DNA of 64,000 bases from Schmidtea polychroa. Its lineage: Eukaryota. Shown here one piece after another: positions 1 to 64,000 of this stretch (position 1 is the stretch's first letter; the number at the start of each line of letters is the position of its first letter). Location of the stretch: positions 135,408,001 through 135,472,000 of the forward strand of contig CM097886.1 in assembly GCA_044892525.1 (NCBI GenBank), given 5' to 3'. The notes beneath the pieces are model-generated. The model did no database searches and was not told the origin of the DNA. It saw only the letters and a program-made list of their open reading frames with translations. The translations under genes and the position numbers were made by a program.

Positions 1-471
1 TTTTTTTAAACACATGTGAATTTTCGGCTATACACGCATGAATTCCACGCGCGCGACTGCATCGTTTTTGAATTGTTTCACTTCGTTCTTCGTACATTTC
101 GTGTTTTTCAAACTGTTTTTTGTTTGTGTATGTGTGTGTCGTGTGCACTTTGAACTATTTCATTTTTAACTGTTAAAATATATTTTATTGATTTATAAAA
201 TGGGTTCATCGAGCGGGTTCATTATTTATAGCCTCACAGTTGACTAATTTTATGATGGGACTCTTATTTAATATATCCTAAGAGATGATATCTACACAGT
301 GGCTCTTATTTTTTTTATATAATAACAATAATTAATAATTAGTGAATACAAACTCGGAAAATTAAAAAAATATATATTTACGTTATAATTTGATTATATA
401 CTATTAATTAATGATTTTAAAAAAAGTTTTTTTTGACCGAAAACACGAAAAAAAAATCGCCCGGCAAGTGG
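1..471. mobile_element. possible right end of a piggyBac-like element
   Basis: Ends ...CCCGGCAAGTGG followed by TTAA (472-475), resembling piggyBac termini; the other end is not in the window. Confidence 0.3.
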
Positions 472-1523
472 TTAATTAATTAAAATGAATTTTCTAAATG
501 AATAATTTGTTAAGATATAAATTTAAATATTATTGAAATATTTAATGAAATGTGGTTCAAGCATATAAATATATTAGTTTTGTTGGAAATATTAGTTTAA
601 ATTGGATAAATTATGCATCATTTGTTAGATGAAAGTCGAGTTTTAGACAACGTTGTATTAAAAATGTAATATTGCAAGTAAATAAATCAATTATTATTTT
701 GGTGGCTGTTGTTAAATATTCCATCCTAAATTTTATGGAGGTTTGATTTTAAAATGTTTTACTTCTGATTATATCCATTTCATCTACTTAACTTTAGTAC
801 TTAAAAATGTTCACATAGAATAATACTTTTACAAATCAAATTTGAATTAATACATTTTAGTCATCTGAAATTCCTAAAAATAAAATTAGTTACTATGGTT
901 GCCAACACTTAGTTTGACAAAAAACTTCGAGTTTGTTGACCATTTTCTGAGTATCGGTTTCCAATAAAATTCCTCGGATTAACTAATGGGAATTATACCA
1001 AAGTAATTCAATCCTTATTGATAATTGCTGACAATTTGAGTATTATTTCATTTCATCCTTTTGAACTGATAGTCACAAGTTATATTTTAATAGTATACTC
1101 ATTTGCTTAGAATGAGAATATTTAAGGTTTAATTATTATTTTTTTTCGAATAACCTTGGTTGCCTTGAACGTGACCTTAGTTGTCACCTTTCTACATACA
1201 TGTTTTGTGTTTTTTATTACAAGGGTAGTAAATTTTTAATTTTTTTTGTACAATCAGAGGCAATCAAGAACCCCAAAATGAAAGTTCTTCGACTTAATTC
1301 AAAGTTTATCATTATTTTTCAACATACGGGACAATTCCATAAAATAAGTGTTTCCATGAAAAGGAGCATAACATTAAAATTTAATTATTTCATTTTTCAA
1401 TACATATTTTACATTTTAATTATGGTTTTGAAGAGTAGTAGTTTTGAAGAGTCACAGTTTTATAAAAAGAAAATATTAAATTTTTGTAAATTTTATCATA
1501 TTAATAATAATATTTGGTCTTAG

Positions 1524-1607
1524 ATTTTCATCAAATTCACGTCATTTTTTGTACCTGGCATTAACTATTCTTATGATTTAAGTCTAGGAAGTAAATCTGA
1601 GTTAAAG
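1524..1607 (+). CDS. PREP: PREP exon ([12 protein letters not shown]...)
   Basis: tag|ATT acceptor, AAG|gta donor, 84 nt; matches the FTSF..PG motif. Confidence 0.85.
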
Positions 1608-4600
1608 GTAATTAATTCTGGTCCATCTGTTAATTATTAAAATAATCAAATCGAAGGTTTTGCAAATTTCTCAAATAAATGGAATAGATTTAGAGAATTT
1701 CCACGTCGAACAAGTTTTCTACAAAAGTAAAGATGGAGTAGATATACCAATGTTTATCATGCATCACAGAGTGAGTATGAATTAATTGCAGGTGGGGAGT
1801 TACTTTGTATTTTCGATAGGATTTTGTCCGAGATGGAAACAGTCCATGTCGACTCTATGGGTATGGGGGATTCGATATTAGTATCAAGCCGAGTTTTGGT
1901 GTATCGTTTCTATTGTTGATGCAACATTTTCGATTTGTTTGCGCATTCGCAAATATTAGAGGAGGTGGAGAATATGGCGAACCTTGGCATAATCAGGGTC
2001 GATTGCAATTTAAACAAAATTGTTTTGATGATTTTATTAAAGCGTCTGAATATCTAATTGCTGAGGGATATACAAAACCTGAAAAGTAATAAGTTAATTA
2101 ATAATTTTCAAACTGCACAATAATAATAATCAGGCACGTAGCCACGAGTGTGACAGTGGGAAGACTTTAGTCCCTTAAATTTGGAGCGTAAATTAAAAGT
2201 TTTTGTTTTGAATTATATTTCAACATCATAATTATAAATTAATTTTTGTCATTTTTTAACACAAAGTCGTCATCAGTACATTTGAGATTTAATATAACTC
2301 AAAATAATTAAATTGAAAACGCAATATGCTCGCATGTAAGTAATGAACATTTTAATTTTTTTACAAATTTTATTAAATAAAATCCTGATTCGAGAAGACA
2401 AATGGGTCATATCGTACGAGTCTCGGTTTTTGTATGGTCAAGATTAGTTATTTTCCTTCCTTCTATTCTAAACTCAATAGAGCAAGGGTCTCAAACTCAA
2501 ACTGACCGGCGGGCAGCATTAGACTAGTATCATGAGTCAGCGGACCGCAACATAATTTTTTTTAAAAAATAAATACTCGAGAATGTATCATAATTGCAAT
2601 TTATTAGAAATAGGAAAAAACATTATTTTGAACATAAAAATGTAACACAAAATTATTTAAATAAAGACAAACAAAGCGTTAAATATATTATTTTTATTAC
2701 TGGTTACTCAGTTGGCAACTTTTAATCACCACAAGACCATCAATATTAGGAACAATCTTTTGAAATGTGACCAGTCTTAGTGTTGTCACTTAACTTTGTT
2801 TTGTTGAAGATTTGTTGAATTTCATCAATGAAAAAAATTGTTCACAAAGATAGGTTCTAAACATTGCAATAATCTTTACTGCCTGAGAATGCAACTAGGA
2901 AATCTTTCTTGTTGGAGATATGAATAAAACTCAAGAATTCCTACATCAAAATACTTTTGTTTTAAAATAGAATCACATTGAAACTTCACTAATTCCATCT
3001 GAATTTCCTCTGACACGAATTCAATATCAACAGCAAATAATGTTGAAAAAAGTTGGAACTGTGGTTCAAGCAATTATCAATTTTTCATTTTAATCTGTTT
3101 CCAACTCAACATCCATTTTTGATTTCTTCTTCGGAGGCATTTTATATATTATTTCTATTTTTTGGAACTGTTGAAAAAAATTGAGTAAAATTATTGAATG
3201 CGGATAATTCGTTAAAATTTACAACAATGATCAAAGTTTTTTATTATAACTTTTGATGATACTTTGTTTGAGTCAAATATTAAACTAAAAATATTATAAT
3301 TTTATAAAGTTTTTCTTTAATAAGCATTAATTAATAATATTGAAATAAAAAAAATTAATTAAAAAACTTGATTTTTAACTGCGATATGCAGTTCTTGTTA
3401 TTTAATTAATTGAATTTCAAATTATACTCTTTTTGGTAATTTATTAAAAAATCTTCGCGGGTAGCATGCGGTTCGTGGGCCGCGTGTTTGAGGCGCCTGA
3501 CGTAAATAATCAAAATTTAAAATAACTTTAATTGTCAAATATAAATTTAAATAAAAAAATTAATTCGATTTGAATTTTAATATTGAATTCTGATAAATTG
3601 CTTGGAGATTGTTTGATTCAATACCGAAAAGTTTGTTTCAATATTGTTGTCTTCTACATTAATTTGCATTATTATTAATAAGATGGAAGTAAGACGACTT
3701 TTTCAAATTCTATTTTTATCAAATTAATAACATATTAAAACAAAGTTTTTAAATATGTTATTATTAATATAAATATTAATTTAATATTTATATTGATTTA
3801 ATTAGTTTGACTACATAGCCCTCCACCTAGATCAAGGAGTGATTTGTTATTGGTTGGAATGTACGCGGGTTTTAACTTGTCTACCGAAACACGAAGGTTT
3901 CTTGTCGGAAGTTGAATTTCGAAAGTTTTGAGGTCTGGGCTTCGACTAATAATTTGGAATGGTCCATCATACATAGGCCTCAAAGTTGTTCTTGTTTCCA
4001 CTTTAAGCCATACATGGGTGCATGTCCTCAAATCCTGTGGAAAGAATGTTTTCCAATTTTGTTTTCTAGTTCTTTTAATTGTAGTGTCTCCAGGTAGTTT
4101 TCCATTGATTCCAAAGACCGCTTGGCTTGGTGATTGATTATTGTCTTCTGAAACGACATTTCGAAGCCCCAGTAGTACCAATGGTAGATCATTGGCCCAA
4201 TTTCTATTTGCATCTTCTGAATGTGTTCTCAAAGCCGTCTTGAGAGTTCTGTGAAATCTTTCAACTTTGCCATTGCATTGGGGATGGTATGGTGTTGTGT
4301 GTCTGTGATCGATGTTGTGCTTTTCACAGAATTCTCTAAATGTGGATGAAATGAATTGCTTACCATTTTTTGTGATCATTATCTCGGGGGCTCCGTATCG
4401 AGCTATCCACTCGTTTTCTACTGTTTTGGTTACTAAACTGCTTGTGATATCAGAGATAGGAATTGCTTCTGGCCATGAGGTGTGTCTGTCAATTATAGTA
4501 AGCATGAATCTTTTATTATTTACTGATGGGAGTGGGTCGACAATGTCGATATGAATGACTTTGAATTTTTCTGCTTCTGGAAGTTCCTTCAAGCTTGACT

Positions 4601-7600
4601 TTGTGTGTCTCGTCACTTTATTTCTTTGACACTTTTCACACATTCTACACCACTCCCTAATTTGTGCTCGCATACAGGGCCACGCATATTTTGACGATAT
4701 CAATTTTATTGTCCCATTTGCTCCTGGGTGGCATAAATTATGAAGCCGCTGGAATTCCCTGAATTGGAATGGTTCTGGCAGTATTATTCGAGGGGAGCCA
4801 GTAGACATATCCACTAGGATTCCGTCATCATCTATACTTATTTTGAATGAGTGATTTGGCTTCAAGGTTTGGGCGAATGATTGTTGTCTTTGTTGATTAA
4901 TTATTTCATTTTTTGTCATCGGCACAGTCTCAACAATATTGAGAGTATTGTTGTCTGAATTAGGTTGTCTTGATAGGAAATCTGCGACAATGTTGTCTTT
5001 CCCTTTGATGTGAATTATCTTTGCATCAAATTCGTTTATGAACTGGATCCATCGCCATTGTCTATTGGATGGGTCTTTCATTGTATTTATATATACCAAT
5101 GGCTTGTGATCGGTTAGTAATTCGAATGTATTGTCGTCCAGGTGATGTTTGAAATTTTTGATGGCTAAATAGGCAGCTAATAGTTCTCAGTCAAATGTTG
5201 AATATCTTTGTTCAGTTTTGTTGAGCTTTCTAGAGAAAAAACTGATTGGTGTAAGTTTACCTTCTGCCGTTCTGTGATTAAGGCTTGCACCAATTCCAAT
5301 GTCCGATGCATCCGTGCATACGATGAATGTGCGTTGCGAATCTGGAGGGATCATTTCAGTGATTTCTTGCAGTTTTTTCTTTGCCGTTTCAAAGGCTTGC
5401 GAGTGTTGATCTTTCCAGATATATTTACGTTTGTCTTTTACTCCGTTTGATGTCAGTTCATGTAACGGAGCCATTATATCCGCCAAATTCGGTATTAGCT
5501 AGTGATAGAATGTTACCATTCCAATAAATCGTCTCAGTGCCTTAGCATCGTCTGGCCTTGAACAGGAGGTGATTGCTTGAATCTTATCGGTAAGATTCCT
5601 GAGTCTGAAATGTGAAATCCAGGAAAGTTAACCTGATTTTTAGCCAAGCAGCTTTTATCTTTATTTATTGATAAATGTGCATCTTTTAGAACTTTTTCGA
5701 TTGTTTGCAAATGTTTTTCATGATCTTCATTCGATTTAGAGAAAATGATTATGTCATCGATGTACGATCTGGAGAACATCCTGTATGGACGTAGAAGTTT
5801 GTCCATGAATCTTTGGAAAGTTTGTGATGCGTTCCTCAGTCCAAAAGGCATTTTGAGGTATTCGTATAGTCCAAAAGGTGTAATTATTGCTGTTTTTGGG
5901 ATGTCGTTTGCTTCAATTGGGATTTGGTGATATGCCTTTTCCAGATCGATCGTTGAAAATATTTTGCTTCCCCCGAGTTAATCTAAGATGTCGCTTATTC
6001 TGGGCAGCGGATATTTGTCGACTTTCGTGACTGAGTTCAGGAGTCTGTAGTCACCGCATGGGCGTATTGATCCATCTTTCTTCTTAACTATTACCAATGG
6101 TGACGCCCAGTCACTCTTACTTTCCCTTAGGATTCCATTTTGATCAAGGTATCGAATTCAGTTTGAACGGCTTCAAGCATGCGTCCACCCAGGCGTCTTA
6201 CTGACTGCGCAATTGGTGGCCCAGTTGTTTCGATTGCCATTGCATGCTCAGAGCTGACTGAATTGCTTCTTTTATTAACATTTGTGATAGCTGTATTTCC
6301 GATGAAGATTTTAGCATTTTTGCAATCCACTAGAAATCTATACTATAATAGAAAGTCTGCCCCAAGAATTGGGCGAGAAACATCTGCAACGATAAATTCC
6401 CATTTGAAATGCTGCTTTTGACCTTCAATCGTAAAATGTAGAACTTTTGAGCCATGTACTTTTATCCTACAGTTGTTAGCCGCTATGAGTCTGATCGGTG
6501 CAATTCTGGAATCGGGTTTAAATATTTTTGTTGGGATAACGCTGACATCTGCCCCAGAATCAATGAGAAAATCATATGATTTATTGTCAGAGAGGACTGG
6601 AACAGTGAAAATTGCATTAATCTTTGTCGACTGTTGAGTTGAGCATTGGATCCCTGTCATCGACATTAACGAGATCCTTGGCCTTTTCCCGACTTAACTG
6701 AATCAGACCAGCAACACGGTTTTTGGCATTTCCTGGCTTTTATTCCGAATCGTCTGTGAAAATAACATATTGTTTCTTCACTCGAATGACGTTCCTTTCG
6801 AGTAGAGCTTTCGTTTGCCCTTATGGCATTGATTTGATCTTGCAGGTTCTCTATTGCAAGCTGATGGAAGTTTCCGGCAATATTTTGACTTCCCACCGGT
6901 GAGATATGCTGATCATTGATGCTTACGTGCAAGTTGGCGATGTTGGCCAACTCATCAATGCCAACGTTGCTCGATATTAGAAGGTATTGAATGTGAACTG
7001 GCATGGAGTTAATGAACTGATGTCTGAGAATTTTGCTCGTTTCTGGGTCACCATTGGGTTCCATTATTTTATTGTTTCTTTTTAATTCTCTAAGGAGTTG
7101 GCTTGGTTTACGATCCCCAAGTTCCTGTTTCTGTAAAAGTTTGTTTGCTGCCTCCGTTGTTGATCTTTTTGAGTCATTAATAATTGCTTCTTTAAGTGCT
7201 GAGTATGGCTGGAGTATATGTGGATCCATTAAATCCGAGTACTCTTCGAGAACGCGAGATGGTAAGCTGGTTAACAAGTGAAAATATTTGGTTTTTCCGT
7301 TTCTGATTGAGGCCAGTTCCAATGCTGCGTCCACTTGTTGAAACCAAACTGCTACATTGTCGAAAAATGTTGGAATTTTCATTTGAATGTGACTACTTTC
7401 TTGAGCCACACTTCTGACACCAATGTTGTCTTCTACATTAATTTGCATTATTATTAATAAGATGGAAGTAAGACGACTTTTTCAAATTCTATTTTTATCA
7501 AATTAATAACATATTAAAACAAAGTTTTTAAATATGTTATTATTAATATAAATATTAATTTAATATTTATATTGATTTAATTGGTTTGACTACAAATATT

Positions 7601-10600
7601 AAATAACATTATGATAAAGTAATACAGTTTGGAATATGAGTTCAATTACTGAATATGTTTTTCAAAACAACTTAAAAGATGTTCCAATAACATCCAACAG
7701 GGTTACTCTTAACTTAAATTTGTACTACATCTAAAATTTCCAGCTTCTTTGTTGATTATGAGAAAAATATTTCTGCACTTTAATATTTGCTACAAAGATT
7801 TTCTGATATCGAACCCGCAGTTGAATTTTATATATTATATTTCCAAGATATCTTAAAGTTATAAACAAATTTGGAAGGATAAATCAGAGAACGAATATCC
7901 ATTTACGGTGTTCGAAACATCAAAATGTAATCAGTGTATTTTTCACAAAGTTTACATTTTAATATAAATATTGTTGTGAGAATGTTTTCGATGTTAAAAG
8001 GATTAAAATGTTACTTATAGGAGAAAACCGTTTTGTTGGTCTTGCTCTAGTTGCAATATATAGAGATGTTGAATCAGAAATAATTTTTAAAGAAGTAATT
8101 GAAAATTTTGCAAATTCCTGCCAAATTAAAGAATTAATTCAATATTATAAAGTTTAATAATGAAAAGAATAAAATAAATAATTTTGAATAAAAAATAATA
8201 TGAAAAAATCATCATTTTTTTTCGTAGCCCTTCCTTCAAAAAGTCTTGACTACGTGCGTGATAATAATAATTTACATTTCATATAATTTTCCCAGCTTCT
8301 GTAAACTTATTATTTAAACTCCGTCAACTCCATTCTTAATTCAGAATAGAAAAATTTAGATAATTAGTGGGATTTTTCTTCAGATTAACGATTGAAGGTG
8401 GAAGTAATGGAGGTCTTTTGGTTGCTGCTTGCATGAATCAACGACCAGATTTATTTGGTGCAATTATTGGTCACGTTGGAGTTCTGGATATGTTAAGATT
8501 TCATAAATTTACAATCGGCCATGCTTGGGTAAGTGATTTCGGTGATCCGGATATTCCTGAACAATTCGAATGGATTATAAAGTACTAAAAGAATGCTTGT
8601 TCATGTTTCGATTAATTTCTAGATATTCCCCACTTCATAACATAAAACCGCATACTTCCTATCCTGCTTGCTTATTACTCACTGCAGATCATGATGACAG
8701 AGTCGTACCGTTACATACTATGAAATTTATAGCTCAACTACAAGAAACTGTTGGAGAAATTACTAAAAAGCCTTTACTTGTTCGGATCGATGTCAAATCG
8801 GGGCATGGGGCAGGAAAGCCCACAATGAAATGGGTCTATATTTATTAAATTGAATATTTTACTATTATCATTTGATAGAGAAAGTCAATTATACGGTAAC
8901 ATTAAAATAAAAATCTCATCCAGTCGATTTAAATTAAGTTATTTTAAAATTTTAAATTGATTATGTAATAATAATTGAGCAGAAAAATAGAGTTATGTAA
9001 CATAAATAGTGGGACAAATGACCTTATTATTTAAAATATTTTATTAAATTCCTTGACTTTGAAAAGTGGAAATCAAATTCTATTTTGTGTTCTTAATATC
9101 GGAACTAATCTGGAACAAAAATACTTTATCTATTTTTTTAATTTTCTTATAAAAACAAATACAAAGTACAAATTTTTAATTTATTAAAAAGAGAGCTTGA
9201 AGACTAAACCAGTAATATATCGATGTTTTTTGATACTCACGAATTTTCGGCACTGCCTTTTTCAAGTAATTTTGATCATTATTGCATTTACCAATTATTG
9301 TTGGGGAAAAATAAATTTATTTCGCATTTTATAATAAATTCATTGGTTTTTTAATATTTCCAATTTATTATATTTTATTTTATAAAAAAATGTTTTTTAA
9401 TTTTTATATATTTTAATTTTAAGTTTTAAATTTAAATCTAATTTCATATAAATGTCTCAGGGATTTTTTAAAATTTATTTGAATGTTGAAAATAAATACT
9501 CGAGAATGTATCATAATTGCAATTTATTAGAAATAGGAAAAATACATTATTATGAACAGTCTATGCGGCTAATCTTTGCAATGTATTTTTGAACGCATCT
9601 TGTAACATTTTGCATTTGGTTTCGTATATGAGTGGTGCACTTTTTTCCAGTGTTCGTGATAATTGCTGATTTTGCTTTTCATGCGTTCGTTGAGTCTTAA
9701 CATTTTATAAATTTTATTTATAATTAAATCGTCTGTGAGGCTGCTTTTCAATCTACATTTTCTTGGGCTATAAATAAGTGATTTAAATGAGAAACTTCTC
9801 TCAGCTTCGGTTGAACCTGGTTAACATATGGTTAATAACTATATTGTTTCGTATATTGGTTCCGTTTTGTCTAATAACTTGTTCACATACTTTCTAAGTC
9901 CTTCAAATTCGTTTGTTAATTTCTCTGGAGTCAATTAAACTTTGAACTCTTGAAGACATTGTTCAATTTTAGTGAAATTGAAGTTCCCGAAGATGGTATC
10001 GGTCTTGTAAATTCAAATCAGAGGAATAAGCTGGTTGGAGCAACATCTTAATTCTCTTGTGGTTTAAAAATAATGCTTGTGGAGTAGCAATAGTATGCAT
10101 TCAAACAATCGAGTGTCTTCACGATATGTAGTACTGGATCGGGACCAGTTTCTAAGTCGATTTCATTCTGATCTTCTTTGTTAGTTTGTGTTTGATGTTT
10201 CACAACTTTTTGTTCAATTGGTGCATTTGTAGCCTGTTTGCAACGATGTGCAACGTCATATTTCAGAACCTCACCTTCCCAGAAATTCATCAATCTTGCC
10301 TTATTTTTCTGTGTTATAGCAGCATAAGTTTTTAATAACTATTCTACTTTTGCTGCCACATTATCCTCTTTCTTAAATTTATTCCAAATTTCGGTGACTT
10401 CCCTTTGACAATCCAGCTTAAGTTTGTTAGGAAATGCCTTTACATAGGCTTCAAACAACAACCGGTAGCAGTTTCGTTTGTTCATTCTTGATCTAATAAA
10501 ATATGAGAATCTGTTATTTAAAATATTCTTTCATTTTAAATTTTTATAACAAATTTTAAATACAGTGGTAATTTGTTTTGGAAGTCGTTTCGTAACGTGA

Positions 10601-12018
10601 AAATTTCGTAAGTAGAGCATCTTTTTCCTTGTAAATGCCCTAATCGGTTCCAGGACCGCAAAATTCAAACATAATTATTTTATAAATTATAAAAATACAA
10701 CAAAACCCCCTCTCCCCTATTTTGTTAACTTTATTTATACTAAATAGATTTTATATAATGCATATATATTGTTGAGGATACCTAAAGAGCAAATATTATA
10801 ATTAATAAGTAAATTGCCTTGGTGCGAGATCTTCATGACAAACGGGACCATCTATGAGAACTCAGAGAAGAAAACGGAAGTAAAAAGAAATGAAAAATGA
10901 GAAAGATAAATCAAATAAAAGAAAACAAGCAAGAAATTAAAACAAAGGTTATTAAGAAGTTAATTAAGAAGGCCAAACGAAGGAGGAATTTCAAATTCTA
11001 GAAAAACAAAAACATGGAGAAAAGCCGTATCTTCACAGCTTGTCAAAGATATCGAAATGACAGGAAAAGTCGACATAACACAAATAGGGAAAACAGGGCA
11101 TATCTCGACGTCTGTCAGAGATAAAATGGGAACAGAAGGGAAATGCGGGAGAAAGAGAAGTGGGAAGCATTAGATTATCTCTAGTGTCACAAATGAAACA
11201 AGCTATATAAAGAGGAGAAAGAAAGGCAGAGAAAGATACACAAAAATCAGACGAAATATCAGACGAAAATATATTGGATAACGAAACGGAAAACGAGGCA
11301 AGAGTCAACTGAAAAAAATAAAACTAACGGAGAAATTTTGGGAGAAATTTATAGAACTCACTGAGACGATTATTTATTGGAAAACGATTTGTTGAAGAAT
11401 AATTGTTAAAGAATAATTGTGAAGAACAACTGTTGGTGAAGATTTTTAGAAAAGAATTATTTGAGAAATAAACGAAAAGAAGTTATTGGAATATTTGAAT
11501 AAAGTGGTCGAAGGTTAAAGAAAACAACCAACTAAAAGTCCCAGTCGATAAACCAGTCAGTAGTTATTGATCTTTCAATCCGGTGTTGTACACGAGTGCA
11601 ATTCCTCACTTAGTTTTGCAATAAACATTGTATAGTCACCGAGCAGAGTGTTGAATTGATTGTCACTGTCAGTGAAATTTATTTGTGATTATCAATAAAG
11701 ATTTCTGTTGTCAAGTGTTATTAATGGGTCATTCAAAGACTCACTTGGAGTCAGAGTAACCATTTTAACTTTACAAATATCATCACCAATCTAATAACCC
11801 AACAATATTATCAAATAATTTAAGGATAATGAAAATGTGATAAAATAATTCATCGGCTGAAATAAGAATAAATAAAAATAAATAATAAAACCACTTTGAA
11901 TATTTTTTCTGAAAAATTAAGAAACGAGTGTTATTTTTTATTTGATATTAAGATTGAAGAGTACAAAGATGTAATTTGTTTTCTGCAACTTGTTCTTGAT
12001 CTCGAATGGTATGATTAA
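1524..12018 (+). CDS. PREP: prolyl oligopeptidase (S9A), 3' portion, six exons: 1524-1607, 1657-1770, 1820-2085, 8384-8581, 8623-8833, 11953-12018
   Basis: GT-AG introns with consistent phases give one frame containing [34 protein letters not shown] (catalytic Ser), DHDDRVVP (Asp), SGHGAGKPT (His) and C-terminal [21 protein letters not shown]. Upstream exons were not resolved. Confidence 0.93.
1657..1770 (+). CDS. PREP: PREP exon (...[21 protein letters not shown])
   Basis: gaag|GTT acceptor, AGA|gtgagt donor; preceded by a 49-nt intron. Confidence 0.9.
1820..2085 (+). CDS. PREP: PREP exon (LYGYGGF...NIRGGGEYG...EGYTKPEK)
   Basis: Strong S9A motifs; phase-2 donor AA|gtaat joins exon 8384. 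Confidence 0.93.
2483..3499 (-). mobile_element. internally deleted Charlie/GTF2IRD2-type hAT
   Basis: Termini CAAGGGTCTCAAAC / CAGGCGCCTCAAAC(rc); transposase C-terminal remnant ~2750-3073 (QMELV.FQCD..LK); TSD not conserved. Confidence 0.7.
3645..3815 (-). repeat. 3' LTR
   Basis: Direct repeat of 7424-7594; PPT AGGTGGAGGGCTA lies adjacent (3816-3828, minus strand). Confidence 0.95.
3798..5099 (-). CDS. integrase (HHCC zinc finger + DDE core), open frame
   Basis: HNLCHPG...CEKC; IHIDIV; [18 protein letters not shown]; GPF module. Confidence 0.9.
   Translation of the reverse strand: MVYINTMKDPSNRQWRWIQFINEFDAKIIHIKGKDNIVADFLSRQPNSDNNTLNIVETVPMTKNEIINQQRQQSFAQTLKPNHSFKISIDDDGILVDMSTGSPRIILPEPFQFREFQRLHNLCHPGANGTIKLISSKYAWPCMRAQIREWCRMCEKCQRNKVTRHTKSSLKELPEAEKFKVIHIDIVDPLPSVNNKRFMLTIIDRHTSWPEAIPISDITSSLVTKTVENEWIARYGAPEIMITKNGKQFISSTFREFCEKHNIDHRHTTPYHPQCNGKVERFHRTLKTALRTHSEDANRNWANDLPLVLLGLRNVVSEDNNQSPSQAVFGINGKLPGDTTIKRTRKQNWKTFFPQDLRTCTHVWLKVETRTTLRPMYDGPFQIISRSPDLKTFEIQLPTRNLRVSVDKLKPAYIPTNNKSLLDLGGGLCSQTN
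5100..6666 (-). pseudogene. pol: pol protease-RT-RNase H, disrupted
   Basis: LIDSGAD protease, WASPL, YIDD, TDASDIG, ELLA motifs; stops at ~6343, ~5500 and ~5187; frameshifts at ~6135 and ~5600. Confidence 0.9.
6666..7448 (-). CDS. gag: Gag with C-x2-H-x9-C-x3-C knuckle
   Basis: IPTFF...WFQQV; KPSQLLREL; [18 protein letters not shown]. Confidence 0.9.
   Translation of the reverse strand: MQINVEDNIGVRSVAQESSHIQMKIPTFFDNVAVWFQQVDAALELASIRNGKTKYFHLLTSLPSRVLEEYSDLMDPHILQPYSALKEAIINDSKRSTTEAANKLLQKQELGDRKPSQLLRELKRNNKIMEPNGDPETSKILRHQFINSMPVHIQYLLISSNVGIDELANIANLHVSINDQHISPVGSQNIAGNFHQLAIENLQDQINAIRANESSTRKERHSSEETICYFHRRFGIKARKCQKPCCWSDSVKSGKGQGSR
7409..7422 (-). promoter_or_regulatory. primer-binding site, tRNA-Leu
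   Basis: TGGTGTCAGAAGTG is complementary to the tRNA-Leu 3' end (...CACTTCTGACACCA). Confidence 0.85.
7424..7594 (-). repeat. 5' LTR
   Basis: Direct repeat of 3645-3815; PBS adjacent. Confidence 0.95.
8384..8581 (+). CDS. PREP: PREP exon with catalytic Ser (GGSNGG)
   Basis: cag|A acceptor, AA|gtact donor; [16 protein letters not shown]...[14 protein letters not shown]. Confidence 0.95.
8623..8833 (+). CDS. PREP: PREP exon with catalytic Asp and His
   Basis: Follows a 41-nt intron; YSPLHNI...ADHDDRVVP...[10 protein letters not shown]. Confidence 0.95.
9489..9550 (+). repeat. ~62-bp copy of the subterminal segment 2567-2627 of the Charlie-type hAT
   Basis: AAAATAAATACTCGAGAATGTATCATAATTGCAATTTATTAGAAATAGGAAAAA occurs at both sites. 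Confidence 0.8.
9570..10510 (-). pseudogene. decayed DNA-transposase N-terminus, tentatively Zator-like
   Basis: [21 protein letters not shown]...[13 protein letters not shown], with stops; resemblance recalled, not searched. Confidence 0.4.
10770..11804 (+). mobile_element. solo LTR, ~1035 bp, in PREP last intron
   Basis: TGTTGAG...CCCAACA termini; 4-bp TSD ATAT; AATAAA signals near the 3' end; no internal retroelement genes. Confidence 0.7.
11953..12018 (+). CDS. PREP: PREP terminal coding exon
   Basis: taag|ATT GAA GAG; [21 protein letters not shown] fits the PREP C-terminal helix (IEE..D...F....L...W). Confidence 0.8.
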   Translation: MEEYKDVICFLQLVLDLEWYD

Positions 12019-13625
12019 AAACTACTTTTATCTGAGATGCATTCGAGTGCCTTAAGCACAATAGAATTTTTCAATGTTTCTGTTTTGGTAACAAATAAAT
12101 TTCACGCGTAAGGATTTGTTTTGTTTTTGTTTTTGTAAATCGAATATTTTAACAATTTTGATATATTTTTATATTTTGTAAGTTTTAAAAAATAATATGC
12201 GTAAGTTTTCCTATGTAAGTTTTCCTTTAATTAATCCGAACGGATTACACGGATCTTAATTTTACATCTAGTAAATACTTTCATTCCTTTCATTATTCAT
12301 TAAGTGTTCTCTAAATTTTATCATTTTTGATAATAATCAATAATTTGAAAATATTTTCACAGTTGATCCTTATAAATATTTTTGGTTTTATAGTATAAAT
12401 TATAGTGTTCATATTTTTAACATGAAGTTGACTACATCACAAGAAGTCACTACAAAAATTTTAAAATGTACAGTTCTTCTGAACAAACTTTTGAAAATAT
12501 ACAATTAATCACATTTACTTAGAATAATTTTAATACATTTTTTAAATAAAAAAAATTAATGAAATTCATTAACTTTATACTTAACTCAACACATAAACAT
12601 CCCTAATAACAAAAATATCCTTTGAACTGTTTTACATGTAGTCTTACAGTTATTGATTAATGTTTAAATGGAATGTGTTTGAGTAAATTATTAGAAATAA
12701 TTGTTGAAAGCACTTTTATAGATTAATTTTGATGATTAATTGTTTTAGATCAATTTTGTCTATGAATAACAAACTGAAATAAATTAAAGATGTTGGATAA
12801 AGGGATAATCCCAAAAATAGTGATAATTAAAATTTGCACTTTTAAAACAGAAATTTCATATATAAGCAGACTGATTTCTTAGTTAAATCACCATAAAATA
12901 AAAACTTTAAAAAGAATTGCAAATTCAGAAATTGATATTGCAATATAATTTAGAGTATACAAAAATTACAAAAAAAATTACAAAAATTACATAGCAAGTA
13001 GAGATATACAAAGGGAACATAATAAGAAAGATTAAATAAAACAATTATATAATTTATTTAAAAGGTGATTTTTATTTTTTGTATATAACTGTTATTGATA
13101 AATAAAATCTTTGAACCAGTGTTTATGTTCTTATTTGTATAGGAATCATCAAGTTGAGATTTGAGAAACTTAACAGTTATTATTTTTAATACTAAAAAGT
13201 TGATAATTTTTCTCCTTATTCTTATTTGGGTATCTTTCATTGTGGTAACTTCGCATTTATACACCCCTTATGCTTTAACATTTTAGTCTTTAAAATATCT
13301 TTTGAAATAAATCATCTTTAAATCTTTTTATAATAGAGTCAAGGTTTCTTGAATACAACGAATGTGGTACATCGTAATTTGACGTGTTTAATAATTTATC
13401 ACTACTGATGTTGGACTTGAGCCTAAAAAATAAGAGTTTGTTTTAATAATTTTGGATATACATAGCACTATGATTATACATCAAATAATGCAGAGTAAAG
13501 CACACAGCACGTTGAGGATAAACACGTATCAGAAAAATTATAAAACGCCAATCAAGCATTCTTTTCACGATATATTTCGATAGTTTTCTTGTTATCATCA
13601 GGTAGAATATAATAACTATATTAAT

Positions 13626-16600
13626 TGTTGGGCCAAGCTTCGAGAGTATTGCAAAACAGGTTAAGGATGAATAAAGGGGATAAAACAAATTTCACGAAAA
13701 GCGCGAAAAATAAAAGAACAAATAAAATTAGATAAACATAACAGAAATAAAGGGAATAAAAATAACTAATGAAAATTATAAAAGACGAAAAATAAGATGA
13801 AAAAAGAAAAATAACGCACCACACATAATAGCAGAAGGGAATAAAATAATAAATTTAAAGAAAATAAACCAGAAATTAGGAAATAAAATAAATAAATCAA
13901 ATAAATACATAAACTAATTAAAACAAAAATTATACTATAACCAAAAAACAATAAAGTCACAGGAAAAACAGGAGGGAAATAATAAAAAAATAGAAAAATA
14001 AATAAAATTATAATGAAAAATAAGAAAAAGTCATTAAAATATACCTTATTACATTAAAAACATAAAAATAACAATAAATAATAATATTACACGCAAGTCG
14101 CGTCCTGATTGGACGGAAAATAATATAAAAGAAATGGAAAATATCTGTAGAGTACCATTTAACCAAACTGCTCTACAGGTAAAAAATATTTTTTGAATTG
14201 ACCATTTAACCAAACTGCTCTACAAATTAGGATCTACGAATCACACAGGAACCACTTAGCAAACTTCATCGAACAGATTTACAGGGACTATACTTAAGGA
14301 AAATTATTCATACAGCGATCGAGATTTCTGCAGAATATTAGTACATTTAACTTGGAAGAGAAAATCTAGACCTAAATTTTCAATACTCTCGAAGGAAACT
14401 TATCGTAAGTGGGATGAAAATTTTGATTTATGATTGATTTATATAAAAATGATTGAATAAAATACTTTATTTTTAATAAAAATTTATGATTACGAAGATA
14501 TTATCTCTCTCCATGCGGCTGGCGACGATGTCGTCTGGAAATCGAACATGATGCGGAGATGTGAATAAATTTTCTAGGAGATACTCGTAGACGAGCGATG
14601 AAAGTAAAGACATCGAATTGAGAATTTGAATGAATTAGATCTCACTGGGAATGGAAAATGAAAGGTACGATGAGTATTCCGACGTTTTACCATGTTCGAA
14701 ATTCAGGCGGCGTGGTCGCCGGTTAAGTAATTATGTTATATAATAGTAATATCCCAATAATATTGAGTTGTCTGATGAATTATACTATTTAATTTTGATG
14801 ATTATTTTTGAAGATGATAGAGATGTGATGAGATGGAATTGTCCTTCCTGACGGTCCAAGAATGGCGGCAGCGATGCATGCTGTTCTTGGGTGAGCCAGG
14901 AGGGGTGAGGATATCTGGTGAATGGCGGAATGTGGTTGTAGGAACCGATCTTTTCATCGAGTGCGATCCACTTTTGAAATCGTCGAAAATATTTCCAGTA
15001 TAACGAGTTACGGCCATTAAAGCTTAGGTGGAGGAACAATCCATAAAGAAAATGCATAAAATTGGTAAATTCATAAAATATAGACATTATATCAAATTTT
15101 CCTTTTTTCCGTCTCGTGATTGAAAATGAGCCATGATTTGAACTTGTCTTCGAATCGTGTCGAAATATCCAACCGACAGAGATCTGTATTCGCGCGATGT
15201 CATCGATAAAATTTCATGGAAAATTGGTGAAGCCTTAGCCTTATAAGGTGTGAATCACTAGGATATTGGCGATGAAACCCATCTATGATGCACTTTTGGA
15301 CGGAATAATCAACTCTTGTACTGCTGATAAGCTTTAATTTTCTGAAAATAAAGTAAACAACTCCCGAGGAATTATCAGAGTATGAAGGACACTGCTGTCA
15401 GAGTTATCAACTCAATGTTGAACGAAGCCCAGTCAGTTTTTGAGTAATCGAATGAGACGACCAACAAAAATCCACTACGCGAGATAAGGTGATAATTTCT
15501 GAATTGATTCATTAGTGGGCGTAACGACAGGAGTGCCCGAGCCCGCGACACGATAACAGACGAATCGGCAGTCCCAACTTATTGATAATCTTCTACATCT
15601 ATCATTTTCCATCTACGACAATTACCCACAGACACTATCGTAGGGAAATTCTGAGTGACTCCGTCTTGAACATGCATGCAATTTTACACTCAACGATGAG
15701 ATTTCTTCCAGTAGGGCGACATAAAATTCGAACAGAGATGTGTGTGATATCATCAGGATTGCGTAAGAATAGGGAATGTCACCGGAGATGTAGGGCTGTG
15801 TGTAAGAGTAGAATAATGGACCGCATCATCGTGGAGCAGTACGGTATTGACTCTGCTAGACTAGGATAGGCGAATAGTTACTCATACCAATCACAAATTT
15901 AGACACACCAACTCACCTAGTAGGGATGAATAATGATATGATAATTCACACAGATAGGCGTCGTCATGACGACGATTTCCCGTGCATATTTAAAAATCAT
16001 TTTATTTAAATTTGGATTACGCTTTTCCATAATATATTTTCGAGTATAAGCGTTGAAGTGAAATAATTTCGCCCAATTAGTATGCACGATACCGAAGTTA
16101 GAAGTGGGATTAATTAAACTGATGTGTTAAGGCCAGGTTTAAAAAGTTAAAGCTATAAAGCGACGAAATGAGATAAATATCGATAAAAATTCAGAATTTG
16201 AAATCTGAGATGTTAAAATTCATCGTTGTAATTGAATCATCTACAAATCCTCTTCGTTTCAGATAATTTGACTTAGCGCAACGCCGGGGAACTTAGGTTA
16301 CCTCCGATTTTTAACTGACCTAAACCCCGTAAAATCGCCCAAAAGGAGTAGCAGGATATGATTGATTGTAAAAGAGGGACGCTTTAATGTATATGATATA
16401 ATTTTGTTCTATATATATAAAACGAACGGCCACCATATTTTCAAGTACACAATAATGCAAATTAGCGGCTACATGATAAAGGTAAATTCCCCACCCGAAG
16501 ATAAATTTGACCCTTTCACCCACGAATGAGTTGATGTGAGGCGTTCCGTTTCTTTTCTCCGAAAAACCGCTGCATGAATGTATTAGTTCGGATGTTTGGG

Positions 16601-18031
16601 GTTGAATGGATCGCGGCACGATCACTGGTACGTACGCGTGAGATTAGCTTTGATGTTTTTGTCTTTATGCGAGATTGATGGAATAAACTTCATGTCGTAA
16701 GAGTGTCACTGAAAATTTCATAATGCCTGATGTGCGAGAATAAATGACCACTCCAACCAAGCCCGGAAATACCCTTCGACCTTGTTTTTCCTGTGCCGAT
16801 AAAAATGCAGATATCGCACAGCTGCACTTATACATCGGGGAATTAAAGAAGAGAATTGACCTATACGAAGGAACGCGGTTCTCCCCGCCACAAATGAAGG
16901 AAGAGAAGAGCAAAATTCTACGTTCGGAGCACTGCCGTGACAGTCTCCTAGAGGAGAGCAGATGCCAGAGGCTAACCATAAAAGCCCAATCAGAGGCACT
17001 GCACAAAGTATATTCTGAATCCGAGATAGCGAAGCGAGTTCGCGAATATCCAATTCAAGATGGGACTAACGTGTTCCCAGGACACCATCAATCCGCGGAA
17101 ACCTCATCAACAACCAGTTGCAAGGGGCACGGCCTACAACTACCACCAATTCCCGCCCCAGTCCTTTCTGGTTATCGGCCTATGGCTGGCGGTCCATCGG
17201 ACCCTATCTTGGCTCCAGTCCTCGTGTCGCCACTCACTCAGCCTCCAGCAGAAGCCACATTTCCACATCGAAAGCGTAAGAGACAGACGCGCTCAGAGAA
17301 AAATCAGAAGCGCAGAAACGCCATGGCCGCGCTCGAAGCATCGTTATCCGCAGCCAAGTCGACTATCAATGAAATTACAAGCACCCATTCCATCCCTACG
17401 AAAGAAGTATTTCGGGTAGTTCCGGCCGACAGCATCAAATTCCTCGAAGATCGACATTGACGAAATGGTCGCAGAAGGAGAAGTGTTTTCGTAACGAACC
17501 TTTCCCATTGGCCTCAATTTTCCGTGCAGTATGAAGGAACTCGAAGAAGTTGACGTTATCCTGTACATGACCTTTGATGTTTTGTTCTTATTTAATAAAT
17601 GGTGAATGTATCTTTATGTTTCGCTTTAATACCACTGTTCGAATTCTTTGATTTTGTCCATAGTATGTGTGGTTTGCTGTAGTTGATTTGAGTAAAAGAT
17701 GCTCCTGGAGACATAGTACGAGCTTAAACGTCGTCCCTTTGGACCAGGGTCGGACGGAATTATGGGTGAAGAAGCGGGTAAGACCTTCTAAGGCACCATG
17801 GAACCCGAACCGAGAAAGGGTTAGGAGTAGTCCTAAGGCCGGGGCTCACCTGCTAACCTTTTCCGACCCGTGTAAGCAGCACCAACGTGGAACATCACCA
17901 CGGGCTCATACGTGGGAATATGTATTTGATCATTTGGAGTATGTATGGGAAGTGGCTGAGCGGAAAATAGTACTTGGTATGTACAATGATCATGTGGGCA
18001 TATCTTTTCTCTTTCCCTACATACCCCAACA
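13626..18031 (+). mobile_element. giant (4406 bp) solo-LTR-like element, copy A
   Basis: TGTTGGG...CCCAACA termini; 4-bp TSD TAAT; colinear homology blocks with 43972-49539 (reverse complement). Confidence 0.75.
16744..17494 (+). CDS. unknown ~250-aa protein inside element A; small frameshifting deletion near the C-terminus
   Basis: Homolog of 44503-45264 with mostly synonymous differences. The frame stops at 17460, but the homologous tail IDIDEMVAEGEVFS* continues in another frame to 17494. Confidence 0.8.
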
Positions 18032-18439
18032 TAATTAAGGATTTCAAACAAATTTATTATTTATATAAAAAAATTTTCATTCTTTTTTTAAAATCATAGT
18101 TAAAATAATATATTATTTTTAAAATTTTAACATTTAGAATTTAATTTAATAATTTATTAATTATTTAATTTAAAAACAACAATAAAACATACCATTTATA
18201 TAAAATTATTTAAAAACATTTAAAATACAAGTATTAATTGCATTCTGCACATTAATTTTGAAAATAACTACAAACTCGCGGATTTTGGATGGTAAGAGAA
18301 TGCGTGGGTGGACATTACAAGTTGGCATAAATAGCAAACAAATTTTCATTTTTTAACTTGTTAAATTTAATGCTCTCGGTTTTTTCGGATCTACAGAATT
18401 TATGCTCGTTGCATGAATTATTTCTTTAATTTCGTGAAT

Positions 18440-18576
18440 NNNNNNNNNNNNNNNNNNNNNNNNNNNNNNNNNNNNNNNNNNNNNNNNNNNNNNNNNNNNN
18501 NNNNNNNNNNNNNNNNNNNNNNNNNNNNNNNNNNNNNNNNNNNNNNNNNNNNNNNNNNNNNNNNNNNNNNNNNNNN
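18440..18576. other. assembly gap (N run)
   Basis: N characters. Confidence 1.
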
Positions 18577-19450
18577 ATTAAATTTAAATGAAATTTAGGC
18601 TAATAATTCAAATAGAAAGTAAGTGTAGAAAAAGGACAAATAAAAGCGTGATCATGCACAGAATTGATAGTAAAGGAAAGTATGATTGAAGCAGTATCAG
18701 GAAATGGCAAAAGCAGTTGCGAAAGGCAAGAATCCGGAAATCCGAGAAAAATCAATAAATTGTGAAATCATCGAAATCGAATTGGGATAACGGGACAGGT
18801 ATAGATTAGCTAACAAGATGATGATTAGGGATTTATCAGAAAATGGTTTGAAAAGGTCGAAAAGCATTCGAATGTGTTAAAAAAGAAAACGTTAATTAGT
18901 TAATTAATTGGCTAATGGAAAAACCGAGCTAATGGGAAACCCGAGCCAATGAAAAATCAGAGAGATGAAGGAAACCCGAGCTGGATAAACAAAGGGAAAA
19001 GTAAATAGAAGGAAGATTTGGGTCCATTAGTGTGCACAATGAATAATTGGAAAAGAACATGGAGAAGATAGTGCGTGCAGAAAGACCGGACGGGCCATTT
19101 ATTATCTTTGTTCGTATGACCATTATGGGTGACAGCCGAAGCAGATATCTGGAAACGAAAGTCAAGTGAGAGATTGGCTCGGCAATAACCATTTGTCATC
19201 CCGATTTCGAAGAGTATATAAGGAATGGGGAAATCAGAGCAAATCGGCATTTAGACTCAGCCAGGGTTAGAAGAACAAAGTAAAAAAAACAAGTAAAAAC
19301 GAATTAAGGAGAGTAAGGAAAAGAAGATATAGAATAAGATGTAACTTTCGCATGTAACTTTATTTCATTCATTCATTAATCGAATTGTGATGAAAACTGT
19401 TTTCAAATTTAAGGATGAAACAAACATTTTAATTTATTTTAAGTTATTTC

Positions 19451-19508
19451 ATGACTTCATAATGACTTCAAAATGACTTCATATAATGACTTCATATAAT
19501 GACTTCAT
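19451..19508 (+). repeat. five tandem ATGACTTCA(T) units
   Basis: Visible 11-13-nt period repeat. Confidence 0.8.
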
Positions 19509-20320
19509 TAGAAGTTCAGGCAATTGTATTATTATTATTATTAATATTTGTATTTGGATTATTGGTACTAGTGATACGAATATTATTTAAAGTGGGTATA
19601 TTATTTTTTTAAAAAATCAAACAGATTTCTTTAGACGAATTATATTGAGTTGAATTATGTAGATGTTGTTAATAAAAGTCAAAGTAATTTCATTAAGACG
19701 TTCTTTAGTCAAGATGATATAGTGGAAGGTTGTGGAAAATTGACGAAATTATATTAAAGAAAGTTGAGTTCTCAAAACCTAATAATGACGTTCATGATAA
19801 GACTATGGAAACCTTACAAAAGGTTTACGAACGTGATGAAATGAAAATTCAATGGAAAAGTTCAACGAAATTATTAATAGATAGTAAGGTATTGAATATT
19901 TTGGTCGTTATTGTGAATCAGAGTTTATCCAACAAGATATTTTGACCTCATCTGAAAGTCTCATCTGAAATTTCAAAATGGTAAACCTCAACAAATTGTT
20001 GACAGAAGTGATAAACATCCATTAACATTTTTCAAGTGTAAATCTTCAATTTTGAATATGAAATCAATGATTTAAAAATTCAATCAATTACAGTTACTCC
20101 TGATATTGAATCAAATTTTAAGTTAAACGATTTATCAAACTATATGTATTGTACTGATACAAATATGCCCATACAAATGAGAAGGTTGTGTTGAGAGACA
20201 GAAAAACTATACCAAACGGTTTTTGCGAAAAAAGTTGAGAAAAGATCACATCTCATCAATTGTGGATAAATATTAGATGTTTAGGATTAAAATATTTTTT
20301 TTACGGATGTCTAACAATAA

Positions 20321-20502
20321 AATAAGATAAACATTACAAGCTTTGTGATATTCAGTGAAAATCCCAATAGTAGACTAGTTTCGAGCTTTTGGCTCTCATC
20401 TTCGCGTTTCCTGCATAGTACTGATTAGAGCCTAAAGCTCGAAACTTGTCTACTATTGGGATTTGCACTGGGTATCACAAAGCTTGTAATGTTTATCTTA
20501 TT
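20321..20502. repeat. foldback/MITE-like inverted repeat: 76-bp arms, 30-nt loop
   Basis: 20321-20396 vs reverse complement of 20427-20502; about 5 mismatches by eye. Confidence 0.85.
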
Positions 20503-23500
20503 AAATGTTTAGTTTATATAATGTCTTATTTTTTATTGTTATTAGTTTTAATTGTGATAATACGCTATTTGACTCACATAGAAACAAGTACAATTAATAA
20601 ATTAATTGAAACGGAACTGGTACCATTTGCTTTGTACTATTTGTATAATAACAATATACAAACCTTTCGTTAGTGATGAAGTTCCATCGAACCTTCTTTA
20701 TCATAAATTATGCCGAGTCATTATCTTACCTAACAATTGGTCATGAACAACTCTGCAAACTTATATTAAAAGAATATATAGAAAAAACGAATATTGTACT
20801 TCAAAATTATCTTTTAAACACAAAATCTAATGAAGTTATAATATTTGAAATAAGTCTGAAGTAGCGTTTTAACAGTATTTGACACCGCTTCAATACTGCT
20901 TTGGACCAATTGGATTCTGCTCGCTAACTAATTATTTCGCTTTTTTTAATGATTTAAAGATTTATCGGATTTTAAATACACTAAAAATTTAACAATTTAA
21001 AAAAAAAGATTATTTGAAATTTTTTTACACCAACAATTATATTGAAAAATTCTGAAAAATATCAGTCAATGCATTTTTTAAATATTATTGAATTTTATTA
21101 GAAAATATTTTGAAAGTAAATATATTTAAATTATTTAAATGAAAATGAATATAAAAACCAAAATGAAGTTTTTAATTTGTTTGAATATAGTAGTTGACAT
21201 ACAAACTCAAACTTAAGCAAGAAATTATTAATTTAAGGTAGTTTTATTTGTATTTTTTCACAATGGAATCATTTCTATATTCAAGCAATTATTCTATGAA
21301 CTCTAATATTGTTGTATATTAATGAATTTCAATTAAAGTTTCCAAATTTGTTAAACAAAATTGATTATGAAGTTAGTTTTTATTTAATATATTAATTTTA
21401 GCATGACACTTGAATTTCCGATATCTCATTTTTACAAATTTAATCGCTTAATAAGTTTAATATTACTAATAATGTAATAAATTATCGAACTTCCAATGTT
21501 GATTTTATAGTTCTATTTTGTGCTTTAACCCTATAAACGGGTAATTATAAAAGAGAAAAATCGACATTTTTAATTAAATTTTATTCCATCAACTATTAAT
21601 TAAAGCTAATAAATTTTGCCAATGCAAATCATTATTCAAATGTAAGTAATAACAATGATATAACAATTGTTCACATATATTCTTTGATATAAAATAGTTT
21701 ATCACAATAACCAGGTAGAAATCCTACCTGACAAAGTTCTGAACACCAGAAATAGATCGTTTATTTATTCTGGAACTGGTTATTGTCCTCTATTTTTTCT
21801 TTCTTCTAAATAAGTAAATCGACTTTTCACAGGTTTATCTGTTGTATATTGGCTGTAAATAATATAAGAATAAAATATGAATAATATGAGACAGCATCGA
21901 CATAGAATATTAGTGAAAATATTTCCATGAAAAGTTGAAGTTGTTGGTGTTCGTTTTACATAAGAATCTAAATCCTGTCATCAGTAATATCTGTACTACT
22001 TTCAACATCAGAATCTTTATTTGAATTAGAGCTTGAGGTTCTCTAAGACGATAAGTAACACGCATGACATCGTTTATTACGAAAAAGTCTTGTTCATCTA
22101 ACAAGCATTTTAATTTCTCTAGTGATTTATGAATATTATTATTATTTGATTTATATTTTTCAATTGTTATATGAAAAATAATGGAATATATATAAAATTA
22201 CTATAAAAATGTTTTTTGTTAAAAGAATTTTAAATAAATGGAAAGGAAGGTGACACTCGATTGATTATGAAATTTTATTGTTGTTTATCACCAATAACAA
22301 TTTAAGAGCGCCAAACATGGTTCATGCTACGATTTTCTGCACACCGGTATCACCAATGTACAGGTGAATCTACAAATAAACCTCGATAGGCATTAATTAC
22401 AAATTAATGACGGCCGATAGAAGATCTAACGCCATCGATGGCAGTCTATTCATGGGATCTCACTTCGTTGAATCATACATTTCTATTAACTAATACAACC
22501 GAAAAGCAACAAAATTAACAAAAGCAAAGACAGAATTAATTTAACCACCAGCTCGTCGAGCTTAAACCCAAAAATGCCAAACTCAAATTATCTATTTATA
22601 ACATTAAAAACTTCATTAATGTAATATGGTCTTTTTTTGATGAAAATTTATATAAATAAACAATTTAAAAGTAAAATAAATTTAACAGAAATTAACATGT
22701 ACAGACTTTAAATGGTCATATTTAAGCAAATCCCTCAATTATATCAAATAAAATTTCAAACAAATAAAAACAAATATTTACATCTGAATTGATCTATGAA
22801 CCTGCCACCATCTAAATGTTATTTTCGTTTACAGTTAACTGATTTTCTGTATCATGGATCATTTCGCAGCATAAACTAATGTTTTGAATGAGATGATGAT
22901 ATTAACTTAAGCAGTAGTTTTGAGCTTATCTTCTAACCGCTTCATGATTTAGTTCATTAATTCTATCTATAAGGAAGTTGAAAGATTCTTAAAGATTTAA
23001 ATAGAAATTTTGATAAATTTAAAAAATATTTTAAAAGAAAAATTGAAATTTGTTTAAATAACAAATAAGAAGAGACCAGTTTTTGAGTGTATAATTTATT
23101 AAATAAAATTTATGGAATCATTTAGTGATTTGCAAACAAATTAATGTCCTAACGGATGAGAATCCTAATATGGTGGCAGCGGTAAACACCGACGTGATTT
23201 CCGACAGATTGTTGCCAAAGGTGTTTTGTAAAAGTTCATTAGAAGATGCGAGATTTGTTTCGATGCTAAAGGCGTCAATTAAAAAGAACAGGAAAGATTG
23301 ACTGCATGTATGATCAACGAGGATCTATTAAAGAATATGCAAAAACAGTTTAAAAAAGCAGAAGAATTTCAAGCCAGGTTACGAATGGCATTTGATTACG
23401 AAAGAGACGTAATAGAGGATATCGAAAGTTTATTGAATTATAAAAGAAGAGGCGAAGAGATTGAAACATATTTTTAAATTTTCACTTTAATATAAATACA

Positions 23501-23740
23501 TTAAACTAAACATAAACTAACTTCATTAACACTAATGCAATTGCATGTGTAATCTAAAAAAACTGGCAGAATCATCGATGTGAATTACGAGTTATACTAA
23601 TGTGTATTATTAACGCATAATCAATTAGTAACAAATGGACAACTTTGATTAATGTGAATGCCTTTGGCTAAACTAAATTTTTATATATAAATAAAATTAC
23701 TATAAATTATTAACCATAATATTAAGGATTAGACTCTAAT

Positions 23741-25184
23741 TAGGGGCGTGCAAATGTGGCCCGCGAGGCGAATTTTTCTGGCCCGTGGAAATCAAAAAAC
23801 ATACGAATAAATTGAGTTTTATACTTTGATAGCTAAAAGGCTCCGCGATTCTTCTTCTTTTAATTGTTCCTATAAAATTTTCATGAACTCAATTGTAAAC
23901 TCCAAACACAAAATCAACTTATTCACGAACTTTATGGTCACATATTGTCTTTTCAAAGCAAGCTAATTCTGTGGAAAACCCAATTAAAGCAAGGAAATGC
24001 TTATCACTTTCCAACACTTTTAAAGCATTTTGAAAGTGAATTATGTTGTCAGGAATTTGCCAATGAATTGGAAATTTTACATGAAGAATTTATGATCCGA
24101 TTTAATGATTTTCGAATTCATAATATTGGATTTAAAATTTTTTCTTCTCCATTCGATGTTGATGTTTCAACAGCTCCACATCAAATCCAACTGGAACTGA
24201 TAGAGTTACAGGGGAGAATAGAGCTGAGGATGAAAGCAAAAACCATGAAACTCCTTGATTTTTATCAGCAACTTTTTCCAGCAAGCGAATTTTTCAATCT
24301 ATCAAGATTTGTTCAAAAGCGACTGGCTTTGATTGGTAGCACTTACAAGTGTGAGCAGCTATTCTCCAGAATGAAATTCGTTAAATCAGTTCAGAGATCC
24401 AGGATAACTGATCATCATCTTGAAAGTTCCTTGCGATTAGCAATATCCGGGATTTCACCGGACATTAATTCTCTTCAGCGCTCGAAGTGGAACAAAATAT
24501 GTGCCGGGATAGGCATGCTGTGGCACCCGGGATTCCAGGCCTTTATGCAGAAATTTTCAGTTGGGGGTGTTGCAAAACTTTGGGGGGTGTCCAACAAATT
24601 TTTTTGGGGGGGGTGTCCACCCATTTAATCATAAGTTGCTGGTTTAACTAAAATAAATAAGAGAATATACCTACCTATCCATTACTGCTGCTTGGGAAAT
24701 TCTTAATTGAATAGAGAATAGAGAATAAAGAATATATATACATATATGGATGTACTATGTGTGACCTTAATTGCAGTATTTGTGTGCCTATAAAATGAAA
24801 TAAGTACCGGGATAAACCTATAGATTATATGAAATGAAGTGCCGGGATGCAATTCCGCCTACATAATCAATGCCGGGATAATATCCCGGCTATCCCGCCT
24901 CACTTCGAGCACTGATTCTCTTGTGGAGAGTTCAAAGTCACAGAAAGAATAAAATAATTAATCTGTTCATTTTTTTAAATAGTTTAAAGCGGATATTATT
25001 GTACACTATGCTAACTAGCTGCAGTAATTAAGCGTATAGTGTCCTGTTTTTTAGATTAAAAGGTAAACCCTAAGAAAAATTCCGCTGAAAAGAAATTGGG
25101 TTTTTTTTAAAAAATTTTTTCTGGCCCTATAAAAATAATTTTCCTAAAAGTGGCCCTCAGACCACTTTTGGCTGCACACCTCTG
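23741..25184 (+). mobile_element. internally deleted GTF2IRD2/SPIN-type hAT
   Basis: Termini TAGGGGCGTGCA / CAGAGGTGTGCA(rc); transposase C-terminus 23945-24960 (QLELIELQ...GSTYKCEQLFSRMK...RSRITD); TSD not clean. Confidence 0.75.
24476..24914. mobile_element. hAT MITE (439 bp) nested in the transposase remnant
   Basis: TIRs CAG(C/T)GCTCGAAGTG; perfect 8-bp TSD ATTCTCTT; internal CCGGGAT motifs. Confidence 0.9.
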
Positions 25185-25593
25185 GATTAGAGCATTAAAG
25201 ATCTTGAGACATAATTAACTTGAACAATAACGAGTCTTAACATTTTGATTACCCTAAAATCACGCACATAAGCCGCGGCTTATATGAAAAAGTCAATTTT
25301 TCTTGAAAGTGTCAAGTGATTTTTTTTTATCTGCGCCATTTTAGGGTAATTGTTTCGAGCTATTTTTAGATGTATAATTAAATAATAACTATATACTTTG
25401 TACCAGTCAGCAATTTGAATTGAATTTCATAGCTGATCAAATTGGTAACTTGAATAAATAAAGACTTTAATATATTAATAATTAATAAAAAATTACCAAT
25501 TGTTTTCACCCTTAAATCTACTGCAGTGCCATTATAAACTTATATAAATATACAAAATTTATCATTTCAAAAATAGTTTAAAATAAAACAAAT

Positions 25594-26525
25594 GGGCTGT
25601 TTAGAAATTATGTAACGCTCTTTTTACCATTTTTAACCCGACACTCCCCCTATTAACAGATCATAACAAATTTCTAGGACCCCCAAAAGAGGAATAACTT
25701 AACAAAAAATAAAAGATTTTTAAATATTTCTGATTTAATTTTTTTATTAAAATAAACAAAACTAACTTTAAAATAAAAACTTAAATGGAAAAAATAAAAT
25801 AATATAAACCAAAAAACATACAAAATTCATTATAACTTTAAAGTATAAACAAAATAGGAAAAAATAAAATAATAAATAACCATAAAAAACAAAAAAAAAT
25901 TTATTATAAATTTAATTAGAGAAAAAGCCAACATAGTCCGACAATCTGAAATTTGAAACCAAGCACTTAAAAAGGCCCTTTTTATAAATATTTAGGGCGT
26001 ACTTTATTCAGTCTCCCACGGAGAAGCAAAGTATTCATCCATTGACAAAACGGGGTTGTCATTAGATTTATTCTCATTAACAATTTCAACGTTTGTCAAA
26101 TCGACGTTCTCTTCAACAGTCCTTCAGCATTTTCGTATCCTTCCTGTAGAACAATTATAGCCATTAATTCACGTTTTCTTCTGGCTGCAACACGCAATGG
26201 CATAATTTCTTTTCACATAGATCGATGATTTGTGGTGGACATTTTTGACGTGATCTTTTAGCATCACTTGAGAAGCAAAATATATTTCACAAGTTGAGCA
26301 TGTTCTATCTTTAAGAACATTTCGAACTGAAAGACCATACATATCGTACGGTAAAGATTTTAGAGGTTGTTCATTTATAGATGGTAGACATAAATTGTTT
26401 AATAAAAAGAAAGGGTTAAAACTTGACGTTTCATCACTTTTTCTATCGGTGGCAGCTTTTAATCCATTATTGGTTTGGATAAGTGGAATTGGTGGTAAAA
26501 TATTTTTTTGTTCATTAAAGTAAAG
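25594..26525 (-). mobile_element. tentative Zator-like element end with transposase C-terminal remnant
   Basis: Terminus GGGCTGTTTAGAAATTATGTAACGC; minus-strand PYDMY..SV...LKDRTCSTCEIYFAS...LKDH...H and PLRVAARRKRELM. Confidence 0.45.
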
Positions 26526-29415
<2,890 letters not shown>

Positions 29416-29729
29416 ATATATATATTAGAAAATAACAAAATAATAAGGCTACAAAATGACTCCTTTATATTTTAAAAATTTTATACAATTAAACAAAAAA
29501 TAATATAACTATGGTTTTAATAAAACGCTTCAGGCTTTTATTTTTTGACAATTTATGTTCAATATATATTAGTGTCAGATTTCCTAGGTTTTCCTGAGAC
29601 AGGTAGTTCAGAGATAATTTTTAATTAATTTGAGTTTTGATAAACTTCGTTAAAAAATTCTAATGAGAATATTAAAATTGTGGAAATGTATGCATTAATT
29701 CTATTTCTATGATATTTTGTAATATTTCT

Positions 29730-30215
29730 AAGAGATTGTTCCATACCGAGAGGAAATTTCTCGGTAGGTCAGTATTTCATTAAATAATTGGATAGATATC
29801 GTGTTTGTATTTTCTGACTGGAATTTTACATTTCAGAAACATTTTCTATATTTGATCACTTTTTTGTCAAGTCGATAACTTTAAGTAAAGGAAGTGATTA
29901 TCGTGAAAAATAGTGTCACGATTTTGATAAAGACGATTATAGTACAAGTTATATGCAATCAATTGTTAGAAATATGGGATATCTAAATAAAAATATGAAT
30001 TGTGGTATCAACATGACGGATTTTAAGAACAAGTATCCATTCTTTACATTTGTATTGGCACCCGATTTTGATCTTCATCAAAGTCAGTTACCTCAAAGTG
30101 GAAATTTACGATTAGATATTAAATTTGCATCTTCACTTACTGAAGCTGTTTCTGTAATTGTAGAGTTTTTGAAAAAGAAATTCAAATTGCATCTACTCGT
30201 ACCGTTTTGGTATAA
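29730..30215 (+). pseudogene. Polinton/Maverick major capsid protein, C-terminal remnant
   Basis: DF...Y..SY.S...G......GI...DF...Y.FF.F.L.PD...GNLRLDIKF...L...V.VIV, then frameshifted VFEKEIQIASTRTVLV*. Confidence 0.7.
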
Positions 30216-30329
30216 TATAAACCAAATATAGAAAATCAATTAATCAAATATGAAGTAAGAAATAATTTTATTTTTTATTAATTTACTTCTATTCAGATCA
30301 GTGCCGTAGCTAGGAATTTGTCTGCGGGT

Positions 30330-31984
30330 GGGCAGACCAATTTTGCGGAGGGGCAATATGAACTTGTAGAAGAATACATACAGCTGTTGACAGATACTAA
30401 AGTACAGCGCCACTGTTTCGTTTGAGGAAACAGCATACTGGACCACGAGATGCAGCTGATGGTTAACCCTTTCGCCCCTATTGGGACAATACGTCCCAGA
30501 AACTTTCATCATGATCCTACTGGGATATTTTCAAAGCAGTTTGCGGTGTTATCCCAGGTTATTATCCTAGGACTTTCTAGGATATTCAGAAGCGCCACGA
30601 TTACAAAAATGAGAATATTTCATATTTAGGTCAATATTAACAAGTTCCAATATATAAATTTAGCATAGTGTCATTAGCGGAAAGTCGGTGCGAAAGGGTT
30701 AAAACAGTGAATATAAGGCACTCTGCGATGAAGCCGCTGTTGCAGAAGAGATTGGATTCCACCTTTGTGTCCGGAATTGACACTGGCTCCGTCATAACAC
30801 TGAGCCAATATCCTATCAAGACGAATCTTGTTCTTCTGGAGATGATTGATCAATAAGTGTGTCAAACTCTCTGCATCCAGCTTAGATGTGTCTGCAATAC
30901 ATAACAAACGTTCACGAACTTTTCCCTTGAGATCGACAAATCGTAAAACAATTGAGATATTTTCAATTCCGTTTACATCCTTTGTGCCATCACACATAAT
31001 AGTGAACCAATTGTCATCCAGTTCTGTTACAATTCTTTCTTTAACTAGATCAGCCAAGTGGTGAATAATTTCATTTTGAAATTGGGCTGACGTGTAAGAG
31101 GCATTCCGAGAAATGGTACTATATACACTTGCTAAGTATGGATCCTTCTGCAAAGTGTATTGAAAGAGTTTAACAAATAGACCACATGGCTCAGTTGGCT
31201 CTGAAGTATCATCAACCACACTGCCTAACTTTTGAAGCCCTGCCGAATCTTGAGTACCTCGTAGAGGTAATTCATTCGCTGTTAGGAAGAAAATTATGTC
31301 CATCATTGATCGAACATAGTAGCGGTTCCTCTCGCACTGCTCATCATTCACCTTAGTACTAACTTCCTGTCCCATTAGTTGTCGATGTTGTAAATCTTTT
31401 AAGAGTGCCATGGCGGTTCCATGAGCCTTCGACTTTTCATGCTTTACTAAGCCTCGCTTCCAGTTCCGATAGCCTTTGTGAGTAAAAGCAGCTTCTGATT
31501 CCGCCTGGTGTGTCGATATACATCCAAGATGCGAGAACTTGTAACACGGAAAGCAAAATGCCGCATCTCGGATTTTACTATATTCCAGCCAATCGTGATT
31601 GTTGAACCATGCTGGGTTGAAGCGACGTTCAACTTGACCAAACATTGTTTTAGGGTATGCTGAAGGGAACAATTTTGGCTGCATAGGCTTATCAACTCCG
31701 AGATCTAGAGGTCGTTCTGACTGAGATGACAATGAAACTAGCTGAGATGATAATAGAACTGGTTCAAATGAAGAAGAAATTGGTTGTGAGGATGATGGAT
31801 CGGTATCAGATGATGACAGAATTTCATGAGAGGTGTCATCTGCTGAGTTTATCTGATTACAAATGAGTGTCTTTTCTCCAATACTACTTTTAGGTGTTGT
31901 TGGGATATTGGTGACAGCTGTAGTCATCGGGCTTTTATTCGCACAAGTGGATAACTTTGTGACGAAGAATTTTCGTATGTCCAT
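30330..31984 (-). pseudogene. hAT transposase (TTF zinc finger, DUF4371), interrupted by a MITE and 3'-truncated
   Basis: RRFNPAWF..HDWLEYS..DAAFCFPC; CDGTKD; QCYDGAS; HCFN|HQLHLVV resumes after the MITE. Confidence 0.88.
30467..30698. mobile_element. piggyBac-type MITE (232 bp)
   Basis: TTAA TSD on both sides; TIR CCCTTTCGC(C/A)CC; removing it restores HCFNHQLHLVV. Confidence 0.9.
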
Positions 31985-32639
31985 AATTGATACCTAAACA
32001 GAGAAAATAATATAACTATGAAGGAAAAAATAGTTGTTTTTTTAAATGATTTCAATGATGTTTGATGAATTCAGATATATTAATAATTAAATGATATGAA
32101 ATAAAAAGAATCACAGCTGCTGAGCAGCATGATAGTCTGAAATGGACATACCTAAGGATTGACGCCAGGAGTTAAATAAGTGACGGCGAATTTAAATAAG
32201 TGGAAGTTTACGTCGGCGAATTTAAACAATGATCATAGTTACAATAAGTATTTTATTCAGATAATTATTCAATTTAATTAATACTTATATTTAATTATAA
32301 ATTACGTAATTTAATTAATTATATTTAATTATTAAATACTGAATTTAATGCAATATATTTAATTATTAAGTAATAGTAACATATTTTATAATTAAATATA
32401 AGGAATTAATTTACGTATTTTATAATTAAATATAATGAATTAAATTATGTCATTTATATTTAAATATAAATATCACTTGTACGAATTGTATGATTAAATA
32501 TAATTATAAATTATATACATATTTTCCATTGCTGAATTGAAGTTATTTTCGTATTTATTTGGTGAAAATAACGGGGACAAAGTCAGTCAACGGGGTGGCA
32601 CTGCCCACCCATGCCCCCCCCCCCGTGGTTACGGCACTG

Positions 32640-32965
32640 ATTCAGATACAAATTATTTGAAGAAAATTACTAGGAACAGAATTTCTTGGTGTTTTCCCAT
32701 TAGACAAAATACCTTATTTAGATATCAACAAAGCAATAGTTGTAAATACACAATCTGCTAATCTGAATGGTGAACATTGGCTTGCGATATACATGAAACC
32801 AGACAAAATATATGCATCCAATGGGATTCTATTATCCACCTTTATTAATCAATAAACTACAACCAATGTCGATGCCAATTGAATACAATTGAATACGCTA
32901 CCAAAATCCTACGACAAAAACATGTGGACAACATTGTTTGGCTTAGTTAAAGTCTATGAAATAAA
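32640..32965 (+). pseudogene. Polinton adenain-like cysteine protease remnant (5' end split off by the hAT at 30298/32640)
   Basis: FLGVFPLDKIP...VVNTQSANLNGEHWLAIY...YN..RYQNPTTKTCGQHC, with stops and frameshift. Confidence 0.8.
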
Positions 32966-33204
32966 TTTTGAATAAAAAGTGTAGTATTTAAAAAAAATAT
33001 AAAATAACGATTAAAAATTTATTCATAAAACATAATCATATCTCTTTTCAAACATGATAACCGATCCATTAAATATGGATTCCAGATAGTTTGATTAGTT
33101 GATTCAGTTATTTTTTCATCTAGTACTTCGAATTGATAAATATTTTCTATAATTAAAATATATATTCGAAAATTTCCAAATTTAATATTGTTATATCTTC
33201 ATAA

Positions 33205-33638
33205 TTATTTAATCATCATAAAATTAAAATGATAACGAAAATATTTGGTTATCTCATTTCGAATATTTCTTGATACAATCTTCATTTGAAATTTTCTTTT
33301 TATATTGATAATTCTGATCATTTCAAATGATAACAAGTTTTGTTGAAATTCTGCATTATTCAATAACAATGACTGTTCATTGATAAAGTATATTTCATTC
33401 ATTACGCCAATGTTATCATTATTAAACTCTGGTAAATAATGTTTTGCGGCATGTACAATATAAATCGCTTTTTGATTTGTATTGTATAAAAATTATTTTT
33501 AAAATAGATTTGATCATCTAAAAAACACTGGGTAACTAGTTCAGTTTCAATATTTTTAATAATAAGTTCTATAACAAATTGATAAATTTTCGATAAAATA
33601 TCTACCTCTGAAATACTGTTAAATAATAGTGTTATCAA
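33205..33638 (-). other. two small abutting ORFs of unknown nature, possibly Polinton-derived
   Basis: Located next to the protease remnant; no motif recognised. Confidence 0.25.
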
Positions 33639-34054
33639 TCCAAAATGATCTTCTAAATCTACATTGCTACAATCGGTAAATTTCTATTTCAATGGAATAA
33701 ACGGGTAATTTCTGTTTCTGTTTCTGATGCATATCATAATGTAATCTAAATCAATTAGATCATCTAATAAAAACATAAAAATTGCTTTTTGACAAATATC
33801 TTTGTATACTATAATTTGCAAATACTCTTTCGGGTTCACTGGCTACCGATAGAAGGATTGCGTCCGATTTATATTCTGGTCCCTATCTTCAACTTCTTTT
33901 CCCCAACATCGTCATGAAATTCAACATACCTATAGAACATTCGATCATTTTGTACATATAACTATGTAAAATATATTTATTTCTCACGAGTATGGGAATT
34001 TTTTGGGTGTGAGTGTCGGCTAGGTGAGCTAGCTTAAGCTTCTCATAAGGTGCT

Positions 34055-34321
34055 CTACTCAGTCAGCTCCACAGTACCTGGGCGGATTCGTTCCGCCAAA
34101 TCTTTGTTGATCTCGTTTTGGTTGAGCTGGGTCTCTAGCTTTCTGACCTGAGCGTTTTGAAGCTGCAGCTTTTGGATCAGCTTCAGACGCTTCGGGATGT
34201 CGGTGGGGCTAAACCAACTACCCTCGAGTTTTCAGCACCGACCCTTGAACTTCGCGATCCGACGTTGTATATCTTCTACTTGTTGTTGCGCTCGTTCTCG
34301 GTCCTCACGCATTTTCTCCAT
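34055..34321 (-). pseudogene. distant homolog of the giant-LTR ORF
   Basis: IAKFKGRC*KLEGSWFSP aligns without gaps to IGALKKRIDLYEGTWFSP. Confidence 0.55.
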
Positions 34322-35881
34322 TAGCTGTATCACTGAATGATAGAAACGAATAAAAGATAATTTGCTGAGATTTAATTCTATTCTGAAAGTCATGAAAGTA
34401 ATCCCCGCGCTGCGGACGCTTGGATTCGTTGCTATTGAGATAAGTGATAATGTAGTTGAAGCATTGTAATATCTTTCCTCTGGTTGCCGATTTGTATCAA
34501 TACCAACACGGGACTTTCGGAACATTTTGACCATTTTCCTGACTTTTACAACAATCTTATGAAGCTCAAGAATAAATATTGTTTGGTTATCATTGTACAC
34601 GATGAGTTCTTCAATAGAACCTTCATTTTCATTTTCAAAGTCAAATTCTTCAATTTGCTCATTTTCTTGGTTGATCTATTCTTCTAATGTAATTTCTGAA
34701 CTTTATATAGAGCTACCAAATGAATGACAGTATGGAAACAATATGGAATCGGCTAGTATAACGGTCATACTTAAAACATGTTTGCACCACCAATAAAATA
34801 TCATACAAATTGAAACTTTTTTTGACAATCTGAATTACTTTTTCATTGAAACTAATTGAAAACCAACCATTGTCTTTGATTTTTTGATTATTTTAGTTAT
34901 TTTATTCTTCTCTGTTTGAAAATGTTTCATAAATAAAATTTTTGTTTGGTTAGCACTGTTAAGATCGAAAAGTGGGGGTTACTGATCTCAACACTATGAC
35001 TCCAATAAATAAAAATAGGTATAAATATAATATATCTAATGTGGTGGCAAGTATTTAAATTAAAATAGAATGATGAATTAAAAACAAACTCCTTTCTCTT
35101 TTATAAATAATTTACAAACAATAATTTACAACTATGTGTAGAGATAAAAATACAAGACAATGGATTTGTTAATCCATACTGTTTATCTCAGCCTGCAAGA
35201 GATCGATGGCTCCTGTGTAGCACAACGATCGCAAAGTTGACGAAAGAGTTTGGTAAGTAAGTGGGAATTATTTTGGGGCACCCAGGGAATACTAAAGTAA
35301 GTTTGTATTCGCTATATTATAAAAATAAAACTTAACTGGATACTGATTTATCCTTTTCTTATAATTTAACAAAAATATTTCTTAGCTTTACCTTTGGTAA
35401 ATTCAAATCAATTTCTTCGCCTTTTCAAAAATATCACAAATTTTTCTGACTTTCCTAAATAAAATTTCCCTCGTTAACTTTATATGAAAATTGAACGACA
35501 GCTGTTTTTTAAATTCTTTCTCCCAAAGTTCAATTGTCGGTGCAGCTGTTTCACCACTACGTCGATCAATTTTTTGGTCTAAGTACTTTGTACTGATTGC
35601 AAAATTTCTTCTGATTCAAGTCTTTTCAGCCTACAATTGCGTGATTTTTTCTCGTCTGATTTTATTGTCCCTTGGTTCTTATTTTTAACCAGTATTTATA
35701 ATAGATAATATTTATTTTATATATTAGTAATAATAAAATTACTATTTATAGTATCAGTATGATTAAATATTACTATGAACAACTTATTTCTATTTATAGT
35801 ATTTAATTAAACCTATATATTATTTATTATTTTTATTTATCCTATTTCCAAATATAGTAATTTTCTATTGTTTTTATTATT

Positions 35882-36215
35882 TTAACTTTCAGGCTCCAGG
35901 CCTATCCTTAACAGCACTATTAGAATGAGCACATTAAATGCTTTAAAATGTCGTCTTATCAATAAATTATTGGTAAACTGATGAAACGTCATACCACCTA
36001 CTGCAACTAATTTTGTTATAACCTGTTCGACAGATTCTACAATTTTTGTGAAATAGTCATCACTTTTTCGATATTTCAATTTGGGTTCGTCGCTATCAAA
36101 TTTAAAACATGCTAATACTTCAATTTGATGTTTTGTCTTCGTGTGTATTATCAAACTTTTTGTATTTGAACCTGTAGTCTTCAGGATTGTTGTACAAATA
36201 TTACATTTAATTAAT
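35882..36215 (-). pseudogene. BED-finger hAT transposase N-terminal remnant
   Basis: KCNICTTILKTTGSNTKSLIIHTKTKH (C-C-H-H), followed by SVEQVITKLVAVGGMTF. Confidence 0.6.
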
Positions 36216-36229
36216 GTTAATGCTAATTT

Positions 36230-36700
36230 TTATGCCTATCTTCGAAGCACTGATCTGGGCCCAAGTTTTGCAGTACCATGACGTTTCCTTCTTAAGCTTA
36301 TTTTGCAAACACAGCTTACAACGTAGGAAATATGTTTTGTGTTTGTAGTTTTCAGGAACTTTTCACCAGAAAATGCTTAATATTGTTTTCTTCAGTTTCA
36401 TTACTCGTTGAGTTAGAAATTGAAGAGGTTTACACTTTGCTTTGTTCAGAAAAACATTGATCTGATTATATTTTTATCATCAATATTCAATAACTGGCGA
36501 ATCAGAGTCTCTCTAAATGCTATGTATTTTCTATCGGGATTTACGCATTTTTTAGAAATGTAGTATGCATTCCACACAGCAACATCAAGTAAATGGAATA
36601 TAATTTTTATACCAGCGAATCGTTTTGCGGAGGCAGAAATAATATACAATCAAACTTAAATGTCACCTATGTAGCAATAATGAATCGTCTAAAGAAAGTT
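36230..36700 (-). pseudogene. piggyBac transposase C-terminal remnant
   Basis: KIIFHLLDVAVWNAY...FRETLIRQLL and Cys-rich RCKLCLQNKLKKETSWYCKT. Confidence 0.75.
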
Positions 36701-37317
36701 GCTCGCCAAAGAAATAAGAAGTTTGTTTAAACTTGCGCATAAATAACCTAAAATATTTTGCTGTGCCATTATGATTGTATTGAAGGGCCGTATTGTGACA
36801 CAATATGCTCAAGTTTATACTGTGTTAAATGGACGAACCGATTGCTTCAGCTTTCATGTCACAAATTTGAAATCTTGGATGGCGGCTCTAGCTGTTTTGT
36901 TCATCAACGCGTTAAAAATTTTACCATATACCATATTTGCGCTTCGAATTTACGTCCTCTAAGATTCTAAACTGTAAAAAAAAACAAATTGAAAATATAA
37001 ATATCGAATATAATCTGTAATTAACACAGCTAAGCTACAAAGCATCAGAAAAGTGTGCAAATAATGCTTTTAATTATACGATGGCGTATATGCACATTAA
37101 GTTATTTTAAAACAAATAAATACATACCTAATAAAAGAATAATACTAACTGCTAGAATTATAATTTTTTTGCTACGCAATAATAAGTGCCGAGAACACAA
37201 CACAATTTAACTAAACACAAACTACAGAAAGCAGGCATGGTCATGTAGCTGAAGTATTGCGCAATTATTATTATTATTAGTCTCCTATATAACAAAAACA
37301 AAGATAATCATGAAAAT

Positions 37318-37510
37318 TTATTCTCTATCTACAATTTTAGAAAAATGAAATTGTCGAACAGATTTCACTAAAGCCCATTCAACAAATCTATGGTACCGAT
37401 CCACACAGCAACTACATCCACTCCACAATAACGGCAGCACATTCGCCTGAAAATAAAATATATTAAATTTAAAATTTACCATAATGGTCGATTTCATTTC
37501 CAATGGTGTT
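37318..37510 (-). pseudogene. deleted homolog of Polinton ORF 51064-51474
   Basis: GCSCC.DRYHRFVEWALVKSVR.FH.S.IV shared; EIDHY followed by an intron at the same position. Confidence 0.7.
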
Positions 37511-37559
37511 TGATATATTATACATTTTGAAACTGACGTGAAATGAGTAAACCAACTGC

Positions 37560-37905
37560 ATCTAATGATAGTCTTAATTCGGTGTTTTAGTTTCTATATA
37601 CATAAAATATAGGTGCTAGTTTGAATTTAATTGCACGATGAATTTTAACAACCTTCGCACCGAGTGACAGATAAAGTTTAAGAAGCCTCCAATGAAGAAC
37701 ATAGTTCTTATTGGGTCAATGCGTGAGCATTAACTTCTCATCTTTTCTGGAGCAATAGAAATATCTTTCAAAAAATTATGCAGACATTCTGGAATTTCAA
37801 TATTAACCTCCATAGTATAACAAAATGGAAGGTTTTTGATATTCTCATTCATACATTCAGTGAGCACATAATTCAGATTTTCATGAGCCCAAAGTCACCA
37901 TATGG
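37560..37905 (-). pseudogene. Polinton protein-primed DNA polymerase B fragment
   Basis: MEVNIEIPECLH.FLKD..IAPEK and KLML...NKNYVLHWRLLKLYLSLGAKVVKIHRAIKF, frameshifted. Confidence 0.7.
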
Positions 37906-38236
37906 TTGGGTTAGAACTGAATTCCAACTGGTGTATTAATCTAACATTAACGTTAACTAAAGTTTTCTACCCATCGGTTTGATTAAAGTTGTCTTTTATA
38001 ATTATCCTTAACCAGATGCTTTATCCTTAACTATGCTTTAGACGATAATTTGTATAACTTATATTAATAAGTGTAACTTAAAATTTTTCTTAACATAACG
38101 CCCCCTCCAGATACGAGCTTAGACCACATTAATTGATATTTTACTTTATATTATAGTTAGAATTGTAACTTAAAAATATTTTTTGACCCCTTTAGATTAT
38201 ATATCTATCAATAATTTTACTAATATAAAATACTTA

Positions 38237-38449
38237 CCGCATATACTCGCGTATAAGTCGAGAAATTTACGTCAAATTTTCAAGTCAAAATAACCGCTTT
38301 GACTTATACGCGAATCAAAAAACGTACAAATTAATTTTTAATGAAATCATTAAACATTTTTTTATTTTTGTTCGACTTATACGCGGGTTTCCAATTTAGG
38401 ACTTAAAAACCTCTTAAAATTTACTCGACTTATACGCGAGCATATACGG
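38237..38449. mobile_element. Tc1/mariner-superfamily (pogo-like) MITE, 213 bp
   Basis: TIRs CCG(C/T)ATAT(A/G)CTCGCGTATAAGTCGAG; TA TSD. Confidence 0.85.
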
Positions 38450-38788
38450 TATATATTTACTTATCTTATATTTGAATTTAAAATTATAATTCTCAAATTC
38501 CATGAATGAACCCCCTCATTTTATATATCTAGCAATAATTACACTAAGATAGCCTACTTATAGATATAGTTACCTTATATTTGATTTTAAAACTTTAATT
38601 TTTAAATTTTATAAATGACCCCCCCCCCCCCTCAATTATTCTAGTCAGTCAGAGTTATATATGAAATTAGATAATATGAATTTATATTTTAACTTATATA
38701 ATATTTAAAATTATAACTTAAAATCTATTTTTTTAACCCCCTTCAAATATTCTAGTCAGGCAACATTGCTTAAATATAAGAAACCAGA

Positions 38789-39561
38789 TGTTGTAAAATT
38801 CGGGGGTTTATCCTTAACTATTTGAATTACAGTATTTATGTAATGCACTATTGCGTGTGTAATGGGTATGCAATTTGTATTTGAATGACTATGTTATAAG
38901 AAGCTTGATGAACCCGATAGAGTCACCGTTAAAAATTGTGGCGGGACAATCGGGTGTGTGTATATATGCGTGCTTACAAAACCCTGATAAAATGATAAAT
39001 ACCGTATATTTCGGCGTATAAGACGACCATTAAAGTCAAAAAATCACCCTTGAAAATTGTGGGTCGTCTTATACAACCGATATAAAAGAAAGTATTACAG
39101 TACAGGTAGTTGTATTTATACTAGTTGTATTTATACTACTACAACCGATATATGATAAATCATAAAAATTTGCTCTAATTTTGTACCTCGTCTTATCTGA
39201 CGGTCGCCTTATACGCCGAAATATACGGTAGCTAACAATAACTATCAAACATTTTATTAAAGAATAAAATTTATTCGACCTGACTTAGGAAATATCTTTA
39301 TATTCTCGTTTTGATGGACTTGGATTAAATGGGTAATTGAAATTAAACTTTGGAAATATCTTTGTATTCTCTTTTAATTTTTTTCGATTTTTTTCTTCGA
39401 TTTTTCACATTTTCGGTTTACTATAGTTAATTATCGCTATATAGTTTTTTTAGATTTTTATTTCAGGACGTCGAGGGCGCCAAAAAAGGAGTAAAAATAA
39501 AACCTAATTGAGGTTCCGTTTTGGCTCATAATTGTCATTAAAAATGTAAAATTCTAATACA
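38789..39561 (-). repeat. 3' LTR (contains a MITE)
   Basis: TGTTGTAAAA...CTAATACA; PPT AAAGGGGGAAGT adjacent; near-identical to 62326-~62680 where they overlap. Confidence 0.8.
39002..39228. mobile_element. pogo-like MITE, 227 bp
   Basis: TIR CCGTATATTTCGGCGTATAAG; TA TSD confirmed by the empty site in the 5' LTR (ATAAATAGCTAAC). Confidence 0.93.
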
Positions 39562-39899
39562 TAACTTCCCCCTTTAAAACCGGAGGTTAACATGAACGAT
39601 AAAAATAAAAATGAAATGAACGGTAACATTCGGCAACACTTTTTATTATTATTTTTTTTGTATGCTTTGTATATTTTTTTATATGTTTTCTATGTATTTT
39701 GTTTCTGTTTTTTTATATAAAACTTGGATAAAACGAAAAATTTACAATTTACTCTATATTTACAACGATATCGATAAAACTGTACAATTGACATTGTTTG
39801 TGCGTGTTTTTTTTAAAATTTTTTTGTGTTTCAGTTTTATTTTAAAACAATCGCTGTATCGTTTTTTTATAGGGGTGTGATTATTGTATCTTTGTCAAA

Positions 39900-42891
39900 T
39901 AGTTTGATTGTGTTTTTGTGGTTAAATGTGATGTTTTTGTGAATTGGTTGTATTTTCGTTTGTATTTGTGTTTTGTTTTCTGGTGGATTGTTTTGTGGAT
40001 TTTTCGTTCTGTTGATAAGGTTTTAAGCTGCGTATGTTTATTTTGATTTGTTTATTATCTTTTAAGATAGTGCCGACGTTTTTGTACATATTTAATAGTT
40101 TGTATGGGCCTTCGTACTTTTTTTCAAATCCGCTAGTGACGGGTTTCTTTACTAAGACCATATCTATTATTAGTTCTGTTTGGTTTTGTGTTTGTTGAGT
40201 GTTTTTGTTTTTTAGAATGTTTTTTGTTTGGGTATTTGTGATTCTTTATCGATTGTTTTTATCTTGTTTTCGTTTTCATCTTTTAAGTTTAGTAGGTTTG
40301 TATTGTGTCCAAAAATTGATTGACTAGGACTTTTATTGTTTAAGCTTGAAGGATTGTTTCATAATCCTATTAGTATTTCTGGCAATTTTTCAGTTGTTAT
40401 TCTTTTTTGTTCTGATGGATTGTTTTATTGATCGGTGTAATCTCTCCACTTTTCCATTTGATTGTGAGTTGTATGCTGTCGTTCTGATTTTGTTGATGTT
40501 ATATTTGTTTCAAAGTCTTAAAAATGTCGGATTCGAACGGTCTACCCTGATCGCTGATTATTGTCTTTGGACAGCGATACCGTGCGAACCAGTTTAGTTC
40601 TAATTTACTGCATATTTTTGCTGCTGATATTTCCTTTATGGGTATGGCTTCGAACCAATTTGTTTTTCGCTCTATTATAGTTAATAAATACTTGTATGTC
40701 GATATGTATCGTTTCGAACGGTTCAGAACTTGGGAATTCTTCAATTGTTGTTTTGAATTGTTTTGTTGTTATTTTATTCTTTTGACACTGGGCAATTTTT
40801 TACGAACTTTTTTACGTCTTCTCATTTAAGGCCAAACAACTTTGGTATGCAGAAGTTCGTATGTGGCTTTGTTACCCGGATAGTAGATGTTGTGATATTT
40901 CTGGAGGTATTGATCGCGCTGTTCTGCTGGTACTATAATCCTTTTGTTGTTGTTGTTTGAAGTGTCGTACCATATGCCGTCTATTTCTTCCAATTGGAGT
41001 AAATTCAACCTAGGAATTTCGATTATTGTTTCTTTTTGTTTAGTTTTTAAATTTTCTAACTCTGATGAGTGGTATGTTAAGTGCATTGATGTCGGTTTCT
41101 ATTCTTGATAATGCGTCTGCACTTATGTTAGCTGAACCTGCTATGTATTTTATTTTACAATTAAATTGTGAGATATAGTTTAGTTGTCTTATTTGTCTCG
41201 GTGAAGGGTTTTTCATGTTCATTGCGTTTATTAAGGGGAAATGTCTGATTGTATCATGTAGCTCTAATAACTCCCTGTCGAAAGTGAAGTATCTCATTTG
41301 GTGAGTTTTAAGTTTCTTTGAGAAGAAGGCTATTGGTCTTTTTTCATTATTTTCTTCTTGGAATATCGTTCCACCCATTGCTAATCCCGAACAATCTGTG
41401 TTGACTATGTATGGTAATTCTTGGTTGGGCTAGCATAGGATGCTTGCGTTTTCTAGGTTTTCATTTGCCTGTTCGAAAGCTGTTATTAGATTTTCATTCC
41501 AATTTATTTTGATGTTTCTCTTTATTTTGAGTTCGTTGAGAGGGGCTAACATTTCGCTACATTTTGGTATGTATTTGTGATAGAAGTTGATCATGCCAAG
41601 GAAACGTCTTAGCTCTTTTGTAGTTTTGGGTAACGGATAATTTTGATTGCTTTGATTTTGTCGTCTAATGGTTTTGTTCCGTTTTCGTTTAACAGGTGTC
41701 CCAAAAATTTTATTTCTGTTTTCAAAAATTCACATTTTTTTATGTTAATTTTTAGTTCATGTTTGCTTAATATTTCGAACACGTTTTTAATGTTTTGTAT
41801 GTTCTGTTTTGTTTGCTGATGCTATCAAGATGTCGTCTAGGTATGCGACTGTGTTTTGTTGATATCGAAATATTTGGTCCTTGAAGCGTTGGAGTGGCTG
41901 CTGCGTTTTTTATTCCAAAAGGCATTTTGTTATATTCGAAAAGTCCTATGGGTGTGATGATTGCAGTTTTCTTTATGTTTTCCGTTCTAACAGGAATTTG
42001 ATGATAGGCTTTTTCTAAGTCTATTTTGCTGAATATTTTGGGTTTGTTAAATCTGTGTTTCAGTTAAATCAGTGTCGTTTATTATTGGAATTGGGTATTA
42101 GTCGGCTGTTGCGATATTGTTTTATGCTCCGTAGTCTCCACAGGCTCGCCATTCACCGTTTGCCTTTAAGCATGAGAGCTGATGACCAGTTTGAGTTTGA
42201 GTGTTTGACGATTTGGTTTTCTAGTAGTTTGTCGAATATTTTCTTAGTTATTTCGAGTTTATTTTTGTCTAATTGTCTGACTTGCATGAACTGGGTTTCC
42301 GTTGCTAATTATTATGTGTTCGGTTATGCATTTTGTGTTATTGTTTGCCTCTAGTTTATTAGTTATATTTGGTACATTTTGTATCAGTTTTGCGATTTCA
42401 TTAGGAATATGCCAGTTTGTTTCTGTTTTAATTATTTTGTTTCACCGTGTAAGCCTGTTATTACTCCGATGTCACAATTGATTTGTTTCTTGGATTGTTT
42501 ATTTTTGTTGTATATGTTGTTTAAATTGTTTGGTAAGACCTTTCCGTTCTTGTAGTCGACTAGTAGATCGAAGTTTGAAAGGAAATATGCTCCTAAAATG
42601 GCTTGTTTGACTTCAGCGATAGTGAATTGCCAATTGTATTGTGTTGTTGATGGTGATTTTAATGTTTTGTTTCCCGAACGTTTTGATTGGGCTACAGTTT
42701 TCTGCACACAAATTCGCGGTTTCTGTATTTATATTTTTATATAAGTAATTCGGTAACAATGAAGTTATTGAACCTGAATCAACAAGAAAATTAAGGCCAT
42801 TGCTATGCACCGTGAATGTTTGACATTCACCAATTGTCGGTGCTATCATTGGTGAGTTTATATGTTTTCCGACTCTTCTTTGTCGAAGCAA
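39900..42891 (-). pseudogene. pol: decayed gypsy pol (PR, RT, RNase H, IN)
   Basis: FLVDSGS; AYLDDI; RPIAFFSKKL...DRELL; IISDQGRPFES; YEGPYK; many stops and frameshifts. Confidence 0.88.
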
Positions 42892-42899
42892 GGTTTGTT

Positions 42900-43310
42900 A
42901 GTAGGTAGAAGTGAGCCCACAATGACTCATCGTTAAGGTCAACTTAAGGGCATAAAAAATTTTAAGGCCAATGTCATTTTCAGGACAATTTAAAGTCAAT
43001 TTAAACCATTTTAAGTTCAAAATATAAGGTCAAAGTCGATTTTAGGCCATTTTAATGTCAAAGTCGATTTTAGGCCATTTTAAGGTCAACTTTTGAGGCC
43101 AAAATCTAATTTTTCCAAATTTATGGTCAATTTTTAAGGTCATAAAAATTTTTGAGTTCAAACCCCTACCCATAATTTTAAGGTCAATTTTAAAAATTTT
43201 CTTAAGAACATTTAACGAATTACTTTATAGAAAATTGTCAAAGTCAAAACACGTTTTAATACTACGTTTGCAAATGTCTTTGTTATATGTCTTTGTTATA
43301 AATATTTCTA
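42900..43310 (+). repeat. Polinton left TIR with AAGGTCA-type subrepeats
   Basis: Inverted copy at ~60770-61120. Confidence 0.85.
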
Positions 43311-43892
43311 AGCGAGATCTTAAGTGAATGTGTGTAAAGGGCAATAAATAAGGGTAAAATCAAATTTTTTTTAGGAAAATACATGTAATTTGGTTTAAAT
43401 TTATGAAAACTATATATATCTTTTATTTTGGGCTGATAATCTATGTGTGTCTGTATATGAAAACATTGATAAGGAGCCAAAATATCAAATCAAATCTCTT
43501 ATGTTTTACATTTAACTATATTAATCAATAAGAATCATAACTAGTATTAGTATAAATTAAACAGTATATTTAAAATTAATGTACAATGTCAAAATCAAAT
43601 TTTGCAGAAAACATCTTAAAAGGTTTGGTTAATGAGAATATCGCACAAAGCCTCAGTTTCCTGGTTAAGCAAACTGAGAAAATCATTGAGGGAAACCATG
43701 TCGACTACCAGACCATGCTTGATATGTAATGCCTGGAGACGAAGAAATTTTATTTCAATAGGATCTTCGACTGTCTATTCGACGACCAAATGAAGTGAAC
43801 CAGAATAATCATAGGTTTTACCTATATGAAGATTATTATAGAAAGGAGTCTATAAGATGCTGACCATTATAATCTGTGGTCTCAAGAAGTCA

Positions 43893-43971
<79 letters not shown>
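43893..43971 (+). repeat. (ATT)n microsatellite
   Basis: About 26 units. Confidence 0.95.
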
Positions 43972-43973
<2 letters not shown>

Positions 43974-44502
43974 TTGGCGTATGAGGGGAGAAAAGGAAAA
44001 TTTAAAAATTTTATCACCAGATATATGATTACGTGTATTTGACTCAGACCTTTCCCCGATCATACTCCTATTGACTTTATGAATATTCCCTCATGTGAGC
44101 CCGTGGCTCACGTTGGTGATGCCCACACGGGTTGGAGTTGGTTAACAGTTGAGCCCCTGCCTTAGGACTACTGTTAATCCCCTCGTGGTTCGGGTTCCAC
44201 GGTGCCTTAGAAGGACTTACCCACATTCATACATAGCTCGGTCCGATTCTGATCGAAAGGAACGACCTTCAACCTAATTACCTTCATTCCGCAGCATTAT
44301 TTCGTTTACCCCGATTGCACAATCAAACATATGGAAACTTTACAAAACCAAAACAAACACAAAAAAATATATTGACACCGAAACGAAAATACATTACAAC
44401 TAATAGATCGACAGCATTTGAACCATTAGAATATGCAATATTGTCAAAGTTTGCAAGCCAATTTACAACTCGAAGAAGAATTCGAGATCAATTGTAAGCC
44501 GT

Positions 44503-45264
44503 TTAGGCAAAGCCATCCCCGTCGGCAATCATCTCGTCGATGTCGACAGGTAATCGACAGTCCGATATAAATTTGATGCCGTTGGCCGGAACAATGCGGC
44601 AGATTTCTTTCGAGGGGATTGAGTGTGTGGACGATATTTCTTTGATCTTCGAGTGTGCCACTGATAAGGACGCTTCGAGTGCTGTTATTGCATCTCTGCG
44701 CTTTTTATTCTTCTCTGCCCGGGTCGGTCGTTTTCGTTTCCGAGACGGCGGGTGATTTTCGGCCACTGAGGTCACAACGGGGGCCACGAGGACTGGGGCC
44801 AGAATGGGATCCGAAGGACCGCCTTTCATTGGTAGATAGCCCGACAGTACTGGGGCTGGGATGGGCGGCAGATGTGAGCCATGCCCCTGACAATTTGTGG
44901 TGGAAGATGTAGAGGACTGGTGGTGGAGAGGGAAAACGTTCGTTCCATCCACGACAGGAAATTCGCGCACCCGTTTGGCTAGTTCTGCCTCCGTATAGAC
45001 CTTGTGGAGGGCTTCGGACTGGGCCTTTATTGTGAGTCTTTGACAGCGGCTCTCCTCCAGGAGGCTGTCTCTGCAGTGCTCTAATCTGAGGATCTTACTT
45101 CGCTCTTCTTTCATCTGTGGCGGGGAGAACCACGTTCCTTCGTAGAGGTCTATTCGTTTCTTGAGAGCCCCGATATACAAGTGAAGTTGGGCGATATCCG
45201 CGTTATTGTCAGCACAAGAAAAACACGGGCGAAGTTCTTTAGCATTGTTGGACGGTGTAGTCAT
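44503..45264 (-). CDS. unknown 253-aa protein inside element B (CxxC, coiled coil, Pro-rich segment, RKRKR basic patch)
   Basis: Intact ORF; high amino-acid identity to 16744-17460 with abundant synonymous changes. Confidence 0.85.
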   Translation of the reverse strand: MTTPSNNAKELRPCFSCADNNADIAQLHLYIGALKKRIDLYEGTWFSPPQMKEERSKILRLEHCRDSLLEESRCQRLTIKAQSEALHKVYTEAELAKRVREFPVVDGTNVFPLHHQSSTSSTTNCQGHGSHLPPIPAPVLSGYLPMKGGPSDPILAPVLVAPVVTSVAENHPPSRKRKRPTRAEKNKKRRDAITALEASLSVAHSKIKEISSTHSIPSKEICRIVPANGIKFISDCRLPVDIDEMIADGDGFA

Positions 45265-46525
45265 CTAGAAATTTAATCATTTTTCAGGCGCAGTCGCAAT
45301 ATTCATTAGCGTAGCATTTACGATTTAGAACATAGGCTTAAAAATTTCATCAATCGTACCACTCTTCCCCCATATCTCGGCGCTTCACATTCATTCGGTT
45401 ACGAAAAACTTTCAAATTTATTTACCTAATTATGATAATTGAGAAAAGAAAACGGGGAAATCCTCGAATTTAATTTACTCGACATAAAAATTTTCAGGTT
45501 GGATAGTCCCCACCTATTACCCTTTTAGTTAATTGTTATTGGTAATTCTACCTTTTTTATAATCCGAAAATAATTAAAAATCCAATTCTTGGTATCGTGG
45601 TTTGTCGATTGGTGCATGCCTAATGTAATAGAGTCGGAATTCGGTACCATTTATATTTATTTGTGCGATATCAATTCCAATCAACGCTAAAAAATTCAAA
45701 ATATGCTATACAAAAATGCGTGATAAATTAAAATATAATTATTTACAAAGCGCGCCGTAGTCGTCGTCATGGAGACGTTTACCTGTAGTCATGCATTATG
45801 AATGAATTTTAAGCGTACTAATACTCCTTGTCGCACCTGTGGTTGTGTATTGGTTATTACAGCGAATGATTATTTATGCTTTTTGGAGAGGTTATTAAAT
45901 GTCAAGTTGAGAAATCCATTCCTTTACCCCTGCCTACCGTCTCACTGTTTTTGGAAAAATTCATGTTATCACGCAATCATTACATCACCAAAAAATTTTC
46001 TGCCCTAATCGTAGATTTATCTGTATGCTGCCTTGCGCAGAATTGACGGGTGTGAACGTGTGTATGTGCCTTCCTAAGTCAGAGTAATATGGATTGCATA
46101 ACAGCTTCCTTAAACAAGCAGCAGCCGTAGACAGATCGGGAGAGTCAGATTAAGCATCATGAGTAGGCGACAAATCAGTAGATTACTGAGTAAGCTTGAT
46201 TTTATTATCCAACTCCTTTTTACGATGTTGATTTAGGGCAACAACTATCGACTTATTCGATCGACAATTCCTACCAGAAAACCGATACACTATCTCCCCT
46301 TCTAAGACATTATCAGCTATCCACGTCAGCTAACTCCAAGCTGGCTAAGATTAATCGACGAATTTTGTTATCGTTGGCAACTATCTCCTTCGAGCTTATA
46401 GTGAGTATTTTTATAATTTATTACGAGATGTTTACTCCTCTGTCAGAGAGAAATTGCTTATCACTGATATCGGCAATTCAAGGATAACAGTTCAATTTAA
46501 GAGTACACCGACGATGGATGTAGTC

Positions 46526-47462
46526 CAGTGTTTCCCAACCTTTTTTAGCTCATGTCCCCCCTAGCTGAATTTTTTTTTCTTTTGTCCCCCCTATGCAAAA
46601 CATTTTACAGTTTTTAAAAAATTTCCAACTATTTTTATTGATATACGTAATTAATAGATAAAGATTAATTTTTTTATTCAATGAGACAATTGACTCTGAT
46701 GGTTACTGCAGAGTGATTTAATATTAGGTTCGAAGTTGGTAAGTTTAAGCCTTAGATCTCCTCTTTCAATGATATCTAAACGATTTCTCTTCTTGATAAG
46801 TAAATCATTAATTACACTAAATCCACATTCAGATAAATCGTCGGTTTAAAAGCAGAAATCACTAAGTCAAAAAACTCACTAAGTCAACTTTGATTGTATT
46901 ATAATAGCACGATTGACTTAGTGCAATAAATGTCCGCCTAAAAACCTCAACAATATCAATTTACGACTTATAAGATTTTGCCCATATAAAGTTGGCATTA
47001 TAATGATTTAATTTAGTACAAAAAATCAAAATCTTGGAAAATGTACTTAGTGAATTTAGCTTGTAAAACAACGAAATAGGTAGTGGGAAATGGTAATAAT
47101 AGTTTTCTTGCATAAGATGTTGACATTGGATATTATTTATTCATCTCATCGCTAAGCCATGCCATTATCCCTTTCAAACCAAACAGATTTTTTATTGATT
47201 CATCGTTTTGAATCTCAGCGATTTCTTCTATATATTCGAAATTTTCGAATTCTGCCAAATCTATAAGCATCGTCTGTGTTATCCAATTTGGGAAGATAAT
47301 TTCTTTTAAGTCTGAAAACCTCTCTTCTAAGTCTTCTATAAGTAATTTTAAATGGTCAAGAATCAAACCTAAAATTAACATATATTCCCTAAAATTGAAA
47401 TTGCCCCCTGGAAATACAAATTGCCCCCAAGTGGGGCGTGGGCCCCACGTTGGGAAACACTG
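46526..47462 (-). mobile_element. non-autonomous Buster-type hAT (937 bp)
   Basis: 14-bp TIR CAGTGTTTCCCAAC; perfect TSD ATGTAGTC; transposase remnant 47133-47381 (EERFSDL...FPNWITQ). Confidence 0.93.
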
Positions 47463-47888
47463 ATGTAGTCGCTAGCGTCCTGGCGACACAAATCAGATAG
47501 AACCTCGGAAATGCAGTACGTTACAGAAAATGGTTGGAATTTCTCGCAAACTATGGTCGACAAGTTCTTTTTCTAACTACTCTGACCGACAAGCCGAGTA
47601 TGGAAAAGGGCTCTTCTACCTATGTGGATTCTTACCATCAATATGGACATCAATGTCAATCTCAATCTGAGTTATCCTCCTTTGGAATTTAATCATCTTT
47701 ACGACTATTGGAGATTTCGGTGTGACTGAATGAAACGATGGGATGCTCTATAAACGATCGCACTCGATGAAGGAAATTTCACTTCCCAACTGGATCTCGA
47801 CCTACTGAGTTTCTTCACCCCTCATGACACACCCAAGAACGGCATTCATTTCTGCCACCGCTCTTGCACCGTCATGAGGGAGCAATCC

Positions 47889-48523
47889 ACTCATTTCCAT
47901 TCAATTAAATCAACAATTTGTGCAAAATTTATATAATGATCAAAAATGAATGATGGGTAAATGAATAAATAAAATTTACCCGGCGACCATATCATTTTGG
48001 CTCCAAGTATGATGTCTCCCTTTCCATACAATCGCACGTTTGCTCGTAACATTGGTGAACATCTCATTCTGTTTCCACGTTTGCGTTTATGTAACACATA
48101 TTTGTAGGTCACTAAATTCTTAACAGCATATCTAGACATGCCCAAAATGGTGCCAATTGCACCATAACTGTTACCTTCCTCTTTCATCTTTATAGCAACT
48201 TCCTTTAAATCTGGAGATCTCATAATCAATTCTAAAATTAATATAAACATTAAAATCATATAAAGTAGTATAAAAAAATAGGTTAAAATTATTAATACTT
48301 AAAAATCTTTAAAGTGTGCTAAAAATTGTGTCGTATTTTAATTTTTAATAAACCTAAGAGTTCAAATATTATTTAAACTAAAAATAATATATGTCTAAGT
48401 AGTGATAATTATTAAAAGTATTACTATATTAATTACAATCATACAAAATTTATTTCATTTATTACATTATTCATGATTTTGTAACGAAATTTCTTACTGT
48501 GCTAAAAATAGTGTCGGGCAGTA
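47889..48523 (-). mobile_element. Tc1-like transposon 5' fragment
   Basis: HTH ORF (RSPDLKEVAIKMKEEGNSYGAIGTILGMSRYAV); one TIR ending GTGTCGGGCAGTA|TA with an internal repeat at ~48316; other end missing. Confidence 0.65.
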
Positions 48524-49789
48524 TATTATCATTTTCTCGAAGCATCTAATTTTTACGACATCTTCTGGATGCATATTCTGAAAATTTCTCGCGGCCGTGT
48601 TTTCCGCCGTGGCATACCTCTGGCTCGTCCACATCATACCTGAAGCTCCCAGATGGTACAGTCGCCTGCACCATGAAGAAAGGCTGTTTTTCATTTGAAT
48701 AAATTTATTGTATGAAATTGTTTTTAATCATATTTACAAAAAAAAATAAACCAGATTAAACCAACAACCATAAATAAATCAACTGCTGAGACATACCTCA
48801 AGTTTCGAAAACTTGATTAAATCGATTGAATTTGGAATTTGTCCTGAATAGATTTGTCGTTTGATTACTATATATTCCTTCCTAGATTTGGTTTCGTAGT
48901 CTCTGGAATAGTTCGCTGTTGGATAATTGAGTTAAATGTTCCGTAATCTGTAGGGTCTTGGTTAAGTTGTTTGGTAGGCTGTAGAGTATTTTTAAAAAGT
49001 GGTCAAATAATCAACAAAATTTTACCTGTAGAGTATTTTTTAAAAGTGGTACTCTACAGATATTTTCCGTTCCTTATATATTATTTTTTATTATAATATA
49101 TTAGATTTTAATGACTTAACTTATTTCTTATTATTATTTTATTTATTTTCTTATTTTTATTATTTTTCTCCTCTTTTTTCTGCGGATTTATTGCTATTTT
49201 ATGGTAATATAATTTTTTGTTTTAATTAGACTTAAGGATAGTTTTATTTTTATTTATTTCTTTAATTTCTCGTTTATTTTTCTCACTTTTTTGCTTATTC
49301 TATTTCTACTTTATCCGCTGTGTGCCTTAAATCATTTCCCTTTTGTCTTATTTCCAAATCTTAGGGGTTTTATTTATTTTGGTTACTTATTCCTATTTCT
49401 TTTGTTGGTATTTTATTGTTTCTCCCTATTTACTACTGAGATTTCGCGATAATTTATTTTTTATCTTATTTCGTTTATTTTTCCGAGGTTCGTTTCCCTA
49501 TTTGATCCAGTTTTCTCCACTTCAAAATTTAGCCCAACAATTATTATTATTATTATTTATAATATTAATTTGTAAGTAGTCAAACATAAGTTTTCGCCAT
49601 GGATCGATTCCAATGGGGGATGGGACACACTAGTCGAACTTGCCCAGAACGCACAAGAAATAGAGCAAGCCAAAGCGAAAGTCAAATGTTATATGCGATT
49701 AGCTATGGAAGTTTTATTATATGCAATGTGTAAATATTTAAATAAAAGTTAATGTTATTTATAAATATTATACTTAAAATATACACTCA

Positions 49790-50103
49790 AACTAAAATTT
49801 ATTAACACATTCAAATTCATCATCTCCACATTTCATAACATTTTCAACGACATGACCTATACAATCGTTATATACACGCGGTTCGGAATACTTAATATTT
49901 TCAGTTATATAATCTGTAAATTCATCCTTAGGTTCATCAATTTCTTGTGTGTTTTCTTCATTAATTTGTTCTGTTATTTCCTCATCAGTTCAATCAAATC
50001 TTGAATCTTCACTCTCGGCTACTCAGTCTATATTTAATGCATTTGAAACAGATAATCTATCCTCCATTTTTACACCAGATATTTCTGCTAATTTTGCCAA
50101 CAT
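49790..50103 (-). pseudogene. acidic unknown ORF (Polinton cargo), with stops
   Basis: MLAKLAEISGVKMEDR...EEITEQINEENTQEIDEPKDEF...; two in-frame stops. Confidence 0.4.
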
Positions 50104-50320
50104 AAAGTTGATTAAATATTTTAAACAATAAATAATTCGATCATTAACTAGCCATATTATCCTTTTTCTAACTTCATTATTAACACTTTAAAACTATATT
50201 GGAAGTTTGTTTATAGAATGTCTTTGTTAAAGTTTTTTATTTTGCATTGATAAAGCAATTTCCTGGTTAAATAAATGAAAAACATATATTTATTAAAAAC
50301 AATAAATATAGCAACATTTA

Positions 50321-50740
50321 TTAAAATAGCTGTGGAAGTCTAGCAGACATAATTTTCCAAATTGGAGAATACGCATCATTATTATCAACTTTATGTCCTT
50401 GGATTGCAATTGTTATATACCAATTTTCGTTTTCTTTGAAGCTGATTTCATCAAAGGAATCATAAAATCTTGCATATCGGTTGTTGAACCTTGTGTGCTG
50501 ATTACATGATAGATTCGTATCAAACCGTTTGAAAACCTCATCAATAGATTTAACATCTATCATTGAAAGTGTGCCGGATAAGAATTGAAATTGAGTAGGA
50601 ATTAACTTGATCGGTGACACCAATTTCATATTGATTTCTTCTTTTCAAAAATATATTTTGTCGTTGTGGAACATTTGAACAGGTTGTACAAGTTCTGGAA
50701 TAACTTTTGGTTTTTCAGTACTTAAAATTTTCTTTGCCAT
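50321..50740 (-). pseudogene. unknown Polinton ORF (~139 aa, one internal stop)
   Basis: ATG at 50740 is in frame with the 102-aa track ORF, separated by one TGA. Confidence 0.5.
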
Positions 50741-50920
50741 CGTGAATTATGAATAAAATGAAATGGTACAGGGTTTTTATACCTTCAACTTGTGCTTATC
50801 AACCAATCAGATTATTTAAATTGCATTCAAAATGCATAGATGTTGCATTGTGACATGTTCTATTATTAATGTGTCATATTAGTAATGTTTTTATTATTAT
50901 TACTATTCTCAAACTATTTC

Positions 50921-50988
<68 letters not shown>

Positions 50989-51030
50989 TTATCATCATTT
51001 CTATTATTATTTTTATTACTATTACTATTT
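50921..51030 (+). repeat. (ATT)n microsatellite, imperfect
   Basis: Visible. Confidence 0.9.
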
Positions 51031-51063
51031 ACTACAAAAACAAAAATAATTAACTATAAAGAT

Positions 51064-51474
51064 TTATTTTGACACAATTTGACTAGAATGATAAATTCGA
51101 AGAGTCTTCACCAAAGACCATTCAACATATCTGTGGTAGCGGAAATTGCAACAGCTGCATCCAAAAATGCAGGGGTCATCTTGTTTCACTTCCTTCATTG
51201 TTCTTCCAATCTTCACATCCCAGAGAAATGTATTGATGATATCGAATATCCAGATTCGGTTTTCGTTGTAGATTAAATCTGGAATTATTGCAGCATCTCG
51301 ATCTTTTAGAATAACATACATTTGTGGATAATAGAAGTTTAATCTTTCAAGTATTATTGTCTGATATTCATCTGTAAATAATATGATAAATAAAAGTAAT
51401 AATAAAAAATTAAATTTACCATAATGTTCAATTTCTTTCATGGCAGTTATTGCAGAGCTTTGAATATTGTACAT
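51064..51474 (-). CDS. unknown Polinton protein with GCSCC motif; probable 48-nt intron at 51372-51419
   Basis: Homolog at 37318-37510; GTAAAT...TTTACAG segment at a conserved position. Confidence 0.6.
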   Translation of the reverse strand: MYNIQSSAITAMKEIEHYGKFNFLLLLLFIILFTDEYQTIILERLNFYYPQMYVILKDRDAAIIPDLIYNENRIWIFDIINTFLWDVKIGRTMKEVKQDDPCIFGCSCCNFRYHRYVEWSLVKTLRIYHSSQIVSK

Positions 51475-51501
51475 TTTTAAAAACTGTCATGTTTTAAACA
51501 A

Positions 51502-52044
51502 TCAACAGCCAATTAGATATCGAACAATCAGAATGATGCCTTTTAATTGCACTGAATTTGCAATCACATGATATTTTAAATAATTAATTGATAATAAAAA
51601 ATCTAAAAATTCTTTTCCTTCAATTATTGATTTTATTTCAGATATGATGTTATCAACTATACATTTGTAATCAATACTTTTTACGCCAAGAATTAATATC
51701 TTTCCACTAGCAAATATATTATCACACATAGACTTATATTTTATATATATCAAAGCTGGAAATAATTCTGGCTCGTAAACGAATGCTATTAATTTAGCCA
51801 AGTTATTTAAATTACAAGAAAAACCCATGTCAGAAGTTACTGTCATCGATTGTATTTCTAAATCATAAACATTATATTCACTAGCTTTGATTATTTCCTT
51901 ACATTCCATAATTCTAAATTTACCAGTTTTGAAATATATTATTGGATATTTGTTACTTCTATTGATAATTTGTTAGGGTTTTCCATTTGGAAATATCATT
52001 TTTGATACATCAGCCTTTGCACTGTAATTTATATTTGAAAGCAT
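51502..52044 (-). pseudogene. TATA-binding-protein-like gene in the Polinton, one premature stop
   Basis: Repeat 2: EIQSMTVTSDMGFSCNL...YEPELFPALIY...IFASGKILILGVK. Repeat 1: IIYFKTGKFRIM. TAA at 51973-51975 in codon 24. Confidence 0.8.
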
Positions 52045-52139
52045 TTTAATGAAATAATTATAAAACTCGGATATATATAGTTATTTTTAAAAGGAGTTCA
52101 CTTAAATTATCGATATAAACAAAAACTATATAGTTTAAA

Positions 52140-52764
52140 ATGGAATTGAGAAATGATGCAGTATACCAAATCATTGGTCCGAGTGGTAGCGGAAAAACAT
52201 TATTTGTTTGTAAATTACTAAAATCAAATTTGTTCAAAACAAAATTCACCAATATTTATTGGCATAGGGACGCCGACGAAGAACATGGCTTGACACAATC
52301 AAGTTTCTGTCAGTTGAAAAACATGAAAATAGTAAAGGGATTTGATAAAAACTGGTTCAGTCGGTTGAAGAAAGGTGATGTCATCATTATCGATGATTTA
52401 TATCAAGAAGCCAATAAAGAAAAAGATTTTAATAATTTATTCACAAAAATCAGGAGACATGTTGGTGTAACAGTTATTTTCATAACACAATCTATTTCAT
52501 CAAGGTGTGCACATCGAACATGTAATTTAAATGTACAATATTTAGTTATTTAGAGATGCAACTGTCATTGATTTTCTTGGACGACAAGCATACCCTAATA
52601 ATCGTAATTTTCTTATCAATACATTTCAAGATGCTACTAAAATACCGCATGGATATATATTTCTCGATTTCACACAACAATATCCTGATGATATACGGGT
52701 AAAAACAGATATTTTCAACCCAAAGGGTGCCATGGTTTATAAACAAAGTTCAAAACAATGTTGA
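52140..52764 (+). pseudogene. Polinton A32-like DNA-packaging ATPase, frameshifted near 52495-52550
   Basis: Walker A IIGPSGSGKT; Walker B IIIDDL; ITQ; downstream FRD...LGRQ.YP...ATK.PHGY.FLD...R.KTDIF. Confidence 0.85.
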
Positions 52765-52970
52765 AACATATAAAACATGTTTTCAAAAATCAGGGTAACA
52801 AGGAAGAAAAAACCGAAAATTCACCCAACAACTAGTTATACTCCATCTGAAGAACTTATTACTGAAAATTTTCCTGCAAAAAATCTTATTTCGAAAAATC
52901 CTAAACCTAAACCTAAACGTAAAACCAGTAAGCGTTAGGAACTAGAGCCAGATTAAAACTGGATAATCAA

Positions 52971-53669
52971 ATGGCAGAGGAAGCTAATATAAATGCATTT
53001 GCCAGATATCCCGCTCTGCCCGTAAAGGCATTCAGCGGTGATCCGGGAGAATTCCCAGAGTTTATGTCTGAATATTATCAGATTGCCAAAGCATATGCTT
53101 ATCCAGATAATATCATGATACAAAGGCTACCTATATATTTGAAGGGGCTGGCAAGAGAAAAATATAATGACATTATGGCATTACCAGTTGCTCAAGCACC
53201 GAAAACATGGGCCGAAATGAGAGAAGCAATGACTGCTCGAATATTGCCCGGAGATGCGGGAAGAATATTTAGACAACAATTTTATCATCGAAAACAGAAT
53301 GCAAATGAACATGTGGGGGAATTTGCACACCAGCTATCATTAATTGCTGAAAGAGCATTTGGACCAAAAACCACATGGGCAAAGCCAACAGAATTGTTAG
53401 TTAAGGATCAGCTATGGGCAGGACTTACGCCTACAATGAGGAACGCCCTAATATTACATACTAGTGATGATTTTGACGAATTGACACGGAAAGCTGTCGT
53501 AATTGAAAGCAGCTTGGAAAAGTCAACCATGTTCCTTGTAAACAGTGAGAGAACACCGGTAGAGTGTTTCAATTGCCTTAGAAAAGGGCATATAGCGAAA
53601 GATTGTACCAGCAGGAAAATTATGGACAATCGCAAAAGTATACAATGTACCAAATGTGGAAAATTGTAG
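52971..53669 (+). CDS. gag: Gag capsid region + CCHC knuckle
   Basis: FSGDPGEF.EF...Y...A; YLKGLARE.Y; KQNANEHVGEF; CFNCLRKGHIAKDC. Confidence 0.88.
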   Translation: MAEEANINAFARYPALPVKAFSGDPGEFPEFMSEYYQIAKAYAYPDNIMIQRLPIYLKGLAREKYNDIMALPVAQAPKTWAEMREAMTARILPGDAGRIFRQQFYHRKQNANEHVGEFAHQLSLIAERAFGPKTTWAKPTELLVKDQLWAGLTPTMRNALILHTSDDFDELTRKAVVIESSLEKSTMFLVNSERTPVECFNCLRKGHIAKDCTSRKIMDNRKSIQCTKCGKL

Positions 53670-55515
53670 AGTGCAGAATTTGCAATGTGAAAAACGCAAA
53701 CGAAAGGGACACGTTGCTGCAGTCTGTAAGACTAGAAGCTCTCAGAACAGCAATAATTTTAGTACGGTTAAAAGAGATGATGTAAATTCATCAGGAAAGA
53801 TAAAATGTCACGGATGTGGGAAATTCGGACATATGATGAGGTCATGTCCTCAGAATCAGAGTGGGAACACGGGGCAGTTCAATAAAAATACCGATAAGGG
53901 TAATGTGAACAAGCCTAAGACAACTTTTATGGTTAACCAGGATCAAGGATTAACTTACCTGCAACAACTGGAAATGGAAATCCAGGAGGAAAAGAATAGG
54001 TTGGCTAGATTGACCGACCAAGAAGGCACCATCTTCATGGTAGAAGTTGGAAGAGATGAATTTCTCAGAAAAAAGGATTCTGTTAGAGTGGACCTTCAGG
54101 AAACGGAATCAGAGGAGAGTTTCGAGAATGAACCTAGTATGGCCACCATACTAAGCGAGTTTGATGTAACCTTGCCAGGGAAAGCAAAGGTAAAAGAAGG
54201 GTCAGATACCCTAACAAAATGTTTAAAACTGGTGGATTCCAGATATGAGTACCAGCAGAAGCTGGCCAGACAATTGGGAAAATTGGGAGAAACAGAAATT
54301 AAAATTCATGAAATCGATACAGTAGTAAAACTGATATCGCAGGTCGAAGATGATCCAAAGTATCATAACGACACATACAAAATCCTAAGGAAATTAGGAA
54401 AACTTATGGAACATGAGTGGGATCTCCAAGATGCCCAGCTCAATATAAAACTCCCACAGGATAAAGAGTATAATCTCGATATAAATGTAAGAAGTCGAGC
54501 CGATAAATTAACGGAAGCATTGAAAAGTATTAAGCATCAAGGATATGACTTATACTTATGTGGAACAAAACTAGAAGCAAATCAAACACTTCTACAGAAC
54601 GGGATACTCCCAGGTAGAGTGACGAAGCTCACAGCAAAGAGAGCACAAAAGACAGTGGCAGTAATGGATCAAGATAGCGTATTCTTGATTACTCAGATGG
54701 AAATAGAGAGATTGGAGGAAACTCAACAATTAACCCAGCGACTAGGGTTGGAATTGCAGAAATCTCCACGAGATGGAGAAACTATAAAGGAAATACTTGA
54801 CTGGATGTTAGTATTACGAATACCAGTAGATTTGTTGGAAGCAATAATTCCACTTATACTACCAGTAGTAAAGGAAACAAGCCCATTCCAGACGCAAATT
54901 GAAGCGCTGATGAGGAAAAATGGGAAAGCTATCCGAAGTCAGCCTGATAGACAAGGCAACATTAATCTAGACGTGCGAATGATGGGAAAAGAACCATTAA
55001 CAATGATTTATAATTGTTATATCAAAGTCAAAATATTAAGGAGAGATGTGATTGCCAGCGATCAAACTACAGGTATATTCCTGATAATGGTCCATGGTAG
55101 GCAAGTGGATGATGATGAATATCTAGTGGATGTGGGTTGTCTACCGTTGGCAACAACCACGGTAATGATCATCCCAGTAACTCCACCAGAGTCCCAGTGG
55201 TCATTAATGAGACTGCCAGATATAACAAACGAAATTGCGGAAGAAATCGAGGAAATAAGACTAGAGGAAATTAATCACTGTCAAATGGTGGACATTGACG
55301 AGGAAGATTACTTCTCAGAGTACGTCAGATTAAATCCAGGAGAAACAAACGTAGGAGCTACTACGTCACAAGCTATAACAAATCCGGAGACTGAAAAACC
55401 TCCGGAGAAAGTGAAAAAAGATGGACGAGGACGTCCTAGAAAGGATCAAATGAAACCTCCACCCAAGGAGCAGTTAAATCCGGAAACGATTCGGAAAATT
55501 CAGTTAAAACATTAG
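53656..55515 (+). CDS. Gag continuation: two further knuckles, two putative ubiquitin-like domains, AT-hook
   Basis: CEKRKRKGHVAAVC; CHGCGKFGHMMRSC; Ubl-like 54439-54642 and 54961-55176; GRGRPRK 55423-55443. Confidence 0.7.
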   Translation: MENCRVQNLQCEKRKRKGHVAAVCKTRSSQNSNNFSTVKRDDVNSSGKIKCHGCGKFGHMMRSCPQNQSGNTGQFNKNTDKGNVNKPKTTFMVNQDQGLTYLQQLEMEIQEEKNRLARLTDQEGTIFMVEVGRDEFLRKKDSVRVDLQETESEESFENEPSMATILSEFDVTLPGKAKVKEGSDTLTKCLKLVDSRYEYQQKLARQLGKLGETEIKIHEIDTVVKLISQVEDDPKYHNDTYKILRKLGKLMEHEWDLQDAQLNIKLPQDKEYNLDINVRSRADKLTEALKSIKHQGYDLYLCGTKLEANQTLLQNGILPGRVTKLTAKRAQKTVAVMDQDSVFLITQMEIERLEETQQLTQRLGLELQKSPRDGETIKEILDWMLVLRIPVDLLEAIIPLILPVVKETSPFQTQIEALMRKNGKAIRSQPDRQGNINLDVRMMGKEPLTMIYNCYIKVKILRRDVIASDQTTGIFLIMVHGRQVDDDEYLVDVGCLPLATTTVMIIPVTPPESQWSLMRLPDITNEIAEEIEEIRLEEINHCQMVDIDEEDYFSEYVRLNPGETNVGATTSQAITNPETEKPPEKVKKDGRGRPRKDQMKPPPKEQLNPETIRKIQLKH

Positions 55516-55551
55516 CAGGGATAGCCCAAGAAATGGACGACCAGGCGGGAG

Positions 55552-56799
55552 ATGAGACAACGTCAGAAAGGTCGTTATTTGATCGTGATTATCAGGCCCG
55601 AATGGAGAATTCCAAAAATCAAGGGGATCGAAGTAAAGAAAATAACGAAAGAGGTCAAGAAGACAATGGAAAGAATATCCAAAGATGTATCAACTAGAGA
55701 TATACAGGATGCCATAGAAGCATTCGTGCAGCAAGGATTAACAAGAGGGAAAGTGGTAACATCACTATCATTGTTAATTCAAAATGCCTTAGCCCGGGTA
55801 GGGGATGATTAAAGGCTTATAGAACGAGAAATCGATCAAATAGTCGAAATGGTAGATTATTACCTGGAGGTATGGATGACCGTAAACAAATTTTGGGAAA
55901 AGGAAACGATTCCAAAACCACGATATGAGGTAGTGGAAGAAGCTATAAATAATGGTAGTTCAGGCACAGGAATTTACGCAATATTTGTAATTTTAAAGAT
56001 GATAATTACGCAATTGATGTCAACATATAGCATATTCAAAATTGGGGGATGGTCATGGAAACTGCTATTAGGATTATGTCCTATGTGTGCAGAGTTTGCA
56101 TTATTCAAACATCACAGAAAAGAAATTAAAGAAATTAGACAGAAACATTTGGTCAAGCATGAAGTAATTGGAACAGAAATGGAGGAGTATTCTAGTTATC
56201 GGGATGATAACAATTCAAAGGGAGGAGGTAATGGAGGCTCTCGTGAAACATTTTCAAGATCAAATCAATCACGAAAACAGAACTACAACAAAAAACCGAT
56301 TCAGCAACAAAGAAAATCGAGATTTAAGGAATATCTTCCTCCATATGACCAATCAAAGGAAATCTACGTGAGAAAACAGTCCTCAGAAGGAGAATATGAC
56401 AGTTCCGACCAAAAATTCGACATAAGGTCACCCAGATTCAAGAGAAGTCCAAGATATGTACAATTGCCAACTTCGAGGAGTTTACCATCCGCACCAAACG
56501 AGGGGCGGGAACATTCGAGGGAAACAACACTCAGAACAGGACGACCCCAATGGAAAATCGGTGAAGATACCATATTTAATAATTTGACATGCTCAACATT
56601 GCCAGAATTACCTAAAGTGCATTATCCAAAGCAAGCGTTAGAGTCAATTAAAGCTAAATTTAAAGAGTATAATCCTCATCTGAGTGATCCTGAATTACTG
56701 GAAGCAGAACAAACGAGAGCCAATACAATCGGTATCTCGCACGATACTATCTTGATGGTCAATAACCCAGTGAACTTGGATAAAAAGCAAATGATATAA
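55552..56799 (+). pseudogene. polyprotein segment with putative Bcl-2-like domain, hydrophobic helix and basic linker
   Basis: Same frame as the upstream and downstream ORFs; one internal TAA (55810-55812); BH1/BH2-like motifs. Confidence 0.6.
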
Positions 56800-56805
56800 A
56801 TAAGA

Positions 56806-57351
56806 GTGAACCGACATACAGTTAATGCGGTGATAGACTCAGGAGCAGATGGTACCATAATTGAAGCTAAATTGTTAAACCATCATGAACTGCAGTCGCT
56901 AAAACCGGCAGGAGTAAAATTAACAGGAGCAAACGGATCCTCATTAAACGTAATAGGGTCATTATCCTGCCAGATTAAGCTATGTGACCAGGAGCTCCAT
57001 CACGACATCATAGTGATGAGAAGTCTCCCAGCCGAATGTCTATTGGGTATGGACATCCTAAAAAGACTACGAGGAGTAGTATTCGATTGTGCATCTGGAT
57101 TGTTAATCCGAGCACGAGGTAAAAAGAGAAAAATTTACAACGATGATACAGCTTATATAGATCATACAACTATCATACCACCCAGAGCAGAAACGGTATG
57201 CTTTGTAGCTACAAGCAATAATTGGGAAGGTGAAGTTGTATTCGAACCAAACGAAAAATTCTCGGAGAAATACAACATACCAGTTACTCATAGCGTAGGT
57301 TTAATAGTCAATGGCAGAATACCAATCAGGGTAGCCAATCTGGACAATTAA
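56806..57351 (+). CDS. retroviral-type aspartic protease and post-protease spacer
   Basis: NAVIDSGADGTII...LLGMDIL; IIPPRAE...EP...IPIRVAN. Confidence 0.88.
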   Translation: MNRHTVNAVIDSGADGTIIEAKLLNHHELQSLKPAGVKLTGANGSSLNVIGSLSCQIKLCDQELHHDIIVMRSLPAECLLGMDILKRLRGVVFDCASGLLIRARGKKRKIYNDDTAYIDHTTIIPPRAETVCFVATSNNWEGEVVFEPNEKFSEKYNIPVTHSVGLIVNGRIPIRVANLDN

Positions 57352-57367
57352 CCACTTTACTTATATC

Positions 57368-60362
57368 CAGTGGTGATATTCAGCCGGTACGGGGCGGTAC
57401 GCTCGTACCGGTTGTTAACATTTTTAAAATTTTCCGTACCGGTTGTATATTAAAAAAAAAGTATGTTTTTAAGTTAAAGTATGTAAAAGTAAAAGTATTG
57501 ATAAAAACATTCTAAATTACTAAAAAAATATAAAAATTTACCTGCCATTATCGATCAAATACAAAAAATCTTACAATAAAATAAAAATTTGGGATTTAAA
57601 ATTTTTTTCAGTTTTAGTAAAAAAAAATCTACTTAAAACTGTCTAATTTGAATTTTAGTACTTTTAATTTCCACTACAATCCAAGAGATGGCATTGAATT
57701 ATAGAACAAAATTTATGGAATTTAAAAATTCCTACTGAGCATGTGTAAAGTTGCATTTATAGGTGGTTTCACCGCGTAACCACTAAGCTTGAAAGGGTTA
57801 ACGGAAAATTCTGTAAAAAAAAATATTTTTCTTTTAATAAAAAGGGAATTTCCCTTTTTGAATACATTTTTATTTTGATATATTTACTCTAAATAAAAAG
57901 TTTAGTAGTATAAATATTTTTATGGTGAATGGTTATCCCTTACTTTTAATCTCTATTAAATGCAGTTTTAACGTGCAAGTATGAAGATTTTAAATTGATT
58001 TAAATTTCTAATTAATTATTAATTAATTATTAAATATTTTCTTTGTTTCAACCTAAGAATGAAAAGGCAAGGTAATTTGGATGACTTTTTTAGCAAATCT
58101 ATAAAAATAACCAAAAACCCTGAACAGCAAGCTGAGAATATTACTAATTCTAATCAAACAAAACAGGTAAAAGAAAAAAATGATACTTCTGAAGTTCAAC
58201 ACCAATCGGAAAAAGCTGGAACGTCTCGTGATGCTGCGTTATTACATTTTTGGAATGATAAACAACTAAATTATTTTAAAACTAAATACGAGTGGCTTAT
58301 TGTTGTTAGCGATGAAAATGTGGTGTTCGAAAGTAGAATCGTTAAATTTAGAAACTGCTAAACATTTACACATTTCTGTGGAGTGGAAATCATGTTCTGT
58401 CAAAGCTCATGGCTCGAACAAAGAAAATTTACAATCATCAATGAGAAAAAAATTGAAGGAACACAATGAATCAGCTTCACATAAAAAAGCTGGGGAAATA
58501 ATAAAAATTGGTGAAACAAATATAATTTCCAAATCTTTCGATGTGGCTAATGAAAAGTATTTAAACAGCACAGTAAACATTTTTAATACTATCTATTTCA
58601 TAATTAAAAACAATTACCCATTCAGTGATTTTAAAAAATTAATTGATTTACAGAAAAAAAATAATGTAGATTTTGGATTTTCATTACATTCCAGATTTAT
58701 AGTTCCACTTGTCGCAAAGCTTATATCTACAGAAATAAGAAGAATTATTTTTGGAAAACTGATAAATACAGGTTGTAAAATTTCAATTATTATTGATGAA
58801 GCCTCAACTGTTTCACACAAAAGCGTTTTAGTAGTTTATTTGAAATCTGAAATTCAAGATTCCGATGATAGTGTAACAGTTTTTATTGATCTTGTCGAAT
58901 TAGAAGGAACAACATCAGAAATAATTTTTAAAACCTTAATATCAGTTCTTGAAAAACATGGTTTTAATGAAAAATATTTACATGAAAATCTTATTGGATT
59001 TTGCTGAGACGGTGCTAGTGTAATGTTAGGAAAAAAGGCTGGAGTTTCTGCAAGAATTTTAGAACATTTTCCAGGTATTAGCATCTGTCACTGTTTAGCT
59101 CATCGTATTCAGTTAACTCTAGATGATGTTATCAAAGAAGTAAATGAAGTAAATAACTTTAGATATTTTCTCGATAAACTTTATTCGTATTATCATACTT
59201 CAAATAAACATCAACGAGAATTAAATAATGTTTTTAAAGAACTTGGCACTGAAGTACACAAAATAGGTAGAATATTTGGTCCTCGATGGGCAGCCTGTAG
59301 CGCTAGGACCGCCAAAGCAGTTTGGAAATCATATCAGGCCTTATATATTCACTTTAGTCTAAATAAAGAAATTGGAATAATGTCATATTTCAAAAATGAA
59401 AACTTTTTAAAAGATTTAGGTTTAATAAACGACATATTAGAAGAAATTTCTGTACTGTCTACAGCTTTACAAGAAAGAGATATTTCATTAATTAGAGCTG
59501 ATAGATTGATAAGGCGAACGATAAATCTATTCCAACATTTAAAATTAAATAAAGGAACATATGAAAAAGAAGCAGATGATATTATTAAAACGAAAATATA
59601 CAATATTCCATTTGAAATTAATAGAAAAAAAACATCAATTGTTGTTTCGAGAGATACATTTTTTGATTGTTTAGAAAAACATATGAAAACGCGTTTGCTA
59701 TTAGACGATAAAAATGAAAACTATAATAATCTCTTAAATTGCTTTAATTTATTAAATCCAGAAACATGGCGGGGTGATATTTTTGAAGCACCATGGATTG
59801 AAGGTGAAAATAGGTTAGAGCAGTTAAATAAAATAATCAAATACATCATTCCAGTAAATGATTTTCGAGATTTTGTTGATGTGCGAGATAGAGAATCTAA
59901 AAATATTAATACTATTTTGAGAGTAAAAAGAATTTTAAATGTAATTGCTGTTAATTCCGCAGAAGCTGAAAGAGGACTCAGCACAATGAACAATATCATT
60001 TATGATAAGAGAAATTCGTTGTTAATTGAAACAACAAGTCATTTAATGACAATAAATTTAATAGGAAAATCGATTGAGGATTTTGATGCAACACCATATG
60101 TTAAATTATGGTTGCGAGAAGGGCATCATATGGCAAGTGACAAACGTGTCAAAGCAGCCGCACCTAATTTGCCGTCCCAAAACCAAAATTTAATTTGGAA
60201 ATTATTTAATTAATTTTATATACTATTTTTTATATTATTATATATAATATATGTATTTCTTATGTAAATATGTAAATAAATAACTATTATGAAGTAAATA
60301 TAACCTACAATAGATTTTTTTCCATGCGTACCGGTTGTTAAAAAATTCGAATATCACCACTG
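57368..60362 (+). mobile_element. near-full-length hAT (KIAA1586/ZNF862-like), 2995 bp
   Basis: 14-bp perfect TIR CAGTGGTGATATTC; subterminal ACCGGTTGT motifs; right flank is (TA)n, so there is no TSD. Confidence 0.9.
58059..60213 (+). pseudogene. hAT transposase with one frameshift (~58330) and one stop (59005-59007)
   Basis: IIDEAST; GFC*DGASVM; HCLAHRIQL; RW; SAEAERGLSTMN dimerisation domain. Confidence 0.9.
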
Positions 60363-60769
60363 TATATATATATATATATATAAACGAACGTGTAACTAGC
60401 TTTTTATTGTTAAATAAATATTTTAAACATATTTCTTATTTATTTATTTACCTACACGCATAAATTAATTATTTGGAGTCAGATAAAACGTTTTTGTGTT
60501 AGTTCGAAGACATACCCATCGAACCTAACACTGGAAAAGACAATTAAGAATAAACAATGAATTATTATTATTATTATTATTTAACTTTTTTGTCCATATT
60601 CTTTTGCAGGTTTCGAAGTAACAAAATATTCCTCAATTACGACACAATCGCTATCTAGAAAATAATATATATATTTATTTTCTTAAAAAATTTTCATTTA
60701 ACCCTTAGTTATTGCCCTTTACACACATTCACTTCAGATCTCGCGTAGAAATATTTTTCTATCCTTAAG

Positions 60770-61120
60770 GTGTGTAATACAAAGACATATGCAATGCAAA
60801 TGCATGAGTAACAAAGACATTTGCAAATGCATGTGTAACAAAGAAATTTGCAAACGTAGTATTAAAAGGTGTTTTGACTTTGAAAATTTTCTATAAAGTA
60901 ATTCGTTAAATGGACTTAAGAAAATTTTTAAATTTGACCTCAATTTGACCTTAAAATTTGACCTTAAATTTGGAAAAATCAGACTTTTGCCTCAATAGTT
61001 GACCTTAAAATGGCCTAAATTGACCTTAAATGACATTGATCTTAAAATTTGACCTTACACTGTCCTCAAAATTTTCTCTGACCTTAACGATGAGTCATCG
61101 TGCGCTCCCTTCTACCTACT
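60770..61120 (-). repeat. Polinton right TIR
   Basis: Reverse complement of 42900-~43310; ends CTTCTACCTACT. Confidence 0.85.
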
Positions 61121-62120
61121 TTTGTTGCATTTATATGTTTTATTCCCAAATTTATTGTGGTAGTAATAATAGTTTTGCTTTGTGCATTTATTAGGGTTGT
61201 TCCATGTTTTATTTCTGTCAAAGCTGTTGCGGCTACCTGATCTTGTATTTTGTCTTGGATAGTTTTGCCTGTTTTCATAATATTGCGTTCTCCTGGTTTC
61301 TCTTCTTTGTAATTCGGTAATGTCGTTTCTTAGATTTTTGTTTTCGATAATTATTTCGTCGAATTTTGTTACCAAAGTAGAGAGGAGTTGGTTCGTTTCT
61401 GTAGTTTCTGTGCTATTGTGTACCGGGTTGGTTTGTTCGTTATTTTTGGAATAATTTTGTTTTGGTATGTTCTACATATTGTCAGGTATATTTCGTCGTT
61501 GATTTTGTCTGCTATGTTTGCCAGAGTTTCGAGGTCTGTACAGTTCCTGACATCTAGAATCCGGCGTATTTCAGGTGGCAGTGCGCGCATGAATAGATCT
61601 TTGATAAACTCTTTGACCTGGTTCTTGTTATTTTGGGTTGTAAGTATTCGAGTTTTGTTTTTAAGTTTCGCAGGAATTCAGACGGTTTGTCGTTAACCAA
61701 TTGTATATCTTTCAAATAGGATTCGAGTAGTTCTCGTCTGTTTATTTTGTTCCTATTTATTAGGGTGTTGTATAAATTTTCGAAAGGGTTGTGATCCTTT
61801 GATATTTCCTCTATTCTATCGGCTATCTCGTTGAGGATGTTGCTTGGAATGGCGGCAATTATGTGAGAGCAAACTGTTTTTGATGATTTGATGCCTGATA
61901 GGCCTAATGTTAGTTTGGCGAATTCTAGCCATTTTTGTGGTGTCCCGTTTTCGTCTTTAAAGAAATTTGGGATGTTTGCTTTAGGGTTAAGTATTGCGTT
62001 TACCGCGGATGAATTGTCGGGGTTTTAGTAATAATTGCTGCTTTCTTGAGTTGTGTGTGTGTTTTCGTAAATGTTGGGTATCTGTTTAGTATTTGTCGTG
62101 TTTGTTTGATTGGTTGCCAT
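61121..62120 (-). pseudogene. gag: gag 5' part of the split gypsy element
   Basis: IPNFF...PQKW; ALPPEIRRIL...LETLANIADKI; YYYHNKFGNKTYKC, continuing as NKPC at 42899. Confidence 0.8.
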
Positions 62121-62309
62121 TTATTTGATTTGTTGCTGTTTTTTTTATTGATTGTAGTGCAAAAAAAATAATAGTTTATTTGAAGGATATGGCCTACTGT
62201 GTTCGGCCAACAGTGTCACTAGCCTTTATAGTTCTATATTAACTATACTGAAAGGTTTCGTGATTGAAAAAAAAACGTCGAATGCGAGTGTCGTGTTGTG
62301 TTTGCTTTG

Positions 62310-62321
62310 CTTCTGACACCA
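62310..62321 (-). promoter_or_regulatory. primer-binding site, tRNA-Leu
   Basis: TGGTGTCAGAAG, 4 nt inside the 5' LTR boundary. Confidence 0.8.
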
Positions 62322-62325
62322 ATTA

Positions 62326-62722
62326 TGTTGTAAAATTCAGGGGTTTATCCTTAACTATTTGAATTACAGTATTTATGTAATGTACTATTGCGTGTGTAAT
62401 GGGTATGTAATTAGTATTTGAATGACTATGTTATAAGAAGCTTGATGAACCCGATAGAGTCACCGTTAAAAATTGTGGCGGGACACACGGGGTGTGTGTA
62501 TATATGCGTGCTTACAAAACCCTGATAAAATGATAAATAGCTAACAATAACTATCAAACATTTTATTAAAGAATAAAATTTATTCGACCTGACTTAGGAA
62601 ATATCTTTATATTCTCGTTTTGATGGACTTGGATTAAATGGGTAATTGAAATAAAACTTTGGAAATATCTTTGTAGTCTCTTTTTGATTGACTTGGATTA
62701 AATGGGTAGTTGAAATTAAACT
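62326..62722 (-). repeat. 5' LTR (outer part not recognisable)
   Basis: Matches 38789-39370 after removing the MITE; similarity is lost after ~62720. Confidence 0.8.
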
Positions 62723-63678
62723 TACTTAAAAGGAAAATATTTTTAGGCAGATCTGAAAGAGTCTCAAAAGCTTTTGCAAGTAATGAATTGTACGCGATTA
62801 GGAAGATACATTTTTCGGTAGTAGTCGGAAAAATATTTATTTTTCAAAAAGGTAAAATACTCAGACCATACTTCACAATATGATGTAGATCATACCTTCT
62901 CAAATTGTGAATTTCTGAATTCGTCTAGAAACATTACATTTCCTGGAAGCAGCACCAAGGTTCCTTAACCGAGAAGTGACAATGACCCTAAAATATGAAT
63001 TTTTACACAGATAAAAGGTCTTACAATTTTTGAATTCCAGTTCTTCAATCAATGACAAAGTCTGCATGGATTTTCTACCATGTATTTCGTAATATGGAAT
63101 GACAAATGTGATGGCAATTTCCTCCGCCTTATGTAAAAAAGATAAAACACAATCCCTAATTGCTCAAGTGCAATCAGTTCGTGCACGATAAATCATGCAG
63201 ATGCAGTATCGAAATTTAGCAAGAATGTTAAAATTCGATGTTGCATCTGCATCAAATTTTTTTCATTATGTGGCCTCATGAGGCACCAAAAATGACCTGG
63301 CAGGAAATCCTACCTGCCATGGTACCAGAAATTGTGCCACTTACCATGGCAAACACATTCCAAATCCTGATTCAATTACAGTACACTGTAAAAAACATGA
63401 AAAATGATATGAATGACATGAAAAATAGGATTATGAATATTCGAAGACCTAATGTAAAATATATGTAAAATTAAAATGTTTATAATAAACGTTGTTTTAT
63501 TTTTAATTCTATAATCTTTACAATAATTTCCATTGTAAAATATCCAAAGATTGGCTAATCCATTCACAAATTTTCATAAAATAATAATATTTTAACATAG
63601 AAATTATTATTAATATTATCAGTGATTTGTTGTTGCATGCTCATTTCAAACTACATGATGTTATATACATATAAAAAT

Positions 63679-63906
63679 NNNNNNNNNNNNNNNNNNNNNN
63701 NNNNNNNNNNNNNNNNNNNNNNNNNNNNNNNNNNNNNNNNNNNNNNNNNNNNNNNNNNNNNNNNNNNNNNNNNNNNNNNNNNNNNNNNNNNNNNNNNNNN
63801 NNNNNNNNNNNNNNNNNNNNNNNNNNNNNNNNNNNNNNNNNNNNNNNNNNNNNNNNNNNNNNNNNNNNNNNNNNNNNNNNNNNNNNNNNNNNNNNNNNNN
63901 NNNNNN
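63679..63906. other. assembly gap (N run)
   Basis: N characters. Confidence 1.
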
Positions 63907-64000
63907 TGAATGCTCACTGCAAGCTATGTGAATTTATCTATTTGTTAATATTATAACAAAAAAATTTTGTTATTTGTTAAAAGTTATGTTTTCAACACTC

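Follow-up and report, generated by a model that had tools for sequence, protein, structure and literature searches.

The stretch of DNA considered here, the window, is a 64,000-nucleotide portion of Schmidtea polychroa contig CM097886.1. Within it, at 13626..18031 on the plus strand (orientation being the sense of its ORF), lies a solo-LTR-like element of 4406 bp, copy A. As an earlier, sequence-only reading had claimed, this element begins with the short inverted repeat TGTTGGG (13626..13632, +) and ends with CCCAACA (18025..18031, +), which fit the LTR consensus TGTTRNR..YNYAACA, and it is flanked on both sides by the target-site duplication TAAT (13622..13625 and 18032..18035, both unstranded). 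The inverted repeat is perfect over exactly 7 bp, and only 16 of 40 terminal positions match. Pairs of TG..CA termini possessing a 7-bp inverted repeat along with a 4-bp duplication are found 23 times in the window, and the same pattern is found on average 16.5 times, at maximum 23, in 30 local shuffles; by itself, that is, the terminal pattern of copy A is at chance level. The boundaries of copy A are real instead because a second copy is colinear with it to both ends and because contigs exist which skip copy A exactly. Particularly, in a contig of run X1 position 13620 is followed, after 2 intervening letters, by 18033, so that 4410 bases in net are missing, i.e., copy A plus one copy of the 4-bp duplication; run X5, from another study, supplies a joint with a net removal of 4409. 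As the flanks of copy A are high-depth repeats on both sides, these empty-site joints probably stem from paralogues of the target repeat that lack the insertion.

The second copy, copy B, occupies 43972..49539 on the minus strand and is 5568 bp in length, or ~4080 bp minus two nested inserts. It had been described previously as a diverged, colinear copy in opposite orientation, and colinear it is, albeit lengthened by two nested DNA transposons. Copy B lies in a (TAA)n tract with TAAT at both sides. Its 5' end (read on the minus strand, from 49539 to 43972) consists of the same 7 bases as in copy A and fits the consensus; copy B aligns as well to the final bases of copy A, yet its 3' end is degenerate. 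Fourteen of 22 segments of 300 bp match between the copies at z > 5, all of them colinear, with the homology arranged in islands and much of 15000-16700 at noise level. One of the inserts, of 937 bp (46526..47462, unstranded), would seem to be of hAT type given its 14-bp TIRs and 8-bp duplication, and is without a Pfam match. The other, of about 547 bp (47977..48523, minus strand), is Tc1/mariner-like, with loose TIRs and a weak HTH_SB match (E 0.035).

Both copies are coding, which the sequence-only reading had not noticed. The ATG-initiated ORF of copy A, P0001 (16744..17460, plus strand, 238 codons), is matched in copy B by P0002 (44503..45264, minus strand, thus read 45264-44503), which is open from ATG to stop over 253 codons. 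The same residue is found at 180 of 234 aligned codons (77% amino-acid identity), the differences fall by codon position as 46/26/142, and pN is 0.15 against a pS of 0.78, with a pN/pS bootstrap range of 0.15-0.25. A gene of ~250 codons is under purifying selection in both copies, that is. In P0001 a frameshift near the 3' end removes the acidic tail, the homologue of which continues in another frame to about 17490. Among the other long frames of copy A no protein-level conservation in copy B was found, and an A4 profile scan of the window returned no ORFs beyond P0001 and P0002.

Sixteen distant relatives of the ORF protein are present in databases, at 26-42% identity. (The full HMMER scan gave 11 matches, with P0013 dropped as a 29-residue match within a repeat protein; a word-indexed search with P0002 alone gave nothing among 1449 candidates.) Fourteen of the 16 are fused to a host domain, different and unrelated in each, as is expected if gene prediction extends into a dispersed repeat. 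In none of the 16 is a gag, RT, integrase or transposase domain what is fused. Relatives were not found in viral contigs, searched by protein and by DNA pattern, nor by DNA pattern in metagenome contigs or prokaryote genomes.

Outside of the ORF lies a series of non-coding features, all given here on the plus strand. The unit begins with an A-rich tract (13626..14125), 58% A in copy A and 55% in copy B. At 14142..14224 a 13-bp stem-loop (14142-14181) is found along with a 24-nt direct repeat (14154-14177 and 14201-14224), the 3' arm of the stem-loop lying inside the repeat. This stem-loop is kept in copy B, and as 12 of its 13 pairs are invariant, the feature is a candidate for either DNA binding sites or an RNA hairpin. 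A longer hairpin follows at 14842..14905, within an island of raised depth, with 23 pairs kept in both copies, one double change, and five single changes which preserve pairing. Single changes in the conserved hairpins stay paired as G-U on the ORF strand; the covariation, in what is a comparison of two sequences, is reached by 238 of 500 shuffles. At 15918..16096 there is a conserved non-coding island, a putative enhancer, containing a 16-bp palindrome (15959-15974) of which the right half is kept in copy B. A TATA-like run is found ~330 bp upstream of the ORF (16410..16421), and copy B has a TATA-like match ~300 bp upstream of its own ORF, for which alignment to that of copy A is not confident.

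Downstream of the ORF, an AATAAA followed by a GT/T-rich tract (17594..17690) is a candidate polyadenylation site. Copy B there possesses the T-rich tract and is without the AATAAA, a motif which in the A-rich part of copy A occurs many times by chance. The non-coding block of highest conservation, with predicted stem-loops, then spans 17721..17960, which is also where depth is the highest of the element; CTAAGGC is present in two of its predicted loops (17788 and 17833). Folding z scores for this 3' block are only about -1.9 and -1.8, and a similar consensus fold is obtained for the opposite strand. Rfam yielded only one chance-level match per copy, and no tRNA was found in the window. The LTR-like unit, to put these observations together, carries a protein-coding gene which selection has maintained across subfamilies, along with conserved, structured non-coding blocks.

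Summed contig depth is ~24,000 on the first half of the ORF and 53,000 on the 3' block, with low-copy flank contigs at about 15-20. Such depth points to a large family, though it is no copy number. Run X7, which is RNA only by guess, has the same depth profile as DNA.

What, then, is the element? Copies A and B are probably solo LTRs from a family of very large Ty3/Gypsy elements, LTRs which carry a selected gene. The full element would have integrated at an AT-rich TAAT site, generating the 4-bp duplication, following which recombination between its two LTRs would have removed the interior, leaving a solo LTR. That the copies are solo LTRs of very large gypsy elements had been proposed by the sequence-only reading, and is in keeping with the terminal sequences, a 4-bp duplication, flanks that are empty and hairpins that are conserved; against it, no copy was seen beside a PBS, PPT or gag-pol. 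Likewise as had been claimed, no PBS or G-rich PPT adjoins copy A or copy B in either orientation, nor does gag-pol; the control, namely the LTRs of a complete gypsy element present in the window, shows both PBS and PPT. That gypsy element also ends in ..ACAACA, and has a 5-bp duplication, unlike the 4-bp duplication of copy A.

That no copy was seen with a retro-element interior is also in keeping with a stand-alone, transposase-less DNA element, i.e., one having 7-bp ends, a borrowed Gypsy-type integrase (Ginger2- or Polinton-like), and the ORF as a cargo gene. Polinton-like genes in the window are in keeping with that, and, per the available portion of PMC2836005, Ginger ends are also TGTNR, with Ginger2 duplications of 4 bp at AT-rich sites. 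Ginger1 and Ginger2 thus resemble the present element in their ends and 4-bp duplication and, for Ginger2, in an AT-rich target, and they differ from it in possessing a DDE transposase and TIRs of about 40-270 bp (PMC2836005, same portion). Ginger1 combines TIRs of that length with a CCGG/CCGT duplication, versus 7 bp and TAAT here; Ginger2/Tdd TIRs are of about 45 bp or more, versus 16 matching positions of the terminal 40; and for the RTATAY site of Ginger2/Tdd the counterpart is a 4-bp AT-rich duplication, TAAT in both copies (n=2). Pfam found no match in five ORFs scanned from copy A and P0002, there is no DDE transposase or integrase ORF, and the longest frame encodes a 238-codon, all-helical protein. 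Conserved hairpins with G-U-compatible changes, in addition, weakly suit an RNA stage. A Ginger-like element, as had been raised earlier, falls on TIR length and transposase, and a stand-alone DNA element as just described is very unlikely.

Highly unlikely, too, is that the unit is LTR-derived but has no coding interior, existing as LARD- or TRIM-like pairs or as tandem LTRs which are mobilised in trans, with the ORF as sole gene. The copies seen here would then be recombination products. Depth over the ORF and 3' block is far above that of the middle, so that these are the only parts which many diverged subfamilies have in common; this fits with such a unit, as does the fusion of gag or pol to no relative. 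Against it, a strong excess of solo LTRs relative to full elements is ordinary, e.g., 429 solo versus 162 full for rice Retrosat2 (PMC3485330, in the part available), and among the joints listed there is no short interior or tandem junction.

If copies A and B indeed are solo LTRs from giant Gypsy elements, then the parent family is probably Burro-like, with Burro parentage overall about evenly balanced between being so and not. The available text of PMC6431247 describes Burro/GYPSM1 as giant, Gypsy-like planarian elements with an interior of up to 25 kb and a total of >30 kb, from which multi-kb LTRs follow, and as present in thousands of copies, with accessory ORFs, extra domains, and a gag / env-like / protease architecture. 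The copies' lengths, 4.4 kb and about 4.1 kb, are multi-kb, as presumably are Burro LTRs. The window also holds, at 52932-57351, a fragment of Burro-type order: gag-CCHC (Retrotrans_gag, E 3e-4), a fusion-glycoprotein-like piece (Monjiviricetes_fusion, E 5.5e-5, under the Pfam cut-off with 21.8 versus 27 bits), and protease (E 3e-13). The fragment is broken, without an LTR, and unlinked to the copies. The link to Burro is circumstantial, that is, consisting of size and this unlinked fragment. A difference is that the Burro/GYPSM1 account, in that same available text, describes accessory ORFs and no gene within the LTR. A CCCAACA at 52824, upstream of the Burro-type gag, was considered as an LTR end and rejected on inspection by eye, there being no PBS after it and its location being inside a short basic frame. 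Polinton-like genes, as a separate matter, are present in the window as well.

The encoded protein is predicted to be helical at residues 18-41, 49-89, 92-101 and 182-197, with pLDDT of about 90. Its predicted anatomy is that of a dimeric coiled coil, an Arg/Lys-rich helix and an acidic tail, and most members of the family have a basic cluster followed by an acidic stretch. The homodimer model scores 0.62 versus 0.13 for the best of 3 controls, with a contact agreement between runs of at least 98% and a pLDDT of at least 82. For calibration, the homodimer mark was attained in 21 of 30 microbial proteins with structures solved as pairs, and in none of 23 single chains; for eukaryotes the corresponding figures are 17 of 29 pairs (1 of 7 among those lacking an older relative) and none of 30 single chains. 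Foldseek against PDB and viral structures gave 0 matches at E 0.001, the best VIA-align Z, 9.7, is in the range expected of helical pairs, and an ESM Atlas search with P0004 returned a best feature score of 0.84 and no family. A match to a Med9 profile is gap-free over 54 residues (E 0.033), unaccompanied by a Pfam Med9 match, with the fold matches being generic helical pairs, and may serve as no more than a lead. Of 12 members, one was matched by Pfam REV (E 7e-4, 19.1 bits against a curated cut-off of 22).

As no functional homologue was found, a role as regulator is argued from anatomy only. Tentatively, and at somewhat less than an even chance, the protein may regulate expression of the very element whose LTR encodes it. 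It would dimerise via the ~75-residue coiled coil, its Arg/Lys-rich helix would bind nucleic acid or bring about nuclear entry, and its acidic tail may resemble an activation domain. The most likely target would be its own LTR, whether through the DNA motifs that are repeated there or through its structured 3' block, with the outcome that transcription of a long genomic RNA is switched on or extended. A dimeric coiled coil plus basic helix would equally suit a nucleic-acid chaperone or packaging factor, however, comparable to LINE ORF1p or nucleocapsid. Planarian LTR elements furthermore are major PIWI targets (PMC8532177, in the part available), as could suit an anti-silencing factor acting against piRNA control. 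For the same element, a protein of either of these kinds is somewhat unlikely: the Gag of the Burro-type fragment brings CCHC knuckles of its own, and the acidic tail and neighbouring promoter-like motifs would favour a regulator.

Retroviral genes found in or overlapping LTRs include MMTV sag and HIV nef, and retroviral regulators include Tat, Rev and foamy-virus Tas. What is similar here is a small accessory gene in a terminal repeat, an Arg-rich motif, and structured RNA nearby; unlike with Rev-type regulators, the REV match is limited to the Arg-rich stretch and there is no relation in the coiled-coil core. Ogre and Retrosat2 of plants, with LTRs of 1.9-6.5 kb (PMC6431247) and >3.2 kb (PMC3485330), respectively, in the available parts of these sources, are similar in having multi-kb Gypsy LTRs, many solo copies, and extra ORFs without an assigned function, but are plant elements with those ORFs in the interior rather than in the LTR. 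Nearer at hand, a probe for GLT2 of Schmidtea mediterranea holds on its reverse strand an open frame with a helix-TW..PE-helix spacing like that of the ORF family, and GLT2 RNA is PIWI-repressed and neuron-enriched (PMC8532177, same part). The probe frame is identical to P0003 at 11 of 32 positions, gap-free, by eye and unscored, with similarity fading after the motif, and kinship of GLT2 to the ORF family may be considered a lead only. No paper describing a gene in planarian giant LTRs was found, Grohme 2018 and Repbase aside, which may already annotate the ORF, and the available portions of PMC11410931, PMC13238120, PMC10954484 and bioRxiv 10.64898/2025.12.11.693146 hold nothing on LTR structure.

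Solo LTRs of several kb from giant Gypsy elements are already known and, as such, ordinary. A selected gene within the terminal repeat, one common to diverged subfamilies as well as to other gene sets, is for an animal Gypsy unusual. Dispersal of such a gene accounts for a group of host gene models in public databases that are chimeric, and the gene offers a handle on the control of a 30-kb retroelement RNA. Each solo LTR, indeed, may amount to a small gene, a matter of relevance to tissue-specific transposon expression after planarian PIWI loss. Giant planarian-type retroelements might even be complex retroviruses in a regulatory sense, having evolved an independent Tat/Rev-like circuit within the Gypsy lineage, an unlikely though consequential possibility. 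Each LTR would then be a self-contained transcription unit, with promoter, gene and poly(A) site, the dimeric nucleic-acid-binding protein of which would act on RNA structures or repeated DNA motifs of the same LTR, so that expression shifts from a short message to the genomic RNA of 30 kb. Thousands of solo LTRs, if this is true, would be scattered copies of a regulatory gene that are under PIWI control.

Copy A of the element spans 13626-18031 (4406 bp), starting with TGTTGGG, ending with CCCAACA, and with TAAT to either side. The inverted repeat formed by these ends is 7 bp, with no extension beyond, and TG..CA pairs possessing both a 7-bp inverted repeat and a 4-bp duplication number 23 in the window versus a mean of 16.5 over 30 local shuffles. 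Taken alone, that is, the terminal pattern proves little. Support for the boundaries comes instead from outside, i.e., from alignment to copy B and from joints in two sequencing runs. One contig of run X1 links 13620 to 18033 through two intervening letters, a net loss of 4410 bases, which is the element plus one copy of the 4-bp duplication, and in X5, a run from another study, a joint removes 4409 bases. As both flanks of copy A are high-depth repeats, these joints probably represent uninterrupted relatives of the target repeat. The ends and TAAT duplication of the sequence-only reading are thereby confirmed.

Copy B runs on the minus strand from 49539 to 43972, its length of 5568 bp being due to a 937-bp hAT-type and an ~547-bp Tc1-like insert, without which it is ~4080 bp. 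It opens with the same seven bases as copy A and aligns to the end of that copy, with its own 3' terminus degenerate. Homology is patchy and ordered: 14 of 22 windows of copy A match copy B at z > 5 (15 shuffles each), all colinear, so the diverged, oppositely oriented second copy previously proposed at 43972-49539 holds. As the copies are inverted to each other and ~70% alike even in their best parts, they are two old subfamilies rather than the LTR pair of a single insertion. The (TAA)n tract that holds copy B is within a Polinton-like remnant (43025-61020), the long inverted repeats of which, 78-88% alike, enclose, at 52134-52553, a Pox_A32-like ATPase and, at 51502-51972, a TBP-like frame. 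Copy B is also among ~18 kb of nested inserts splitting the interior of a minus-strand gypsy element (~38788-62700; LTR pair 97-99% alike). Both copies are found in TAAT (13622-13625 for A; 43893-43973 and 49540-49555 for B), copy B within a (TAA)n microsatellite, and an insertion preference for TAA repeats is possible, as based on these two cases.

Neither a primer-binding site (PBS) nor a G-rich polypurine tract (PPT) was found beside copy A or B in either orientation, just as had been claimed. Both are seen, as a control, with a full-length, decayed, minus-strand gypsy element (3645-7594), which has 171-bp LTRs 99% alike, a tRNA-type PBS, a PPT, a 5-bp duplication, and gag-like, RT, RNase H and integrase frames interrupted by stops. 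The element's ends fit the ~7-bp LTR consensus TGTTRNR..YNYAACA (excerpt of PMC3601003). Ginger DNA transposons are like the element in TGTNR ends and 4-bp duplications, but differ in having TIRs of ~40-270 bp, versus 7 bp here, along with a transposase (excerpt of PMC2836005); neither long TIRs nor, among the element ORFs scanned against Pfam, a transposase was found, and a Ginger identity is unlikely. The unit at 10770-11804 (1035 bp; TGTTGAG..CCCAACA, ATAT to either side, A-rich body, AATAAA near 11620) is, judging from this one copy, probably the solo LTR of a different family, and an ordinary one.

LTRs exceeding 3 kb are infrequent (excerpt of PMC3485330), agreeing with the rarity asserted for multi-kb LTRs. 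Such lengths are known for Ogre, and are implied for Burro by an interior of up to 25 kb and a total of more than 30 kb (excerpt of PMC6431247). The window also holds a broken plus-strand run (52932-57351) in which a gag bearing CCHC knuckles is followed by an unassigned stretch, then by a short fusion-glycoprotein-like match and by a protease, in the domain order described for Burro; it begins abruptly after Polinton-like DNA, has no LTR, and is not linked to the element. Grohme 2018 is said to have described many Burro solo LTRs. A Burro parentage of the element stands at roughly even chances. That the element is a solo LTR with a selected gene, by comparison, we consider likely. The earlier assignment to a solo LTR of a very large gypsy element is partly supported, by the consensus ends, the 4-bp duplication, the lack of PBS and PPT, and the Ginger features not found; it did not include the selected ORF.

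That ORF is ATG-initiated in both copies (16744-17460, 238 codons, in A; 45264-44503, 253 codons, in B), with the same residue at 180 of 234 aligned codons. Differences fall 46/26/142 by codon position and pN/pS is 0.15-0.25 by bootstrap (pN 0.15; pS 0.78, saturated), showing that the protein has been under purifying selection while the family has existed. The copy A frame has a frameshift near its end and is without the acidic tail. Summed contig depth in X1, which is not copy number, reaches ~24,000 in the ORF's first half and 53,000 across 17775-17965, versus 90-450 in the element's middle and ~15-20 on low-copy flank contigs, a profile which says that gene and 3' block are common to many diverged subfamilies.

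A Pfam scan of the two window proteins gave no family match. HMMER over 1.84 billion representatives returned 11 matches, 10 of them real by alignment, and profile searches added six, for 16 relatives, all unnamed single-member records. Fourteen are fused to host domains that are unrelated and differ from record to record (transporter, furin-type protease, actin, MCM, phosphatase, etc.), none of the 16 has a gag, RT, integrase or transposase domain, and the fusions are read as gene models run into a dispersed repeat. A tree of 12 rows separates the window pair from at least two groups of relatives, to which its core identity is 31-42%. The common layout has a helix and then a long helix, with a GTW..P kink between them; a Pro-rich linker leads on to an Arg/Lys-rich helix, which an acidic stretch often follows. 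A published GLT2 probe of Schmidtea, by eye, codes for this kink too, at equal spacing. Two relatives, P0004 and P0005, have a PPxY motif right after the basic helix, which the window proteins lack. When residues 12-118 were modelled as two copies, the model reached its mark (0.62 versus 0.13 for the best of three controls), and its in-register contacts predict a parallel coiled-coil dimer. Fold searches gave only generic helical matches, and a Med9 profile match (E 0.033) and a REV match confined to the Arg-rich stretch of one member are leads.

Conserved islands outside of the ORF consist of a stem-loop with repeated arm (14142-14224), a 23-pair hairpin (14842-14905), a palindrome-bearing island (15918-16096) and the 3' block (17721-17960), with its weak predicted fold and CTAAGGC in two predicted loops. 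In the hairpin every change, five single and one double, is compatible with pairing on the ORF strand, as 238 of 500 shuffles also achieve, and two sequences cannot give significance. The 8-mer CTAAGGCA from the 3' loops occurs as well at 53574 and 55785, within the Burro-type fragment and on its minus strand; its matches in the window number six versus 0.83 expected, three in copies A and B and the other three probably chance. Copy A has a TATA-like run at 16410 and, at 17594, AATAAA followed by a GT-rich tract (without AATAAA counterpart in copy B). A possible layout runs from promoter through gene and poly(A) site to a structured U5, with orientation and start site as we infer them.

A large solo LTR is an already known kind of thing. 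Among literature other than Grohme 2018 and Repbase, no report was found of a selected gene of unnamed family inside such an LTR. A 4-bp duplication made on insertion, an ORF under selection and conserved non-coding islands are all in evidence here. The protein may have a chaperone, packaging or anti-silencing role. As a regulator, the protein may act on its own LTR, either at DNA motifs or at the structured 3' block. That action would raise or extend transcription of a long RNA, a role like that of retroviral accessory regulators, which do the same.

Follow-up and report, generated by a model that had tools for sequence, protein, structure and literature searches.

The locus studied here raises the question of whether an open reading frame (ORF) lying inside a giant long terminal repeat (LTR) of Schmidtea polychroa is a real gene, to what kind of element it belongs, and what its product might do. 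The window, meaning the whole stretch of DNA analysed, is 64,000 nucleotides long (contig CM097886.1 of assembly GCA_044892525.1, positions 135,408,001 to 135,472,000), and coordinates count from its first letter unless LTR positions are given. It contains two solo LTRs, A and B, each with one copy of the ORF:

13626 to 18031, forward strand: solo LTR A, 4,406 bp, with TG...CA ends and a 4-bp TSD (TAAT)
16744 to 17460, forward strand: LTR ORF copy A, 238 aa, splice acceptor lost, frameshift near 17450
43972 to 49539, reverse strand: solo LTR B, 5,568 bp; its intron 2 carries two insertions, and a CCAAT box is missing
46526 to 47462, reverse strand: 937-bp insertion in intron 2 of B, MITE-like in having terminal inverted repeats
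44503 to 45264, reverse strand: LTR ORF copy B, 253 aa, intact frame, AG acceptor immediately 5' of the ATG

LTR A is ~89-90% identical over its full length to its sister LTRs L079 and L083, and ORF copies A and B share 71% DNA identity in a self-comparison of the window. The initial annotation had described a protein-coding gene at 16744..17494, under strong purifying selection, from a comparison of the two copies. Recounting codons 11-40 returned exactly its figures (11 identical, 17 synonymous and 2 non-synonymous), and the pattern does continue downstream as it had said, with 25 identical, 31 synonymous and 9 non-synonymous among codons 41-105. The start that it gave is right but the end is not, because a frameshift near 17450 closes the frame of copy A at 17460; the stretch 17461-17494 is an out-of-frame end, and 17494 is the family stop in the shifted frame. 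Copy A is also the only one of 60 copies lacking an AG acceptor before the ATG. A functional accessory gene under purifying selection is supported, but the selection acts on the replicating lineage and not on the window copies, of which A is broken.

Elsewhere in the window we found a small gypsy element with 171-bp LTRs of 99% identity (3645-7594), hAT-like transposase remnants (30674-31984 and 58312-60213, with DUF4371 in the first), a Polinton-like fragment in which an A32-type ATPase adjoins a TBP-like ORF (50321-52553; Pfam TBP, E 5e-12), and a decayed copy of another env-bearing gypsy family (52971-56799), whose intact members are ~15 kb long, with 1.1-kb LTRs, a 3,350-aa polyprotein and a 720-aa ORF behind pol. 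Exons at ~8380-8830, 5 kb upstream of LTR A, carry a motif by which we take them to resemble prolyl oligopeptidase.

The best 150 of 5,879 and of 6,882 candidates from genome searches with A and B were scored, figures that are not copy numbers. The dN/dS check over genomic copies that the annotation had named gave an omega of 0.142 for 75 stop-free copies. Over the whole ORF, pS is saturated at 0.78 and pN is 0.155. The sense frame has a pN/pS of 0.19 and 0.06 stops per copy, the other five frames having 5.6-10.8 stops per copy. The frame is fully open in 74 of 80 copies, a sample chosen by protein similarity and biased towards intact frames. When variants in the 80 distinct copies were separated by their distribution, those private to one copy had a pN/pS of 0.88 (104 synonymous, 288 non-synonymous) and those common to at least three copies had one of 0.10 (339 synonymous, 112 non-synonymous). 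Since private changes are neutral and common ones constrained, selection acts during replication of the element, in the replicating lineage, and copies decay neutrally after insertion. A domesticated host gene was considered and rejected, as the private pN/pS of 0.88, which pools 80 copies and to which single co-opted loci are invisible, indicates no selection at a fixed locus. Among 34 aligned LTRs (out of 45 fetched, the others having no found end or falling outside 4.0-4.6 kb), codon periodicity (~0.9/0.85/0.5 by codon position), with almost no indels, is confined to LTR positions 2894-3658. No periodicity indicating an upstream coding exon or an antisense gene appeared elsewhere in these LTRs, and the ORF is the only coding exon of the 4.2-kb LTR.

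Many genome matches are paired, 26.4 kb apart, and four such pairs are the two LTRs of a single element; the ORF is present in both LTRs of full elements and in many solo LTRs. The element E2 (30,552 bp) has 4,195-bp LTRs that are 99.98% identical and a 4-bp TSD; it encodes a polyprotein of 4,626 aa, has five more ORFs, and carries the LTR ORF at LTR 2894-3658 in both LTRs. Pfam places in its polyprotein a Retrotrans_gag domain (51-144), an env-like fusion glycoprotein domain (1869-2208) in frame between Gag and protease, RVP (2398-2489), then RVT_1, RNase H and rve, and ankyrin, and the accessory ORFs include RING and RING-TRAF proteins, with the MATH/TRAF domain on a separate 462-aa ORF behind pol. 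By its size, LTRs, polyprotein order and cargo domains the element is an env-bearing gypsy of Burro/GYPSM1-like architecture. BIR or BCL2-like motifs had no Pfam match in E2 at E 0.05, the published motifs coming from other methods. A 159-aa RING protein lies behind the primer site (L035:8991-9470), and three E2 ORFs of 345, 233 and 208 aa (L037-L038) fall in no Pfam family; all of these accessory genes, like the RING-TRAF one, have low pN/pS and an acceptor adjoining the ATG. Three ORF copies also occur at regular 20-27 kb spacing (G000 C2:37.31-37.38 Mb, C1:72.65-72.70 Mb and C158), probably as tandem elements with common LTRs.

A second active lineage carries a gene in the same place of its LTR, with 35-38% protein identity. 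Between the two lineages (L185-L188 against L035-L038) RT is 98% and Gag 91% identical, the LTR ORF 38% and the RING ORF 45%, a contrast suggesting that an LTR-leader module has been exchanged or is evolving fast. An ORF so diverged beside a nearly constant RT could be taken for a host-directed effector, acting for instance against PIWI or heterochromatin silencing, or for cell survival, and having no cis target in the element. The RING and RING-TRAF genes that accompany it would fit, as would the repression of Burro by SMEDWI-2 given in the available text of PMC8532177 and the protection of stem cells ascribed at second hand, in the available text of PMC13465017, to the RING/BIR region of Burro1. 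However, selection within the lineage is strongly purifying, and no host homologue or mimic was found; moreover, the neighbouring RING ORF is equally diverged (45%), and therefore the divergence may reflect exchange of the whole LTR-leader module. We consider a host-directed role plausible but unlikely.

We mapped the following promoter, splicing and poly(A) features in the two window copies:

14105 to 14130, forward strand: putative promoter of A, a CCAAT box (reverse) and a TATA box, each of them found in all 34 aligned LTRs
14154 to 14178, forward strand: exon 1 of A, non-coding; its 25 nt run from TATA+30 up to splice donor 1 and are placed by the donor position
14201 to 14225, forward strand: second copy of exon 1 in A, at the end of intron 1, co-evolving with the first
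14226 to 14404, forward strand: exon 2 of A, a non-coding leader that extends to splice donor 2 at 14405 (this donor occurs in 32 of 34 LTRs)
14475 to 14480, forward strand: AATAAA within intron 2 of A, which may serve the genomic RNA as poly(A) signal and probably marks the R/U5 border
17628 to 17633, forward strand: site of a weak second poly(A) signal 3' of the ORF, degenerate in A
49026 to 49080, reverse strand: TATA box and exon 1 of B
48791 to 48799, reverse strand: splice donor 2 of B; L212, a copy of the same subfamily, joins the exon end straight to the ATG
48704 to 48709, reverse strand: AATAAA within intron 2 of B
44368 to 44373, reverse strand: weak poly(A) signal AATATA 3' of the ORF of B

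The CCAAT and TATA boxes lie near LTR position 500 in all 34 LTRs (promoter module ~500-570), and a GT donor follows the TATA box by 54-57 nt in 30 of them. The 25 nt before this donor recur ~47 nt downstream, with the repeat starting at TATA+29 to +31 in 25 of 30 cases, and the identity of a repeat is 0.96 to the copy in its own LTR against 0.67 to those in other LTRs. The second lineage has the same layout with a different sequence. We infer that the repeat is exon 1, recopied on transfer of the spliced 5' cDNA to the 3' end, although slippage between the repeats would be an alternative. With exon 1 recopied, the co-evolving duplication would make the start site and the first splice readable from DNA alone, and transcription would start around LTR position 540, 30 nt past the TATA box.

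In 32 of the 34 LTRs the start and donor 2 are 150-290 nt apart, and the leader is nearly free of ATG (4 in 7,268 nt, with ~130 expected). At the other end of intron 2, AG directly precedes the ATG in 59 of 60 copies, as it does for 2.9% of random ATGs. In one element on C3, the 2.2 kb between donor 2 and the ATG, bounded by GT and AG, are missing precisely from both LTRs, and L212, a C1 copy from the subfamily of B, has the same exact exon 2-ATG join. The exon 2-to-ATG splice is therefore recorded in two independent reverse-transcribed copies, and at the level of genomic sequence the ORF is spliced from a short LTR leader. A search pattern for this join had six matches, which comprise three true joins in two elements, one acceptor variant and two that do not belong to this gene; a second such pattern had none, and a direct exon 1-to-ATG pattern had five, two of them in the LTR gene and both acceptor variants. 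The ends of three other large LTR deletions examined (L010, L071 and L095) ignore splice sites. RNA contigs from four runs cover the LTR, with GT..AG ends at 0 of the 15 joints listed, out of 57, and their depth cannot rank its parts.

Behind the stop, AATA(A/C/T)A occurs at 127-150 nt in 32 of 34 LTRs as a weak second poly(A) signal; no poly(A) run 3' of the ORF was found in 105 loci entries. The short mRNA would thus consist of exon 1 and exon 2 spliced to the ATG and end at this signal, ~135 nt behind the stop. The AATAAA of intron 2 is present in 30 of 34 LTRs, two of the misses being mis-anchored, against 14% of background windows. In many copies this first AATAAA is flanked by TTTATT (window ~14465-14490 and 48698-48709), which therefore provides a poly(A) signal on the antisense strand as well. 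If the genomic RNA ends at the AATAAA of intron 2, R measures ~300 nt and U5 3.3 kb, with the gene in U5; if not, the gene is in R. The ORF is ~2.3 kb downstream of the putative promoter (LTR ~2900 against ~500-570) and the gene is therefore in U5 or R and not in U3, so that the comparison in position with MMTV sag and HIV nef made by the initial annotation is not supported, the ORF being downstream of the promoter and spliced from a leader. With leader, ORF and poly(A) signal all within the LTR, the protein would be produced, and early, from a 5' LTR or from an intact solo LTR alone. The same leader may serve other genes. Among the accessory ORF starts of five related elements, 32 of 33 have YAG within 10 nt, against 32% of background, which suggests that one leader is spliced to many element genes. 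The genomic RNA therefore keeps many splice sites, and a regulator would be needed. Overall, the sequence evidence identifies the ORF as an accessory gene of a Burro/GYPSM1-like element, with its coding exon spliced to an LTR leader and its frame maintained by selection in the course of replication.

Intron 2, which the short mRNA would lack, holds the stems and hairpins among the following structures:

14519 to 14722, forward strand: long-range RNA stem with a variable loop in intron 2 of A, with two-sided pair changes
14843 to 14903, forward strand: conserved RNA hairpin in intron 2 of A, with two-sided pair changes
17721 to 17960, forward strand: most conserved non-coding block of LTR A, structured (LTR 3900-4100), with a donor-like GTAAG at 17778
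47980 to 48668, reverse strand: long-range stem of B, with a ~460 bp insertion in its loop
47819 to 47880, reverse strand: conserved hairpin of B

In the long stem (LTR ~855-1110), 13 of 29 pairs have two-sided changes across 32 LTRs, and in the hairpin (LTR ~1240-1325), 11 of 25. In the hairpin, 97.6% of cells are paired, against 44-51% when the pairing is slid, and none of 500 shuffles reached as high a value; the structures were derived from the same alignments used for the pair counts, and relatedness inflates the shuffle and slide controls. One-sided changes yield G-U on the sense strand, pointing to that strand, and the intron 2 structures had no Rfam match at E 1. The genomic alignments thus place covarying RNA structures within the removed intron 2. 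In the block at 17721-17960, 12 of 45 pairs have two-sided changes, and it is the only stretch of LTR DNA that can be aligned between the two lineages.

The initial annotation had recognised no known domain, and our searches, among them the AlphaFold and Foldseek check that it had proposed, likewise assign the protein to no known family: neither Pfam nor PDB nor the fold comparisons gave a match. Pfam returned no match and a single-sequence search no homologue among 1,449 candidates; the ESM Atlas gave a best value of 0.85 and no usable match for P0003; PDB profile searches gave nothing, or E 0.097 and above, PHROGs nothing under E 0.005, and Foldseek against viral and PDB sets no match at E 0.001; a VIA fold comparison reached a top Z of 10, among generic helical hairpins. 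Viral and metagenome contigs held no relative, and the homology searches no host homologue or mimic. The motifs it had named are present, CxxC in 73 and RKR in 72 of 74 full-length copies, and EGTWFSP is the family form of another. CxxC, FPxHH, CxGH, RKR and an acidic tail each occur in 72-74 of the 74 copies.

AlphaFold2 predicts helices at 15-42, 48-101 and 182-213 with good confidence and disorder in the rest (pTM 0.31-0.35). Residues 8-115 of B are predicted to form an in-register parallel homodimer that includes Cys14 and Cys17 (0.61, against 0.01 for the best control), with at least 94% contact agreement between runs and pLDDT of at least 83, zinc not being scored. Of the solved pairs, 21 of 30 reached the mark used, and none of the 23 single chains did; among eukaryotes it was reached by 17 of 29 overall but by only 1 of 7 without an older solved relative. 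Residues 14-93 are accordingly predicted by the model to be a parallel coiled-coil dimer capped by CxxC. A coiled coil of this length could belong to a structural or particle-associated component (scaffold or chaperone), whose basic stretch could condense RNA, but a separate short spliced mRNA outside the polyprotein is poorly suited to such a part. The related notion that the frame is kept for a non-protein reason would call for constraint at the RNA or DNA level, which is excluded because synonymous sites are saturated (pS 0.64-0.8). We regard either version as highly improbable.

A basic helix (~175-195) is predicted in both lineages, with a net charge of +9 to +12 in most proteins and mixed K/R here. 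A profile search recovered 11 remote homologues (E 3e-10 to 6e-5), which have the coiled core in common and lack the N-terminal CxxC; in most of them an arginine-rich stretch aligns to the basic helix of the LTR ORF. In nine of the 11 the homologous part is fused to host domains to which it bears no relation, the outcome one would expect if a mobile exon had been drawn into gene models by splicing. Pfam REV matched 2 of the 25 members of alignment A5 at a best E of 0.00072, below the cut-off (P0004, 19.1 bits against 22), and these matches are probably compositional. A conserved leucine-rich NES was not found: the class 1d pattern occurs in only 10 of 74 copies, the class 1a pattern only in 2 remote homologues, and none of three second-lineage proteins has any NES pattern tested. 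A bZIP is defined by an invariant Asn and Arg at a fixed distance before a leucine zipper. This spacing is absent in alignment A1, with bZIP_1 matching 1 of 25 members at E 0.038, and the assignment was rejected. The basic motif makes a nuclear location plausible, and the basic helix may be a nuclear localisation signal only.

Taking these results together, we tentatively favour a Rev/CERV-like regulator that would bind the structured leader RNA of its element and serve the production and export of long intron-containing RNA, because the mRNA is spliced, a dimer and a basic helix are predicted, and the structures are confined to unspliced RNA. Nuclear import and RNA binding would fall to the basic helix, and recruitment of a host factor to the acidic tail. 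The regulator mRNA would carry neither the structured elements nor the first AATAAA, both of which the genomic RNA would retain, and an early-to-late switch would therefore follow. That a gypsy element can employ a regulator of this kind is known from CERV (available text of PMC10309623). Nevertheless, the family in this genome has no conserved NES, the structured RNAs may instead be packaging or dimerisation signals read by Gag, and related env-bearing gypsy families with 1.1-kb LTRs do without the gene, no homologue of the LTR ORF being found in four elements of two families among those listed.

The acidic-hydrophobic tail, present in 73 of 74 copies, fits an activation domain equally, and the protein might be a transcriptional transactivator of the LTR promoter, as foamy virus Tas and HTLV Tax are, that sets up early positive feedback through a dimer, a basic DNA- or factor-binding helix and an acidic activation tail. 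The tail persists in the second lineage at 35-38% identity, and among the 16 G000 proteins of A5 there are 9 whose best 15-mer has a net charge of -4 to -7. The predicted dimer agrees with this design too, as does a splice donor that precedes the poly(A) signal, the order given for foamy virus in the available text of PMC3694450; because the NES is missing and the tail acidic the transactivator stays a close rival. However, the protein shows no known DNA-binding fold, the bZIP spacing is absent, the promoter already has CCAAT and TATA boxes, and the remote homologues have an arginine-rich helix. Such a helix is more typical of RNA binders. On balance we judge a transactivator rather unlikely.

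The regulator that we favour can be set against known systems. Burro1/GYPSM1 is described in the available text of PMC6431247 as a planarian gypsy-like element of >30 kb with multi-kb LTRs, an env-like domain before the protease, ankyrin and MATH/TRAF. E2 is alike in size, multi-kb LTRs, single polyprotein order, and ankyrin and MATH/TRAF domains, and differs in having TRAF on a separate ORF behind pol. The LTR gene is absent from the available text of that description, although a figure may show one, and the available text of PMC13238120, PMC8797187 and PMC10558129 contains nothing about it. In the published literature we found no description of a Burro-type LTR gene, Repbase, figures, supplements, Grohme 2018 and Lee 2026 being beyond the scope of the search and possibly annotating one; nor did the literature searched contain any LTR in which a whole spliced gene follows the promoter. 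Elements of this type are known, the gene is real, and the protein family is new as far as searched. The sag gene of MMTV and nef of HIV lie in U3, upstream of the promoter, and the LTR genes known to us all lie in U3. Here, as there, the coding frame overlaps an LTR and is expressed by splicing, but the LTR ORF is downstream of the promoter, and therefore promoter, leader exons, ORF and poly(A) signal are all contained in a single LTR. Solo LTRs, usually dead remnants, would in this case be potential protein-producing units. Foamy virus Tas is a small protein with a basic region and an acidic tail, encoded outside the LTR body with an internal promoter. These last two traits set it apart from the LTR ORF, to which no homology was found, whereas a donor before the poly(A) signal, which the available text of PMC3694450 gives for the foamy virus LTR, and a Tas-like basic region with acidic tail are points of likeness.

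With HIV Rev, HTLV Rex and MMTV Rem the gene shares a small protein made from a fully spliced mRNA, a basic helix, a predicted oligomer and a structured removed intron. Rex and Rem are Rev-type proteins with these traits, and those of Rev are as summarised in the available text of PMC10309623. It differs in lacking family membership and a conserved NES, in its long CxxC-capped coiled coil and in lying wholly inside the LTR, and by its sequence it is not classed as a member of the Rev family. CERV of Cer1 in C. elegans, a gypsy accessory protein made from a spliced mRNA and required for genomic RNA export, is alike in its spliced mRNA, Cys motif, KRKK-type signal and predicted multimers, but has 517 aa, exons common with Gag, a place before the 3' LTR, and M and G domains (available text of PMC10309623); these features were not seen in the LTR ORF, and CERV was not among its homology matches. 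The setting is a stem-cell model in which Burro is repressed by piRNA/SMEDWI-2 (available text of PMC8532177) yet reported, at second hand, to be anti-apoptotic and to aid regeneration (available text of PMC13465017). A defined protein with two candidate RNA targets would bear on how a 27-kb intron-rich RNA evades splicing, early polyadenylation and nuclear retention. It is possible, and we advance it with reserve, that the LTR is a self-contained circuit of promoter, spliced leader, new dimeric RNA-binding regulators and their cognate RNA elements, with solo LTRs supplying a Rev/Tat-like factor in trans, that would have arisen independently of both retroviral Rev and CERV.

Follow-up and report, generated by a model that had tools for sequence, protein, structure and literature searches.

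The closest described relatives of the element discussed here are the giant LTR elements Burro or GYPSM1, which are gypsy-like and occur in dugesiid planarians (Jurka 2007; Grohme et al. 2018, both as cited in PMC6431247). In these elements, one long ORF encodes Gag with CCHC knuckles, a Ubi/SUMO-like and a BCL2-like domain, an in-frame env related to mononegavirus fusion proteins, and PR-RT-RH-IN, with a Ubi2/SUMO-like domain of Burro1 placed upstream of BCL2 (Arkhipova and Yushenova 2019, PMC6431247). Burro1 exceeds 30 kb, encodes 4,873 aa and carries MATH, ankyrin and BIR cargo. Its BIR-RING protein B-IAP is reported to protect planarian stem cells from caspase-mediated death (Lee et al. 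2026 Dev Cell, as cited in PMC13465017); B-IAP is an anti-death module on this element group that reportedly aids stem-cell survival, albeit from another protein family and with another target, the caspases. Bcl2 cargo is also described for Polinton-type elements (PMC8502044). No functional test of the Bcl-2-like domain was found in the literature, and Grohme et al. 2018 and Lee et al. 2026 may cover its fold or function.

The window analyzed here, a stretch of 64,000 nucleotides from Schmidtea polychroa (GCA_044892525.1, contig CM097886.1, positions 135,408,001 to 135,472,000), contains what is almost certainly a dead, partly deleted, env-bearing gypsy element of Burro-like type, whose single polyprotein included a divergent Bcl-2-fold domain just before Env (Table 1). 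The 5' LTR is gone, env is largely deleted and RT, RH and IN are missing, leaving only the part from gag to PR. Among 150 scored matches to the element at 52.9-57.4 kb of the window, 130 belong to the same family, termed family A. On its left edge (52920-52932) the fragment adjoins Polinton/Maverick DNA, a joint spanned by the window alone among 40 scored matches. Decay is further evident from small deletions that shift the frame (near 53660, 55505 and 55580), with most of helix alpha1 lost to the one near 55580, from an in-frame stop between BH1 and BH2 (55810-55812) that the original prediction leaves unmentioned, and from additional stops at 56797 and 57349. The window copy itself cannot yield a membrane-anchored Bcl-2 product; as a dead fragment, it is the least suitable representative of its family.

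Table 1. Features of the Burro-like fragment and its surroundings (positions in the window).
Feature	Position	Strand	Basis or remark
Decayed Burro-like gypsy LTR fragment, family A	52929..57370	+	Two-block alignment with two longer copies, 95-97% identity
gag and CCHC zinc knuckles, frameshift-split near 53660	52932..53860	+	Pfam Retrotrans_gag E 2.8e-4; zf-CCHC E 1.1e-5, 0.019
Possible ubiquitin/SUMO-like domain (weak)	54436..54606	+	Rad60-SLD E 0.13; PDB 3/8 rows ubiquitin-like, E 0.42-0.92
AT-hook-like GRGRPRK motif	55423..55443	+	Sequence; common to families A, B, C
Extra amphipathic BH3-resembling helix ahead of core	55506..55538	+	Out of frame in window copy; model residues 4-17, pLDDT ~51
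Bcl-2-fold core	55563..55915	+	Open-frame-copy model; alpha1 mostly lost, BH3-position helix from 55633, BH1 55729-55755, BH2 55873-55896
In-frame deletion joint, ~1.7 kb lost (Env signal peptide and ectodomain)	55967..55972	+	6-base overlap of two BLAST blocks
Env C-terminal membrane-spanning remnant (supposed tail anchor)	55969..56148	+	PF24664 positions 548-612, E 5.5e-5
Aspartic protease, DSGA 56836-56847, stop at 56797 ahead	56800..57075	+	gag-asp_proteas E 3.3e-13
hAT DNA transposon at right break of fragment	57368..60362	+	14-base terminal inverted repeats; hAT dimerisation domain E 0.023
3' end remnant of element LTR	60364..60530	+	83-94% identity to LTR ends of two copies

Open-frame copies display the order Gag, zinc knuckles, Ubl-like, AT-hook, Bcl-2-like, signal peptide, Env, PR, RT, RH and IN. 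The element is about 18 kb long, two copies measuring 14.6 and 18.0 kb between LTR ends, with LTRs of about 1 kb whose pairs are 98-99% alike and an ORF of up to about 3,370 aa. Pfam placed Gag-CCHC and PR-RT-RH-IN in a single long ORF, the 2,890-aa frame of a longer copy, with an in-frame env (PF24664, E 6.6e-85) between the Bcl-2-like domain and PR. The original prediction, made from the window copy, had put the Bcl-2-like domain directly next to the protease, a neighborhood that the longer copy does not bear out, as the domain lies there between Gag and Env. Of the two Ubl domains proposed, the first matches weakly, at the position corresponding to Ubi2/SUMO of Burro1, and the second found no match. 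The GRGRPRK motif, which we take to be an AT-hook, was recovered as predicted in the protease frame. Family A resembles Burro/GYPSM1 in the organization of its ORF; it is smaller than Burro1, and MATH, BIR and ankyrin had no Pfam match in the family-A frames scanned. It is Burro-like by architecture and may equal Burro-2, -3 or -4. A Burro1-type element in the S. polychroa genome (MATH, Env, ankyrin, BIR-RING) carries a homologous domain in the corresponding slot; this element and family A share 44-45% identity in the reverse transcriptase, and the BIR-RING of the Burro1-type element is a separate 392-aa ORF with no counterpart in the family-A frames scanned. The comparison with Burro elements in the original prediction had been the right lead, and the implied novelty falls because the BCL2-like domain and its place before env are already published; to this extent the observation adds little.

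The BH1-like stretch and the BH2-like W-x3-N-x2-W were both recovered in the protease frame. Their paired pattern occurs once in the window and in none of 200 triplet shuffles, a weak test because the pattern was derived from the observation itself. Across the element families the BH2 tryptophans (W-x6-W) are invariant. At BH1, family A has T-R-G-K where host copies have NWGR; G-K is kept at the glycine-arginine position in families A and B, and the glycine is replaced by D or E in families C-F. These two BH1 residues matter for BH3 binding. The BH3-position helix alpha2 is present, its Gly-Asp pair being lost and represented by T-K in family A and A-T in family D. The genuine BH3 position is thus degenerate, and the BH3 proposed upstream is an extra helix before the Bcl-2 core. 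This helix does exist: it is in frame with the rest of the domain in other copies, conserved in families A, B and C though unaligned in family D, and shows a pN/pS of 0.06 in family A. As the domain's own BH3 it was rejected, since it lies outside the range 22-147 spanned by most structural matches.

Single-sequence searches with family A were silent. Pfam, one of the checks suggested at the outset, gave no PF00452 match for family A alone (curated cut-off 31.4 bits), and phmmer found no Bcl-2 match among PDB sequences; the best of these, RdgC (E 0.039), was rejected as chance. Word-index protein searches with the domain gave no match. ESM Atlas returned nothing usable for family A and, for family D, BFK/BID clusters at 0.90-0.91, whose recognition was low and which serve as a lead only. 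A HMMER library search yielded one relative, P0001 (32% identity), whose gene model looks chimeric, with a calcium channel as its tail. The sister families match PF00452 directly (E 7.7e-6 to 2e-3), with 19-27 bits and below the cut-off for families B, D, E and F, and with 32-33 bits and above it for three family-C copies. A five-family profile matches Bfl-1/A1 (E 3.6e-5), the Bcl-2 family accounting for 60 of 60 among the matches listed; a profile of A and B only placed BOK first and second of three rows (E 0.04 and 0.076). Alignment with host Bcl-2 exons by hhalign reached 95% probability (E 4e-8).

AlphaFold modeling of the domain from an open-frame copy, based on 21 rows (20 element segments and one outside relative, with host Bcl-2 left out), gave a pLDDT of 83.8 and a pTM of 0.77. 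As modeled, the whole domain is a helical bundle around a central hydrophobic helix, i.e. a Bcl-2 fold. In VIA-align the best match had Z 12.5 with an rmsd of 3.0 over 124 residues; of 48,161 chains compared, all 25 with Z>=8 belong to the Bcl-2 family, unrelated chains appearing from Z 6.0 downwards. Values under about 13 may, as the tool warns, reflect an arrangement common for helical bundles. Sequence identity to the structural matches is only 6-14%. Cellular Bcl-2 proteins (Hydra Bcl-2-4, Trichoplax Bcl-2L2, Bfl-1/A1, Bcl-xL and BOK) match from alpha1 to BH2 (Z 10.4-12.5, rmsd 3.0-3.4, about 120 residues, 9-13% identity) and share the BH2 tryptophans and, with family A, the BH1 glycine. 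Viral Bcl-2 proteins (herpesvirus M11, BHRF1 and KsBcl-2; poxvirus CNP058 and M11L; ASFV A179L; adintovirus/Polinton Bcl2) are likewise divergent Bcl-2 folds on mobile genomes, with matches at Z 7.1-11.1. The Bcl-2 proteins of DNA viruses are free-standing genes, whereas the element domain is a segment of a retroelement polyprotein that must be cut out. Foldseek listed Bcl-2 family members in 44 of 44 matches (best E 0.029), with no row at E<=0.001, and a viral structure library gave no match at that threshold. An earlier AlphaFold run with three families reached a pLDDT of 42, and its Foldseek result (38 of 44 listed rows Bcl-2, E>=0.34) was not relied on. Since the three-family model failed, the confident one may lean on families with clearer BH2 motifs. 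Five-family profile, AlphaFold model, VIA-align and hhalign agree on a Bcl-2-fold domain inside a Gag-Pol polyprotein, as had been predicted.

In contrast to cellular Bcl-2, the element domain sits in a polyprotein, has an extra N-terminal helix and degenerate BH3 and NWGR motifs, and is followed by a membrane helix that reads as the Env signal instead of a free C-terminal anchor. Helix alpha3 is absent from the model, in which a 6-residue loop joins the BH3-position helix to alpha4. With alpha3 missing, the BH3 Gly-Asp pair lost and BH1 degenerate, the groove looks altered in the model. A complex prediction with the host Bak-like BH3 exon (score 0.01, alignment unused, controls not folded) speaks neither for nor against binding.

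The tail anchor of the original prediction is a true hydrophobic stretch in the protease frame (55969-56019), but it is part of the Env end. It was rejected as a Bcl-2 anchor, having been joined to BH2 by the deletion of about 1.7 kb in this copy only; in the frame of a longer copy it maps to aa 1607 and BH2 to aa 998, some 600 residues apart. The idea that a sub-family in which Bcl-2 is joined to the end of Env has spread was rejected as well: 40 matches were scored from 224 candidates, and the window itself is the single one that crosses the joint. The joint is also absent among 15 joints listed of 17 in contigs of four sequencing runs. Contigs from these runs cover the family; such contigs cannot reveal transcription. 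The anatomy BH3-BH1-BH2-TM therefore does not hold as drawn, because its TM was joined by a copy-specific deletion and its BH3 lies outside the aligned core. Of 19 further loci, 18 have another hydrophobic helix after BH2, with Env behind it, and in the nineteenth no BH2 was readable. In all seven element families, a hydrophobic 15-mer (mean hydropathy 1.97-2.87) and then small residues stand directly ahead of Env, and this helix after BH2 also reads as an Env signal peptide, with cleavage judged by eye.

The seven families, A-F and the Burro1-type element, carry the homologous domain in one slot within one genome. Identity between their reverse transcriptases falls as low as 40-56%, and the domains of the other families are 13-41% identical to that of family A. 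For the domain, dN/dS is 0.11-0.49 in nine of ten family pairs, the unsaturated ones. Within family A, 28 copies give a pN/pS of 0.19 for the domain; neighboring segments range from 0.10 to 0.30, so that the constraint on the domain is no stronger. Judged from these ratios, the domain is under purifying selection. The suggested phylogeny against host Bcl-2 could be drawn for 20 domains, all of them retroelement (11), host (6) or Polinton (3) sequences. Nine of 17 inner branches of this tree stay open, and the retroelement rows need two changes and form one group in 19% of bootstrap trees; therefore, neither a donor nor a single origin is established.

As to the function in active copies, we lean slightly towards a membrane-anchored anti-death decoy as the most likely one. 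During synthesis of the polyprotein, the Gag, Ubl-like, AT-hook and Bcl-2 portions would stay on the cytosolic side, and the hydrophobic helix some 30-55 residues past BH2 would be the signal for insertion of Env into the ER, until a second membrane helix at the Env end brings PR-RT-IN back to the cytosol. Signal peptidase cleavage behind the first helix could then leave the Bcl-2 domain tethered by that helix, and the Env signal peptide would therefore double as tail anchor. The element protease could release the domain from Gag. The tethered domain would then act in the manner of viral Bcl-2, capturing host Bak/Bax-type or BH3-only proteins as a decoy, so that the expressing cell survives. 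A fuller proposal, in which Burro-like elements make a working viral-type Bcl-2 within the polyprotein, the cleaved Env signal peptide is the anchor, and the BH3-like helix of families A-C plugs the groove until it is removed by PR, appears doubtful; in that case, counting Polinton-borne Bcl-2 genes and the Burro1 IAP, host stem cells would receive anti-death genes by the hundreds from several mobile elements that are unrelated to each other.

Alternatively, the Bcl-2 fold could work without BH3 binding, as a scaffold that blocks another host pathway or aids Env topology, membrane bending or particle budding. Bcl-2-fold poxvirus proteins such as A46, A52 and B14 block other host pathways, and A52, B14 and A46 are among the structural matches (Z 7.2, 5.7 and 5.1). 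The degenerate BH1 and BH3 positions, the missing alpha3, the acidic residue at the BH1 glycine in families C-F and the fixed place directly before the Env signal helix in all seven families would fit such a role. However, the top of the structural ranking is taken by canonical cellular pro-survival proteins (Z 12.5-10.6), which score far better than the poxvirus scaffolds, and the invariant BH2 tryptophans and the BIR-RING as a second anti-death module on related elements also speak against it; a scaffold is a possible but rather unlikely alternative. Very unlikely is a pro-death or pore-forming action of the domain or its extra helix that helps particles exit or removes competing cells. BOK is the top sequence match of the A+B and A+B+C profiles and the BH3-like extra helix is strongly conserved, yet the BOK matches are weak (E 0.0013-0.076), the helix is without the aspartate of the host Bak-like BH3, and an element of the germ and stem-cell lineage would presumably gain little by killing that lineage. 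Even less credible is a captured relic that merely serves as an open-frame spacer: the strong divergence between families and a constraint similar to that of the neighbors would suit it, but dN/dS is well below 1 in 9 of 9 measurable pairs, the domain is still confidently modeled as a complete Bcl-2 bundle, and it is retained in seven families with such distant reverse transcriptases. A chance likeness of a helical bundle with two tryptophans, in keeping with the lack of a single-sequence match for family A and the low identity to the structural matches, is largely refuted by the convergence of profile, profile-profile and structure searches on one family and by the direct PF00452 matches of the sister families.

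Beyond the literature consulted, the present analysis adds structure-level support for the fold, purifying selection in at least seven families of one genome, and a testable topology in which the tail anchor is the Env signal peptide. Should the domain block Bak/Bax, it would amount to a viral-type Bcl-2 encoded by a retroelement, and transposons would have, beside the Burro1 IAP, a second way of supporting the survival of planarian stem cells.

The window holds a real Bcl-2-fold domain, assigned by structure prediction. It lies in a dead copy of a Burro-like gypsy LTR retrotransposon (family A), an element of a kind already described. The AT-hook, the BH1-like and BH2-like motifs and the hydrophobic stretch of the original prediction were located in a frame running on to the aspartic protease. 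The copy extends from gag to protease only, its 5' LTR is missing and its left edge lies against Polinton/Maverick DNA. The earlier account of this copy holds for the named motifs and left unlisted the frameshifting small deletions near 53660, 55505 and 55580 as well as the stops at 55810 (between BH1 and BH2), 56797 and 57349.

Features in the window and at other loci of the same genome (L-numbers)
Feature	Location	Strand	Remark
AT-hook	55423-55443
Extra helix	55506-55538
BH3-position helix	55633 onward
BH1-like	55729-55755
BH2-like	55873-55896
Hydrophobic stretch	55969-56019
Packaging-ATPase-like ORF	at 52134		Polinton/Maverick; left neighbour of the copy
hAT transposon	57368-60362		right end of the copy
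LTR end	beyond hAT transposon		167 bases
Polinton/Maverick Bcl-2 exons	43586-43888 and 49576-49752	+	~5.6 kb between exons
TATA-binding-protein-like frame	51502-51972	-	PF00352, E 5.5e-13; in Polinton/Maverick, beside its ATPase
Repeat with 238-253-aa frame	16744-17457; 44503-45264	+; -	two copies, 71% alike
Two-exon short Bcl-2 genes	L131, L133		near Polinton-type ATPase and integrase frames
Intronless short Bcl-2 genes	L132, L134		152-aa frame
Host-type Bcl-2 copies	L061-L067		contig C4, 89.9-90.8 Mb
Bak/Bax-like gene, first	L148:9623-9799, with L073
Bak/Bax-like gene, second	L149:3250-3447, with L075
Bcl-2-like piece	L148:1985-2266
BIR-RING (IAP) frames	L135:4643-5818; L136:4660-5838		Burro1-type element
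Family-A accessory/antisense frames	L028:4418-6661; L028:7004-9331; L023:1380-3647	-; +; +
Tandem duplication	L023:3247-6965; L024:671-4389		3' end of one family-A copy

The hydrophobic stretch once read as the tail anchor of the domain is ruled out in that role. The window aligns to other copies in two blocks, which overlap by 6 bases at 55967-55972 and between which ~1.7 kb (a multiple of three) is absent from the window copy. At 18 of 19 other loci, a different hydrophobic helix and then the start of Env come after BH2, while the supposed anchor lies at the end of Env, ~600 residues downstream in a longer copy. The apparent anchor is thus an artefact of a deletion that brought the Env-end helix next to BH2; among 40 scored of 224 candidates, the joint was spanned by the window itself only.

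A DNA search of the organism's own genome (781 Mb) gave 92-100% identity to the window element in all 40 scored of 299 candidates. In the protein search (150 scored of 441 candidates), 130 matches at 53-100%, some of them pieces of one copy, belong to family A, four of these lying in open frames of 3,366-3,369 codons; the other 20, at 35-38%, are mostly family B. LTR pairs of ~1 kb, 98-99% alike, delimit two family-A copies on separate stretches, with spans of 14.6 and 18.0 kb. In one frame, a stretch of 2,890 aa comprises, in order, zf-CCHC, the Bcl-2-like domain, Env (Monjiviricetes_fusion, E 6.6e-85), protease, RT, RNase H and integrase. An accessory frame of 748-756 aa follows the polyprotein in family-A copies and one copy also has an antisense frame of 776 aa, both without a Pfam match at E<=0.01. 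Three LTRs downstream in one copy result from a 3.7-kb tandem duplication (99.97% identical), which is either recent or an assembly artefact.

As a single sequence, family A is not recognized as Bcl-2. It gave no match to PF00452, families B (E 1.3e-3), D (2e-3), E (7.7e-6) and F (3.6e-4) remained below the curated cut-off, and three family-C copies passed it. These related families have the same layout, with frames of ~3,050-3,090 aa in C, 3,334 in D, 3,419 in E and 3,437 in F. Profile matches to PDB sequences sharpen with each family added: BOK came first for A+B (E 0.04, list of 3) and reached E 0.0013 for A+B+C, with the Bcl-2 family in 59 of 60 rows shown, and the A-E profile matched Bfl-1 at E 3.6e-5 (60 of 60). 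Likewise, hhalign against nine Bcl-2 exons of this genome, mostly from host genes and one or two Polinton-borne, gave 41% (E 2.8e-4) for A+B and 95% (E 4e-8) for A-E.

For a family-A copy, AlphaFold reached pLDDT 42 with three families in the alignment and 83.8 (pTM 0.77; three of five models >81) with six families and P0001, the sole outside protein relative found (32% identical), without host Bcl-2 rows. P0001, most likely a chimeric gene prediction, has a voltage-gated calcium-channel tail fused to its Bcl-2-like domain, signal helix and Env pieces. Searched against 48,161 chains, the model retrieved Bcl-2 folds in all 25 chains with Z>=8 and in the first 32 rows. The best matches were Hydra Bcl-2-4 (Z 12.5, rmsd 3.0, 124 aligned) and Trichoplax Bcl-2L2 (Z 12.4), values that may be generic for helical bundles, as the tool cautions for Z below ~13. 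The first unrelated row stood at Z 6.0, and all 44 rows listed by Foldseek were Bcl-2, none at E<=0.001. Because this gap is clean and the sequence profiles agree, the match is accepted, and the predicted fold bears out the original call.

The register differs from that call. Since most structural alignments cover model residues 22-147, beginning at the first helix of Bcl-2 chains, helix 25-40 is assigned as alpha1 and helix 55-67 as the BH3-position helix; family E places Pfam position 1 on the matching helix and family D reads like BH3 there. The segment formerly taken for BH3 is an extra helix (residues 4-17, pLDDT near 51), conserved in A, B and C and unaligned in D.

A homologous domain directly precedes Env in a Burro1-type element of the same genome (profile E 1.2e-5, small set of frames), which encodes Gag, MATH, Env, PR and RT, then ankyrin-like and BIR-RING frames, and whose RT is 44-45% identical to that of family A. 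This slot, common to families A-F and the Burro1-type element, suggests that their ancestor captured the domain once; the domain tree is neutral on this point. The Burro1-type element also points to a dugesiid planarian as the probable host. The BIR-RING frames measure 392-393 aa, as do those holding most of 150 scored BIR matches (309 candidates).

A second Bcl-2 homologue in the window, unrelated to the Burro-like domain, belongs to the surrounding Polinton/Maverick and has two exons. Its exon 1 has three stops, shares 70% identity with a copy at another locus and matches the genome's Bcl-2 exon profile at E 1.5e-8; one copy of the repeat in the table sits between the exons. Short multicopy Bcl-2 genes of at least two kinds make up dozens of 150 scored PF00452 matches, the intronless type adjoining one frame that looks TBP-like and another, long one that bears endonuclease VII. 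Seven near-identical, apparently intronless copies of a host-type Bcl-2 gene on one chromosome keep NWGR intact. Two neighbouring Bak/Bax-like host genes have a canonical (first) and a degenerate (second) BH3 exon, and a further Bcl-2-like piece was seen.

A BCL2-like motif in Burro elements was noted by Grohme et al. 2018, according to Arkhipova and Yushenova 2019 (PMC6431247), and the Burro1 BIR-RING region protects stem cells according to Lee et al. 2026, as summarised in PMC13465017. Also described are BURRO1 and BURRO4 expression after PIWI knock-down (PMC8532177), Burro elements >30 kb (PMC11410931) and Bcl2 and IAP homologues in adintoviruses (PMC8502044). No paper testing the Burro BCL2 domain, be it for structure or for function, was found in sources that represent Grohme 2018 and Lee 2026 by citing text. 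Family A may correspond to one of the named Burro families.

On a modest balance of probability, the domain is a putative anti-death decoy, and doubt stems mainly from the altered groove. The model lacks alpha3, BH1 reads T-R-G-K in family A versus N-W-G-R in two host genes, and the BH1 glycine position is D or E in families C-F. A putative non-apoptotic scaffold with this fold is a lesser possibility, and a putative pro-death role is improbable. The domain is under constraint: dN/dS between families or sub-families is 0.11-0.49 in nine of ten pairs (the tenth saturated), and pN/pS among 28 family-A copies is 0.19 for the core and 0.06 for the extra helix, with 0.10-0.30 on neighbouring segments (15-28 copies each, indel-bearing copies dropped). 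Beside these values, a mere relic is quite improbable, and a chance resemblance, set against the structural matches, is the least credible reading.

For the putative decoy, all seven families have, just before Env, a hydrophobic helix with small residues behind it, and this helix is probably the signal peptide of Env. Upon a cut on its luminal side, the helix would anchor the Bcl-2 domain to the membrane on the cytosolic side, and the element's protease may release the domain from Gag. Thus anchored, it could sequester host pro-death BH3 helices.

What the first reader, a model, noticed from the sequence alone, without database searches (positions are those of the whole stretch)
54439..55176. 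Two putative ubiquitin-like domains inside a retrotransposon Gag extension
Seen: LNIKLPQDKEYNLDI...YDLYLCGTKLEANQTLLQNGILPGRVTKL (54439-54642) and INLDVRMMGKEPLTM...LIMVHGRQVDDDEYLVDVGCLP..TTVMII (54961-55176). Both follow the ubiquitin pattern (IFVKTLTGKTITLEV...LIFAGKQLEDGRTLSDYNI...LHLV) over ~70 aa. Neither ends in Gly-Gly, so they look like integral Ubl domains rather than cleavable tags. Inference: proteasome, chaperone or SUMO/Ub-pathway interaction modules on a retroelement polyprotein, which is not a standard gypsy feature.
Basis: partly seen in the sequence, partly recalled or inferred. Interest (0 to 1): 0.8.

Follow-up and report, generated by a model that had tools for sequence, protein, structure and literature searches.

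The report
Ubiquitin-like domains in retroelement Gag
A dead copy of a virus-like retroelement encodes two built-in ubiquitin-like domains at the tail of its Gag protein; the same module is kept under selection in relatives that also carry an envelope glycoprotein gene, which hints that it takes part in particle release.

Summary
Both quoted peptides are in the window, in one reading frame, between the Gag zinc knuckles and the aspartic protease of a broken, truncated LTR-retroelement copy. Neither ends in Gly-Gly.

**Segment 2 (54961-55176)** is a ubiquitin-like (beta-grasp) domain.
- The AlphaFold2 model has pLDDT about 90 and the ubiquitin strand-helix order.
- All 50 best Foldseek PDB matches are ubiquitin, ISG15, SUMO, NEDD8 or UBX (TM up to 0.87, rmsd 1.5 Å).
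- A four-helix bundle precedes it.

**Segment 1 (54439-54642)** is very probably a second one.
- A profile of it and its counterparts in three relatives hits only ubiquitin-like proteins in the PDB sequences (10 of 10, best E 0.017).
- Its own model is of low confidence.

The module is a family trait, not an accident of this copy. About 25 relatives from several samples have it. It shows dN/dS of 0.05-0.16. In all seven loci long enough to judge, a Monjiviricetes-type fusion glycoprotein gene follows directly, lying between gag and protease.

Pfam thresholds are not met, and I found no paper describing this.

Function is inferred. I favour a non-cleavable ubiquitin-like handle on Gag for host ubiquitin-binding machinery, most likely ESCRT during budding.

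The parts
52971..57369 (+). Broken, truncated copy of an LTR-retroelement coding line: gag, the Ubl module, a glycoprotein remnant and the protease. It has 1 frameshift and 4 in-frame stops. Most of the glycoprotein and all of RT, RNase H and integrase are missing. No LTR was found.
   Evidence: Pfam hits; count of stops; tblastn with the pol of relatives ends after the protease; no long direct repeats in 40-64 kb.
53133..53357 (+). Capsid-like part of Gag (Retrotrans_gag, below threshold here).
   Evidence: PF03732 at E 3e-4, 21.4 bits against a cut-off of 24.1. The relative L009 passes with 28.7 bits.
53562..53853 (+). Nucleocapsid zinc knuckles (CCHC).
   Evidence: PF00098 at 9.4e-6, with a second weaker knuckle. 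The only PDB sequence hits are retroviral nucleocapsids.
54439..54642 (+). Ubl1: probable ubiquitin-like domain with no Gly-Gly end. The predicted part runs 54469-54642.
54739..54951 (+). Four-helix bundle directly before Ubl2, modelled with it as one compact unit.
   Evidence: AF2 helices at residues 2-8, 14-26, 31-45 and 52-68 of the 160-residue model; pLDDT 71-89 over these helices; pTM 0.79. Conserved in relatives.
54958..55179 (+). Ubl2: ubiquitin-like beta-grasp domain with no Gly-Gly end. An acidic loop (55108-55119) is conserved across the family.
55945..56148 (+). Remnant of the membrane-anchor end of a Monjiviricetes-type fusion glycoprotein.
   Evidence: PF24664 at 5.2e-5, profile positions 548-612 of 653. 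42% identity to P0015 residues 1457-1492. A hydrophobic stretch lies here.
56806..57096 (+). Retropepsin-type aspartic protease.
   Evidence: gag-asp_proteas 2.2e-12, RVP 5e-6. Similar to the protease repeats of P0015.

Best explanation
**What it is (shown or predicted).** The stretch encodes the C-terminal module of the Gag protein of a retrovirus-like LTR element. The order is Ubl1, a four-helix bundle, then Ubl2. It lies after the capsid and zinc-knuckle parts and before the protease. Both Ubls are integral type-2 ubiquitin-like beta-grasp domains. They have no Gly-Gly end, so they can be neither conjugated nor clipped off by deubiquitinases. The window copy is dead. The module itself is a conserved, selected feature of a diverged family in which a viral fusion glycoprotein gene lies between gag and protease.

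**How it most likely works (inferred).** The Ubl stays attached to Gag and gives every assembling Gag a permanent ubiquitin-like handle. Host ubiquitin-binding proteins could bind that handle. The most likely partners are the ESCRT entry factors that cut enveloped particles off the membrane. On this reading the module plays the role that short late-domain motifs, or ubiquitin attached to Gag, play in retroviruses.

**My confidence.** Ubl2 is a Ubl: about 0.9. Ubl1 is a Ubl: about 0.8. The module is a functional family trait: about 0.9. The ESCRT or late-domain mechanism: about 0.35, which is the figure given below.
For: **Fold.**
- AF2 model with pLDDT 88 and the ubiquitin secondary-structure order.
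- The Foldseek PDB top 50 are all ubiquitin-like, TM up to 0.87.
- The BFVD viral library returns almost only named ubiquitin and Ubl proteins.
- Both profiles hit almost only Ubls in the PDB sequences.
- Linear tetra-ubiquitin aligns over 256-265 columns of the 292-residue model, so it reaches into both domains.

**Family trait under selection.**
- 26 library hits, most of them covering Ubl2.
- Nine further metagenome loci.
- dN/dS of the module is 0.15, 0.16 and 0.05, against 0.09-0.21 for the rest of gag.
- A second Ubl lies 178-180 residues upstream in a distant clade, the same spacing as in the window.

**Position and company.**
- The module sits at the Gag C-terminus after the zinc knuckles, where retroviral late domains sit (established knowledge).
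- In 7 of 7 loci long enough to judge, a PF24664 glycoprotein gene follows directly. The window keeps its membrane-anchor remnant.
- None of 11 family Gag proteins has PTAP/PSAP, PPxY or YPxL.

**Precedent.** Ubiquitin fused to the C-terminus of foamy-virus or EIAV Gag drives ESCRT-dependent budding. This needs L8 and I44 but not K48 or K63 (PMC2958808).

**Surface.** The positions I align with ubiquitin I44 and V70 are hydrophobic in 71% and 77% of 13-14 sequences.
Against: - No binding or release data exist; the mechanism is inference only.
- The loop equivalent to ubiquitin L8 is not conserved as hydrophobic (0-31%).
- Identity to ubiquitin is only 9-21%.
- The helical bundle may cover the I44-like face. 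I had no coordinates to check this.
- The most conserved feature is an acidic loop (86-100% acidic) that ubiquitin lacks. That points to a partner of its own.
- Missing late-domain motifs are weak evidence: only about three chance matches were expected.
- Pfam gathering thresholds are not met by any member.
- The Ubl1 model is of low confidence.
Confidence: 0.35

Rival explanations
1. The beta-grasp domains are assembly or scaffold modules with no link to ubiquitin pathways. They would bind another part of the element itself, such as the cytoplasmic tail of the neighbouring glycoprotein, the nucleocapsid or the RNA. This is how the integral Ubl1 of coronavirus nsp3 is reported to bind the N protein and RNA (my knowledge, not tested here).
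For: - The best conserved feature is a family-specific acidic loop plus a Gly-Cys pair, not the ubiquitin recognition patch.
- The L8-equivalent loop is not conserved.
- The Ubl is fused to a helical bundle in one compact unit (pTM 0.79).
- The module is strictly adjacent to the glycoprotein gene.
- The beta-grasp fold serves many unrelated functions (established knowledge).
Against: - Nearly all the nearest sequence and structure matches are true ubiquitin-family members (ISG15, ubiquilin, NEDD8, SUMO, UBX), not the other beta-grasp groups.
- The I44- and V70-like positions stay mostly hydrophobic.
Confidence: 0.3
2. The Ubl works as in Ddi1/Ddi2, Rad23 or ubiquilin. It would dock the polyprotein, or its retropepsin domains, on the proteasome or on shuttle factors. 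That would tune the turnover of Gag and Gag-Pol, or help the protease reach its substrates.
For: - A Ubl and retropepsin-type protease(s) lie on one coding line.
- The protease also matches the Ddi1-type Pfam family: PF09668 at 8e-7 in the window and 2.8e-14 in P0015.
- A helical domain lies next to the Ubl, as in Ddi1.
- Ubiquilin UBLs are among the best sequence matches.
Against: - The domain order differs: helices come before the Ubl, and 300-1000 residues including a glycoprotein separate the Ubl from the protease.
- The protease scores far better with the retroelement families than with the Ddi1 family.
- No UBA domain was found. The only hint is UBA_3 at E 0.054.
- Targeting one's own Gag for degradation has no obvious benefit.
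Confidence: 0.2
3. Only segment 2 is a real ubiquitin-like domain. Segment 1 merely resembles the C-terminal half of one and folds differently.
For: - AF2 confidence is 46-74 over segment 1, and its first strand is missing.
- Pfam gives only Rad60-SLD at E 0.14.
- The single-sequence PDB search mixes Ubl hits with CCT and FtsY hits.
- Four distant relatives show only one Ubl with my profiles.
Against: - The four-sequence profile of segment 1 hits 10 of 10 ubiquitin-like PDB sequences.
- A library-wide E of 7e-6 to a protein of Ubl-type repeats.
- hhalign to segment 2 aligns 94 columns in register, P 2.5e-4.
- The same upstream domain at the same spacing occurs in a distant clade.
- Tetra-ubiquitin aligns across both domains.
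Confidence: 0.2
4. The Ubl-like stretches are chance similarity, or a host gene fragment picked up by this one dead copy, and have no function.
For: The window copy is broken and truncated. No Pfam family passes its threshold.
Against: - The module is present in about 25 relatives from at least five sources, some with long open frames.
- dN/dS is 0.05-0.16.
- The fold model is confident.
Confidence: 0.03

Closest known systems
Integral (type-2) ubiquitin-like domains and two-Ubl proteins: UBLs of ubiquilin/PLIC-2 and BAG6, plus ISG15 and FAT10
   Same: The beta-grasp fold. These are the best sequence and structure matches. As in ISG15 and FAT10, there are two Ubl domains in one chain.
   Different: - Identity is only 9-21%.
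- No Gly-Gly end, unlike ISG15 and FAT10.
- A family-specific acidic loop and a preceding four-helix bundle.
- The domains sit inside a retroelement Gag.
- Pfam thresholds are not met.
Ddi1/Ddi2 (UBL, helical domain, retropepsin-like protease)
   Same: A non-cleavable Ubl, a helical domain and a retropepsin-type protease lie on one coding line. The protease passes the Ddi1-type Pfam cut-off (29.6 against 26 bits).
   Different: - The order and spacing differ.
- The protease fits retroelement families better.
- The Ubl does not match the Ddi1 UBL by sequence.
- It is part of a mobile element that also has gag and a glycoprotein.
Laboratory Gag-ubiquitin fusions (foamy virus, EIAV, RSV Gag; PMC2958808)
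   Same: A ubiquitin fold fixed to the C-terminal end of Gag. There it replaces late-domain motifs and brings in ESCRT.
   Different: Those are engineered and use true ubiquitin. Here the fusion is natural and old, the domain is a distant Ubl, and no function has been tested.
Ubiquitin or Ubl sequences in other viruses: ubiquitin inserts in pestivirus (BVDV) polyproteins, baculovirus v-ubi, giant-virus ubiquitins, coronavirus nsp3 Ubl1/Ubl2
   Same: A ubiquitin fold encoded by a virus, in some cases inside a polyprotein. BVDV, baculovirus and giant-virus proteins are the BFVD structural hits.
   Different: BVDV inserts and v-ubi are near-identical copies of host ubiquitin with a cleavable end (my knowledge).
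[quoted passage not shown]
   Same: LTR retroelements that carry a viral fusion glycoprotein. The relatives here have a Ty3/gypsy-type pol domain set.
   Different: - The eLife survey describes F-type and gB-type env and does not mention ubiquitin.
- Here the glycoprotein matches the Monjiviricetes family PF24664.
- It lies between gag and protease.
- It is preceded by the Ubl module.

Membership tests
Ubiquitin-like beta-grasp superfamily (fold level) | b-b-a-b-b-(3_10)-b order of secondary structure | tested here: met
   Ubl2: strands at 75-82, 88-93, 114-119, 122-123 and 140-148; helix 98-109; 3_10 at 130-133; pLDDT 89-97. Ubl1: all elements except the first strand, at low confidence.
Ubiquitin-like beta-grasp superfamily (fold level) | Structural superposition on solved ubiquitin-like proteins | tested here: met
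   Ubl2: the Foldseek top 50 are all Ubl folds, TMt up to 0.87, rmsd 1.5-2 Å over 75-80 columns. Ubl1: only indirect, through tetra-ubiquitin aligned over 256-265 columns.
Pfam ubiquitin family (PF00240) and related Ubl families | Score above the curated gathering cut-off | tested here: not met
   Window segments: Rad60-SLD at E 0.14 for Ubl1, nothing for Ubl2. Of 14 family members, 2 hit PF00240 at best 0.0034, about 17 bits against a cut-off of 25.4. No hits in further relatives.
Conjugatable ubiquitin-like modifiers (ubiquitin, SUMO, NEDD8, ISG15) | C-terminal Gly-Gly (or Gly) exposed after the last strand | tested here: not met
   Neither segment is followed by Gly-Gly; the chain runs on. 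The same holds for the aligned relatives.
Ubiquitin recognition surface (L8-I44-V70 patch) | Hydrophobic residues kept at the three patch positions | tested here: inconclusive
   My alignment to ubiquitin gives 71% hydrophobic at the I44 equivalent, 77% at the V70 equivalent and 0-31% in the L8 loop. Solvent exposure could not be checked.
LTR retroelement of Ty3/gypsy (Metaviridae) type | Gag with a capsid-like domain and CCHC knuckles, followed by a retropepsin | tested here: met
   Retrotrans_gag (below threshold), zf-CCHC at 9.4e-6 and gag-asp_proteas at 2.2e-12, in this order on one strand.
LTR retroelement of Ty3/gypsy (Metaviridae) type | RT, RNase H and integrase in that order | tested here: not met
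   Absent from the window copy on the + strand. Present in relatives L001 and L004: RVT_1, RT_RNaseH(_2), Integrase_H2C2, rve. No RT phylogeny was made.
LTR retroelement of Ty3/gypsy (Metaviridae) type | Flanking long terminal repeats | tested here: not met
   No long direct repeats in 40-64 kb of the window, nor within contigs L001, L003 and L004. Those contigs may be too short.
Ddi1/Ddi2 | N-terminal UBL, then a helical domain, then a single retropepsin-like domain, in a host gene | tested here: not met
   The order here is helices, Ubl, long spacer or glycoprotein, then protease(s). It sits in a gag-bearing element.
Envelope-carrying retroelements (errantivirus-like) | A viral fusion glycoprotein gene within the element | tested here: inconclusive
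   The window has only a membrane-anchor remnant. Relatives have full PF24664 matches up to 1.7e-87, placed between gag and protease.

The most novel reading that the evidence does not exclude
This would be an undescribed lineage of enveloped, retrovirus-like elements of invertebrates. It encodes its fusion glycoprotein between gag and protease. Instead of short late-domain motifs it carries a hard-wired, non-removable ubiquitin-like handle on Gag: a duplicated helix-plus-Ubl unit. That would be a natural counterpart of the laboratory Gag-ubiquitin fusions that recruit ESCRT.
Probability: 0.25. Interest if true: 0.8.

Novelty: new variant of a known kind. Interest (0 to 1): 0.62.

Why it matters
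The role of ubiquitin in the release of retroviruses has been debated for over twenty years. Much of the evidence comes from artificial Gag-ubiquitin fusions.

A natural, conserved and selected Gag-Ubl fusion, found in a family that also carries an envelope gene, would give a comparative handle on that question. One could ask which surfaces evolution keeps when the ubiquitin fold is permanently part of Gag.

It also adds an accessory domain to the known repertoire of LTR-retroelement polyproteins. And it points to a family with an unusual gene order, glycoprotein between gag and protease, that current domain libraries do not flag.

Tried and rejected
**Searches that found nothing for the Ubls**
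- Pfam on the whole reading frame and on the bare segments: nothing significant.
- Single-sequence PDB search: only zinc knuckles.
- BLAST of segment 1 against segment 2: nothing. Only profile comparison shows the link.

**Searches that failed for technical reasons**
- Word-indexed protein search restricted to segment 1: no hit at all, apparently from word sampling.
- Profile of alignment A4 against PDB: useless, because the segment 1 columns were dropped.
- Profile A6: swamped by the zinc knuckles of two full-length rows. It was replaced by A7.
Alignment A5 worked.

**Negative results**
- No relative in viral contigs.
- No exact gene record for the window's own reading frame.
- No paper found for the assembly that holds P0018.
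- No LTRs found.

**Ideas considered and dropped**
- The conserved acidic stretch as an LC3- or SUMO-interaction motif. It lies inside the fold and does not fit either motif.
- A deubiquitinase-cleavable tag, as in pestivirus ubiquitin inserts. There is no Gly-Gly.

- My script printed the bounds of stop-free stretches.
- That amounts to giving the places of breaks.
- I also reasoned about frame changes while planning.
- This report gives counts and column shares only.
Full report
**Observation**

Translating 54439-55176 on the + strand gives the quoted peptides in one open stretch. Neither proposed domain is followed by Gly-Gly.

The window is AT-rich (27-44% GC per 2 kb) and full of transposon remains.

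The finding lies on a + strand coding line with this order:
- a capsid-like Gag part (Retrotrans_gag, just under threshold);
- CCHC zinc knuckles;
- the stretch in question;
- a short match to the membrane-anchor end of a viral fusion glycoprotein (PF24664);
- a retropepsin-type protease (gag-asp_proteas, 2.2e-12).

The line is broken by one frameshift and four in-frame stops. It ends after the protease. No RT, RNase H or integrase follows on this strand, and no LTR was found. So this is a dead, truncated copy.

**Segment 2 (54961-55176)**

Sequence alone says little. Pfam finds nothing and the PDB sequence search finds only zinc knuckles.

An exhaustive HMMER search of 1.84 billion representative proteins gave 26 hits. 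Most of them cover the part that holds segment 2 and the helices before it. Two of those relatives have weak PF00240 matches at exactly the aligned place.

A profile of 14 sequences (A1) hit 17 PDB sequences. Fifteen are ISG15 or ubiquilin Ubl domains, covered end to end, with a best E of 0.007.

AlphaFold2 on that alignment gave mean pLDDT 88 and pTM 0.79. The model is a four-helix bundle followed by b-b-a-b-b-3_10-b.

Foldseek against the PDB returned ubiquitin, ISG15, NEDD8, SUMO, FAT10, UBX and BAG6 domains in all 50 top places. TM reached 0.87 and rmsd was 1.5-2 Å over about 78 columns. Foldseek against predicted viral structures returned almost only named ubiquitin and Ubl proteins of giant viruses and baculoviruses, plus ubiquitin inserts of pestivirus polyproteins. 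No named hit was a retroelement protein.

Column shares fit a ubiquitin core:
- alternating hydrophobic positions in strand 1;
- an amphipathic helix;
- a fully hydrophobic strand 3;
- a glycine at the turn, in 69% of sequences.

One feature is family-specific. The four codons at 55108-55119 are acidic in 86-100% of 14 sequences. They are followed by an aromatic (93% identical), a leucine (100%), a glycine (92%) and a cysteine (85%).

**Segment 1 (54439-54642)**

The evidence is weaker but consistent.
- Alone it gives Rad60-SLD at E 0.14. It also gives an in-register, full-length match to the ubiquilin-2 Ubl at E 0.33, among unrelated hits.
- The library search linked it (E 7e-6) to P0018, a 1232-residue protein. 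P0018 has one clear ubiquitin domain (PF00240, 6e-26) that seeds eight more internal repeats. A profile of those repeats finds segment 1.
- Close relatives (P0001, P0002, P0008) share segment 1.
- A distant clade (L007, L008, L009) has a matching domain 178-180 residues upstream of its segment-2-type Ubl. That is the same spacing as in the window.
- A profile made only of segment 1 and its counterparts in L006, L007 and L009 (A7) hit ten PDB sequences. Nine are named ubiquitin-like or ubiquitin-derived: five ISG15 sequences, SB132, an IQ-and-ubiquitin-like protein, the ubiquilin-2 (hPLIC-2) Ubl and a ubiquitin design. The tenth and best hit (E 0.017) is 2daf, named only 'FLJ35834 protein', which I recall as a Ubl domain from memory.
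- hhalign of the unit 'helix plus segment 1' against 'helices plus segment 2' aligned 94 columns, ending at the ends of both segments (P 2.5e-4). This suggests an internal duplication.
- The 292-residue AF2 model is poor over segment 1 (pLDDT 46-74) and lacks the first strand. Even so, linear tetra-ubiquitin aligns to it over 256-265 columns.

I take segment 1 as a second Ubl with about 0.8 confidence.

**A family trait under selection**

Relatives come from several sources:
- three UniParc entries;
- an ENA assembly (ERZ25039515), with three long loci;
- a second ENA assembly and a Logan assembly;
- two JGI metagenomes.

Nei-Gojobori dN/dS was computed for the helix-plus-Ubl part, on copies as they stand. 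The result was 0.15 and 0.16 between two subfamilies, where dS is about 1.3 and near saturation. It was 0.05 within one subfamily, where dS is 0.57. The rest of gag gave 0.09-0.21.

**Company the module keeps**

In every locus long enough to judge, a gene matching PF24664 follows the Gag-Ubl reading frame directly and precedes the protease. PF24664 is the fusion glycoprotein family of Monjiviricetes. The loci are L001, L003, L004, L005, L007, L008 and L009, from three samples.

In L001, Gag, the Ubl, the glycoprotein and four protease-like repeats form one open frame of 2296 codons. RT, RNase H and integrase of the Ty3/gypsy domain type come next.

The window keeps about 36 residues of the membrane-anchor region. 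They are 42% identical to L001's product and lie at the corresponding place.

**Mechanism**

Shown or predicted:
- integral Ubl domains that cannot be conjugated or removed at a Gly-Gly;
- a location at the Gag C-terminus;
- purifying selection;
- constant linkage with an envelope-type gene.

Inferred: the Ubl serves as a permanent ubiquitin-like handle for host ubiquitin-binding factors, most plausibly ESCRT entry factors during budding. Three points favour this.
- The position equals that of retroviral late domains (established knowledge).
- None of 11 family Gag proteins has a PTAP, PPxY or YPxL motif. This is weak evidence.
- Ubiquitin fused to the Gag C-terminus replaces late domains, in an ESCRT-dependent way that needs L8 and I44 but not K48 or K63 (PMC2958808).

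Three points count against it.
- The L8-like loop is not conserved.
- The helical bundle may cover the I44-like face.
- The strongest conservation lies in an acidic loop that ubiquitin lacks.

The rivals are therefore live. One is a scaffold or adaptor role inside the particle. The other is a Ddi1- or shuttle-factor-like link to the proteasome.

**Comparison and novelty**

At fold level both domains belong to the ubiquitin-like beta-grasp group. They fail the Pfam thresholds, and they lack the Gly-Gly that defines conjugatable modifiers. They are therefore type-2 integral Ubls.

They are not Ddi1 relatives by architecture.

Three literature searches found no report of a Ubl in a retrotransposon Gag. 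The recent survey of envelope-carrying Ty3/gypsy elements describes F-type and gB-type envelopes and does not mention ubiquitin. [quoted passage not shown]

I rate this a new variant of a known kind.

**Limits**
- The host species is unknown to me.
- No RT phylogeny was made.
- No model coordinates were available for surface analysis.

- and notebook entry 1 give reading-frame bounds inside the broken line.
- I noticed this late, deleted nothing, and give only counts and column shares here.

Noticed in passing
window 55945-56148 (+); L001 1544-8434; L003 7961-12709; L004 9023-11269; L005 3178-4266; L007 2514-3956; L008 1949-3127; L009 3139-5504: A fusion glycoprotein of the Monjiviricetes Pfam family (PF24664, up to 1.7e-87) is encoded between gag and protease in this family. 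In L001 it shares one open frame with both. The window keeps only the membrane-anchor remnant. I know of no description of this gene order in envelope-carrying LTR elements.
   Followed up: partly
L001 (P0015 residues about 1557-2200); L003 12777-14609; L004 13210-14964: Relatives carry two to four tandem retropepsin-like domains after the glycoprotein. They also carry an ankyrin-repeat reading frame between the proteases and RT.
   Followed up: partly
window 52140-52553 (+), perhaps on to about 52760: A fragment of a poxvirus A32-like packaging ATPase (Pox_A32 2e-6, RNA_helicase 1.4e-6), as in Polinton/Maverick elements. It ends about 200-400 bases before the gag start, which leaves little or no room for a 5' LTR.
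   Followed up: no
window 58059-60213 (+); also 30674-31981 (-) and 23945-24625 (+): hAT/ZMYM-type transposase remains (Dimer_Tnp_hAT, DUF4371). One lies directly after the truncated retroelement and may mark where it was cut.
   Followed up: no
window 51502-51906 (-): A short reading frame with a clear TATA-binding-protein domain match (PF00352, 5e-12). It sits among transposon remains and may be a gene fragment or pseudogene.
   Followed up: no
window 3798-7445 (-) and 40502-42054 (-): Other LTR-element remains on the opposite strand. They include an integrase (Integrase_H2C2, rve), a DUF7041 protein, and RT/integrase similarity to the pol of L001 and L004 (E to 1e-100).
   Followed up: partly
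L002 1601-5299 (P0018), assembly GCA_004196315.1: A 1232-residue protein made of about nine ubiquitin-type repeats lies right after a gyrB gene on a bacterial-looking contig of 36% GC. It may be a ubiquitin-mimicking protein of a host-associated bacterium.
   Followed up: partly
window 43890-43970 and 50919-51000: Long ATT microsatellites.
   Followed up: no
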